Shown here: positions 1-64,000 of the stretch, piece after piece
How the letters are laid out: each line of letters starts with the position of its first letter
Numbering within the stretch: position 1 is the first letter of the stretch
Notes under the pieces: generated by a model
Databases searched by the model: none
Seen by the model: the letters and a program-made list of their open reading frames with translations, nothing else
What the model was told of the DNA's origin: nothing
From: Podospora anserina
Lineage: Eukaryota
NCBI GenBank assembly: GCA_017654855.1
Contig: CM030332.1
Coordinates: 7,440,001 to 7,504,000, forward strand
Direction of reading: 5' to 3'
DNA length: 64,000 bases
Translations under genes and position numbers: made by a program

Positions 1-1522
1 CAAACAGCGACTCGTCTGGCTCTGCAAACTGTGGATGCCAGCCATTTGACGGGCAAGCCGACCTTCCGGATTCCCGATACTTCAGGAGAGCATCATAGGT
101 CCTGTCCAACAGAGGCTTCGCATACTCATTGCTGTCCATCTTGGTGGTGTCCTCGTTGTCGAGCTTGCGAGAAACAGCTTTGTCGATGGCGTTCCGGCGT
201 CGCTCACGCTCGGCACCGATGGCTCCAATTGGTCTCTGCACGCGGCCATTCGTTGAATCATGTATCTGCTGGTCCTGTTTGTCCAACTGATTTTGTGTCT
301 GCTTTTGCGCTTCTTGGTCCAAAGGGGAAAATTTTGAAGGCACCGCCGGACGAGGGGTGTACTGCCCATCATAGTTGGACGGGAAGCCTGCTGGAAAGTA
401 CTCCATTGCCTTTTCGGGAGGAAGAGTATCGTGCACAGGGCCTTTCTTTGGGTCCTGGTCACTTGGTCGAAATGGGGTGCTCGAAGAAGATCGCCGCAAG
501 TCGGGGGAGGCGCGCGACTGCTGGGCAGTTGAACCGTAATTCCCAGACAAATTGTGCTGAAGCAGCTGGCTCGGATGCTCTGCATCATGCCCCCTGATGT
601 CTCCATCACGGAGAGCCATGTAGTTGACGCCAGCCTGAAAAGGCTGTCTGATGATGGAAGGTTTAGTCTGGTGCCCGATTGGAAAGAGGGGACGGGCCGC
701 GGAAGTTTCGTTTTGGCTTTCCAAACGGCCGATGCGCGCAGAAGAGGTTGTTGGATCAAAACCATTCCGCTTGAACTGACGCACGCCTGGAGGCCCTGCC
801 GTCAGTGGCCGAGGGGGTCCGGATGAAGCAGTGGAAGGAAGACCAGCAGGGTTGACTGTGGACCTATCTCTTCCAAATCCAATGTCAGACGTGGTAGAAG
901 ATAGAGGAGACGGAATCTCAGAACGACTGAGCAAAATGTTAGCTGGTCGAGCTCTCGCAAGTGCTTTTTGAGCAGCCTTCTGCATTGGATTGGGATAGGA
1001 TGCAAGATTGGTGAGACTCTTGACCGTCATCTTTGACGATATTAGGGTGTCCTTGGATGCAACACCATCCTCATCGTCCAATACCGAAGGAGCTGTAGGA
1101 GGAGGAGGAGGAGGAGAAGGAGGAGGAGGAGGAGGAGGAGGAGGAAGATTTTCTGACCGAAATTGAGGAGGCATCGTCATAGCGAGGTACTCCTGTTCGT
1201 TGATGGGGCTGAGGGCACGATCGTAATTCTGCTGGAGAGGCGTATACTGCTTCAGCACGGCGGCCGTAGTAGGCGGAGACGGAGGTGATTTCTCCTTCAG
1301 AAGGGCCCTCAAGGGATCTGTGAAGTCGAACGGGTCTCCTAAAGGGGACTCCGGAGGTTGGGGGAATCTCCTAGTTCTTGGCCGTCTGGTGGGCGCCTGA
1401 ATGGGGGCTGCTGCGCTGGGGTTGTAAATGGAACCCACCGTGGTGTAGGTTGGTTGCTTCTTGGCTTCCACGTCTGCAGCTGCGGTCATGGAGATCTTGG
1501 AACACGATGAAGCTACATCCAT
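1..1522 (-). CDS. Hypothetical proline-rich protein, 3' end runs off the left edge of the window
   Basis: ATG at 1522 (MDVASSCSKISMTAAADVEAKKQPTYTTVGSIYNP...QYTPLQQNYDRALSP...poly-Pro). The same frame is still open and protein-like at base 2 (...AKPLLDRTYDALLKYRESG...FAEPDESLF). It is absent from the ORF track, consistent with having no stop inside the window. Confidence 0.8.
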   Translation of the reverse strand, partial: MDVASSCSKISMTAAADVEAKKQPTYTTVGSIYNPSAAAPIQAPTRRPRTRRFPQPPESPLGDPFDFTDPLRALLKEKSPPSPPTTAAVLKQYTPLQQNYDRALSPINEQEYLAMTMPPQFRSENLPPPPPPPPPSPPPPPPTAPSVLDDEDGVASKDTLISSKMTVKSLTNLASYPNPMQKAAQKALARARPANILLSRSEIPSPLSSTTSDIGFGRDRSTVNPAGLPSTASSGPPRPLTAGPPGVRQFKRNGFDPTTSSARIGRLESQNETSAARPLFPIGHQTKPSIIRQPFQAGVNYMALRDGDIRGHDAEHPSQLLQHNLSGNYGSTAQQSRASPDLRRSSSSTPFRPSDQDPKKGPVHDTLPPEKAMEYFPAGFPSNYDGQYTPRPAVPSKFSPLDQEAQKQTQNQLDKQDQQIHDSTNGRVQRPIGAIGAERERRRNAIDKAVSRKLDNEDTTKMDSNEYAKPLLDRTYDALLKYRESGRSACPSNGWHPQFAEPDESLF

Positions 1523-3004
1523 TGAGACGGTGAGTATTTTGGCAATCAAGCTGCAGAAAAGCGGATCCAGAGCGAGAGGGTGTGAATGTGATGGGTGATG
1601 AACGAGCTCGAAGGTGGATCAGATGTGGTTTCGAGAGCACCAGTTTTCAAATCGAACGAATTTCTTTTTCTCTCGGGGGATGAAATGATTATCGAACTGT
1701 ACGGAAGAGTCGAAGATTGAAGAATGATGAGTGGGAATTGAGACTGGGGAGTGAGAGGGTGACGCGTGGATAAGTGCTGGTGTCGAGATGGCGAGGAGAA
1801 GAATGGAGGTTGGACATACCGCTGCCACGGGGCCTGTATGTGAACCCTCTGTTGTTACCTCCTGCAAAAGAATTCATCGAGTTGTAGGCGTGGTCTCGGA
1901 ACATGTTTTCTCTTTCGCTGGCAAAGCGAGGCAGCTGCTCTTTCCGGCAGGTGAGGTGGTGGGAACGGTGAAGGGGCTGTTGGAAGGCGCGCGGTGTCGT
2001 GGAGCTCCACGAAAGATTCGCACGATTTGCCGTCCGAAAGGTAGTGGGGGAAACGGCGCCAGCTCTCGAAAACTGGAACCGTTGTCCTGTGTGGCTTGAC
2101 CTGCAAGCAGAGCAGCACTTTCCACAACAGTCCCGGGGGGCGCTGGGAGTTGGAAGAAGGTGGCCGGCGGAGCTGCTGGTGAGTCTCTCCTGCCTGGGTT
2201 TGGGTTGCTCTTTCCCGGGCTGGCGGGATTGTACTTTCCACACCGGTCAGGATCTCAAGGTTTAGACGAAAAGGGAAGGAAGGTGTATCGCAACATGTGG
2301 CAGCCTGCGACTTCTGACAGTCACGCTCTTTCCCGATCGCAATATACTAGGCACGTGAGACTTTAGGAACCTTCAGGATCACGACATCACTTTTGGAACT
2401 CCGCAATGAGGAAATGGATAAGGTAATTTCAGATATGGCCAGCCTTCTGGAGTCTTTGGCAAGAGCCGCTCATTTCGACTTCCCCAGAGAAAGTGAGAAC
2501 AGCCCCAAGAAATATCAGCAAAATCTCCGACATTATCCACACCCCTTCAACGGTTTGGCCATCTGAATTTATTCTCCCCCACCAGTCGTTCAAGCACGAG
2601 TGCCGAATGATTACTATTATTCATTATTCAAGAATCGCGGTGAAGATGTGGTCACTTCATGGATGTCAGAAGAATATCAAGGCACACCAACGGTGATAAA
2701 ATTCCTACTTCGCCCGCAATGTTTTGGCCACCGATGAAGACCTTCGATCGCAGTACTGAAGAGACAAAAGCACAACGCACACAGCAGCAAAGCCCGGATA
2801 CAGAAGCAAAAAAAAAAAAAAAACAGTTCATGTCCCATGATACCATACATAGTCATTCCCGCACGTGAGAGCGCAATCCCAATTCCATACCCAGAACACA
2901 GATATCCGTCATGAAGCCCGTCGTTATTATCCCCGTATCTTGATCCCCCCCATATGTCCTGGACTTCCTTCTCTCCAATAACCCTAACCCCCCATCACAA
3001 CCTA

Positions 3005-5959
3005 CTACTGCTCATCCTCCTCCTCGATAACCCCCGGCGTAGCCCTCTCCCGTCTCCTCTTCGGCCTCCTCATCCGATTACTGCTGATCTGACTGGCCGA
3101 ATCATCCGGCGCCAGCTCGCTCATCTCATCAGCCCCCCACTCGCTATCCGCCCCATCGACGCTCTCGTCATCCGCCCACCCAGGCCGATCATACACCCCG
3201 CTCGACCCGGACAGCGGCAGGACGTCAATCCCCCTCATCCCCAGACCTCCCCGTCGCTGCTGCAAGCTCATGCTGAGCGCCGCGCCCCTTCTCCTCAGCG
3301 CATCCCTGACACCCATAGCCTGCTCGTGGAGCTTCTCGAATGCGTCCTCGAGCGCTTCCATTCCGTTGAAGATCTCTCTTTCCAGTTCCGCTAGACACGC
3401 AATCTCGGTTTCTTCGTCATGAGTGATGGATGCTCTGTTGGAGGGATAAGAAGACGACGCAGCCGAAACACCGCTGATGAAGGAAGCTGGCGTCGGGCCG
3501 CGGGAGAAGCCGCCAAAGGGAGTGGCATTCCTTGACATTGGCCCGCCAACCCCGCCGAAAGGGGTAGTCGTTCTCGACATGCCGCCGCGAACACCCGGGC
3601 TCATCAGGCGGGAGGGCATGTTGCTCGCCGGTGTCGTTAGGCGAGAAGGGCCTTCGCCAAAGGGGATACCGTCATCCTCGGCGCCAGACCACAAGAACCC
3701 ATCAAATCGTCCCGAGATCAGAATCTCCCACTCCGAGGAGGTGATTTCCGAAATGGTCACCAAGAGATCGTGCCAGCAGCCTGGGTTGCGGACGAGGTAT
3801 ACCGCTGCCTCGGCGTCACGCGGGGCCACCGGGAGACGGTAAAGTCTCTGAAGAGACAAGCCAGCCTTGACAACAAAATCATTTCTTGACTTGCGCGCCG
3901 GTGTCGGCGCACGGTTCGCGGGCTGGAGCTCCCTAGAGCCAGTAAGAAAGGCGTTGAAGTAGGGCCTTTCATCCGTGTCTAGGTTGGTGAGAATCGCAAA
4001 ACTCAAGGTCTCATCATCGACTTCGGTCGGGGGAGGGGCGGGCGTCTTTTCGCAATTGACCATCCACTTATCAACCGCCATCTTGACCCGTTGCGTCTGG
4101 CGCAGGTAATGCTCTCTGAACTCCTCGGCAATGTCGGGGTCCATCTTTACCGGCGACGACGGACGAGGGGGGACGTCAGCCAATTCTTCCACGGCCTTGC
4201 CCGCAAGCATCGAGAAGTCAAAGGGTGGCCACGGCGGTAGCTCAACCCGTCCACTGACACGCTCGAGCACCTCTCCCCAGCCGAGTCCTCTGTTGACCTC
4301 ATCAGACCTCTCGCACATGACGCAGTTGCACCCATGCGGAGGCAGATCCCTGTTGAAAACATTCTCCAGCCGGTCCAACAGGCGACGGGCCACTGTTCTG
4401 TGTCCCGTGGCGACAGCGACCGAGCCACTGCCGTTGATTACCGTCTGGTACTGGTTGAGGAGGTTGAAGAACGGCGCGAAGAGCGTCTCGGCACCTTGAA
4501 GGGGTGGGTTGGAGGGTCGCGTGCCATTTTGCCGTGGCAGTACCGAAAGAAACTGCCTTGGTACTGGCTGCGGGAGACCACCATTCTGCATGAGATAGTC
4601 AACCCTCGGAACATCCTGAGGATCGATAGACGCCGGCGGTGGAGGCGGGGGAGGGGGTGGAGGAACGGCACCGGTGGGATGGATCGCCGGAGTCGCCGAA
4701 GGGGTAGGCAGATCGGAGGTGCTGTAGTGGTTATTGTCATGAACATCAGAGGTGGCATAGTGGTTGACGTCAGAAGTAGCATAATGATCCTTCCCGCCGG
4801 GCAACACGGGCGGTGGCGGCGGAGGAAAGTTCTGTGTATGCAATGGGGTCTTGGGAGAAGAATCAACCGCAGACTCGGGGGATGAGTCGGTCTCAACCCG
4901 AGGCCTGGTCGATTGAGTTCGTCTAGGGAGGACTTGTGTGGCATCCGAATCCACAGTCGAAGGATTCGTGATTTCTGAACCCTCCATCTTGGACTGTCTT
5001 GTAGACGGAGCTGCTCGCAACACGAATGTGGCCTGGCTGGAAGCCCTCGACAGCTTCGACTTTGACTCGTGCTTCGAAGCCGCTCTCGACACATACGAGT
5101 TTCTCGACCCTGGCCTGTCATCTTCCTGCTGCGAAGATGGAGTGCCGGACCTCTTCTTTGGGTCTGACAGGTCTGTCTCGGGCGGTGAAGGGGGTCTATC
5201 GTCCTGACGCGACTGTTGTCTGGTCGACTTTTGTCGGGTAATCCCAGGCGAGTTTGTTGACTTGGACCGCTTCATCTCGCTGCTACCGAGATCGGTGGGC
5301 TCGGGAGTGGGGGGGTCCGTCCGTCTAGCCGGAGTCGAGACATCCTCTTTGCTGTACAGAGCCTCCTTGCTGTAATTCTTGTTGACTGAAGGGTACGGAA
5401 AGCTCACCCGCTCACCCAACCCTCTCGCCAACTCGGGCACCAGCTCAGTCATTGAGCCGGCAGCCGCCGACTTGCTACCGGGCTCGTCCTTGTCCATATC
5501 TCCTCTTGACCGGCGCTGACGGTGGGAATGCGATCGCGAAGTGTAAAGCAAGCCCTCGCTGTCGGTGGGCCTCTTGGAGGATCTCGTCGAGTGGTGCCGG
5601 CGGTGCGTCGACGACGAGAGCGACGAATCCTTGTCCTCTCTGTACCGATCCCTTTCGCCGTCCCGATCTCTGTCCCTCTCCCTCTCCCTCTCCCTCTCCC
5701 TCTCCCGGTCTCTATCCCGCTCCTTATCTCTGTATCTCGACTTGTCCCTCGGCGCCCTCTCCCGATCTACATCCCTTTCTCTGTCGCGCTCGCGGTAGTC
5801 TCGATCTCGGTCACGGTCTCTGTCTCTCTCTCTGTCTCGATCTCGGTCTTTTCGCTCCGAAGTCGTCCTGGAGGATCTGTGTCTCTTCACCGAGTCGCGC
5901 GATACAGGCTCTTCAGTTGCGACGGAGCCCTCGCCTTCCCAGTCTTTAGTGGATGGCAT
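3005..5959 (-). CDS. Hypothetical protein (984 aa): N-terminal RD/RE dipeptide tract, Pro-rich linker, folded C-terminal region with CxCxxC motif and predicted coiled coil
   Basis: Single 984-codon ORF; motifs PRVDYLMQNGGLP, GCNCVMC, LAELEREIFNGMEALEDAFEKLH. No function recognised. Confidence 0.88.
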   Translation of the reverse strand: MPSTKDWEGEGSVATEEPVSRDSVKRHRSSRTTSERKDRDRDRERDRDRDRDRDYRERDRERDVDRERAPRDKSRYRDKERDRDRERERERERERDRDRDGERDRYREDKDSSLSSSTHRRHHSTRSSKRPTDSEGLLYTSRSHSHRQRRSRGDMDKDEPGSKSAAAGSMTELVPELARGLGERVSFPYPSVNKNYSKEALYSKEDVSTPARRTDPPTPEPTDLGSSEMKRSKSTNSPGITRQKSTRQQSRQDDRPPSPPETDLSDPKKRSGTPSSQQEDDRPGSRNSYVSRAASKHESKSKLSRASSQATFVLRAAPSTRQSKMEGSEITNPSTVDSDATQVLPRRTQSTRPRVETDSSPESAVDSSPKTPLHTQNFPPPPPPVLPGGKDHYATSDVNHYATSDVHDNNHYSTSDLPTPSATPAIHPTGAVPPPPPPPPPPASIDPQDVPRVDYLMQNGGLPQPVPRQFLSVLPRQNGTRPSNPPLQGAETLFAPFFNLLNQYQTVINGSGSVAVATGHRTVARRLLDRLENVFNRDLPPHGCNCVMCERSDEVNRGLGWGEVLERVSGRVELPPWPPFDFSMLAGKAVEELADVPPRPSSPVKMDPDIAEEFREHYLRQTQRVKMAVDKWMVNCEKTPAPPPTEVDDETLSFAILTNLDTDERPYFNAFLTGSRELQPANRAPTPARKSRNDFVVKAGLSLQRLYRLPVAPRDAEAAVYLVRNPGCWHDLLVTISEITSSEWEILISGRFDGFLWSGAEDDGIPFGEGPSRLTTPASNMPSRLMSPGVRGGMSRTTTPFGGVGGPMSRNATPFGGFSRGPTPASFISGVSAASSSYPSNRASITHDEETEIACLAELEREIFNGMEALEDAFEKLHEQAMGVRDALRRRGAALSMSLQQRRGGLGMRGIDVLPLSGSSGVYDRPGWADDESVDGADSEWGADEMSELAPDDSASQISSNRMRRPKRRRERATPGVIEEEDEQ

Positions 5960-7676
5960 TCTGAACCATGTCAGGTTTTACAGCCCAAACAGCCCGCCCT
6001 GAGCCAGCGGGAGGCTGCGGCTGCAATACTAGGGGGGGGGGTTAATCCGTGGTGGTGGAGGGTTGCAATCTGCACGACAGGACTTCCGCACAGTGTCGGG
6101 TGTCGGTTGCGGGAGTAGTGGAGGCAAGGTGATACTCGGCACCTCCTCGAGGACGTTGTGGGAGGGTGTCGTGGTTGGTTGCGGCGCAGATACGGTCCGC
6201 AGGAAGCAGGGCGCCGCGGCGGCTGCGGCTGTGGTGCTTGATTTGAACTCTTTGGTCGTCGGGCCCAGTTCAACCAACCGGTGTTTCGATCGGTGTGCGG
6301 TGCGGTGCGGTGCGACTTGCAAGATGGGTGAAAGTCGCGGTGGTGGTAATTTTCCCCTGTTGACGTCGAAGCGAGAGAAGAGAAAGAGAGAACAAAGCCG
6401 TGAGACCTTCTTTTGCAGAAACGACAGGACTCAACTCAGACCAAAACTAGCGTGCAGTTCCAGGTAGAGAGAATCACGCCCAAGCGATTCGATTTTCCAG
6501 TGCTCCCAGAAGAAGGCACACGCAGGGCCATTGGTTGCTCGATGCTGCTCCCGTTGTGATTCGATAGCGTCCTGGACAGTGCGCACACGGTGTTGTTCCT
6601 GGCAAGGTTGGGCTTCAACCAGCGCATCGAGTTTCAGATGGCAGGGCAGGTGAGAAGAAGGCAGCAGCACCCATCGGATGACATCACAGTGTGTCTAGCC
6701 CCGTCACTCGGTGAATTTCCACGGTGTGATGTGTCTGGCTGCGGGGACTTTGCAACGTTCAAAATCCACCTTCACCACCATCCACACTTTCCATGTCTTT
6801 TTTGATATTGGAAATGTATGCTCCCGAACACAGCATGAAGCGCACAGCATGTGATCATCACGGACTACGTCTCACAGTCACTGTCCCCCTATTCTCAGCA
6901 GCAGCAGCAAACAATCTGGCCTTCTCAAGAGCACACTGACCTCATCCAAAAGATCGGTGAGAGAAGTGTCTCCGCCCACCAACCACCTTTTTCCCATTTA
7001 TTACCCACCCCGTCTCCATCTGTAGCTCTTCTGAGACAGAGTTCGCAAGACTCTTGTTCTCGAAGTCAAGAACCCCGTGTCGGAATGCAATGGCGAAGCT
7101 AAGAATAACTTCCATCGGTGCATTCTCCAAGCATTAGCGCTCCTCCCGCATTGGCAGGAAACCCAATGACACTGCTGACAAAAACAATAGCCGCCAGCTG
7201 GATAGACAATCACATAAGTCACACCATCCATCCCGCATCACCAGACACACAGTTGTGAGGTGTTGAGTCATATTTGATCCTCTTCGCAGCTGTAAACTCA
7301 TTTGTAACAGCCAAGAGACTTTGAACTATTTCATAGCTCAAGTTCCGGGCATCACAGACATCATCCATTCAGTAATTAACTGTCTTGAGGCCACAACCCT
7401 AAGCCAGCACCTCAAACATCTTCAACATTCACCGAGCCTCTCAACCAGTTGTGTTGTGGTATTGTTTATCATTTGTCCCTATATTCCCTACATAACCCTT
7501 TTACCTTCCCTTAACCCTTTCAAAAACACAGAAACCAAAAAAAACAACCAAAAAAAAAAACAACAAAAAAAACAAAAAAAAACAAAAAAAAACAAAAAAC
7601 AAAAAGGAAAATAAAAATAAAAAAGGAACCATCTATCATGACACATTTCGCTCTTTCCCCGTTACTCGACCCATTT

Positions 7677-9812
<2,136 letters not shown>

Positions 9813-11456
9813 TCAAAAGAAGAGGTTTGAAGAAAAGGAGAGGGAGAAAGAGAAGTTGGAAAGCGAGAAGTGGGTTGGAGGTGGGTTGTATAAGTTAGTT
9901 TCTCACGTTCAGGTACACGGGTACCTCGACGGGTGGGCAGGTACCGGTCGTCGTCAGGGTATCGGATGGCGTGTGTGTGTATGTAATAAAGAGACGTTCT
10001 CTTGCTGCGGTAGCGGAGGTTCCTTTTTTCGGATCAAGATGTTACTAATCCGCTGGACCCTTATGGAAAATGCTGTCTGAACAAGCCGTTTTCTCGGTGG
10101 AATTTAAATATGGGGGCGGTCTATATATTTCCCTTCCCCATCCCATCCATCTCCTTACGTCCGTCCATGTCTCCGCGGGGCACGTTCTCTCGGAAACAAA
10201 TCTCTCTCTTTCCAAAGAGGCGATATCAGCGAGACATACCTCATCCATGTGTCTGCCCAGTCTCATCAGTCATAAAGCTGGGGAAGAAAGGTTGGGATAC
10301 GATGGCTTCATCCAGATGTCGCAACCTACACCCTCAATGATTGAACCATTGACACTCTGTAAAGCCCGCAGGAACCCTGAATGTATCAAAACATCAAACA
10401 AGGTCAACCCCTCCCCCCACTTTGACGTGCAACGCGGGGGAGGGGGGAGGGGCTAATATGTCCTCTTTCATGCCTGCCTTTCGTAGCTGGCTGGTCTTGA
10501 ATAGCCTCACTTCATTGTCATCCAGACATGCAACTTGCAAACCTCCCCGCCCCTACCCTCGTCCTCCACATCACCCCTTCTTCCCAATCGCAATTGGCCT
10601 CAAATCCCATTCTACAACTTCTCAATCATCGTCCTCCCCAATCCAAACAGTCTCCAGGCTCCCGGGTACACACCCCTCCATCTCGAAGACCCACAACCCA
10701 TCAATCAACCCGCAAGTCGCACCTTTTAGCTCGGATGACGTGCTCACCCATTGTTCACACGCAAAGTGGGGCCCTTCACTCACACACCCACTGCCACCCC
10801 CTCCGGACCTGAATCTGTCAAATCCAAGGGCATCCCGACTCCCGTAACGGCGGTTGTCGGTGGCTGTCGGTTTACGAGTCCGTTACCGGTCTCAATTGCT
10901 GAAAAAAACCCCGCCAAGTGATGTCGTCAAGAACGTGGGAAATTCCGATCTGGAAAACGTGATCGCTTTTTCGAGGCCTTTGGATGACAGGGCTGCCAGT
11001 GGATGCATATGGATAGTCCTTGGCATTTAACCCCATCTGTTGCTGGGTCAGAGCCATCAGCCGAGAGGGTTAGGGTTGCTATTGCTGAGCCCCTTTTTAA
11101 CCCCTGAGACACACCCATGGCTGGCACCGCTCTCTCACAGATAAATAAGCATAGATGAATGGTCACCACCCGTGTATTAATCTAACCGATCAAGCTTTTC
11201 CTCGACTCCAACATTGCCTCCTGCAAATACATAACAAAAGAAAGAATTAGACATGTTGTGGGCTCAGACCTGGCATTGCCAGAAATGCGTCAAAAAGTGA
11301 AAAAAAAATAAAAAAAATATATGTGCAACATCGTTCGATATTGTCAAGCAAGACATCAAACGTCAAAAAACAAATCTCAACAAAATTTCCATCACATCCG
11401 CCACATGTTTCTTCATATATTGGACAGGATCTTGGTTTTGTTGGTGCCAGCCTCAC

Positions 11457-14400
11457 TTATGGCTTCGGGTTGCGAAACAGTGAAGGCGCGGTGTCATTGA
11501 CACCGTGATGGTGGTCCAGTGGGCCCTGGCCATTCTTCAAAGGCGTGATGACTGCGATTGGTGGCGCTGAAGTTGAGATCGGTGCAGGGGCTGGCGATAC
11601 AACCATCGGCATGGTGGTGAAGCTTTCATGGCTCGATGACTCGACGCTGGTAGACGTTTCCGAAATACCAGTGCGGAAGCTGGTTCTGACTGGTACAGTG
11701 CCTACATAGAGGTTAGCCATGGTCCTTTTTCAGTCAGAAAGTGATACATACCAAGGCTTTGGCTAACCGTTGAGGTGACGTTCTTCCAGTACGAGGAGAT
11801 CACGGTCCCAGAGACGCGAGAAGAGATCAGTGTTCTGAAAGTCGTCTCGTTGCACGTCGTTGAAAAGGCCCCAGAGACAGTGGAGTGTGTCCTCGTCTTG
11901 TGATGATGATGCTTCGATTTTGAGTGGTGATGGCGTGTCGTCGTGGAATTGGTCAAACAGGTGGTATCTATGGAACTGGTGACGTTCGGATAGGGGAATG
12001 GCGCAGATGTGATACTACTCAAGGATGGCGTCGAGATTCCAGATGATGCACCCGGAGATGAAGTTATCACTGGCGCTGAAGATTCGGTGCCTGGAGTTGA
12101 ACTGCTCGTCAACGATATGCCAGTTGACAAGATGGGGCCTGTCGTCGATTCACCAGTTGACAATGGCGGGGCTGAGCCTGTACCAGTCGTGACAGTGATC
12201 ACCGTTGTTCCGCTGATGACAGTAGTTGTGGAGTTGATCAAAGGGTAAGGTGCAGTGCTTGATGGCAGGGTAGATGCAGAGCTGGAAATTCCGGTTCCAA
12301 TGGTTCCCGGAGAGGAGTACGGCGCGGTCCCAGATGAGTTAAGAGGAGGGAAGCTGCTCGAGGGACCTGGAAGTGGGGGAATAGCCGTGGGCCCAGAGGT
12401 TTCTGTTGAGTTCGGGAAGGGGAATGGAATAGACGAGAGACTGTTGGTGGACACAGGCTCAGAACCACCAGTCTCAGTGACAGTTGTCCCTGATACGACA
12501 GTTGGATTGATGGGTATTGTCGAGTTTCCTGCTGGATATGGCGGAGTCGATGATCCTGAAATGCTCGATACCGAAACGGTCCCTAAGCTACCACTCTCAG
12601 TAGTGATTGTGCCCAAAGCGCTTGAGGGCCCAGACTGAACTCCAGGAATGGTTGTGTTCGGGAAGGGGTACGGAACTGAAGTCGATGGAAGGCCCGGCAC
12701 AGATGTCGCTGGACCTGTCCCTGACGTGCTGCCTGTACCTGGAGGGCCCGATGACCCCGTAAGCCCAGTGAGCGAGGTTGAGTTTGAAAGAGGATACGGG
12801 GCCGAGGGTTGTGATGTTCCAGGGATGCTGGTGGTCGGAAGACCAGTTCCAGAACTGGGAATGACACTTCCTGTGACTGATGCCGAAGAGCTAGGCAAGA
12901 CTCCCGTTCCAAAAGGTTCAGCTGTCGTGGTGCTGGTTGTATTCCCAAAAGGGTACGGTGCAGTGGAGGATGTGCCCGTGGACAATCCTGTACCAGAGCC
13001 AGCCGTAATTGTTGAAGTGGCATTCGTCAATGGATAAGGAGTGCTTGTCGTCGGAAGACCAGATGAAGGACTGGTACCTGTCAGACTGCCTGGGACAGTG
13101 TATGTTACATTCGGCAATGGGTACAAAGGAGTTGTGGACGAAAGGGCTGACGTCGCGCCAGTACTGCCGCTAACAGCTGAGTATGTAACATTGGGCAGTG
13201 GGGACGGTGGACTGCTCGTAGGAAGACCAGAGGAAACTCCGGTACTTCTAGTGATGCCCCCGGAAGTGGTGTTCGGTAATGGATATGGCGGGCTAACTGT
13301 TGGCAAGCCCGATGAAAAACCTGTGCCTCCAGTTCCGCTCTCCGCTGGGGTATATGTGCTATTGGGCAAGGGGTAGAGTGGAATACTCGTAGACAGACTC
13401 GATGATACGCCTGTGCCCCCGGTGGCTGTACCAATCGGTGTCATTGTGGCATTGGTCAATGGGAATGGCGGAACAGTTGTTGAAAGACTTGAAGAGGTGC
13501 TTATCCCTCCAGTGGCACTAGCAGGCCCAAAAGATGTGGTGTTCGAGAGCGGGTACGGCGCAGTGGTCGTTGGTAGGCCAGATGAGGGGACACTGCCGCC
13601 GGTTGTGACAGTTGAGTTTGGAAGCGGGTATGGAGGGCTGGTGGTTGGGAGGCCGGATGAGGGTCCTATTGAGCCAGTGCCGGCTGGGAAAGATGTGGCA
13701 TTCGTCAAGGGATAGGGGGCATTCGTTGTCGGAAGCCCAGATCCACTACCTGTTCCTTCAGCTGGACCGCTAAATGGTCCTATAGTGGTTTCATTTGTGA
13801 AAGGATAGGGCGCGCTGCTACTAGGGGGAGCAGAAGAGGATCCAGTTCCCCCTGTTGGCCCTCCGGTAGGACCGCTGGTTAACCCAGTCACCGTCCCATT
13901 TGTCAAGGGATAAGGTGCGCTGCTGCTCAAAGGCGCTGATGAGATCCCTGTCCCACTACTCGAGCCACCGGTAGAACCGCCGAATGGGGTTGTAATGGTG
14001 CCATTTGGATAAGGATAAGGCGCGATGCCAGTGGAGAGAGACGTTGAAGGAGCCGTCCCAGTACCGGCAGTCCCAGTAGGAATAGGCGAAGTCACATTCG
14101 ACAAAGGATATGGTGCTGTGCTAGACGGTGCAGTGAGACTGGGGCCTGTCCCTGTCACACCGGCAGTCGTGATAGCATTGGTAGTCGAGTTCGGGTAAGG
14201 ATATGGTGCTGCGCTGGAAGACTCAATCACAGGAATGCTTGTTCCCCCAGTGACTCCTCCTGTCGATAAAGGCGTGGTTGTATTTCCGAATGGGTATGGA
14301 GTGCTGCTCGTGGGATAAAGAGAGGAATCCCCGGTGCCACCTGTCCCGGATGCTGGCGGCACAACCGTTCCTGTCCCTGGTAATGAACCGCTTGGCCCAG

Positions 14401-17400
14401 GCGCCGATGTCGTATTTGAGTACGGGTATGGAGCAGATGCCGAGCTCGATGGGATTGAACTAGTAACACCTGTCACAGTACCTGGCGACGGACCCGCAGT
14501 GCCACTGCTGGGGAATACCGGAATAGTAGAGTTTGGTAGTGGAAAAGGTGGCTGGCTAGAGGATGATGGGGACAAGGAAGAAATCCCGGTTCCCGAGGTT
14601 GAGAGTCCGGGTACTGTACCACTTGGCCCGACAGGGAACGTCGTGTTGGGGAACGGAAATGGTGCTTCGGTAGACGGCAGCGTTGAGCTTGAAACTCCAG
14701 TGCTAAACGGTCCTGATGTGCCAGTAGGTCCAGGATAAGTAGTGCCGTTGGTAGTTGGGAATGGGGCCACGACGGAAGAGCTTTCAGGCAACACACTACT
14801 GATCCCAGTGCTGAAAGAGGCTACCCCGGGAACAGAAGTTCCTCTTGAGCCTGTGGGTACCGAGCTTGAGTTGAAGGTTGGGAATGGTGGTGTGATGGAA
14901 GAGGGTCCAGTTGGAATAGAGAAGATACCCGTTCCTGAATATGTAGGCGCCGTGGACAATCCTGGTGCGCTTGTAGAACCCTGGGGAAAGCTCGTGTTTG
15001 TTGTCGGAAATGGGGGAAGACTTGAAGGAACACCCGATGAAGACCCAATCACGCCTGTTCCGGATGGTGATGGCACTATACCACTCGAATAGGCTGTCGG
15101 TCCCAAAGTGAAGCTAGCATTTGACAAGGAGAATGGAGGGCTCGCAGAAGAGTATGCTGGGTATCCTGTTCCCGTTGTGAGGACTGTTTGGCTAGAAGCT
15201 CCAGTCCCAGCTGTCGCCTCTGATGTGAAGGTAGAATTGGGCAGTGGGAAGGGTGGAAGACTCGTCGAGCTGCCGGAGGGAGAAGGAATTGTTGATCCAG
15301 ATGAAGCAGTTGACCCGGTAGATAACCCTGGCGCACCAGTGGGCTCTGCAGTGAAGCTAGAGTTGGTGAATGTGAAAGGAGGCACGGTCGAGGAACCATA
15401 ACCAGACGAGGGGATGGCACCACTTGACAGTCCGGAGCCTGTCGGTGGAGTGGATGATGAATTCGACTGTGGAAAAGGAGGCAAACTGGAGGAAGGGCCA
15501 GAAGAGCTCGTTGATAAAGGACTCGATCCGCTTGAGAACCCTGATCCGGTTGGTTCAATCGTCGTGCTTGAATTTCCCAGGGGATAGGAAGGTCCTGGAC
15601 TAGCTACCGAGCTGGATGAAGCCGTTGGCAGCGTTGAGAAGCCGCCCGTGCTGATACTACCTGGGGCTGTGACTGTACCAAATGGGACTGAATAATTGCC
15701 AGTAGGGAAAGGAGGGACAGAGTTCGTGACCGTGCTTCCAAATATTCCAGAACTGGTAGGGCCGATGGGACTAGTCCCAGGCGAGTTTGGGCCCGGGGAC
15801 GAAGCAGATGTGTTTGTGAGCGGATATGGCACAGACGAGGTGCCAATGGCCGAAGATGCAAGACCGGACGGTGCAGTTCCGCTCGATGATGCAGTTGTGA
15901 CAATTTCTGTCCCCGAGATTGAGGCTGTGATATTCGTCAACGGAATGTAAGTCTCGCTTGCGGTGCCAGACGTTGAGCCTGTTCCTGATGGTCCGCTTGT
16001 TACTCCAGTCGAATTGCTCCAAGGATATGACGCCGTTCCGCTTCCAGTCGACACGGCTGGTGCTGTTCCACTTGATGTTCCAGGTGACAGCACAGTCAGT
16101 GAACTCTCGGTCCCGGGTATCGGGTTTGTTCCCGAAGGACCGACGATGGTGGTAGAATTTGCAAATGGATAAGAAAGAGAGCTCGGGGTTGATGTTGAAA
16201 GACTTGATGGTAGACCAGAGCTCCCTGTGCCTGGGATTGTCCCTGTTGGTTTTGGCGTCGTAGTGAAGTTCCCGGTTGGGTACGGCGCACTTGATGTTAG
16301 TGAGGTGCCGTTGGGGCTCGAGACGGATGGAGTGCTTGTTCCTGGAACACCAGATGAAGTTGAGGACGGAGAAGATAAAGAGGTTGGTTGCAATGATGCT
16401 CCAGAAGAACCAGTGCCCGTAGGAAAGTAATAGCTTGATGAGCTGGAGTTTGACAATGGAAAAGGAACAGACGGCGAAAGACTGCCCGTCAAAGAAGAGA
16501 TGCCTTTGGATACCGTACTTGTTTGCGCACCGCTCGTGCCGGGGATCGCAGATGGGACTGTAGTATTTCCAGTAGGATATGGGGCCGATGTTGTCGGCAA
16601 CGCAGTAGGTGTGAGGGTCGAAAGCGTGTTGATAGGGGGTGTCGTCCCAGTAGGCGAGTTACCAGTACCAGGGCCGGCGACGGTTGATGTGCTATTTGGC
16701 AAAGGAAAGGGAAGCGAAGATGACAGCACCGGTGGAATTGTCGGCACACCAGGGCTACTGGAGCTCACAGGCACAGAGCCGTTAGACGACAGAGACGGCG
16801 AGCTTACAGGTAATCCAGATGATGGGGTTGCAGTTGAAGAGCCCACCCCTGACCCAGGCACAGTGCCACCAGAGCTGATAGTACTGTTTGGAAGTGGATA
16901 AGGCACCGACGATGATCCGAAGCTCGAAGCAGGCACTGAAAAACCAGAGGTCTCTGTGCCCACAAGGCTAGTCGAACCTGGCGAGGGAGATACCACGATT
17001 GGCACGCTGGAGAGCCCAGAAAAGATTCCAGTTGATGTCCCATAGCTTGATGGCGTTGGACCAGGGCCGTTACTTCCAATGCTGGTGCTGCCTCCGGATT
17101 CTGTAGAGTTTGGAAATGGAAATGGTATTGTAACACTGGTCCCAGACGCAAAAGTTGTAGGTAAGGTGCCCGGTTGCGAAGAGGTGGCGGTGCCAAATGG
17201 GATGGATCCAGTCGATGAAGTTGGAAATAGCAATGTACTACTGCTTGTGCTTGACACGGTAGACGAGGTGGCATTTCCTGGCGTGGTGAATGGATAAGCT
17301 GTGCTGGGACCAGCGGAGCCTGGAAGGCTGGAGCTCGAATTGCCGGACGGGAATGGTTGCAAAGATGAGCCAGTTGGACCAGCTGAACCAAAACTGGTAC

Positions 17401-19633
17401 CAGATCCAGAAGGCAGTGTTGTCACTGAGACTGAAGACGAAGATGTTACAGTGGCAAATGAAGATGTTGAAGGCAATCCTCCAGACGTTGAAGTGCCAGT
17501 CACATTTGAGAAGGAAGATGAGCGTCCCGATGTTGTTGCAGGGCGAGACGTTCCAGGACCAAAGGGTGCAAATGGTTCAGAGGCGGTTGAGCTTTCACTT
17601 AAAGGCAAGGAGCTGTTGGTATAAGGATATGTCGTTGGAACGGGAACCGAAGAGGTCGAGGTCGAGAGACCTGCCGATGACGAGGATGTAGCAGTTACTG
17701 AACCCTCAACTCCCGTTGTTGAAGACGTGGTGTTATATCCGTATGGTGCAGTGCTTGTAGACGGCAAAGTTCCAGTGCTAGATTCTGGCACTGATACTGA
17801 GCTGTTTGACGATGGCAACGACGATGTTGTGACTGATGCACCACCAATTGTTGTGTTGACATAGGGAATGCTGCTGGTCAAACTGCTGAGTACTGACGAA
17901 GAAGTTCCGAGCGAAATTGTGCTGATCGAGACTGAGCCAGCCAAGGATGGCGTAAGAGTGACGGAAGAGATTTCACTCTGTGTTGTATTGGCACCTGGAA
18001 CCGTAGAGCTTCCACCGGACCCAGTTGGGGCGGTTGTGGCTGTCGAGTTCCATCCTGAGGGCTGGCTTGACGAAGACGTAGGATAGCCTCCTGTTTCGCT
18101 AGTCAAAAGAGAACTTGACGATTCAACAGAGGTTGTCGACAATGAAGCGGCGGTCCCAGTGCGGCTGCTGCCAGTGCTTATTGGCGTCTCGGAAGCGGAC
18201 TCGGTAGACAAGGTCGAGGTGCTCGGCGACACAATGGAGAGTGAACCTGAGATCGAAATAAATGTACCAGTCGCTGTCAGTGTCACAGTCCCGGTTGTTG
18301 TCAGCACCGCAGAAGCACTTGTTGACTGAGATTCGCTTGCGGCCGTTGTGCTACTCGACGTCTCATTAGGAGAAGTGGATGATGGTGACACCGGAGAGCT
18401 TGTGGTCGCAGCCGTCGTTGCTGTGCCCGACGTGGTCGATTCTGTACTCCCGACTATAGATGAGCTGATCAAAGTTGTTGAAGACCCGGTTGGTTCCATC
18501 GAACCACTGCTAAGACTGGATGCTGCAGTTTGTACTTCACTGGAACTAGCCCCTGATGTGCTTGAAAGACTGATTGGAACAGAACTTGGACCTGAGACCG
18601 AGCTAATGACTGAAGAAACAGATGATGGCACGGAAGAAGTCCCGGAACTGCTGCCGGTAGAGATCCCTGCCGATGCTGAGCCTGTGCTCGATGTTGGGCC
18701 ACCGGAAGAAGCAGAAGGACTCTCACTCGAAGGCCCGGTTGAATATCCAGACAATGTACTGGTCAAAGCACTAGACGACACAGAGCTAGTAATCGAGACA
18801 GGTGTTGACGATTCAGGTGGAAGCGACCCTGTCACCGAAAAGGAGCCGAGAGAAGGCGTAACACTCGGAGAGGATGATGCGCTGGCTGATGTCTCCGAAC
18901 TTGTCGTAAACGTAGGGGTGCCCTCCGTAGATGTGGAAGACACGCCCGAGGTAGTCGATGTCATAGGGTAAGGAGATGTGCTCTCGGAAGATTCCGTGCT
19001 GGACGTCGAAAACGTATACCCCCCAGTCGAGCTTGGAGTGGTGAAAGTGTACTCATTTGACGATGTCGTCTTCTCCGGCTCATTCGAACCAGTGGTGTCA
19101 TAAGGGTTTCCTATATGTCCATCAAAGGTCAGTAAGCTATTCACAGCAGCACACGATCCATGATCGCACAACAAAACAAAAACGCAGAACTTACCAGGCG
19201 TAGTGTAGCCATACCCCCCACTGGTAGTTGAAACAGGTGGCGGAGGGGGCCCATATCCCAGTGGCTCCTCATCATCACCATCATCCCCATCAACCCCATC
19301 ATCTCCATCATCCCCATCATCCCCATCATCGACACCGTCACCATCATCATCACCACCATCATCCGTCCATTCACCATCATCATCGCCATCCTCATCGTCG
19401 CCATCATCTCCACCACCATCCCCACCATTCCCACCATCCTCTCCTGGATCTTGCCTAGGCACCAAACGCTCATAGCTCACATGTGATATTCCCACCTCGG
19501 GAACAGCAGGGAGTCCAACTGCCCGTCTGAAACGTGACCACAGACCGCCATCCTCACGAGCCAATGTGAGAGGCGTCGAATTGAGAATGGTAATGACCGA
19601 AGCAAGGCCAACAACCACGGCTGAAGCCTTCAT
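11457..19633 (-). CDS. Giant secreted Ser/Thr/Gly/Pro-rich mucin-like glycoprotein (~2680 aa); exons 19633-19195, 19110-11752, 11701-11457
   Basis: 2643-aa ORF with signal peptide (MKASAVVVGLASVITILNSTPLTLA), Asp/Gly-rich tract and repeated P[YF]PxxNx[ST]. Introns 19194-19111 (GTAAGT..CTGAC..TAG) and 11751-11702 (GTATGT..GCTAAC..TAG); the second joins in frame to ORF 11457..11720. Confidence 0.88.
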
Positions 19634-21207
19634 CCTTGTGAGGAAGCAAGACTGTCGGGGGCCTGATACTCGGCGGTATGTGGTTGATGAAAGTTGACCC
19701 CTACAAGAAACAGCTCGTGAGAGAAGCTATACTTGTTCGGGGCAGGCTGGATGCACGAGAGGGTCTGGTGTCTATCCTTGATTGGTACGGCAAAGCAAAG
19801 CATGCGGCAAAGTCATGAACTATGTCATAGCAAAGAATAAAAGGGTATGGCAGAACAAAGTTTGAGATTCGATTCTTCGAAGATCTGTTGACCTAGCGGT
19901 GCTGGCAAAGATTCAAGAATGAACGACGTGTTCGGGGTATGCTCCTCTGCCCCTATCGATGGTGATGATGTGGGAGGGGGTGAATGATACCTAGGCAAGC
20001 CCCGGCGAGGAACGATCAGAAGGCCGCCGAAATGATACGAGAAGACAAAAGCCGGCTGGAACGTGGAGTAGGAGGCAATGGGGGGAAGGAGCGGGTGAGG
20101 GAAGCGGGAGACGGCGGACCCGCGAAATGAGGAACAACGACAGATATAGCAGGAACACCCCTGAGATCAGCGAGACTCGAGAGAAAATCTCCGACATTCT
20201 GCCTGCCACCTCATATCTATCAGGGTGTCTGAACTGAAGTGGAAGGGGCGATGGAACCTGGAGCGGGACAAGTTCCTCAACGTCGCCCGAGAATGGCGTC
20301 AGGTTAGGTAGTAGCACATGGAACGAGAGATATCGGTCTTGTCTGGGGCGGGAAAGGGCGAAGAGGACGAGGGGCTCCGCTCTTGGGAACCGTCGAGTCC
20401 CCGGCCTCCCGATGTTCCGTCCTTCTGCTCAGGATGGAAGGAGCATGCCTGTGCTGCCTGGAACAGCTTGGATGGGACTGGAGAGAAGGAAGTATGCATG
20501 TCCAATGTGTTAGCATCAGATGTGGACACATGCTGGAGATAATGCAATACCTCCCTAACGGCAGAGACTCGAAATGAAGTCTTCTCATGCCCCCCTGCTC
20601 TGGATCTTTGTCTAACACTCGGTTTCGGCCTGGAGCGACAGAGAATCCATCTGAAATCGGCCTGACTTACTTCTTGGGTGACTCTGGAGAATCCATGTCC
20701 TCTGTGATGATGGTGATGGCGGTGGCCTTTCACTCTCCTCAAAGCGGTGAGGAGGGTTTGGATGAGACGGGAACAGCGAGTGGATGGCTGAGCGGGTGCA
20801 CCTTGGGCAGCCCCGCCCAGGATTCTGTTTGCTCCTGCGCAGAGTAAGGCAAGTGAACGCAACTGTTGGCAAGATGGCACACAGAGAAGAGGGAGAAACC
20901 GTAGCTGATTGGGAACACCCGCCCATTGTGGGAGCTGCCGCTGTCAGGCCTTCCCGATCCCCGACGTCTTGTTTTCTTTTCTCTAATGCTTGTTTGGGTG
21001 GGAGGTTCGCTCTGTCAGCCACGCCTTGCCTGTCTTGAAATCACATGGCAGCTTCAGTCAGTTGATTGATGCTGGGGTTGCTGATTATCCCGGTGACCGG
21101 TAATCCTAGCTCTGGTCCATAATATCGGTTGTTTCTGCCTGTTTTCTCCAAGGGAGTCTGTTCATCCCAAAAAGCCCACAACCATGAAGTGAAACTTGTT
21201 CACCCCG

Positions 21208-21211
<4 letters not shown>

Positions 21212-21255
<44 letters not shown>
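21212..21255. repeat. (GA)22 microsatellite
   Basis: Perfect GA dinucleotide run in intergenic DNA. Confidence 0.97.
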
Positions 21256-21258
<3 letters not shown>

Positions 21259-22369
21259 GTTCCCCGGTCGGATACGGTTCCTTCCAGAGGTATGTGCCCC
21301 GTCGACGTAACGTCTTTGTTCCGCCTCGTCTGGTATCATGTGTGGTAACAATCAGCTCTGTCAATATTGAGGGGTGGCAGGCTTATGGAACATCATATCA
21401 GTCTTTTCAAGCCTTTGGATGAGTACCAAGGGACTTCCCGAGTTGCTCAGGCCGGGAGCTGGTGACATCGGTGAAAGAACTGAAGCTGCCCCGGTGCTGT
21501 AGCTCCTGACAGAGCTTGTCAGCTAAGATAAGAGGTGCCGAAGAAGTACTACAGGTATCTGTTGTCGTGCTTGCATCACGCCAGAGCTTGTCGATGGTTA
21601 CTTGACAGGGATCGCTATATGCAAGCTGCCGTACAACTAGATTGCTTGTTCCTGGTGTTGGGTTGCACTTTGTTTCGCGGTGCCTGAATTCTCAATGTGT
21701 GCTGAGATGGCAGCATATCTCACAAGTGCTGTGTATTGCTGTGTCATGGAAAAGGCCATCAATTATCCGAGTGTCGCCGTGGGATGTGTGCAATTCTGCA
21801 TTGTAGTCGTTGGAAACCTCAATTGCTCATTACTACGGCCTCAATTACCGAATGTAGGTCCACACTGTGGCCTATTCTTCTGGCTCGTTTTTTGTCTTTA
21901 ATTGTGTTCACCTGGATGTCCTGAAGCCCAGCCTACAAGACAGCATGTGCAAAACAACGTTCAATTAAAAGACAGAGCATCCTTCTTTGAAAACCTGCAG
22001 GCAAAATGCCGGAGAACGCCTTCCGTAATGCAAACTAAGACGAATTAAGAACCATCAAATCCATGCCCTTGAGCTCCTTGACCACCTCAACCCTGTGAGA
22101 AGAAATCCCACGCAAGCTTGGATACCACGAAACAATGTTGGAACTTCCAGCGCCGATAAAGCTTCGCCATTTCCGAGCGTCGAAAGGGTGGCACGGCATG
22201 CTGCGCTGTCAAAATGTCGTGCTCCACCGTCTATCGATGCTGCTCCCCTAAATGCCGCCCTCACCTTCACATGGGTTTCTCTGTATCATGCTGAAAGGAA
22301 CACCGTTGGGACTGTGTGACCGGGCCCTGGTCGATCAGGTAATCTCGGCCCTTTGCACGAGTCCAGATC

Positions 22370-23497
22370 TCACTCCACTTTCTTGGCCGCCTCCCGGAGT
22401 TCGGGGGCTGTGGCCTTGGTCATCTCGGTATCCTTGCCCTCGATATCAGCGGCCCAGAGAGCAGCGCCAACTAGATAAGATGTCAGCAATAAACATTAGG
22501 TTTCCATTTCCAAGAGACCTACCTGTGTTGGTGAACGAGAAGACGATGGAGGCCACCGGAACCATCTCGAGAAGGGTGGCAGCAGTTCCGAAACTGGTAA
22601 CGTCAGTCATGGTTAGCCAAACCAAAGCCTCAAATTGTGCGTGGTACGTCAGAGTGTCGCAGGTGGATAGTTTAGCCGACATGTGCGCTCTCGAAGCGAT
22701 TTGTGCTTCATGAATCCAAGACTTTCGGAGGCGTCTGGGAAGAGATATAAACTCACCCAGTGTAGGGGCCCTTATGCTTTGAGAGCCACTCAGACTTTCT
22801 GGATGCAGACCATCCCTTGAGTTGGAAGTACTAGAAGCCATGTAAGCGAGAGTTAGGTATGTGGGTAAGAGATGTTTCCACTAACCCGATCATGAACAGA
22901 GTTGCCACGAGCGCGGCCGCGGATAATGATGAAGGCCACTGTTCCAACAATCGGAATAAAGTTGAGAGGCAAGTACATGAAGTATCGAACCAGCTCCTTA
23001 ACGCTGAATTTGCTGAATGGTTTCTTCAGTGCCTTGCCCAGTTTCTGAATAGCGTCTCCCCGAGAGTTAACCTCTCTGCCATTTGCAACGATCTCTGTCT
23101 TGTTTTTCGCGATCAGTGTACCGTCGAATGTGTCCAGAAGCGCGTCCTGGAGCAGCAAGCTTTTCGAGAGGATCGAGACAACGGCTGCGCTCTCGTTGAG
23201 GACAAGAAGGATAGTTGTGAGCACAGCGAGAGGCCCGTTCACGAAGACCATGATGGCCAACTGAGGGAGATATGTGAAGAAGAACATGGGTCCAATGACT
23301 GAAGCATAGAGCCCGAGGTAAGGTACCAGCTTCGAAGCCAGGGGCTTCCACAGCTCGCGATGGGACATGAAGTAGAAAATCCCCTTGATGGGATACAAGT
23401 AAGACCGGCTTCTGGCAGCATCGTTCAGAAGGGCCTTGTATTTGTCGATGTCCTCTTTCGCGACCTCCTGGGCCTGTTCAACAAGTCGGTTGGGCAT
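22370..23497 (-). CDS. EI24-domain (Rrt8/Lds-like) multi-pass membrane protein, ~285 aa; exons 23497-22886, 22830-22757, 22593-22523, 22470-22370
   Basis: Motifs SYLYPIKGIFYF, FFFTYLPQ, QDALLDTFDGTL, YLPLNFIPIVG, HDRYFQLKGW, FGTAATLLEMVP, TNTVGAALWAADIE. Three canonical introns restore the frame (858 nt). Confidence 0.88.
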
Positions 23498-24335
23498 CTT
23501 GTCTGGGTCGTGTCGGATGTTGTGGTTATCCTTATCGTTATCGCGACTTATCGAGGTTGATGATGTCTGGAGGGGAGTCGTGTAGGTGCTTTTTAAAGAG
23601 TTGTTTGGGAAGAAATTTAAGGTATGGGACTCGGGGTGGTCGTGATCTCTGTCAACATTTTGAGGAAAAGCAGAAGCAATTGTTAGAGACAAGAAATCAC
23701 CTTTGTAGCCAACAAAAGCTGAGCTGCAAGCTCCTGTTGTGGTTCGGGTGACTGCCATGTATGTCGTCATTGGTTTTCCATGACGTTCTTGGCAGCTTGT
23801 TCCTTCAACGGTCAGCTCCACACTTGGCACCTTCCTGTCGGGAATGGGGACCCACATTTGCCCCCAACCCCGGTGCGTTTCCTCCTGAGGTGGCCCAAGC
23901 GTTCCATGGGGACCAGATGAGTCGATCACTGCATTGAAGACGACGAGTGTAAACCTCAAGCATAACATGACGATGCAAAGAGAAAACATTATGAATCATT
24001 TCCCTCTACCGTGCTTTCCCTTCGCCATGCCTCCAGGTGTCCTCCACCCCATCCAAGAGAACTCTCGCCAAATACAGATTTCAACCAACACCCAGTCCAA
24101 GTTGTCCTCCCTAGCGTCTAGTATAATACAGAACCCATGTATCGGTAGTAGTAAACGTCCCTAACTGCTGAGTTGTCCAGCGTAGAATTGAAAAATATGC
24201 TTTTCGTTTTATGTGCGAATGTGTGATTACAACAAATATCGAAGAAACGGCTTACCGCCCGGGTTTGTCGTGGGGTTGATGCAGCTGAAGCAGCTGGCAC
24301 AGCCAAGATGCTACATTCGCGATCATGTTGTCGGC

Positions 24336-25978
24336 CTAGGAGTACAAGGCCTCAATGAAGTAGATGAAGCCGAATACCAGAAACGCGATGGCGCCTCCAA
24401 CAGTAACTTTGTGTGATGTGTTAGCCAAGAGTCACGTATGGGACGAATATTTGGGGACGCAACTTACCAACTTTGAGACTGACCTTGCCGGCAATGGCTC
24501 TGCCTCCAATGACTGCAACACCAGTGCAGCAGGCATGGCCCAAGACGGCACCCAAAGTCACCCACCAATAATCCTGACCAGCCGCCATCGCAATGGTAGC
24601 AATTTGACTGCGGTCACCCCACTCTCCAAGGAAAGTCATGACAAAGGTCTGCACCCACGCAGGGCTCAGGAGCAGCGAAAAGAGATTGCTCAAGCCAGAT
24701 ACAAATCCACCGAGAGCGTTACGACCAGACCGGTTGCGGCTCTCGGGCGAACTCGAAGGGCTGCGAGGAGGAGTGGGGAAGCGAGACTTGGATCGGGACT
24801 TGCGAGTGCCAAGGCCCATTTCCAGAGCATACGGTGAAACACTTGATCTTCTACGACCGTGCTTTCTGGCCTCCTGCTCTTTTTCTGCCAACTCTTGTTC
24901 GACCTCCTGCATCTCGGCGGAAACACCCTCGTCCGGGCTCATAGCAAGACCTTCACGCAGCAGTCGGACACCGAAGACGGTGAAGAGCGCAGCGGCGAGG
25001 AAATGCGTCAGACGCTCCGAGATTAGGGCAGGCACGGCGTGACCCAACATGGCCGAGAGGACAGTCATGGCAACCAAGGCGCTGAGAGCGGCCGTGAAGA
25101 CCACCATCCGGTCATGCTTCATCGCCATCAAGGCAGCAACAAGGAACGTCTTGTCACCAATTTCAGAGAAGAGAATCATGGTGAGAGACAGGACAAACGA
25201 GTGGAAAGGTCGAATAAGGCCTTCAGCTTCATCGTCTCTGGAGCCCGAACTCTGGCCCTTGCTCCCCTTGGTGATGTCCAGATGGTCGATGTTGGCGGCT
25301 GAATCAGGCAAAGGAAGGGATTTGTCGTGGGTCTTTTCGGGAAGGTCTGCCGGTTTCTAAATCACTGTTAGCAATCACGTGGATATTGACCAGGTTATAC
25401 TGAAAACCAACCTCGAGACCGGAGACATCCTCTGACGTTTTATCTCTGCCCTCGCCATCTCCAGCTGCGGCCAGGATCTTCTCCTGGTCAGCGTGTGGAA
25501 GGGGAGGTGCTTCCTTTGGTGCCTGGGGCTTGTTTTCAACCTTTTCGCCAGTCTGCTCTTTGAGCTTCCGCTCCTTGTCCTTCTCGCTCACGCCGCCCTC
25601 CAATCCCGTGGTGCCCTTCTTGGGCTCCGATCGATTCTTGTCATCCATGACTCCGTCGTTGCTGTCCGGGATCTTCTTTCCGTCAATGATTGTAGGATCG
25701 GTCGGCCGGTCTTTCAGGACAGGCAACTCGGAGGATTCGGATGCGCTGTCGAGCTCGACGAAGGGACCGGCATGGGGCCTCCCGTCCTTGCCGTCAATCG
25801 GCGCATCCTTGGTACCATACTTTTTGACGGCTGCTGGTGTGTCGATGATGGGGTCTGATCTGTAGGAGTCGGCGGCAACCGAGTCCCTATCCAGCTGTCG
25901 TTCGGCGAGAACAGCGGTTGCGGCAAGGGACTGTAGGAGCAGGAGAAGGAGTGGCGATTGCTTATGACGCAGCTTCAT
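24336..25978 (-). CDS. GDT1: GDT1/TMEM165 (UPF0016) Ca2+/Mn2+:H+ antiporter with signal peptide and luminal N-terminal extension, ~508 aa; exons 25978-25412, 25356-24468, 24406-24336
   Basis: Two family motifs, SEIGDKTF and GEWGDRSQ; two GT..AG introns splice in frame (1527 nt). Confidence 0.93.
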
Positions 25979-26989
25979 CGTGGGCTAAAGACGTGACAGC
26001 AAGGGAATGCTAGTTCTATTTTGTATGTCGTGGTGTGACTGCCAACGTTCTACTGTGATCGCAACGAAGGAAGGCCGAAAACCGTTATGCCGTGGCTTTT
26101 GTCGTATGGCGCAAATCGGGGGCCTACGTGCTGCAGGTAAGGTCGGGAAACCGTGTCGATGCCGCCGCGTGTTGCAGTTGTTGCGATTATGATTATGTTG
26201 TCTTCTGCTGAAAAAGGTATACACAAGGGATTGTCAGAAGAGAAAGAGAACGAGCTGCGGGTTAGAAGCCAGCAGCAAACACGAGAACGGTTGTACTGTA
26301 GAGATGGAAAAGTTGAGGCGAGGTTGTTGGAATGCTGGCCTGCGCGGATCCTTGCCAGGGGGTTTTCTGGGGATGAATTTCTTAGCGGGCTGCACGGGAA
26401 AGGGTGTTTCACCGCACAGCCACTCGAATCTAGATTCTCTACCACTCAGGGGGGCTCAACAGCATAGAGGGTAACATTTGGGTGGGAAATGTCCATATCT
26501 GAATTACGTGATCAGATCATTGGTCGAGACAGCGTCGTCAGTGTAAGCGTAGGTATACCAGCCACGGGGGTCCCTACTTGTCTGCTATCTTTGCAGCCTG
26601 GTCAACTATTGACTTTTCCAGGCCAGTTGGCTATGTTTTGAGATCTGGGCTACTTAGTATCTGCATAGACTATGATCTTGGAGCTTCTTTTGAAACATTT
26701 TAAGAGAGGTTTTGCTCAGGCAGATTTGCAAGACTTGTTGTGTTCAGTCCATGACATGCTTTCAGGTTTCAGCCACGGAGCAAAAGCAGCTTCTAACCCT
26801 AACCCTTAAAGCAACATGCCAGGCGGTGACCATGGATCCGCTTCTGACTCTTCAAATTTCGTGATTTCATTTTGTAGGTGTAAAAGCTGTTCTCTAAACT
26901 CTTTGACTCGCAGCAGAAACTTACACCCCCAAAGCGACTTTCCCACCCAGCTGCAAGACCATTTTCTCACCCAACCTTCCACCACAACA

Positions 26990-29894
26990 ATGTATGGTCC
27001 GTGCGGCGACCGAGCCCACCAACCTCGAAGCTCGTGCCTTTAACAAGTCCGTGCGTTAAGGAGATCACGTGAAACATTGGATCGAGTAGCCCAACTGAGA
27101 GCCAAGGCCTTTTTGGCCAGCAGCATTGGCAGCGCGCCAACACGACTTTTGTCACCAACGCGTGGGATTTCACAACAACCTCACGACTTCGTTCTTGGTA
27201 ACCCTAACCCCAACCCTTCTCTATTGCACAGTTTTACTGACTGTCATCAAAGCCACGATTGCAGAGAAACAGCAATTGTCATCAGTCCAAAACATGTCTG
27301 GACGTGGCAGAGGTCGCGGCAGAGGTGGCGCTGGCACCGACACAGGTGCAGGTCGCGCCCGGCGTTCGACTCGACAGGCCGCCGTACAGCAGCAAGAACA
27401 AAGTGAGCCCACCCCAAGCATCAACACCCAGTCTCCTGCTCAGCAGAGCAACCAAGCCATTCCGTCTCAGGATGGGCTCATGGGACCCCCCCCGCCTCCG
27501 GGCATTAAGAATGTCCAAGGTCCAAGCGTGTACCAGTTCTCACGAAGAGGCGCTCCCCGAAGTGAACGCGGCGGAAGTCTGGCAAGCCTCAACAGCGTTG
27601 CTGTCAGTGACTCTGTGTACACAGCAATGACATCCCAGGCGGATCATCTGAGTGAGTTGGCCAGCTTGCCCGGTTCTCCCATTGTCGAAGGCGCCGACCT
27701 CGATTTGAACTTCATATTTCCTAGTTTGTTCTTATTGTTTTAGATTGGGTTTGAGGAGCTGGTTGCTGACAATGTTCTAGACACTACCGGACTCCCAGGT
27801 GCTGCTCCGGGAACCCCCATACGCCCAATTAATGTGCCAGTTCGAGCCACAAGTGTCCCGTTTTCTGTGAAGTACGAGACCCCTGGCAAGCGGGCGCGTC
27901 AAACTGTGTTCATGACCCGCAGATTACGCGACCTCAAAAACACAAGCGTCGAGTTCTTTGAGCATCTCTGCACTGATCAAGACAATGAGGGATGGGAGGA
28001 AGCCCATGAGCAGATCCGCTTTATCTATGATGCTTTCCGGAGGGTTTACGTTGGTAAGAACAGCGAGCCTACCATCGATCCCTCCTTTGTTCTTGAAGCC
28101 ATGGGGCACCACGAAGGCACTCCAGCATGGTACGAGGCTTACCGGACTGTTTACCTCGCCAATCTCGCCGCGCTTCTTCAAGACATCCAGACAACGGAGC
28201 AGCAGGATTACTTGCCTCTCCTTCAGTCCTGGGAGGATGACTTCCCCAAGTTTTACATACCAAAGGACCAGGACATTGCGGGTGTTTCTGAGATGGTGAT
28301 CGATATTCGGACGCAGCTCTCAATCTTCACCCTCAAGAAGTTCCGACAAGATGGCTCCATCGACTTTCATCCATACGAAAAGATTGCCAAGATTTGGAGC
28401 GGCGAGGATGTTTCGGCCAGCAAAGTGGAAGCTGCCTTGGGAGGAAACCAGGATGAGCTTCAACTGAAACCTGTTGACCCTGAAGACCCCGACTCAGCGC
28501 TGCACAGCGAGAGAGCGTGGACGCGGCTCAGATCGCTGTGCGAGCACTTTCTCAATCAACATTTGACGCCTGGTACCGAAGACGCTTTCGACCAAGCACT
28601 CAACCAACTTCAGTCCACTTATGACTTCTCTGAGTTTGTCAAACATCTCCGCGCGTTGGTCGAGGACAGCTTCCTCCGTACCAAGGAGGCTTTGGATGCT
28701 GCGGAACTCCCTCTGCCTGGCCAGTCATCCGATGCGAGTAGGATTGATTCGCAGATTCAAACCCAACTGGAAGCCGAAATGGCTCAAGATCCTGCTTCGT
28801 CATACAACGTCGGCTACCCTTCCTCATTGCCGACTTACCCAAGGATCCCCTATCCGGAGTTTAGCCAAGAGTCGAGCCCTGGATTCAGTGATCAGGTGCC
28901 GCGAAGCGGTTTCCAGAACGGAGCTATCTACGCTCAGTCTGCCGCACAGGTGACGACGACAACCGGCGGTAGGAAGAAACGCGGGGCAGCTGCTGCGGAT
29001 GCCAGCGGTGACCAGGAGAATACTCAGCCGAAGAAGCGTGCTAGACGCAAGAAGAATGCCGATGCAGAGTCCGACCCGTCTGCCAACGGCCAAGTCGTTC
29101 CTGTCCAGCCGGCAGCTCCCATTCAGTACCCCCCTCTCCCCGGTACTCAGCTAGAGCCCGATTTTGATGCTCTCACTCAGCGATCCAAGGAGATATCGGC
29201 TGCCAATCGGAAGGCCAGAGAGCCGCAAGTGCGCTCTGCCTGGGTGCGGAATGATGTTCGGGAGTTGGTCAAGGCTGTTCATACATACGGCTGCAAGTGG
29301 AGTGTTATCGAGAAGCAAATCAAGGAGGGAAATATTCATTTCGAGCGTCCTCGGGATCAGCAGGCCCTTCGTGACAAGGCGCGCTTGCTCAAGCAAGATT
29401 TCCTCAAGTAAGTCAGCCTGTCATGGTGATCAGCACAATGCCTTGCCACAGATTACTAACTTTCATTTCTCTCCAGGGTCGATGGCGTTCTCCCCAAGGG
29501 CTTTGATCTCGTCGTGCTGGGGAAGAAAGAGAGAGAAGCCGTCAAAGCTTGCGGCAAGAACCCCGACCGCAAAGAATCTGATCTCGATGCCAACGGCCAT
29601 CCAATCAACACGGAATTTGGCGATTCCGTCACCGCCGCGGCCCATGCGGCACCTGTTGCGCAGATGGACGCGCTTCCTCCTCCCCCGCCCCACGATCCCC
29701 AACTTCTCCAAGGTGCTGTGCATGGCGTGCAGGGCAACGATATCGGTATGGATGTCAGCCAAGATGGCATGCAAGATAATGGGTTTTCCGAGCACGGTAA
29801 ATCCGAAGCTGACCCGGTACACGACCCGGCGATGGATGCCTCTGCCGAAGCTCAGCCTGTGATCTCGGACCTGCAGCCACTTACAACTGTCTAG
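26990..29894 (+). CDS. Telobox-type Myb (telomere-repeat-binding-factor/Tbf1-like) protein, 800-816 aa; exons [26990-26996, 27253-] or ATG 27294-27651, 27781-29407, 29477-29894
   Basis: C-terminal Myb repeat WVRNDVRELVKAVHTYGCKWSVIE...RDQQALRDKARLLK resembles the telobox LKDK(W/A)RN helix; basic NLS-like stretches. Introns 27652-27780 and 29408-29476 are canonical and in frame; the upstream micro-exon is tentative. Confidence 0.8.
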
Positions 29895-30606
29895 GACGCA
29901 GATTCTATAGCACAGTGGGCGTCGAACATTGGTGAGCCCAACTAGGGTCGACTTATCCCCTCCATGACCGGTGGTCTGCCGCCAATCCTCTGGTTATAAC
30001 TACTATGAAGGTTTTTTTTTTTTTTTTTTTTTTTGGTTTTTTTTAAAGTTTTTTACATGGGAACCGTTGGGCGAGAAAAGATGTTGAATAACGTTAATGG
30101 GCACCATCGGTAGTATCTCCGTCAACTTTATGCGGACTGGAGAGGCAGCGAGTATCATTGTTTGTTAAAGTTTGTACCATCAAGGAAACCAAAAATTGGG
30201 TGGGAAAACTTGGGGTTTGATAGTTTAGCTAGGAGTTACAGTGTTTGTGGGGCTTCTTGTCGGAATAACAGTAGTCAACATGGCTATTTGTACAACTGTA
30301 CTCGGTACTGCATCGTGACATGCTGGCCACCTACGGTTCCCTAATCTACAAGTTCAATGCTCTGTTTGATGTCGTCGAAAGGGGCGTGCACGTGACCCCA
30401 CAATTCGCAACATGGCAGCTGGGGGGCTGGTCTGTGCGTCTCATTGTCACCCCCTGGGCTGTGGGGGCGGTTCGGTGGCCGCTGAATGGCGCGGGCATTG
30501 GCCAGCAAGCCATCCATGAATTGGCAACGTCGCGAGTTGGATTTCGAACTGCTGAGCCCGACTTCCACACAGCTCTACCAGCGCAAACCGTCTCGTTCTG
30601 CCCACC

Positions 30607-33555
30607 ATGAGCTACGGGAAGAAGGACGAGGATGCCGATACTGGTCTGGTCAAGATTGACCGGACCCAGGTTTTCCAAGAAGGTAGGAATCAACCGCTGC
30701 CGTTGTGTTGTGCAGTGGCCATCAGCTAATTACGAACTGGCGGTCCGCAGCTCGACTGTTCAACAGCTCCCCCATCCAACCGCGAAGATGCCGCATTCTC
30801 TTGACCAAGATCGGCCTGCTCCTCTACACGGGCGAGAAGTTCCCTACCACGGAAGCAACCACTCTTTTTTTCGGCATCTCGAAGCTCTTCCAGAACAAAG
30901 ATGCCAGTCTGCGCCAGATGGTCCACCTCATCATCAAGGAGCTCGCCAGCTCCGCCGAGGACATCATCATGGTCACGAGCACCATCATGAAGGATACTGG
31001 AGGCAGTACGGATGCCATCTATCGCCCAAATGCCATCAGAGCGCTCTGCCGCATTATTGATGTACGAGCTGCGGCGTCCAAGTGTCTCTGCCCAGCTGGC
31101 TAACACTCCTAACCAAACAGGCTACCACTGTCCAGTCCATCGAGCGAGTCCTCAAAACTGCCATCGTCGACAAGAACCCCACCGTTTCCTCTGCCGCTCT
31201 CGTTTCGTCGTACCACCTCCTCCCCATCGCCAGAGAAGTCGTCAAGAGATGGCAAAGCGAGACCCAGGAGGCGGCTGCTAGCACCAAGTCGTCCGGTGGC
31301 TTCTCGCTCGGCTTCTCTTCGTCTTCAGCCAACCTTCCCGTGAACAACTCCACGATGACCCAGTACCACGCTATCGGTCTGTTGTACCAGATGAGGATGC
31401 ACGACAGGATGGCATTGGTGAAGATGGTGCAGCAGTTCGGTGCGGCCGGCGCTGTGAAGAACCCCGCCGCCATCGTCATGCTCGTCCGTCTTGCCGCCCA
31501 GCTGGCCGAGGAGGATGCCCAGCTCAGGAGGCCGATGATGCAGCTGCTGGATGGCTGGCTCAGACATAAGAGCGAGATGGTCAACTTCGAGGCGGCTAAG
31601 GCTATCTGCGACATGCGGGATGTCACCGACGCCGAGGTTTCGCAGGCCGTCCACGTCCTCCAGCTCTTCCTCACCTCTCCTCGCGCTGTCACCAAGTTTG
31701 CGGCTCTTCGTATTCTGCACAACATCGCCTCGTTCAAGCCCAATGTTGTCAACGTCTGCAACCCCGACATCGAGCTCCTCATCTCCAACAGCAACCGTTC
31801 CATTGCTACTTTCGCCATCACCACCCTGCTCAAGACCGGCAACGAGGCTAGTGTGGATCGTCTCATGAAGCAAATCTCCGGCTTCATGTCTGAGATCACG
31901 GATGAGTTCAAGATTACCATCGTGGAGGCCATCCGCACGCTTTGCCTCAAGTTCCCTAGCAAGCAGGCCGGCATGCTCCAGTTCCTCAGCGGCGTCCTGC
32001 GCGATGAGGGTGGCTATGAGTTCAAGCGCGCCGTGGTGGAGAGCATGTTTGACCTGATCAAGTTTGTCCCCGAATCAAAGGAGGAGGCTCTCGCCCATCT
32101 GTGCGAATTCATCGAGGACTGTGAGTTTACCAAGCTTGCTGTTCGCATCCTGCATCTCCTTGGTGTGGAAGGCCCCAAGACCTCGCAGCCTACCAAGTAC
32201 ATCCGGTACATCTACAACCGTGTTGTGCTTGAAAACGCCCTTGTTCGCGCCGCCGCCGTCACCGCGTTGGCCAAGTTCGGTGTTGGCCAGAAGGACCCCG
32301 AGGTCAAGCGCAGTGTGGACGTTTTGCTCACCCGCTGCTTGGACGATGTGGATGATGAGGTCCGTGATCGTGCTGCGCTCAACCTCAGCCTGATGCACGA
32401 GGAGGATGAGTTGGCGACGAGGTTCGTCAAGAACGACAGCATGTTCTCTCTTCCATACTTTGAGCACCAGCTCGTCATGTACGTCACATCTGATGACAAG
32501 TCTGTGTTTGACGACTCTTTCGACGTCTCCAAGATCCCAATTGTCACCCGGGAGCAGGCCGATGCGGAGGACAGGACGAAGAAGCTCACGGCCACCACAC
32601 CATCGCTCAAGCCACCAAAGACCGGCCCCACCAAGGCTGCTCCCTCGGCGGCCGACGCCGCGGCTTCTGCCACGGCTACCGCGCAAAAGTATGCCCAGGA
32701 GCTTTTGGCCATCCCAGAGCTCAAGGAGTTTGGTGCCGTGCTCAAATCCTCGCCTGTCGTGGAGCTCACGGAGGCCGAGACCGAGTACGTCGTCAGCGTG
32801 GTCAAGCACATCTTCAAGGAGCACATTGTGCTGCAGTATGAGGTCAAGAACACGCTTCCCGACACCGTACTAGAAAATGTCTCCGTTGTGGCTACTCCTT
32901 CGGACGAGGAAGAGCTGCAAGAGGTGTTTATCATTCAGGCTGAGAAACTGGCTACGGATGAGCCAGGCAAGATCTATGTTGCGTTCCAGAAGGTGAACGG
33001 CGAAGGGGCTCTTCCCATCGCCACCTTCAGCAACGTTCTCAAGTTCACCAGCAAGGAGATTGATCCCACTACTAGCGAGCCAGAGGAGACTGGGTATGAT
33101 GACGAGTACGAAGTTTCCGAGTTTGACTTGTCGGGTGCCGATTATGTGGTGCCGGCGTTTGCTAGCAACTTTGCGCACATCTGGGAGCAGGTGGGCGCGC
33201 AAGGGGACGAGGCTGAGGAGACGCTGCAGCTGAGTGGGATGAAGAGCATAGCGGGTATGTTTTTTTCCCCCACTTTTACTACGATATCGTTGGTTTGCTA
33301 ACATGTTTTTTTTTTTTTTTAGATGCCACTGAACAACTAGCCAAGGCACTGTCACTCCAGCCTCTGGAGGGCACCGATGTACCAGTCAACCAGACGACAC
33401 ACACGCTCAAGCTGCTGGGCAAGACGGTCGGCGGCGGCAGGGTGGTGGCCAACGTCAGGATGGCCTACTCATCCAAGACGGGCGTGACAACCAAGATCAC
33501 GGTGAGGAGTGAGGAGGAGGGTGTGGCGGCTCTTGTTATTGGTTCTGTTGCTTAA
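30607..33555 (+). CDS. SEC21: Coatomer (COPI) subunit gamma, 917 aa; exons 30607-30682, 30751-31061, 31121-33254, 33323-33555
   Basis: MSYGKKDED...DRTQVFQEARLFNSSPIQPRRCR, LAHLCEFIEDCEFTKLAVRILHLLG, LTEAETEYVV; three canonical introns give 2754 nt. Confidence 0.97.
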
Positions 33556-34723
33556 TGACCTGTTTGGCGTTATACCTATTTTATTATACTTGGCCGTTGT
33601 TGGTTGTTTTTGGTTTGCGTTGGGGTGGGGGGGGAGGGAGGAGGCGAGGGAAAATTGAAGAGAATTATTAACTACAATGGAGGGTTTCTGTGCAAAGTGA
33701 GAGATGAATGGGTATGTGTTTGGTTACGGAAAGTGGAGGGCGGGGGATAAAGGTTGACGACTGGTGTGTGACAAAATGCCGAAGTGTAGACATCTGATGA
33801 ATACAGTGAAAATGGGTGGTTCAACAAGGTACATGCTGGAGTGAGTGGTGAGTTGATGTTTGACATGTGATGCCGTGTGGTGAGGGGTGAAGTCATTGAC
33901 AGACGGGGGCCAGATGATCAGCTTGTCGTTGCCAAGGAATCCAGGTGTTGGGTTGAAGTGCATCATCGGCAAAAGCCGCTGGCAAAAAGTGGGTTAAGTG
34001 ATGCATTGGAGATCGATAAGATTGGATAATCGGCGACCCTTGCACGGGCTAAGCAACAAGTCAAAAGTGGGGTTTGGGTTTTTCCAACCTCTAAAAGTTT
34101 TGAGGAACAAGAACTGTTGTTTGGAATCGAACGGGGTTGTATAGTTTGGTTGATCGTCTGTTTTGAGGAGAGGACATAATTGGTTGTGTTGCCTGGATGA
34201 GATGAACTGATTCGGGGGTACACGGTTCAGCTGACTGACGACTTTTTTGGTGCCGTAGATTTGGACAATGCGGAAGCGGGAATTGTGAGTTGGAAGGGTA
34301 CGAGAGTAGCAGAAACTGGGACAAAACCCATGACGCACTTTCCCACCACCGCATCACATTTCCCTGTTTCCTGGTTGATTGGTTGGCTCATTTCACCTCT
34401 TTTTATTTTTGATATGCGGTAGCAAAGCAAAAGACACGAAACCTGTCCCTGTCCAAGTCCAGACGGTCGCGATGCGGAACGCGTAACAATCTACTTGCTG
34501 CGAAGAAAAAAAGAAAGAAAAAAAACATCTCAAGGAGGGGTCCCCCCTCTTTCTTCCTTTTCGCATCTTGACCACTACTTGTGTGCATGAGAAAGCTCCA
34601 CTCTAGGCATTCTTTACTTTCTCCAGTCTTCTTGCCCCGAGTTGAGGAGCCGCTCTTCTCCTCTCCCCTCTTTTACGTCCCCGAGATCGCCGGTTGTTGT
34701 GTTTTCTCTTTTTTTTCTCTTCT

Positions 34724-34771
34724 GCCGGTTTTCTCTTCCGCCGGTTTTCTCTTCCGCCGGTTTTCTCTTCC
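34724..34771. repeat. Three perfect tandem copies of the 16-mer GCCGGTTTTCTCTTCC
   Basis: Copies at 34724, 34740 and 34756 with partial copies on both sides, ~205 bp upstream of the ATG at 34977. Confidence 0.93.
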
Positions 34772-34976
34772 AGCCGGAAAAGGGCCTCTCTTCAGCAGTA
34801 AGGGAGCACAACAACAGGCGCGACGCAAGTGTCTGCGAGAAGCCATCTCCCAGCACAAATCAACAAAGAACACGCCGCCATAAGCCCCGTCATAACCTCG
34901 ACTCCTCTTCCCGACCGAAAACAACCACAACCCCTCCCGCTGACGAAGCCGCTTCCGAGCGCACCTTTTACCGGCC

Positions 34977-36242
34977 ATGGTCTACGTCCGTCAAGAGCGG
35001 CTCCCGGCCCTCAAGCAATACAAGTACTCCTCGGTCGACCACTCCCTCGTCTCGAAATATATCCTCAAGCCCTTTTACACCAACGTCGTGATCAAACTGT
35101 TCCCCCTGTCCATGGCCCCCAACCTGATCACCCTGACGGGCTTCATGTTTGTCGTCGCCAACTTTTTGACCCTGCTCTGGTACAACCCCACGCTTGACCA
35201 AGACTGCCCGTCGTGGGTGTACTACTCCTGGGCTGCCGGCCTCTTCCTCTACCAGACCTTTGACGCGGTCGACGGGACCCAGGCAAGAAGGACGAAGCAG
35301 TCTGGCCCGCTGGGCGAGCTGTTTGATCACGGCGTTGACGCGCTGAACACGAGCTTGGAGGTGCTGATTTTTGCGGCGTCGCAGAACATGGGGCAGTCTT
35401 GGAAGACGGTCGCGACGCTGTTTGCGAGCTTGTTGACGTTTTATGTCCAGACCTGGGATGAGTACCACACCAAGACTCTGACGCTCGGGATTGTCAACGG
35501 GCCGGTGGAGGGGATTTTGATTCTGGTGGGAGTGTATGCCTTGACGGGTTACAAGGGGGGGGCGAGTTTCTGGCAGCAGGGGATGCTGGCTGCTGTCGGG
35601 ATCCCGCAGGAGATCTTGGGCCTGACGATCCCGGAGGGGGTTTATAACATGAACTTTACCGAGTGGTACATGGTTCAGGGAACGGTTGTGTTGGTTTGCA
35701 ACACTGTCGAGTCGGCGAGGAATGTGATTCGGGCGAGGAGGGCGAAGGGGGACAAGTCGCGGTATGCTCTGGTCGGGCTGGGACCATTCTTCGCGGCATG
35801 GGGGCTGATTGTGGCTTATCTGTGGTTGCAGCCGGGGATTTTGAGGGGGCATTTGGTTCCTTTTGCGCTGTTTGCCGGGTTGGTGAATGCGTATAGCGTG
35901 GGACAGATGATCACGGCGCATTTGGTCAAGTTGGATTTCCCCTACTGGAACGTCATGGTCATCCCTCTGGGCTTTGGGGTGGTGGATTCGCTTGGGCCGT
36001 TGCTGCTGAAGCATAGCCCTATTCCTGGCCTGGGGTGGCCGAGTGCCCTCGGGGATGGGGTGTATCAGGTTGCGTACATGTTCTGCATGCTGGGGATGGC
36101 GGTGGGTGTGTATGGGAGTTTTGTGGTGGATGTGATTGTGACGATTTGCGACTACTTGGACATTTGGTGCTTGACGATTAAGCACCCGTATGTTCCTGAG
36201 GAGGAGGACGAGAGCAACGGGGAGTTGAAGAAGAAGAATTGA
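34977..36242 (+). CDS. CDP-alcohol phosphatidyltransferase (choline/ethanolamine phosphotransferase, CPT1/EPT1 family), 421 aa, intronless
   Basis: Signature FDAVDGTQARRTKQSGPLGELFDHGVD; N-terminal YKYSSVDHS and MAPNLITL; multiple TM helices; C-terminal KKKN (KKXX-type ER retrieval signal). Confidence 0.96.
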   Translation: MVYVRQERLPALKQYKYSSVDHSLVSKYILKPFYTNVVIKLFPLSMAPNLITLTGFMFVVANFLTLLWYNPTLDQDCPSWVYYSWAAGLFLYQTFDAVDGTQARRTKQSGPLGELFDHGVDALNTSLEVLIFAASQNMGQSWKTVATLFASLLTFYVQTWDEYHTKTLTLGIVNGPVEGILILVGVYALTGYKGGASFWQQGMLAAVGIPQEILGLTIPEGVYNMNFTEWYMVQGTVVLVCNTVESARNVIRARRAKGDKSRYALVGLGPFFAAWGLIVAYLWLQPGILRGHLVPFALFAGLVNAYSVGQMITAHLVKLDFPYWNVMVIPLGFGVVDSLGPLLLKHSPIPGLGWPSALGDGVYQVAYMFCMLGMAVGVYGSFVVDVIVTICDYLDIWCLTIKHPYVPEEEDESNGELKKKN

Positions 36243-36521
36243 GCGGGGAGGGGAAAGTGAAGTTGAACTCGGTGGGTTGGGAGGTGGAAGGGGCGAGACA
36301 GGAAGACGGAAACTGGGTTATCCTAATGGTGTACACAGGAAGAGGCACATGGTGGCGTATGAGGGAGGCGGTTTGAGACCCATTTTCGGTTTGGCCTGAT
36401 CAGTTTGACCGGCAAAACATTGCAACACAACAACATGACGATTTGATACCTCTCTGTAGTTTTTTATTTTTTTATGACGAATCTGGCTTTGGTGTTTCAT
36501 GGGAGGGTATATATAGACGGA

Positions 36522-36556
36522 TAGCTTAGCTTAGCTTAGTTTAGCTTAGCTTAGCC
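36522..36556. repeat. (TAGCT)7 imperfect pentanucleotide microsatellite
   Basis: tagct tagct tagct tagtt tagct tagct tagcc between convergent genes. Confidence 0.9.
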
Positions 36557-37211
36557 TTTGCTTGGGGGCGAAGGAGGAACGGTCATTTTGAACAACTTCA
36601 TTATCTCAACGCTTGCATAGTGGTCTGCCTTTTGTCTTTTGTGCCCACAGTAAGCTTTAACCCACAAGGCCCTCGTAACCAGATATCAAAGAGTTTTTCA
36701 ATTTTCAAATCATCCCTATCTAGTGAGATCGAAAGCCACTTCAAAACATCATTTGAGATTCAATATATGCCCAGCTTTGTATCGGCAATATCCAAAGACA
36801 AAGCATGGAGGAACGAAGTTCACAAAAAGAATGCGAGTGCCTCTCCCCCGCTCCCACCCATATTCACAATGTTGAAGTTTATAAAAAAAAAGAAGAAAAA
36901 AAGAAAAAAACAAAAAAAGAAAAAAAGAAAAAAAAAAGAATACAACCCAATGAACGCCCCTTATTTACCCTCTTGCCCAACCACATACCGTCCAGCCCAA
37001 CCATCGTGCTCTCCCGAAAAACCGCTGCCAACCGACCCATAACCCGGGACCCCTTATAACGCCAAAAAGTTCAACCCAGTTCGTTTTTAGTGTACTGTGT
37101 GATATATGCTGGGTGACAGACTGATTTTCTTGCGTGTACGTAAAGAGAGTTGGGTGTTGTGTCGGTCATAATCTTCGTAAAAAACTCGGCAAATCATACA
37201 ACGCTGTTGAA

Positions 37212-38544
37212 TCAAAGAAGCTCGTCGCTCCCACTGGCCACACTCTGCTCGATGGCCATGAGAATGGCCCTTTCCTCAAACACCGGGCCTTGGCCATCGC
37301 ACTTGGCCAGAGGCTTGATCCGTTCGCTGACTGCTCCGATATCAACCAGTCCACGCCGGAAGAGATCATGGCTGATGATTAGCTCCCACGTTGCGCCTGC
37401 AGCGAGAAGACGTTCGCCGCTGTCACTGGTCACTATCCTGTGGCTTGGAGTCTTGTTGGCGTGGTTCTGGAGGACGTTGGAGTAAAAGTCGGTTGGGTTG
37501 TACGACATGGGACCTGTCACGACTGGTGAGGCGCTGTTCCTGCCGGGCGACCCACCACCGTTAGCATTGGATGTCGCCCGCAGGATCTCGAGCTCGGTCA
37601 TCTTCTGCTGCAGTTCCTTCTTCAGGCGCTCATTCTCGGTCGCCGTCTCCTGCTCCCTTTGCTCGGTTTGTTGCAGGCGGTTTTCGAGATCCTTGACGTG
37701 GCGTTCCTTGCGCTCGCGGAAGGCTCGTTGACTACAGACAAGGTCAGCAAGGTCGTGTGCATCAATGACGGGACGGGACCGCAAGCACGGCGGACATCCC
37801 GTCCGATGTGTTCATCCTGGGAGCCGACAGGATGGTTGGTGCAACAAAGGACGGAGCCGGAGTATCACATACGCTGCACGGTTTTGAGCTTTACGCCTCG
37901 ACTGGGCTGGGGTCAGGTCATCCTCTTCCGAATTGGACCCTTGTTGCCGACGGCTCTGCTCGTCAAAGTCTATCTTGGAGAGAGGCAGGATCTCAACGGT
38001 AGGGGGCCGCGCCTGCGGGACGGCGCCATTGATGGGGCCCGGCTGCACAGGTGCAGGAATGGGAGCCTGACCCGGCGGCGTGGGTGGACCCGGGAAGGTC
38101 TGCGCAGGATTGAATTGGACGTAGTTGTCGAAGTTCTGGAACTGCTCATGAGGGATGCCGTTGGGGTATTGCTCGTAGACCTCCTGAGTAATCATTGTGT
38201 AAGCCTCTCGTACGCAACGGCCAATGCGCGCTACTGCCCACGGATGGCGGGCAAATGCGGAGACCATAAGACCAGACAGCCACACAAAAGCGAGCCCAAG
38301 TCCGGCCTGTCGGAGTACAACAAGCCGGACGCTTCCTCTTCCTCGTCCTCGTCCTCGTCCTCTTCCTCCTCTTCGTCCCTGCGCCGTCCAGACTTCAGAC
38401 CGAAATGCAACCTACCGGAGGTGAGGTGGTGTTGAAGTCGTCCGACGCTACCGATGTGGAATGCGCCGGAGTGAGGGGAGGAGGGATCCCCATGAATTGG
38501 TAGGGCTGAGAGCCACCAAAGTACGCGGTATGTGTGAAATCCAT
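37212..38544 (-). CDS. Yap-like bZIP transcription factor (Fcr3/RsmA-like), ~319 aa; exons 38544-38416, 38183-37873, 37731-37212
   Basis: Spliced basic region RRKAQNRAAQRAFRERKERHVKDLE plus leucine zipper; C-terminal LLAAGATWELI...AKCDGQGPVF...DELL is typical of this subfamily; two canonical introns (960 nt). Confidence 0.92.
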
Positions 38545-41500
38545 AGCGGCCGTTGTCCGTTGAAGAATAGAAATCACGCTATCCGCTTAGACTAGTATAT
38601 AAGAGATGTGTCTGGTGCAGTGAGGGGATCCGGCCGAGCGCGAGAGAGAGAGAGGAAAAAAAGGAGCGAACTTGGTAGTGTCTGGTGCGGGATGATGGGA
38701 TGATCAGCAGCGAAGTCGCAGCAGGTTGACCATTGATGGCTGGCCTGAAAAAAAGGGCGGGGAACTCCAATAAGTTTATCGAGGGGACGGGGAGGGACAG
38801 GGGTACACGCACACGGAGGGGTGGAGTCCGCAGTGTGCGGTGGGGAATTACAACAGCGCGCTAAAGTGGTCCAGTCCAGTCGAGGTCGCTGTGCCCGAGA
38901 CCCCCAGTTGAAGCTGCCACTCCATGGCCAGAAAGGTACCTTTTCATTGCAACCTCCTCCGTGAACAAACGCGTGCCGCGTCCGTCGCCCGTCTCGCTCA
39001 TCCCTAACCCCTCCCTTCCCCCATCGGACGAAGGACCCAGACACATGAGATCGAAATCGTGGAGCTCTGCCGCAGATTGAAACATGTGCCACGCACGCGG
39101 AACCTGGCGACATGCTCTTATCGGCAAGGCATTTACAGCACTCTACCATAGTACGACGAAGCTGGCTACGTTGGCTGACTGGACGCGGCCAAGTCAGGGC
39201 CTCGGGCAGGATGGTCAGCTGGAACCTTGAGCAATGTCGAGTCCTGAGGTGCGCTCCCTCTCTCACATATTAAGGTAGCAACCTGGAAGTTCTATGCAGA
39301 AACGACAACGACAACGACAACATCACCAACACTCAGGACGCGGGTCCTAACACAAGACTTTCTCTAGATGCGAAGCTGATCTGATCCGTGCGAGCCTACG
39401 GTGTGATTCAGAGGCAACCAACCAACCCACAGCAGTCAGCAGACCGGCGGCCTACAATCCCATTCTCAGCGAGATTCACAGAGCTTTGCGTTTTTCAGCC
39501 CAGTTGTCTCACAAGCAACGCTAAGCTTTGAAGGATACGGCATACTTCCCCGAAACCATACAGATCATTTGATCCATTGAAGGCAGGCCAAGTATTTGCT
39601 CTTCATGTTATCCGCCGTCACCGAGCAACACAGGGGGTTGTCAAGTTGGACACCCAGGCATACTCGCTTCTACCAAAACCAATCATGCCTAGACTGTGCT
39701 AACCACGGCATGAGAAGGAACCCGTACGTGCAACAAACTAGGAGACCGCTCATCAAGCACGGCAGCTTCGCGGAGCCACATGGCACAGTCCACAACTTGC
39801 GCCATTATTCTGCCGTCCTCAGACACTGCTCAACTCCCGGGATGACTCGAGTATGAACCTGGATAGCAGTCGTGCCACAAAGTCTCCGTTGTTGACCCGA
39901 GAGCGCAGCTATCTTGGACATCCTTGTGCGATTCCAGAAGCTCGCACAGTTCCTCACAGCAGTCGTGTGTGCTACAAAGCCCCACGCTCGAGCTTGAGCC
40001 CTCGAGGGGGTGGCCCAGCAGGCGCAACCAGGTGACTGAACCCGGGGAACGGGGCTTCATGGATGTTGTTTGGCTGCCCGGTGCACCAGGATTGCCTTCC
40101 TTCACCCCCAGAGTCACTTATGGTCTGTGCTCTGATCCGTCTGGACAGCTTTACACTTCTTTGATATATGCTTCCCCAGTTCGGCAGTTCTTCTCAAAAC
40201 TGCATTGTCACCCTCGATGCCCGAACAAACTATCCCCGCCTCCTCCGTCAGCTCTTTCCGAGCTGTGCTTCCCACCCTCGAAAAAGCAGTATTCTTCGAG
40301 AAGCTGCAAGAGCCCGAAACACTCCAAACTGCTATTCGTCATTAACTACTCCCAAGTGTTTCGAACAGCGTCGTTGTGTGGCTTGCAGCTGACCACCAGG
40401 GGAAGGGGGAGGCTTCAGTCGGCACAATTTCTGCCAGGAAAATCGTGCAACAGGACCGGGTGCCTCCGATCTGACAACCTAGAGGTTCGAGCTTCAACAT
40501 ACACCTATCACAGCGGTTGAACAAATGGTATCCGGTGGAGGGCGCGGCTCCTCACTGCTCACGCAATTTTTTGGCTCGTTCGGGAGCAGGGCTTGGCTTG
40601 GCTTATACGCCGCACCCATGCGTCGCCGACTTCTCTTGAGCATGCACCCAAAGCACAGATCCGCACCTTATTTGAGCCAGAATCGCCGATATGTGGTTCC
40701 CCTCTTCCACCGAACCCTCTCTTTTGCTGTGCAGGTGGCGTTTTGGTTGTTGTGCGTTGTGTCGTTCCCCACCTTCAACCTGGACCGTTTTCTGGCTTTG
40801 GTTTGTGTGAACGAATCGGGACCTCCCCCCTTCACTGCCGTTTGCGGTGAGCAAACGGAGAACTCCGTCACTAGTTCCCGGTCTGATTCGGGGCGTTTGT
40901 TGTCCAGCCTTCATTGAACAGGGGCGGAAAATGTACACGCACACAAAAAACATGCCCGTACAGATGACCACATACATGGCCAGCAATTCAAGCTGCCATC
41001 TCTTTTTATCAGGACCTGTGGATTACCCAAGAAAGGCTACCTGCAAGGTGAGTCAGCAGAGGTGCAATAGACCGCTGTCCAGAGCTTGGCAACGTCAGCC
41101 AGAAGCTTCTTCTGGATATCTCTTCGTATTATTGCTAGTCCAAGACATGATATCGCCATTTACTAAAGTCCAAAAAAAGGGGGCCGAGAGCAGTCCAGGA
41201 ACACATTATGTTAACAAAAAGGTAGGATTTGGACCCAGATGCCTCTCTCAGGTTGAGCCTCATGTTGTCAGATTTGGAGATGTCTTGTGATGGAAAGCCG
41301 GGTAACGGCACCGAATAACTACCGCATATTTTCCAGAGGAGACACAGGGTCCATAGGAACTCGTATCTTCTTCTAACGGCCTGCCTTGCAGACTGAACTC
41401 ATGTGTTTATGCCCTCCGAACAGTAATCATGAGATGGCTCACCCGCGGCCTCCCTCCCCTCCGTCACAGATACAGAAATGCCAAGCATCCGACATACATA

Positions 41501-43303
41501 CAGACAGACAGAGGTCCATCTCACATTTTGCCTTGGCGAGTATGCCACGCCCGCTCGTGAGATTAAGCTCGTGTGGGTGGGTGTGGGATGCTGCACGTCA
41601 GCCCTAAATAAACGATGAAAAGATTCGGCAGGGTGTAGGCATCACTTTGGACCCCTGGGGTATAGTCTGTTGGCTGGAATAAAAGGGCCTGACGCCACAA
41701 GAGCCCCAACCCGCAGCAGCGTCATGATAGGCGAGCTTCAGCTCAGGGGCACCTGAGGCGGCTCCGGAGGGCGGTGACCTTAGGCAGCGCGATATGGTGA
41801 TACTTGGTTGGATCACTCATCCTTTATTGCTGTTCTTTCTGCCGAGCGAGAGGGTTCATCGTGGTGGAGGCAGGTAGCTGCACGTCAGATCCTTACTTGT
41901 TGTGGTGGTTTGGGGGCGATCGGATGGAAGCTTGAGAAGTTTTGAGAGATCCCATGCTATGGTGTGGTTGGGGCCGAGAGGCCCTCAGAATACCTTTTGT
42001 ACAGGGAGGTCTTGACGGCGGTGGTGTGATGGTTACCAGCACGAGTTGGGTGGGATAGATACCTATCTGCTTCTGACGTGATTTCGAACCGGTGTACATG
42101 ATGCATACTGTATTCATATATCAACAAGACGAGATGACGTGAGTCGGTAAAATATAGTAAGGTTCTGACTTCACGAAGACCAATGATGAAATCAACAAGC
42201 ATAGTTGCCGTAGGTGAGCACGGAAGATGAGGGATAAATCAGAAATGAGGCTTAAAGACATGGTGAAATTCCTGTATGGTTTGACGTCGTTCCTGTCAAC
42301 TCGAGAGAGACATCTAAGTCTTGTACGGTAATCTCGTAATCTTGGACGCTGGTCTTGTTGTCGTGAGGCATGGAAGGTATCTTGTACCATACTAATGATA
42401 TCATGGACGAGCCTTGTGCCCAAGTTAATCTGTCTGGAAGGCAATTCTATTCACGAGTCTTGAGAGTTTTAAGAAGCCTTTGGGGACAAACTTAAGCTGT
42501 TGTAATGCAAGTGAGACACGGCTTTCCATATGCCTACTTCTCTTAGCAAAGCCTGTTTAAATTCACCTAGCCACCTACCTACCTACCAGGTAGGCAGCAG
42601 AGAAAACCATCAGTCTAATTGGTCTGAGGGACGCCAGATTGGCCTGCAAATGATGCTGGTCCCCGTGTTGAAGACAATCCCCAGAGCTTCGGGAATTTCG
42701 GGAGAATCGTAGCAAAGTATGAGGACTGCATCTTCCAGCGTGGTGTTGTGGTGGAGTTTTGTCATTTCGGGTGAACTGCTCTATTGCGTGGCGGGCTGTG
42801 GAACCGGTCAACTAGCTGAGAATCTTGGCTTTTCTGGTTGTCCATAAGAGTTCTTCTGTATTTCCAGATTCAAAGTTTGAAATGCTGATACACGTCAAAT
42901 TTTCCATATCTCTTTCCGCAAGCAATGGAGAAAACATCACGATCTCATGGCTTGGTGTTGAAGGTTACACTCAGGGGTTCATGTCTTAGCAAAACCCAAC
43001 GTCCTCGCTTGGCTCATTTTAATGCGTTCTCGGCGCCTGGGGAAACGTCTCCGCCGAGACGATGATCCCCTGCAAAGATGTTGATTACAACCGAGGGGAC
43101 GTTGATTTTCCCCTACACTGTGAGGTTGCAAGCGAAAGTGCCGGTGTTAGGTACACAATATCGACTAATCTTTTCCACCACTAAGTTTATAGAGTAAACA
43201 AGATCCCTATAAATCCACGATTTATAATTCCATCTTTTTTTAAATATGGGCTTTCTTTTATATAAATTTTTATTGTATTTTAAAAAACTAATACTTCGCT
43301 ATA

Positions 43304-43649
43304 TGTCACGGACTTAATATAAGTGGGGAGCGCGGGGCGCGACCTGTCCAATCACTGAAACGGAAAAGTAGGGAAGTTAGATTATCACTAGCTTTCGGTG
43401 AACGACGAGTGATAATCGATATTATTACTGGTAATAATAGTGATAAATAGGTTTATATATACGGAGGAACTGGCTAGTGTAGATAGATAGTTCCGTAGTA
43501 TACAATACAAGTCACAATCGTGGTATCTTAGCTATTGTGATTAAGACAAGCTATTTGTTATACACTATTTAGCTGTACCGAACCAGAATTATTTAGAAGT
43601 GCCTTCAACCAGTGTCCCTTTCAGAGGTTCTGGATAGGGGTTCGTCACA
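43304..43649 (+). mobile_element. Solo LTR, family A variant 1 (346 bp; possibly Podospora crapaud-type)
   Basis: TGTCAC...GTCACA termini, TATATATA box at ~43454; the 3' ~200 bp are near-identical to ~45000-45201. The family name comes from recalled architecture, not from an alignment. Confidence 0.82.
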
Positions 43650-43741
43650 ATAATACTATGTATTTTAATTATGTTAGCTAGTGAGCCCTGATAGGCCTAT
43701 AATATAGAACCTATACAGGGTTGCTGTAAAATACAGCAGTG

Positions 43742-44749
43742 TGTCACGGGCAGGACAGGTGGACAGAATAATGACAGTAATATTCGGCTATGCTACAGTC
43801 TGGGCTCTATTCCGTCGGGTACGGGCAGGCTCTATTGTCAAGACGTAGCTCAAAGAGCTACAAACAGGTCTCGCGGCAGCGAGATGCGAAGTCATTCAAG
43901 TCGCATTAGCCCGTGCTCTGCACGTGCCAAGCTCCATCACTGGATTAACGACGGTTACGGTGCAACCGCCGTGACAGTATCCCCCCTAAGTGCGGAGCTC
44001 CGTCGATGTACTATCTTGGTTCAAGGGCGGGGCTTCTCAGGGTAGCGGCGGTGGAAATTCCGGACAACTTCTTTTACGTGTTCCAAGTAGTCTGCAGGCA
44101 CTTCGGTGGGTTAATTGTATCCAGTCCACTTTACGGTATACTTAAGACGGGGGTAACCTCCTCGGCCACGGCGATCCTAACGGGAGTCGAGAATATCTTT
44201 AACTTTAAACTTTTTTATTCTATCGATTTCCACTAGTAGTAGGGGGTTTTATATTTAATTTAGCTAAGGGTTATTGGATATAGGGCGTAATAAACTAATA
44301 AAAATACTAAATAGTTTTTTATTAAAGTAAGTAAGTTTAGTTAATATACGTACGGACTAATAACCTTAATAATCTTAAAAAGTCCTATATTTTTTTAATT
44401 AAATTTCTTTTATAAGCGGAGCGTTTTAATATTACGGATATCGAGCTAAACTTTTTAATTAACGTAGTACTTACGGGCAAGCTTACGTTTCCGGTTAATA
44501 TATTCCTTTTAGCGGGCCTAGGCTAAATAGATTTCTAATTTAGGGAATTCGTGGATCTCTTATATCCTCGATATAAATTAGTCGGCGTCTTTAGTTTTTA
44601 GAGATTTATCGGGTATAATAAATTTAAATCCTATACGGAAGTAAAAATTATAGTTAATAAAGAATAATGTTATTTTAATATTTTTATTTAAAATATTATT
44701 TAAAATAAATTCCGTGAGTAATAATTATATTGTTTAATTGTTTTATAAG
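43742..44749 (-). mobile_element. 3' end of a chromoviral Ty3/gypsy retrotransposon: 235-bp 3' LTR (43742-43976), PPT, RIP-degraded integrase C-terminus with chromodomain
   Basis: LTR bounded by 8-bp inverted repeats TGTCACGG/CCGTGACA; minus-strand PPT AGGGGGGATAC abuts it. Minus translation of ~44232-44020 reads VEID..[59 protein letters not shown]. Confidence 0.9.
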
Positions 44750-45201
44750 TGTTACAGTTAACTTAACGGCAGGTCGCGCCACATGTAGGGCGTAGGTCGC
44801 CCCTAGCTAATCATTAAGGAAGCCAGGGAACAAGCCAATCAGGCTAGGACAAAAGTGCTATGGCGCTAAAGCTCACGAGTAGTCTGCAGGATACAAGATG
44901 CTAAGGGTAATCAGAGGCATAGCACGACGAGCACGTTGCAGGATGTAATGTGCTAGGGGTGATCGGGGCCATAGCAGGGTGAGCACCTCACGGTCCCAAG
45001 GTCTATATATACGGAGGAACTGGCTGGTGTAGATAGACAGTTCCGCAGTATACAATAACAAGTTACAATCGTGGTATTTTAGCTATTGTGATCGAGATAA
45101 GCCATTTGTTGTGCACTATTTAGCTGCACCGAACTAGGATTATTTAGAAGTTACCTTTAACCAGTATCCCTTTCAGAGGTTCTGGATAGGGGTTCGTTAT
45201 A
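44750..45201 (+). mobile_element. Solo LTR, family A variant 2 (452 bp)
   Basis: TGTTAC start, GTTATA end (RIP form of GTCACA); 3' half homologous to ~43450-43649, 5' half unrelated. Confidence 0.82.
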
Positions 45202-46079
45202 TATAGTTTAAAAGCCTTTATAAAAATCCGGTTATATTTATAAATAAAATTTAGGTTTTAATAATACTAACTAAAGTTCTAATTTTATATTATTTCTTTA
45301 TTATTAATAATATTAAGGCTTTAAGTTTCTATAACCTATAATTAAATATTTTATTCTTTACGGATATAAGTTTTACTCTTAATTTTATAAAGGGCTATAT
45401 AATTAGCGCGAATATATTATATAAAAGAAAGTTAATTAAAGCTTATATAATAAAAAAAAAGTAATTAAAAAAATAAAGGCGGAATATAACGGTAAGGATC
45501 GAGGTAATACCTTTTCTATTAATTAACTTTTATAAGTATTTAAGGGACTAGTTAATAAAAAAAATATTTATCTTTAAATAAATAACGGAGGAACTAAAGG
45601 AAAAGAATAAAGGAATTAAGGAACTAAATAAAGGAGTTAAGTATTCTTTACTTAATTTTATTTTAAGGGAATTAAAATTACTATTATTAAATTATTATTT
45701 AACGTTTAATATTATTTTTTATAAAAATAAAAAAAAGGGGGATATTAAAAGTAAGGGAGGAAAGAATATTAATAATTAGAAGGAAGGAAAAAAGGGAGGT
45801 ATAAAGGATTACTAGAAAGAAAAGTCTTTATTTTAGCTTAGAAGAATAAAAATTATAATAAAAACTCTAACTTCGGACGAAATATCTAGGAAAAAACAAC
45901 TACCACCGACCTTCATAATAGGTCTATACCTAATACTATTAATAATACCGTCGCTACTACTATTAAAAATATTTTCGCCGTTTAATTAAAGGACTAATAT
46001 AATAACTTTATTTAAGCCCGATATTACTTTTATATACTTAAAGATATTTAATTAATCCCTTACTTAATTAAATTAATAT
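45202..46079 (+). mobile_element. Internal fragment (post-protease region) of the oldest copy of the Ylt1-like Ty3/gypsy family
   Basis: Colinear with ~55064-55931, differing mostly by C/T and G/A transitions; interrupted at 46080 by the LTR of another copy. Confidence 0.88.
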
Positions 46080-49000
46080 TGAAATGGTGAGAAAACACAC
46101 AAAACAACCACAACACTACAAATATACCCTCAACAGGTCTCAGAATAAACACACCTGCGTGACAGTAACTCGCTCGCAGGCCGCACTTTACGTAGGACAA
46201 AGAAAAGACACTATGGGCTCGCAAGCCACATAATAAGCACCGGATTGGCCTAATTAGAGGGCTAGAATTACCTGTACGCGTGTAAGGTATAAAATACGAA
46301 GAAAAGAATAAAAGTCGATGTCCTGTTTAAAATAGAATGTCCGAAGTAAACCGTTTATATATATAACCCCTGAACCCCTAAGGCCTCTAAGAGCCCCGCT
46401 TCCTTATTTATACTTTTAGGCTTATAACCGTACCCCAAACTAAACCTCCCTTCGTATTTAATTATTATAAATTAATAAGTAAATATATATATAAAAAAAA
46501 AATCTTTTATAAATAAAAAAAAAAAAATATCGTTTAATAAAAAAAAAGGAAAATAATATAATCTTACTATCCCTTTATCCATTCTCCTTTAATTAAAAAG
46601 AAAAGTATTTTTACTTTTCGGATCTTAAAATATATTTCCGTCCTTATCGAACTATTATAATTAATAACCTAACGACTTCCTCCCTTCGTTTTTAAAAAAC
46701 TTTAGAAGTTTATTTTTATTTTATAAAACTAAGTATATAATTAAGCGAAAAGTATATTATTAATAATCTTAAATAGTTATAAGTAAAAGAACGGGTAATT
46801 ATAAATTTAGAGAAGAGCGGTAAGTTTATTATTATAAAAGTACGGAACTTAAAAAAGGTTATTACTTTACTTAATTATTAAAAGTTATTTAATATATTAT
46901 TTAATTTAAACCCTTTATAATTAAAAGAAAAACCTATAATATATTTATTTCTTTTAATAATAATAATTAAAGTTAACGGAGAATTAAAAAAGAAAATAAA
47001 CCGGGGAATTAATAAAGATTTAAAAGGAAATAAAAAGGTATTTAGTAAGTTAAATCCTTCCGCGTTTATTAAGTTCTTTAGGCCCTTCTTTCTTTATTTT
47101 TTATTACGTACCTTCTAATTAAATTTATAATTTAAAAACTTTTTTATATAAATTATTTATAATTTTATTATTTTTTTCCCCGTAACGCTTATAGTTTTAT
47201 AATTTTTATAATAATAATCTCCTTTCTAAACCTTTATTACCGTTAAATCCTTTTCTTTACCGTACGAAATACCTTTTTAAAAATAAATACAGTAATACTT
47301 TAAAACCTAAAAACTATATTTTTACGTCCCGCCCTATTTACTATAGGCTAGCTTTTTTACTTTTATATTAAAACTATAGTAAAAAGCGTAACGGATATAA
47401 AATACTAAATAAAAAATAATATTAACTTAATACCCTTTTTAATTCTTTAATAAATCTATATAAATTAAAATATTAATAGTAACGTCGTAAATATTTATTA
47501 CTTAATAACTTCTGTTATTAATATAAATAGGGAGGACCTAATATCGTTAATTAAAAGCGTTATAATTATTATTAAATAAAAAAAAATATATTAACGATTT
47601 TATTATAATAGAGTTTAAAAGCTCTTTAAGGATCTATATATAATATTTAAAGATTTCTTAAAGAAAATACCGAAAAGTATAAGTAAAGACCGAGCTAATA
47701 AATTATTATTTAATTTTTAATTAACTTTAAAGGTTATATATAGTATAAATAAAAGAAATTATATAAATATTATAAATATAAATCTAATTAAAGGGGGTTA
47801 TTATTTTTAAATTAAAAAAAAAATATTTAATAATATTAATCGAAAATTATTTTACGAAAATAATATTAATTTAGTCGGGCTGCTTTTTTATAATATAATT
47901 TTTTAAGTCGGTAATTAAGTTAAAACGAAAACGAATAAATTAAAGAATATTATTACTTTAAAGAAGGAAAATATTATACGGGGGACTAAAGCTATAGACC
48001 CTATCGATACTTTAAAAGCGCGTTTTCTAAATAATTTTTTTAATAAAATTATTAAGAGGGCCGAATTTCTTAATAATAATAAATTTTTTTTATAATATAT
48101 TGTAAATAAACTTTATAAAAAGCGTTAATAATATTATTTTATAAAAATTAAGAGGGAGTAATATATAATATAATTTATAATTAAAGGGTTATTGAAAGGA
48201 AAGTAAAGAATTTTTTTAAAATAAAGAGTTAAAAAAAAAAAAGATTTTCGGTAAATCTTTATTTTTTATTATTTATTTAATTTATAAAGTAAAATTATTA
48301 AATAATTACGTAAGTCGTTTAAAAAGGAAAAAATATTTTAATAAATCTCCTTCCTATAAAGGTTTATAAAACTAATTATACCGTTTTATTTTTTAATTAT
48401 AAATACTTATACTAATTCTCTTTATTTTTATTTACTCTTTATTTTTTTTAATATTTATTAATTATTTTTTTTAATAGCTTTTTTTTTAAAGAAACTTATT
48501 ATTTCGTTTAATTAAGCGGTTAACGACTTTACTATTTAAGTATTTATAACTTTTTTCGTTAAAAAACTTTTTAATTAAATTAAAGGAATTTTTAATTTTA
48601 CTATATATAATTAGTCCGAGGTTAGTATAGACCTTACTTAAAAACTTTTATTTACTACCTTTATTTATTATTTTATTAACCTTACCCGTACTTCTAATAA
48701 TTAAAGCGTTATTTATAAAAGGTATATTTAAATTCGGCGTCCTACTTACGTTTATAACTTTATTATATTTAAAAATATTAATATTTATTATAATATTTTT
48801 TTCCCCTATTAAACTACTTTTTAATATTTTAAAATTTTCCCTTTAAATCCTAAATATATAATTACTCCCCTTTACTTTAAATAATTCCTTTTTAATCCAA
48901 TAAAAAAGGAAAGTAAAAAAGAGTAATAATTATTTTTTAAAAATATTAATACGGATAAAATTATTATTAATTATATTTTTAAAGCATTATTAACCGGTTC

Positions 49001-51362
49001 CGTTAAATAGATTTTCGTTAAACGGTTTAATAAATAGTTTTTCGGGCGTTAGTTCTTTAAAATCGTTAAGCGGGTTTATCGCTCTAAAAGTTTATTTATT
49101 TAGGTTACCGGGTTACTATAAGTACCGCCCTCCTAATTAAACTTAATTTAATATTAATATATTAAATTTAATTATATTAATTTATATAATAAGTACGATT
49201 AAAGTTATTACCGGTTTTTTATAATATTCCTCGATAGAATTAAAATTAAAATAATATAATTATACTTCGGTTATATAGAAAAAGAGGATTTCGATTAAAA
49301 ATATAGAAATTATTAATATAAAAATATTTATTATTTATAATTTAATATTAATAAAAATAATTTTTACTTTAAGGATTTTAATAATAGTAAGTTATTAAAG
49401 TTAAATTATAGTACCGTAAATTTAATTTTTAATAATAAAGAAATCGATTAGGATTAAGAGTAAGAAGAATAGCGGGTTAAGTATAAAGAGTTTAGGAAAT
49501 AATAAATAAATAAAAAAAAGGAAAAAAAAAAAGAAAAAGAATAATTTTCTACTTCTTTAAATTAAAAGAAAGGGTATAAAGAAAAAAGTAAATCGGAAAA
49601 AAAAATAATAAAAAAAGAAAAAAAAAAATTAAAAATTTAATATAATAATCTTTATTTTAATTAATTACTTTCCTTAATATTTTTCTTTTTTTTAAAAATA
49701 AATAATTTTTATAACTTTATTTTTATAATATAAACTTTAATATTTTTTTAAAGAAAAATAATAATTATAATATTTTTATTATTATTTCCCCCTAATTATT
49801 TAAAAAATTCTTTAATCTACCCTTCTTTAAGATTACCTTTATACTTTTACCCTTCTTAAATCTCTTTTATACCTTAATATTTTTCCGTTTTATTTAAGTT
49901 TTTCCCCTAATTATTATTTTTTTTAATATTTTTTTTATTATTTTTTTATTTTTATTTTTATTTTTTATTATATTTATACTTTTCTTTACTTTATTTTTAG
50001 GTACTTACTTAATTTTCTTTAATCCTAACTATATATTTATATTTTTTTTATTTATATATATATTTTTTAATCTAAAAAACTTTTTTACTTTATTTAATAT
50101 ATAAGAAACTTATAATAATATTCTATTTAATATTTTTAAAAAGTAATAAATATTATTTAATTCGACCTTCTTTACTTTAAAAGGGCTATCCTAGCGGTAC
50201 TATAGCTTCCTTACTATATTTATATTTAACTTTCTATCTATTTTATATATTAATATTAAGTCCCCCTTTTTAATTATATTATTCTTAAGCTTAATACTAT
50301 AAATCTTTTTTTTATTTTTTCTTACCGTAGCTTTTTATTTTACTATATTAACCCTCTTAATTACTAAAGTTAAATTTATTTTTTAGGATTTTAATAGTCT
50401 TACCTTTACTTTTATTAAATTTATAATCGCTCTTTCCTTCTAGTATCTCCTTAATTTATCGAAACTAATTTTTTTTTACTAAACAACTCTCTATAACGGT
50501 ACGTCTTTTTCGATCGGCGTAATAAGGTTAAACTTATATATTAAATAAAAAGTATTATACTTATAAATACCTCGTATCGTAATTTTATTAATAAATAATA
50601 TATAAGGGAGTTACTACTTTTACTTTTTCCCCGTCCTATTTATTATTTTTATTAGTATTAATATAATTAAAATATAATTAAACTCCGTTATTTTATTTAC
50701 TTTTATATTATAAAGTAAAACTATTATTTAAAAAACTTTTAACCTTTTTAAAATTTTAATAGTTTCTTTTCTAAATTCTAATCCGCCGTCCACTACTACG
50801 ATTAAAAAGTAACCTTATCTAAAAATAATATTATATAGAATAAAGTTTTTAACCCTAAAAATTTTATTTAAACTTAAAACTTTCGTTTTTAAATATTTAA
50901 TTAAATTATCCTTTGTTTTTAGAAAGTATATTTTTTTTCCCGAAACCGTTAATAAAAACTAAACGTTTAAATATTATTTTATAAATAAAATAATTAAAAG
51001 TTTAATATATAAATATTAATTTTTTTAATATTTCGGGCTTTATTATTAATATTATTTATATATTTTAATTTAAATTTTAACGTTAATGTATATACCTTTC
51101 TAATAATAATTTTTTATTATTTAAATATAAATAACTTCCTATCCTTTATAACTTATTTTATTATAATATATATTAAAAACTTTTTTCCGCTCGATTAAAG
51201 GATTAATAATTCTCCTAAAGGGAAAGCCTCTTTTATTTAATTTAAAAAATAAAACTCTATTTTCGAAAATTATTTTTAAAATATTATTTTTAATAGTCTA
51301 AACGTTAAATTTCGTTTTAATTTTTAACTCCGTATTAATCGTAAGGAACTTGGTAATAGTAT
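46080..51362 (-). mobile_element. 3' part of a second copy of the Ylt1-like element: 3' LTR 46080-46442, PPT, extra 3' region, integrase; RIP-inactivated
   Basis: 363-bp LTR is the reverse complement of 62868-63230; the whole segment is the reverse complement of 57944-63230 apart from transitions and small indels. Confidence 0.92.
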
Positions 51363-51725
51363 TGGTTTGGGGTGCGGCCACAGGCCTGAGAGTATGAGTA
51401 AGGAAGCGGGGCTCTCAGAGGACTCAGGGGTTCAGGGGTCATGTATATAAGCGGTCTGCTTCGGACATTCTATTTTAGACAGATCATCGACTTTTATTCT
51501 TTTCTTCGTATTTGGTGCCTTGCACGCGTGTAGGTAATTCTGGCCCTCTGATCAGGCCAATCCGGTGCTTATTATGTGGCCTGCGAGCCCATAGTGTCTT
51601 TTCTTTGTCCTACGTGAAGTGCGGCCTGCGAGCGAGTCACTGTCACGTAGGTATGTTTATTCTGAGACCTGTTGAGGGTATATTTGTAGTGTTGTGGTTG
51701 TTTTGTGTGTTTTCTTACCATTTTA
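51363..51725 (+). repeat. 5' LTR of the complete element
   Basis: TGGTTTGGGG...CCATTTTA (terminal CA changed to TA), followed by the PBS after 2 nt. Confidence 0.95.
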
Positions 51726-51727
51726 AA

Positions 51728-51746
51728 TGGAGGTCGTGCCCGGGTT
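51728..51746 (+). promoter_or_regulatory. Primer binding site TGGAGGTCGTGCCCGGGTT (tRNA 3'-end complement, probably tRNA-Gln)
   Basis: Starts with TGG 2 nt after the LTR; its complement ends ...GACCU-CCA, as eukaryotic tRNA-Gln acceptor ends commonly do. Confidence 0.75.
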
Positions 51747-54700
51747 AAGCAAAGTTTAGGGTCCAAACTAGACTTATAAGCCGTGGGTATTAAAGGAAGT
51801 ACGAAGCTACGAACGATAATAAGTACCAATAACTTTATTAAACCCCGCGAGGTTTAACGGAAATAATTTTTCTTTGTTTAATCGGATAAAGCTTTTTTAT
51901 TATCGACTAAACTCTAAACTTTTTACCCGCGAGTAGAGAGTTAAGTGTATAGTCCGGATAGGACCGGAAAATAAATTAAGAATATTAATTAAAATTAATT
52001 CGTTAGTAAACCTTATTTCCGCGTTAATTATTAAAGTCCTTTTTTATTTTTAATTAAAAGGAATCCTCCTAGTATATTATTTAATAATAATAGATAATCG
52101 TAGGGATTTCCGGGTTAATTTAATTTAGGATATCGGGAACTTAAAAGTAAGGAAACGAAAATACTTTCCTTTTAATTTAAGTAAATATAATTTATATTTA
52201 TATATTAAAATTATAAAGGATAACCGTTTTTATATTTTTAATAATATATATAAAGAAAAAACTATACTATTAATATAAATATAATAGTAATTATCGAGTA
52301 TCAATATATTTAATAATATCCTACTTATTACTTCGGTTAGTCTTCCCGGCGATAATTAAGGGTATTAAACTTTTACGGTTCGTTCCGTAATAAAAATAAC
52401 TATTTTAGCGGCTAAGTTCCCGGAATTATTACTATTCGTCCTTTCCCCGGCTACGAACCGCGCTTACCTTAAAGATACTAAGACCCTTCGCCCCCTTTTT
52501 AATTAAAGTAGCCCGACTATAAAGCTTAACGCTCCTAACGTATTAGGTAAACCTCGTACCTACCTAAATCCTATTACTTAGAATTATATTATACTTTTTA
52601 TTTAGTATACCGGATATCCCGCTCCTTTTTTTAGGTTTGCGTATTAATTTTAGTAACCCGGATACTTATATCCTATAGGAGTTTACTCCGATTATCGTTA
52701 CTTCTAAAGGTCCCCTACGTTTAATTATTTAACCCCCTATTTTATAATACCTATATATTTTTTTTAATATAAATTCCTTAATCTAAAGAAAGTTAGTTTT
52801 AAAAATAATTTTAAAAGGAAGTACTTTATAGAATATTTAAAGTATTTCGAGAATGCCTATAAAGAATATTATATTATAGAATTTATTTTTTACGTTCGTA
52901 AGTTTAAATCTTAATATAATTTCGATATAAGAAAATAGATTAATAAATATATAAACTTACCTATACCTACCGATATTTAATTTATTCTAATTATCCGCCT
53001 TAAACGCCTCTTTAAGATCTATAACCCCTAATAAAATAAAGATATCTATAGGGAATTAAATAACTTTTACGCTAAAGTTATTTCTAAAAATATAAGCGAG
53101 TTAAAGAAAGTTATTTTTAATTACTTTAAATTATTTTCTTGAGTACCGACTGGGGAGAAAGAGGTAGTAAAAGCTAGGGTTATTAGTTACTTTTAAATAA
53201 AATTCTTTAAATTAATAAGAATAACCTTTATTAACCGAAAAGGATCCGAATATCGTTTAAGATCTATAAATTTTATTATTTAAAGTAATTAGATTAATAA
53301 TATAATCGAAAATAGGTATAACGTAGGAGGAAGAATTTATAAGGAAAATAAATTAATTATTATACCCTCCCCTATTACTTTTAATTAGGCGGTTAAAATA
53401 TTCGATTAGTATATAGCGGTTAACGTTATAATAAATAGAGAAATAATATTATAGTATTTAAAGATAAATATTTATAGTAGTTTTTTTATATTGGGAAACG
53501 GTAAATTTAGGATAATAAGGACCCGCGTTTAATATTTAAAAAACTAAGTATTTTATTTTTTAGATTTTAGTATTAGCCCTAATAGGGAAATAGATTTGTT
53601 TTTTAATACCTTCCTTATTATTAATACTAAAACTTAGTTCGGAAGATTAGGGAGGTAATACCGCGATAGCCCTCCCTTATTAAGAAGGTGCTTTTAGTAC
53701 GGTAAGACTGGTTATTACGCTAAATCGACGGAGTATCCGAAGAAGGAGTATAATAAGGCGTAAGGACTGTACTATACTAAAGGAAGTAGAGTATATATCG
53801 GTAAGAAAGAGTAGCTGGAAAATAAAAAAGTATAATTTAATTAAAAGGATATAAGGAAGGCGTAGCGTAAAGGGAAAGTTAGTAATTTAGTTTGTATTAT
53901 AATTTCGTTAAAACTAAAATTAAATAGGGCCTATAAAGTTTATACGAAATAAGTTAAGTATTAGGAAACTCGTAAGGGTAAGGGATATAAGCCCGAAGTT
54001 TTTTTAATTAAAGGGAAGGAATAGATAGTTACTTAGATAGTTAGGGCTATAGATATTAAGTTAAATAAGCTTTATAGGTACTTTAAATTTTACGTACCGT
54101 TTAATAAGAATTTAATTAGTAACTATATTATTAGGAATGCTTTATAACGTTACTTAGTAAAAAAATAGTCGCTTAAAAGTATTTTAAAGCGCTTTAATAA
54201 TACTTTAATAATCGTTTATAATTAAGAGGTAAAAGTAGGGGTAAGCGCGTAAGGAGCGAAAAGAGTAAGGATCGAGGATTTACCGAAAGAGGATATAAAT
54301 AATTTAGCTTTAGTCGAAAATCTAAAAATAGTATTTACCTCCGCGTAAAAGAAATTAAAGGTAATTAAGGAGGGAGTTTCGTTCGATTAAGGGGATAGAG
54401 TCCGGAGTGGCTTAAGGTTACTTAATAGTAAAGTAAAGGACTTTAAAGATTATATTACCGAAAAAATTAAAAAATATATTTATAATTAAATTAAATTTAT
54501 ACTAAAAAAGCATTATAAAATTTTATTTATATTTATTTACCGGTTAATAAATTACGTAAAAAATATAATTAAAAATATTAAAGTAATTAAGTAGTATAGA
54601 TCTTCTAAAAGTACTTCGGATAGAAAAAGAAAAGTTTTATAAAAGGGGGAGGCTTTACCGTTAACGGTTCGGACAAATTTTTAGACGGCTAAACATAGTA

Positions 54701-57700
54701 AAACTCCTCCGTCTAATTAGAGGAAAATTGTTCCTACTTTATACGGGATTACGGCAAATAATAAGTATAGTATAATCGAGGGAGGTATCTGGGAGAAGAT
54801 TATCGAAGGTAAGGTTTAACCGGGTAATAGCCTAGAAGAGCGATTGCGGACTCTATTATTTACGCCTATTAGCCGGCTTTCCGGTAGTAAACGAACTTTC
54901 TTAAAAGCCGTTACTCGAACCTATAACGTTCTATCGTTATATTATAATTTCGTTTTATTAACTTTAAAGAAGGTATTAATAATATTAAATATAGGCTCGG
55001 AGTATAATTTAATTAGTAGGGCTATAATTAAAAGGTTTTGTTTACCGATAATATCGATAAACCTATAATTTAAAAGCCTTTATAAAAATCCGGTTACGTT
55101 TATAAATAAAACTTAAACTTTAATAATATTAATTAAAATTCTAATTTTATATTATTTTTTTATTATTAATAATATTAAAGTTTTAGGTTTTTATAACTTA
55201 TTATTAAGTATCCCGTTCTTTACGGATACGAGCCTTACCTTTAATTTTATAAAGGGCTATATAATTAACGTAAATATATTATATAAAGGAAAGCTAATTA
55301 AGGCTTACGTAGTAAAAAAGGAGGTAATTAATAAGATAAAGGCGGATTATAATAATAAGGATCGAGGTAATACCTTTCCTGTTAATTAACCTTTATAAAT
55401 ATTTAAGGGATTAGTTAATAAAGGAGTACCTATCCCTAAGTGGATAACGGAGGAATTAAAGGAAAGGAATAAAGTAATTAAAGGACTAAATAAAGGAGTT
55501 AAACGTTTTTTATTTAATTTTATTTTAAAGGAGTTAAATTTACTATTATTAAATTATTATTTAACGTTTAATATTATTTTTTATAAAAATAAAGAAAAGG
55601 GGGATATTAGGAGTAAGGGAGGAAAAAATATTAGTAATTAAAAAGAAAGAAAGAAGGGAAATATAAAGAATTATTAAAAAGAAAAGTCTTTATTTTAATT
55701 TAGAAAAATAAAAATTACGATAAAAACTTTAACTTCGGACAAAATTTTAAGGAAAGAACGACCGTTATTACCGACCTTTATAATAGATCTATATTTAGTA
55801 CCGTCGTTATTACTATTAAAGATATTGCTACCGTTTAATTAAAAGACTAGTAGGATAACCCTATTTAAGCCCAATATAGTATCCTTATACTTAAGGATAT
55901 TTAATTGGTTCCTTATTTAATTAAGTTAGCGTAGCCTCTTTACTATATAACTATATAAACGTTATTTACCTTCGCTCCCTTCTAAAAAAAAAAATAATAT
56001 AAAAATTAACCTAATTACTACTTTTAAATAGGCTTAACTAACGCCTACGGATATTATTATTATTATTATAATATATAAAAAAGTAAATAAAAAGGTAAAG
56101 CCGGTTAATAATATTAGGTTAAATAGTAATATTTTTAAAGGAAATCCGAACTAGAAAGTAAAGAGATAGGCGGTAATTAAAGAATCCCTATAATATAATT
56201 TAAAATTTAATAATATTATAGTCTTTAAATTTTTTAAAATAATTAAAGGGTTACGCTTTATTCTAAAACGCTTAGCCGATTTAATTAAATAAACTATTAA
56301 TATTTTAATAAATTAAGAGGTTAAAGTATTTATAATAATTTTATTTATAAGGGAAGCTATATTAATATAGAACTTTATTGAATATAGATAGATCTTTAAA
56401 AAAGTCTTTTTTATTTAATATATTAAGACTATCCTTTATAAAGTATAGTAAAGTAAGTTTATTTCGATCCCAAAGTTATTTATAAGGAAAGTTATTAATT
56501 TTTTTAGGGAATAAATTAAAAAAAATATTATTAAGGAAGCGTATAGTCCCTACCGTAATAATTAGTTCCTAATAAAAAAAAAAAATAATAGCCTCCGTCT
56601 AATTAACGATACTTAAAGATATAATAAAGTTATATAACGAGATACCTTTATCTTATTAAGTATTAAGGAGTTTAGCGAGGACTTTATAAGGTACTTTATT
56701 ACTTCCTTACTTAACTTTTTTTCCGGATATAATTAAATTAAATTAGCCTTAACGAGCCGAAACCTTATTACTTTTATAATATTTATCGGCCTATTTAGGA
56801 TATATACCTTACTTTAAGGAGCTACTAACTTAATAGTTTAATTCTAAAAAGCCGTAATTAAAGTTTTTTAAAATTTTATCCTATAAATATATTAATTATA
56901 TTTAAACGATATTATAGTAAAAGGGTTAAGGTAGGACTATAATAGTAAAAAAGAAAGGTTAGGAATTAGGAAGTAGGTCCTAGAGTATTTAAAGAATATT
57001 AACGTAGTTTTATTTAACTATAAGCTTATAGGAACTATAATTGTAGCCGTAAAATCCCTTTAGTATAGACGGGAAGCTATTATCTTTAGTTATTCCTATA
57101 TACTAGACGGGTATTTCCCTAATTAAATAAAAATAATAAAAATAAGGGAATAGCGAACTTACTATAATCTTAAGGATATTTATGCTTTTCTAAGGATTAC
57201 CGGTTATTATCGGCTATAAGTACCTCTCTTTAATTTAATCGTAGTTCCGTTATATTTTTTAATAAGGAAGGATACAAGATAGGAATGGACGGAAGCTTAA
57301 TAGGGTACGATAGAGTAGCTTACCTTTCTAATTATAAAGGTACTATATTTAATTTCTTTAACGTTTAATAACGATCGTTTCGGTAAAATCTTTATTATTT
57401 TTAATATAAGTTTAACGGAGTAAAGAGTAGTAATTAAATAAGTAGGATTTAATAGAAAACGGTACCCTTATTAGTTTAAAAGTAGTATTTAAAGCCCGGC
57501 TAAATAAAGGTATAATATTATTAAGAGGGAGTTAAGAGGATTATTATATATTTTAAGGAGATTTAGAAGGTATTTTTTCGGGGTATATTTTACGGTAGAA
57601 ACGGACGCTTAAGTAGTAATTTATTAAGTTTAAGGGGCGGCTAGTAACGTTCCCGGCGCTTTAATAATAAAATAGTTAAAATAGATTAAACTTTTCGACT

Positions 57701-60700
57701 TTATAATTATTTATATCTTTAGGAGTAAGAACCTTATAATAAACGTACTATTAAGAAAACTACTTAGCCCCTTTAATTTAAGGGAGAAGGAGTTAGAGCT
57801 AAATATTAATAATAAGGTTAATGTAAGGATCTAGAAAAACGATATCCAGGAAATAAATATTTAACGGATAAATATTAAAAAAAAAAAAAAGAAAGTTATT
57901 AAGTAAGGCCCCTACTTAAATGGACTATAGTTTCCTTATTCCTATACTATCGCCGAGTTCCTCGCGATTAATACGGAGCTAAGGGCTAAAACGAGGTTTA
58001 ATATTTAAATTATTAAGAATAATATTTTAAAAATAATTCTTAAAAATAAAATTTTATTTTTTAAATTAAATAAAGGAAGCTTTCCCTTTAGGAGAATTAT
58101 TAACCTTTTAATCGAGCGGGAAAAAGTCTTTAATATATATTATAACGAAATAGGTTATAAAGGACGGGAAATTATTTATACCCGAATAATAAAAAATTAT
58201 TATTAGAAAAGTATATACGTTAACGTCGAGGTTTAGATTAAAATATATAAATAATATTAATAATAGAGCCCGAAGCGTTAGGAGGATTAGTACTTATATA
58301 TTAAACCTTTAATTACTTTATTTACGAAGTAATATTTAAACGTTTAGTTTTTATTAACGATTTCGGGAAAAAAAACTTACTTTTTAAAAGCGAGGGATAA
58401 CTTAATTAAGTATCTAGAAACGAAGGTCTTAAATTTAAATAAGGCTTTTAGGGTTAAAAATTTTATCCTATATAATATTATCCTTAGATAGGGTTACCCT
58501 CTAATCGTAATAGTGGACGGCGGATTAGAATTTAAGAAGGAAGCTATTAAGATTTTAGAGAGGCTAGGAGTTTTTCGGGTAGTAGTCTTACTTTATAACG
58601 TAAGAATAAATAAAGTAATAGAGTTTAGTTATATCCTAATTATATTGATATTAATAAAAATAATAAATAGAACGGAGAAGAAGTAAAAGTAGTAGTTCCC
58701 TTATATATTATTTATTAATAAAATTATAATATAAGATATTTATAAGTATAATACTTTTTATTTAGTATATAGGTTTAACCCTATTACGCTAATCGAAAAG
58801 GACGTACCGTTATAGAAAGTCGTTTAGTAAGAAAAGATTAGCTTTAATAGATTAGGGAAATATTAAAAGGAGAGAGCGATTATAGATTTAATAGAGGTAA
58901 AGGCGAAATTATTAAAATCCTAGGAGATAAATCTAACTCTAGTAGTTAAGAGGGTTAGTATAGTAAAATAAAAAGTTACGGTAAAAAAGAATAGAAAAGG
59001 GATTCGTAATATTAGGTTTAAGAATAATATAATTAAAAGGAAGGATTTAATATTAGTATATAAAATAAATAAAAAGTTAAATATAAGTGTAGTAAGGAAA
59101 TTATAGTACCGCTGGGACGGCCTTTTTAAAGTAAGGAAGGTTAAATTAAGTAATATTTATTATTTTTTAAAAATATTAGATAAAGTATTATTACGAGTTT
59201 CTTATACGTTAAATAGGGTAAAGAAGTTTTTTAAATTAAAAAATATATATATAGATAAAGAGGATACGGATATGTAGCTAGGATTAGGGAAAGTTAAGTA
59301 AGTACCTAGAAATAAAGTAAAGGAAGGCGTGGATATAGTGGAAGATAAGGATAAAGAAAAAGAGATAGTAAAAGAAATATTAGGGAGAATAATAATTAGG
59401 GGGAAGATTTAAATAGAACAGAAGAATACTAAGGTATAGAAGAGATTTAAGAAGGGTAAAAGTATAAAGATAGTCCTAAAGAAAGGTAGATTAAAGGACT
59501 TTTTAGGTAATTAGGGGGAAATAATAATAAAAGTATTATAATTATTATTTTTCTTTAAGAGGATACTAAAATTTATATTATAAGAATAGAGTTATAGAAG
59601 TTATTTATTTTTAAAAAAAGGAAAGATATTAAGGGAGGTAATTAATTAAAGTAAAGATTATTATATTAAATTTTTAATTTTTTTTTTTTTTTTTTTTATT
59701 ATTTTTTTTTCCGATTTACTCCTTTCTTTATACCCCTTTCTTTAATCTAAAAAAATAAAAAACTATTTTTTTTTTTTTTCTTCTCTTTCTTCTTATTTAT
59801 TTATTATTTCCTAAGTTCTTTATACTTAACCCGCTATTTTTTTTATTCCTAATCCTAATCGACTTCTTTATTATTAAGAATTAAGTTTACAGCACTATAA
59901 TTTAACTTCGATAACCCACTATTATTAAAATCTTTAAAGTAAGGGCTATCCTTATTAATATTAAATTATAAATAATAAATACCTTTATATTAATAATTTC
60001 CGTATTTTTAATCGAGGTTCTCTCTTTTTATATAACCGAAATATAATTATATTACTTTAGTTTTAATCTTATCGGGGAACGTTATAAAAGACCGGCGATA
60101 ATTTTAATTATATTTATTATATAAATTAATATAATTAAATTTAATATATTAGTATTAAACTAAGTTTAATTAGGGGGGCGGTATTTATAATAATCCGGTA
60201 ACCTAAATAAATAAACCTTTAAAACGATAAACCCGTTTAACGATTTCGAAAAACTAGCGCCCGAAGAATTACCTATTAAACCGTTTAACGAAAATCCGTT
60301 TAACGGAACCGATTAATAACGCTTTAAAAATATAATTAATAATAGTTTTATCTATATTAATATCTTTAAAAAATAATTATTACTCTTTCTTACCCCCCTT
60401 CTTTATTGGATTAGGGAGGAACTATTTAAAGTAAAGGGGAGTAATTACGTATTTAGGATCTAAAGGGGAAATCTTAAAGTACTAAAAAATAGTTTAATAG
60501 GGGAGAGAAATATCGTAATAAATATTAATACTTTTAGGTATAGTAGAGTCGTAAATGTAAGTAGGACGCTAAACTTAAACGTACCTTTTATAAGTAACGC
60601 TTTAATTATTGGGAGTACGGGTAAGGTTGGTGGGACGATAAGTGAGGGTAGTAAGTAAAGGCTTTTAAGTAGGGTTTATAGCGACCTTGGATTAATCGTA

Positions 60701-62867
60701 TATAGTAAGGTTAAAGATTCCCTCGACTTAATTAAAAAGTTTTTTAATAAAAAAGGTTATGGATACCTAAATAGTAAAGTCGTTGACCGCTTAATCGGAT
60801 GAAGTAATAGGTTTTTTTAAAGAAAAGGCTATTGGGAGGAAGTAGTTAATAAGTATTAAAAAAGATAAGGAATAAGTAGGAATAAAGAAAATTAGTATAG
60901 GTATTTATAATTAGAGGATAGAACGGTACGACTAATCTTATAGACCTTTATAGGAGGGAGACTTATTAGAGCGCTCTTTTCTCCTTAAACGGCTTACGTA
61001 ACTATTTAATAATCTTACCTTATAAGCTAGGTAAATAATAAAGAATAAAGACTTACCGAAAACCTTTTTCCCTCTTTAACTTTTTATTCTAAAAAAATTC
61101 CTTACTTCCCTCTCGATAACCCTTTAATTATAAATTATACTATATATTACTCCCTCTTAATTCTTATAGAATAATATTATTAACGTTTTTTATAAAGTCT
61201 ATTTACGATATATTATAGGAAGAATTTACCGCTACTAAGAAATTCGGCCCTCCTAATAATCTCGTTAAAGAAATTATTCGGAAAGTACGTTTTTAAAGTA
61301 TTAATAGGGTCTATAGCTTTAGTCCTCCGCGCAGTATTTTCCTTCTTTAAAGTAATAATATTTTTTAGCCTATTTATTTTAGCCTTAACCTAGTTACTAA
61401 CCTAAAAAATTATATTATAGGAAGGCGGCCCGATTAAATTAATATTATTTTCGTAAAATAATTTTCGATTAATATTATTAAATATTTTTTTTTTAATTTA
61501 AAAATAACGATCCCCTTTAATCGAACTTATATTTATAGTATTTATATAACTTCCCTTACTTATATTATATATAATCTTTAAAATTAATTAAAGGTTAAAT
61601 AGTAATTTATTAACTCGGTCCTTACCTATACTCTTCGGTATTTTCTTTAAAGAATCCTTAAGCGTTATATATAGATTTCTAAAAAGCCTTTAAACCTTAT
61701 TATAATAAAGTCGTCGATACGCTTTTTCCTGCCTAACGATAACTATAACGCCTTTAACCGACGATACTAGGTCCTCCCTATTTATATTAATAACGGAAAT
61801 TATTAAGTAATAAATATTTATAACGTTACTATTAATATTTTAGTTTATATAGACTCGTTAAAGGATTGAAAGGGGTATTAAGCTATTACTATTTTTTACT
61901 TAATATTTTATATCCGTTACACTTTCTACTATAGCCTTAACGTAAAAGTAAAGAGGCTAGCTTACGGTAAATAAGGCGGGGCGTAGGAATATAGTCTTTA
62001 GGTCTTAAAGTACTACCGTACTTACTTTTAAAGAAGTATTTTATACAGTAAAAAGAAGGATTTAACGGTAATAAAGGTTTAGAAAGGAAATTATTATTAT
62101 AGAGATTATAAGACCGTAGGCGTTATAGGGAAGAAAATAATAAGGTTATAGATAGTTTATATAAAAAGGTTTTTAAATTATAAATCTAATTAAAGGGTAT
62201 ATAATAAAAAATAAAGGAGGAAGGGCTTAAAGGATTTAATAGACGCGGAAGGATTTAACTTATTAAATACCTTTTTATTTTTTTTTAAATTTCTATTAAT
62301 TCCCCGGTTTACTTCCCTCCCTAGTTCTTCATTAGTTTTAATTATTATTATTAAAGGAAATAAATACGTTATAGGTCTTCCTTTTAATTATAAAGGGTTT
62401 AAATTAAATAACATATCGAATAACTTTTAACGATTAAGTAAAGTAATAACCTCCTTTAGGTTCCGTATTCTTATAATAATAAACTCGCTATTCCTCTTTA
62501 AGCTTATAATTACCCGTCCCCCTATTTATAATTACTTAAGATCGCTAATAATATACCTTTCGCCTAATTATATACTTAGTTTTATAGGATAGGAGTAGGT
62601 TCCTAAAGTTCCTTAAAAACGAAGGGAGGAAGTCGTTAGGTTACTAATTATAATAGTTCGATAGGGATAGAGGTATACTCTAAAATCCGAAAAGTAAGGG
62701 TACTTTTCTCTTTAATTAAGGGAGAATAGATAAAGGGATAGTAGGATTATATCGTTTTCCTTTCTTTTTACTAAACAATATTTTCTTTTTTTTTAGTTTA
62801 TAAAGGATTTTTTTCTTATATACGTATTTACCTACTGGTTTATAGTGGTTAAATGCGAAGGGAGGTT

Positions 62868-63230
62868 TGGTTTAGGGTGCGGCTATAGGCCTGAGAGTAT
62901 AAGTAAGGAAGCGGGGCTCTCAGAGGACTCAGGGGTTCAGGGGTTATATATATAAGCGGTCTACTTCGGACATTCTATTTTAAATAGATTATCGACTTTT
63001 ATTCTTTTCTTCGTATTTGGTGCCTTGCACGCGTGCAGGCAATTCTGGCCCTCTGATCAGGCCAATCCGGTGCTTATTATGTGGCCTGCGAGCCCATAGT
63101 GTCTTTTCTTTGTCCTACGTGAAGTGCGGCCTGCGAGCGAGTCACTGTCACGTAGGTGTGTTCATTCTGAGACCTATTGAGGGTATATTTGTGGTGTTGT
63201 GGTTGTTTTGTGTGTTTTCTCACCATTTCA
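62868..63230 (+). repeat. 3' LTR of the complete element
   Basis: Preceded by PPT GAAGGGAGGTT; ends CCATTTCA; same length as the 5' LTR, with transition-type differences. Confidence 0.95.
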
Positions 63231-64000
63231 GTATAGGAGTAAAAAGATTATAATTTATTTAAATAAGGGCCTTACTTAATAATTTTTTTTTTTTTTTAAT
63301 ATTTATTTATTAAATATTTATTTTTTAAATATTATTTTTTTAAATTTTTACGTTAATTTTATTATTAATATTTAACTTTAATTTTTTTTCCCTTAAATTA
63401 AAGGGGCTAAATAGCTTTTTCGATAATACGTTTATTATAAGGTTTTTACTTTTAAAAATATAAATAATTATAAAATTAAAAAGTTTAATTTATTTTAATT
63501 ATTTTATTATTAAAGTACCAGGAATATTATTAGCCGCCCCCTAGACTTAATAGACTATTATTTAAACGTCCGTTTTTACCGTAAAGTATATCCTAAAAAA
63601 ATACCTTTTAAATTTCTTTAAAGTATATAATAGTCCTCTCAATTCCCTCTTAATAATATTATATTTCTATTTAACTAGGTTTTAAATATTATTTTTAAAT
63701 TAATAAGAATACCGTTTTCTATTAAATTTTATTTATTTAATTACCGTTCCCTACCCCGTTAAACTTATATTAAAAATAATAAAGATTTACTAAAACGGTT
63801 ATTATTAAATATTAAAAAAATTAAATATAATACCTCTATAATTAAAAAAGTAAATTACTTTATTATATTTTATTAAATTTCTATTTATTCCTATCTCGTA
63901 TCTTTCTTTATTAAAAAATATAATAAAACTATAATTAAATTAAAGAGAGATACTTATAACTAATAGTAATTAATAATCCTTAAAAAAGTATAAATATCTT
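63231..64000 (-). mobile_element. Continuation (RNase H/RT region) of the interrupted minus-strand copy, running off the window
   Basis: Reverse complement of ~57173-57947; joins 51362 seamlessly across a single GTAT copy. Confidence 0.9.

Follow-up and report, generated by a model that had tools for sequence, protein, structure and literature searches.

In the genome of Podospora anserina, a large Ty3/gypsy retrotransposon mutated by RIP, here called element A, carries some 3.2 kb of DNA between pol and the polypurine tract (PPT). This segment is not a private cargo of element A and of the older copy, B, that shares it; very probably it is the 3' internal region that a large Ty3/gypsy family (11.87 kb) normally carries. 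The best explanation, to which we give a probability of about one half, is that this normal 3' region holds an additional antisense open reading frame (ORF) of the type found between pol and the 3' LTR. The window, i.e., the whole stretch of 64,000 nucleotides that was analysed, contains element A, the copy B into which it was inserted, and a further fragment, C.

The element and its older copy

Element A measures 11,867-11,869 bp and is a Ty3/gypsy LTR retrotransposon according to its LTRs, target duplication, primer-binding-site-like and PPT sequences, and domain order. The LTRs are 362 nt each, in direct orientation and 95.3% identical, and they are flanked by TAGTA and CAGTA, which form a 5-bp target duplication with a single difference, of RIP type. 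The main features of both copies are the following.

51362-51723, plus strand: 5' LTR of element A, boundaries +/-2 nt
51728-51744, plus strand: primer-binding-site-like 17-mer that begins with TGG, 4 nt past the 5' LTR; predicted from sequence
51745-54700, plus strand: block of ~3 kb upstream of the expected gag, in the same stop-poor frame as gag-pol
54700-59640, plus strand: gag-pol (protease?-RT-RNase H-integrase) of element A, destroyed by RIP
59640-62856, no strand assigned: extra internal region between pol and the PPT, common to A and B
62857-62866, plus strand: PPT of element A, the purine run GAAGGGAGG, adjoining the 3' LTR
62867-63228, plus strand: 3' LTR of element A, which pairs with the 5' LTR
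46079-46443, minus strand: 3' LTR of copy B, 89.9% identical to 51726-51362
46454-49666, minus strand: the 3.2-kb region in copy B, counterpart of 59640-62856 in A

The order RT, RNase H, integrase comes from the colinearity of pol with gypsy polyproteins bearing PF00078, PF17917/19, PF17921 and PF00665. With these polyproteins, tblastn covered 56464-57822, and a RIP-aware alignment placed residues 469-1399 of the 1405 of polyprotein P0001 on 56107-59244, with a score of 331 versus 57 for the reversed reference; this alignment was calibrated, and an earlier permissive scoring, under which reversed references reached 1084-1221, was discarded. Among the six stop-masked frames of A the sole Pfam match was RT_RNaseH (~57406-57624, E=9.6e-6, 26.2 bits versus a cut-off of 24.8), and the integrase itself gave no Pfam match in the stop-masked frames of A or B. 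The C-terminus of P0001 is reached at 59244 and the pol frame stays stop-poor up to ~59.6 kb, which places the end of pol at ~59.3-59.65 kb. Since the pol frame ends at ~59.6 kb and the PPT lies at 62857, ~3.2 kb are left over; the gap described in the first-pass annotation is thus borne out by the LTRs, the polyprotein alignment and the stop-poor frame. At the other end, the start of gag at ~54.7 kb is an extrapolation from the P0001 alignment, and the block upstream of it, read in the pol frame, meets 5-7 stops in every 100 codons and has purine fractions of 0.60/0.52/0.48 at the three codon positions (p=2e-7).

Copy B is older and inverted, and it resumes right behind the 3' LTR of A (63231-64000). 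Positions 46076-51365 align in reverse orientation with 63234-57941 at 84.8% identity over 5295 columns, and over 6056 aligned bases the two copies differ by 929 transitions, 8 transversions and 10 small gaps. Both have been hit by RIP: nearly all their differences are transitions, and the dinucleotide indices are shifted, with TpA/ApT of 1.33-1.49 and (CpA+TpG)/(ApC+GpT) of 0.10-0.18, versus 0.58 and 1.24 in the gene-rich part. Every part of the element has been inactivated by RIP in the window, and these copies are dead. The second colinear copy of the segment, previously placed at ~46454-49680, is indeed present, inverted and unrearranged, and in purine/pyrimidine coding it is 99.72% identical to that of A (3218 columns). 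Because the segment occurs in both copies without rearrangement, it belongs to the transposing unit and moves with the element, and it is very probably an integral part of the family.

The antisense frame and its un-RIPped counterparts

The purine/pyrimidine pattern is untouched by RIP, and for this reason codon periodicity and codon-wise RIP-compatibility can recover reading frames and family membership; together they read sequence that is beyond the reach of ordinary searches. When A and B were merged (1155 codons), the antisense frame -0 showed 75 stops and none of them was TGA, frame +1 showed 102, and the other four frames 106, 119, 123 and 121. Frames +1 and -0 are mutual shadows and the other four are unpaired; at the rate of these four, the probability of 75 stops or fewer is 8e-6. 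The first-pass annotation had offered two peptides as examples of low-stop antisense stretches, of which the second lies in this depleted frame, whereas the first lies in frame -1, where the count of 121 stops shows no depletion. Counts of stops or of TGA are unable to separate a sense frame from its antisense shadow, given that the shadow frame of pol is equally stop-poor; the purine excess at position 1 was the only periodicity measure kept for strand calls, and codon and dicodon models in purine/pyrimidine coding, trained on host ORFs, were dropped as strand discriminators when pol itself was misclassified.

Frame -0 was singled out from the RIPped copies before any un-RIPped ORF had been found. 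An exhaustive HMMER protein search with this frame returned P0013 (E=2e-32) and P0014 (E=3e-31), which define the following features, together called ORF-Y.

61591-62013, minus strand: ORF-Y part 1, the 141-aa ORF P0016 (113-aa form, P0013) as altered by RIP
61588-61590, minus strand: internal stop codon of ORF-Y, at which P0013 and P0016 both terminate
61219-61545, minus strand: ORF-Y part 2, the 110-aa ORF P0014/P0017 as altered by RIP
47295-48089, plus strand: ORF-Y in copy B (tblastn: P0016 E=5e-34, P0014 E=1e-33), on this strand of the window because B is inverted

The codons of the window are RIP-compatible, i.e., C>T/G>A descendants, at 139 of 141 positions for P0016 and at 109 of 109 for part 2. 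With 248 of 250 codons compatible, the P0013/P0016 and P0014 ORFs stem from un-RIPped copies of the same family. These copies are found in public assemblies, in 5-6 contigs, the longest of 11,513 nt. Copies differ by no more than one non-RIP change per ORF, and the antisense ORF is present in the two window copies that span this part (2/2) as well as in the un-RIPped contigs. In the un-RIPped forms, the six stops of part 1 are four Q, one W and one R, and the three of part 2 are Q, W and Q, so that all nine are RIP products (six Q, two W and one R).

It is tentatively suggested, at somewhat less than even odds, that this candidate is or was a functional protein-coding gene. Its un-RIPped frame of ~266 codons (62013-61219) is divided by one stop into 141 or 113 aa plus 110 aa, and several facts count against a gene: all recorded un-RIPped forms (P0013 and P0016, with their 6 contigs) have the stop in the frame, the whole covers ~0.8 kb of the 3.2 kb, about a quarter of the segment, and at 60-68% GC an open frame this long is no great rarity. 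A visual search for an intron whose splicing could eliminate the stop revealed no in-frame GT...AG among the AG sites still visible, and RIP may have erased such signals.

Searches for relatives were likewise negative. No relative of ORF-Y beyond the two clusters was found among 1.84 billion representatives, nor by a profile search of 5.8 billion proteins of 60-464 aa, and a joined form of 146-464 aa was absent among the 5.8 billion. No DNA encoding P0016 or P0014 occurred in the metagenome and viral contigs scanned. Public runs that contain all or part of the stretch number 20 rows in 6 studies, all with one organism label, and none of those listed is an RNA data set. The un-RIPped ORFs matched no Pfam family at E<=10; the stop-masked frames gave nothing in B (E<=1) and nothing in the segment of A (E<=0.1), both within the limits set by RIP damage, and PDB searches with the two candidate frames and with the alignment profile A1 had no significant match (best E=0.22 and E=0.74). 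Single-sequence AlphaFold models of the two ORFs were poor (mean pLDDT 39.3 and 44.4), and their language-model recognition scores were 1174 and 1512, where, on the calibration supplied with the tool, 91 of 100 proteins of known families reach 2300. The first-pass annotation had likewise recognised no domain in the segment. Of the proposal that the family carries one or more accessory antisense genes, the place of the segment in the transposing unit and the antisense ORFs of un-RIPped copies stand, while the ORFs themselves are split, short and orphan, and have neither a Pfam match nor a confident fold.

These properties of ORF-Y would also suit a segment that is a long 3' spacer or UTR without coding function, its ORFs being chance open frames in GC-rich DNA picked by a gene caller and the periodicity a relic or a coincidence. 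We regard this as the strongest of the alternatives, though doubtful. Besides the orphan and split ORFs and the lack of domain, fold and language-model recognition, it is favoured by the absence of codon periodicity (p=0.9) at 60926-61218, which separates the two coding-like blocks. The openness of the frame can be read either way: one stop or fewer in 266 codons has a probability of 5e-6 to 2e-2 in random sequence of 45-68% GC, and the upper value, 0.02 per frame and place at 68% GC, agrees with chance, whereas at 45-55% GC it is only 5e-6 to 3e-4. Three further results argue against a non-coding region, i.e., the choice of the stop-poor frame from RIPped copies ahead of the discovery of the ORFs, the reversion of nine out of nine stops to Q, W or R, and the periodicity. 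Read on the minus strand, ORF-Y has purine fractions of 0.66/0.51/0.45 at codon positions 1/2/3 (p=5e-6), as strong as in pol (0.64/0.50/0.54; host ORFs are similar) and on the correct strand and in the correct phase.

Borders and left part of the segment

Outside ORF-Y, the segment shows the following features.

59631-59639, plus strand: PPT-like 9-mer AAGGGAGGT, directly after pol; copy B has the RIP variant AAGGAAAGT
59670-59830, plus strand: pyrimidine tract with a T-run (59678-59710), where strand composition flips from purine-rich to pyrimidine-rich
59726-60925, most likely plus strand: ORF-X, coding-like, in frame +1, one off pol
62190-62600, no strand assigned: short stretch with few stops, either in the frame of pol (+0, 1 stop per 100 codons) or in its antisense shadow (-2, 2 per 100), with no significant codon periodicity

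The PPT-like motif reported just past pol is present, and AAGGGAGGT occurs four times in the window versus 0.77 expected, flanking the segment at 59631 and 62858; a search with a degenerate purine-run pattern was uninformative. One of the four occurrences lies inside gag-pol of fragment C, at 45792 (equivalent to 55654 in A), and this third copy of the motif weakens the idea that the one after pol is an ancestral PPT. In purine/pyrimidine space, terminal repeats at the borders scored 25 (direct) and 28 (inverted), versus shuffled maxima of 21-28 and 22-36. A nested DNA transposon or a second LTR element is thus indicated neither by the repeat scores, which lie in the shuffled range, nor by the Pfam searches, which gave no transposase or RT domain in the segment, within the limits that RIP damage sets for the frames of A and B.

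The paired motifs would also fit foreign DNA that was fixed long ago, either another mobile element or a transcript of the host that had been retroposed or transduced, inserted in antisense at the PPT and duplicating it, the ORFs being its decaying remains. The T-run, which is an A-run in antisense, lies 38 nt from the left motif copy, and the flip in strand composition falls exactly at it. Nevertheless, the T-run does not adjoin the motif, copy B retains a C inside it, and the motif is also found within gag-pol; the border repeats do not exceed the shuffled null, no transposase, RT or other Pfam domain appears in any frame of the segment in A or B or in the un-RIPped ORFs, no donor-like protein exists among the 5.8 billion of 60-464 aa, and the segment has no likeness to the rest of the window. 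This origin is thus considered improbable.

In the left part of the segment a second coding-like stretch, at 59.7-60.9 kb, is probably on the sense strand. In successive blocks of 50 codons ORF-X has 1, 4, 4, 5, 2, 0, 1 and 5 stops in frame +1, and 2, 3, 5, 1, 3, 0, 2 and 4 in its antisense shadow; purine fractions read on the plus strand are 0.60/0.49/0.46 (p=8e-5). The +1 reading of 60170-60925 had no match among proteins of 138-441 aa, in a search limited by its word filter (even P0014 has only two exact 5-residue words in common with the window). The description of the segment as antisense coding is supported for 62013-61219, by minus-strand periodicity, but 59.7-60.9 kb looks sense-like by the same measure. 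A single long sense ORF in the env position, in frame +1 from ~59.7 to 62.1 kb, with the antisense ORFs as its shadow, would account for the two stop-poor frames and the plus-strand periodicity at 59.7-60.9 kb and, if it encoded a hydrophobic protein, for the pyrimidine-rich second positions further right, but it is very improbable given that no protein of 138-441 aa matched its searched part, that at 60.8-62.0 kb frame +1 has 35 stops in 404 codons versus 26 in antisense, and that across ORF-Y the plus frame has a first-position purine fraction of only ~0.49 and, in 250 codons, one certain stop, five forced Trp and nine more Trp-or-stop sites, i.e., up to 14 Trp.

Comparison with known elements and possible role

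Little is understood of the accessory ORFs of LTR retrotransposons, and few of the known examples are fungal. The assumption that gag-pol is all that fungal Ty3/gypsy elements carry is contradicted by a published exception, Boty (BcGypsy1) of Botrytis cinerea and Sclerotinia, with the antisense gene brtn (Zhao et al. 2011, Virology, as cited in PMC8365987 and PMC7264820); in a non-exhaustive search of the literature it was the only fungal antisense accessory ORF found, and others may be published. These two sources list antisense ORFs between pol and the 3' LTR in Boty, Grande, RIRE2, Retand and PvRetro13. P0016 and P0014 occupy such a place, opposite to the strand of gag-pol and between pol and the 3' LTR (62013-61219, minus). 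By analogy, the element family can be described as a new case of a known kind, with a family-specific 3' region that contains an extra antisense ORF, as in Boty (brtn) or Grande and RIRE2. The likeness to Boty is drawn from its description; ORF-Y is short and split by a stop, and the element is far larger (11.87 kb), with extra sequence upstream of gag. The plant antisense ORFs described in PMC7264820 (maize Grande gene23, rice RIRE2, Silene Retand and Phaseolus PvRetro13) share the position and orientation of ORF-Y and, like it, are orphan proteins without database relatives that occur in the copies of a family; they belong, however, to another kingdom and to other gypsy lineages. According to the same source, an accessory protein or a regulatory antisense RNA has been proposed as their role, and an internal promoter and a nuclear protein have been reported for Grande.

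If ORF-Y belongs with brtn of Boty and gene23 of Grande among the additional antisense ORFs, its promoter could lie in the 0.8 kb between ORF-Y and the 3' LTR, or in the LTR itself, and transcription would run toward pol. The product might modulate the replication of the element itself, either as a small protein, obtained by splicing out the stop, or as two peptides; alternatively, the antisense RNA could itself be the active product and base-pair with genomic RNA at its 3' end. Another fungal family that has an antisense ORF, and of which intact copies are public, would make the choice between protein and antisense RNA action a tractable one to test.

The candidate ORF-X adjoins pol, seemingly in sense, as do the env-like ORFs of Athila and Bagy2 (PMC7264820). 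An unlikely extension would make the family a "complex" retroelement of fungi in which gag-pol is joined by three orphan coding regions, i.e., ~1000 codons that precede gag and share its frame with pol, a sense ORF after pol and a convergent antisense gene near the 3' LTR, which would persist in the species in un-RIPped and possibly active copies; if true, it would be a fungal counterpart of the accessory-gene sets of retroviruses.

Among described fungal elements, RLG_Rolly from Leptosphaeria maculans (Table 4 of PMC3105345) is also a heavily RIPped Ty3/gypsy element found in AT-rich blocks. Its LTR of 235 bp differs from that of element A (~362 bp), and the near-equal and unusual length, 11,875 bp versus 11,867-11,869 bp, is a coincidence of size and no test of membership in one family.

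Anatomy of the nested elements and RIP damage

The final 21 kb of the window form an AT-rich block with a GC content of 0.16-0.31, compared with 0.50-0.59 in the preceding part. The RIP indices of this block are 1.33-1.49 for TpA/ApT and 0.10-0.18 for (CpA+TpG)/(ApC+GpT), whereas the gene-rich part shows values of 0.58 and 1.24. The region 42000-46000 is a sharp isochore boundary: the GC content drops from 0.53 through 0.31 to 0.16-0.27, with a reversal of the RIP indices. A 1.75-kb unit at this edge of the block (43449-45197) is bounded by 199-bp direct repeats that are 90% identical, and is possibly a small element of the LTR type. The gene-rich part includes an uninterrupted host ORF of 2674 codons (11702-19726, minus strand), which served as training and control sequence only.

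Self-comparison of the window, together with the junction sequences, revealed the anatomy of the Ty3/gypsy element A, of its older relative, copy B, and of a third copy, fragment C.

Features of the Ty3/gypsy copies in the window
51362-51723 and 62867-63228, plus strand: LTRs of element A, mutual identity 95.3%
51728, plus strand: primer-binding-site-like 17-mer of A with TGG at its start (junction sequence)
62857-62865, plus strand: purine tract of A, GAAGGGAGG (junction sequence)
46079-46443, inverted relative to A: 3' LTR of copy B (self-comparison)
46444-51361, reverse complement of A 62866-57941: interior of B (self-comparison)
63231-64000, equal to A 57948-57175: continuation of B past A (self-comparison)
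45202-46075, plus strand: fragment C, truncated, matching A 55064-55928 at 83%

Element A has a total length of 11,867-11,869 bp and is flanked by TAGTA and CAGTA, a 5-bp target duplication whose sole difference is a C/T RIP change; it is a nested insertion within B, an older and inverted copy of its own family. One end of fragment C adjoins the LTR of B, and its other end meets a different repeat unit.

In the 6056 bases aligned between A and B there are 929 transitions and 8 transversions, along with 10 small gaps (20 columns). The residual differences between 57175-63230 and B comprise 398 C>T changes (227 at CpT and 104 at CpG) and 528 G>A changes (291 at ApG and 110 at CpG); most of these changes thus fall in CpT and CpG contexts. 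The CpA sites had been converted beforehand in A and B alike, a sign that RIP had reached saturation. Since A and B are saturated at identical sites, a two-copy 'de-RIP' yields little, and merging them raised the GC content only from 0.27 to 0.31.

Extent of pol and reading frames of the 3' segment

Within the pol region Pfam recognised an RNase H-like domain alone (approx. 57406-57624), and the gypsy polyproteins obtained from the protein search covered 56464-57822 by tblastn. A RIP-aware alignment, in which T may be an ancient C and A an ancient G, and which was calibrated to a negative mean score, placed residues 469-1399 of the 1405 of the gypsy polyprotein reference P0001 on 56107-59244, with a score of 331 versus 57 for the reversed protein. 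The pol frame shows few stops and is purine-rich up to approx. 59.6 kb. From the alignment and the stop-poor frame, pol ends at 59.3-59.65 kb; the end near 59.6 kb proposed in the first-pass annotation is therefore reasonable, and the remainder of approx. 3.2 kb before the PPT (59640-62856, hereafter the segment) is confirmed. The same annotation described this stretch as colinear in the second copy, and the segments of A and B show five small indels relative to each other and are 99.72% identical in purine/pyrimidine coding (3218 columns). This near-identity implies that the reading frames were kept, and that purine-versus-pyrimidine signals are unaffected by RIP.

Stops were counted in the A/B merge, with frames named by their phase relative to pol. 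The antisense frame -0 contains 75 stops in 1155 codons, its sense-strand shadow +1 contains 102, and the remaining four frames 106-123 each; at the rate of those four, the probability of 75 or fewer stops is 8e-6. In pol itself, RIP has left the antisense shadow with as few stops as the sense frame, so that the strand is not assignable from stop counts alone. Two low-stop antisense peptides had been put forward in the first-pass annotation; the second lies in the depleted frame -0, but the first lies in frame -1, where stops number 121 and no depletion is seen.

An antisense ORF open in un-RIPped copies

The stop-masked -0 reading was searched exhaustively with HMMER against 1.84 billion representatives and gave three matches; one of them, a repetitive protein of 2201 residues, was disregarded. 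The other two, P0013 (113 aa; query residues 313-423, 59% identity, E=2e-32) and P0014 (110 aa; residues 442-549, 56% identity, E=3e-31), mark a minus-strand ORF pair, ORF-Y; beyond its span the -0 frame had no matches among these representatives. Their clusters also contain P0017 and P0016, the latter being P0013 in a form extended to 141 aa. The four proteins derive from public-run assemblies, in which they sit on 5-6 contigs, the longest of 11,513 nt.

Features of the segment
62013-61591, minus strand: ORF-Y part 1 in A (P0016 mapping)
61545-61219, minus strand: ORF-Y part 2 in A (P0014 mapping)
47295-48089, plus strand of the window: ORF-Y in copy B (same proteins)
Left edge: pyrimidine tract including a 33-nt T-run (sequence)

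Each window codon was tested for descent, by nothing but C>T and G>A changes, from a codon that specifies the matched residue. This holds for 139 of 141 codons with P0016, one of the two exceptions being the start codon, and for 109 of 109 with P0014; within these spans the window copy has nine stops, which correspond to Gln (six), Trp (two) and Arg (one). Codon compatibility and the origin of the stops thus indicate that P0013 and P0014 are translations of copies of the same family that escaped RIP. The source copies are virtually the same as the ancestral sequence of A and B: neither ORF departs from it by more than one non-RIP change, which indicates that the family was recently active.

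ORF-Y has 266 codons and a single stop, for which the probability in random sequence is 5e-6 to 2e-2 across 45-68% GC. On the minus strand its purine frequencies at codon positions 1/2/3 are 0.66/0.51/0.45 (p=5e-6), a pattern that resembles pol (0.64/0.50/0.54) and host ORFs. Its plus-strand shadow of 250 codons has one certain stop, five forced Trp and nine further Trp-or-stop sites. The stop at 61590-61588 terminates the ORF in every un-RIPped form on record, and a profile of the window and un-RIPped sequences, searched against 5.8 billion proteins of 60-464 aa, recovered the same two clusters alone, with no joined form and no relatives. Pfam gave no family at E<=10, and the top PDB matches had E=0.22 and E=0.74. 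Language-model 'recognition' scores were 1174 and 1512, a scale on which 91 of 100 known-family proteins reach 2300, and single-sequence AlphaFold models had pLDDT values of 39.3 and 44.4. On balance, we lean slightly against ORF-Y encoding a working protein.

Regarding the rest of the segment, in 59726-60925 (ORF-X) the frame pair +1/-0 is strongly stop-poor, and the purine frequencies favour the sense strand (0.60/0.49/0.46, p=8e-5) over the antisense (0.51/0.40/0.54). A word-limited search found no protein for it, and by its periodicity ORF-X is a candidate sense coding stretch. No codon periodicity was detected in 60926-61218; 62190-62600 has few stops when read in the pol frame or in the shadow of that frame, with a periodicity that is not significant.

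Origin of the segment and comparison with known elements

The segment belongs to the family as its 3' region and carries an antisense ORF that intact copies keep open; in this window RIP has reduced the segment to a dead relic. The proposal of an accessory antisense gene is partly right; the ORF is split by a stop, and the searches described above gave neither relatives nor a Pfam domain. It had also been noticed that a PPT-like 9-mer directly follows pol, and AAGGGAGGT is present at both flanks of the segment (59631 and 62858), ancestral at both. An old retroposition or transduction beside the PPT is a possible but unsupported origin of the segment, since its terminal inverted or direct repeats do not exceed the shuffled null in purine/pyrimidine space, it contains no transposase or RT signal, and a third ancestral copy of the motif, (G)AAGGGAGGT, is located within the gag-pol frame (45792-45800 in C, equivalent to approx. 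55654 in A). This equivalent site is at a central-PPT position. The segment shows no likeness to other parts of the window except in homopurine/homopyrimidine runs.

Additional antisense ORFs located in the interval from pol to the 3' LTR are described in the plant elements Grande, RIRE2, Retand and PvRetro13, and in the fungal Boty (brtn), with orphan products of unknown role for which a protein function or antisense-RNA regulation has been proposed (PMC7264820; PMC8365987). An antisense ORF after pol is therefore an already known kind of retrotransposon feature, to which this family adds a case. Compared by size, A is strikingly close in total length to RLG_Rolly of Leptosphaeria maculans, entered at 11,875 bp in Table 4 of PMC3105345, but differs in LTR length (235 bp in RLG_Rolly).

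The approx. 3 kb from the primer-binding site to the expected start of gag (51745-54700) has 5-7 stops per 100 codons in the gag-pol frame and codon periodicity (purines 0.60/0.52/0.48, p=2e-7). It may represent an additional sense ORF or an extension at the N terminus, and the surplus length of A therefore lies at both of its ends.
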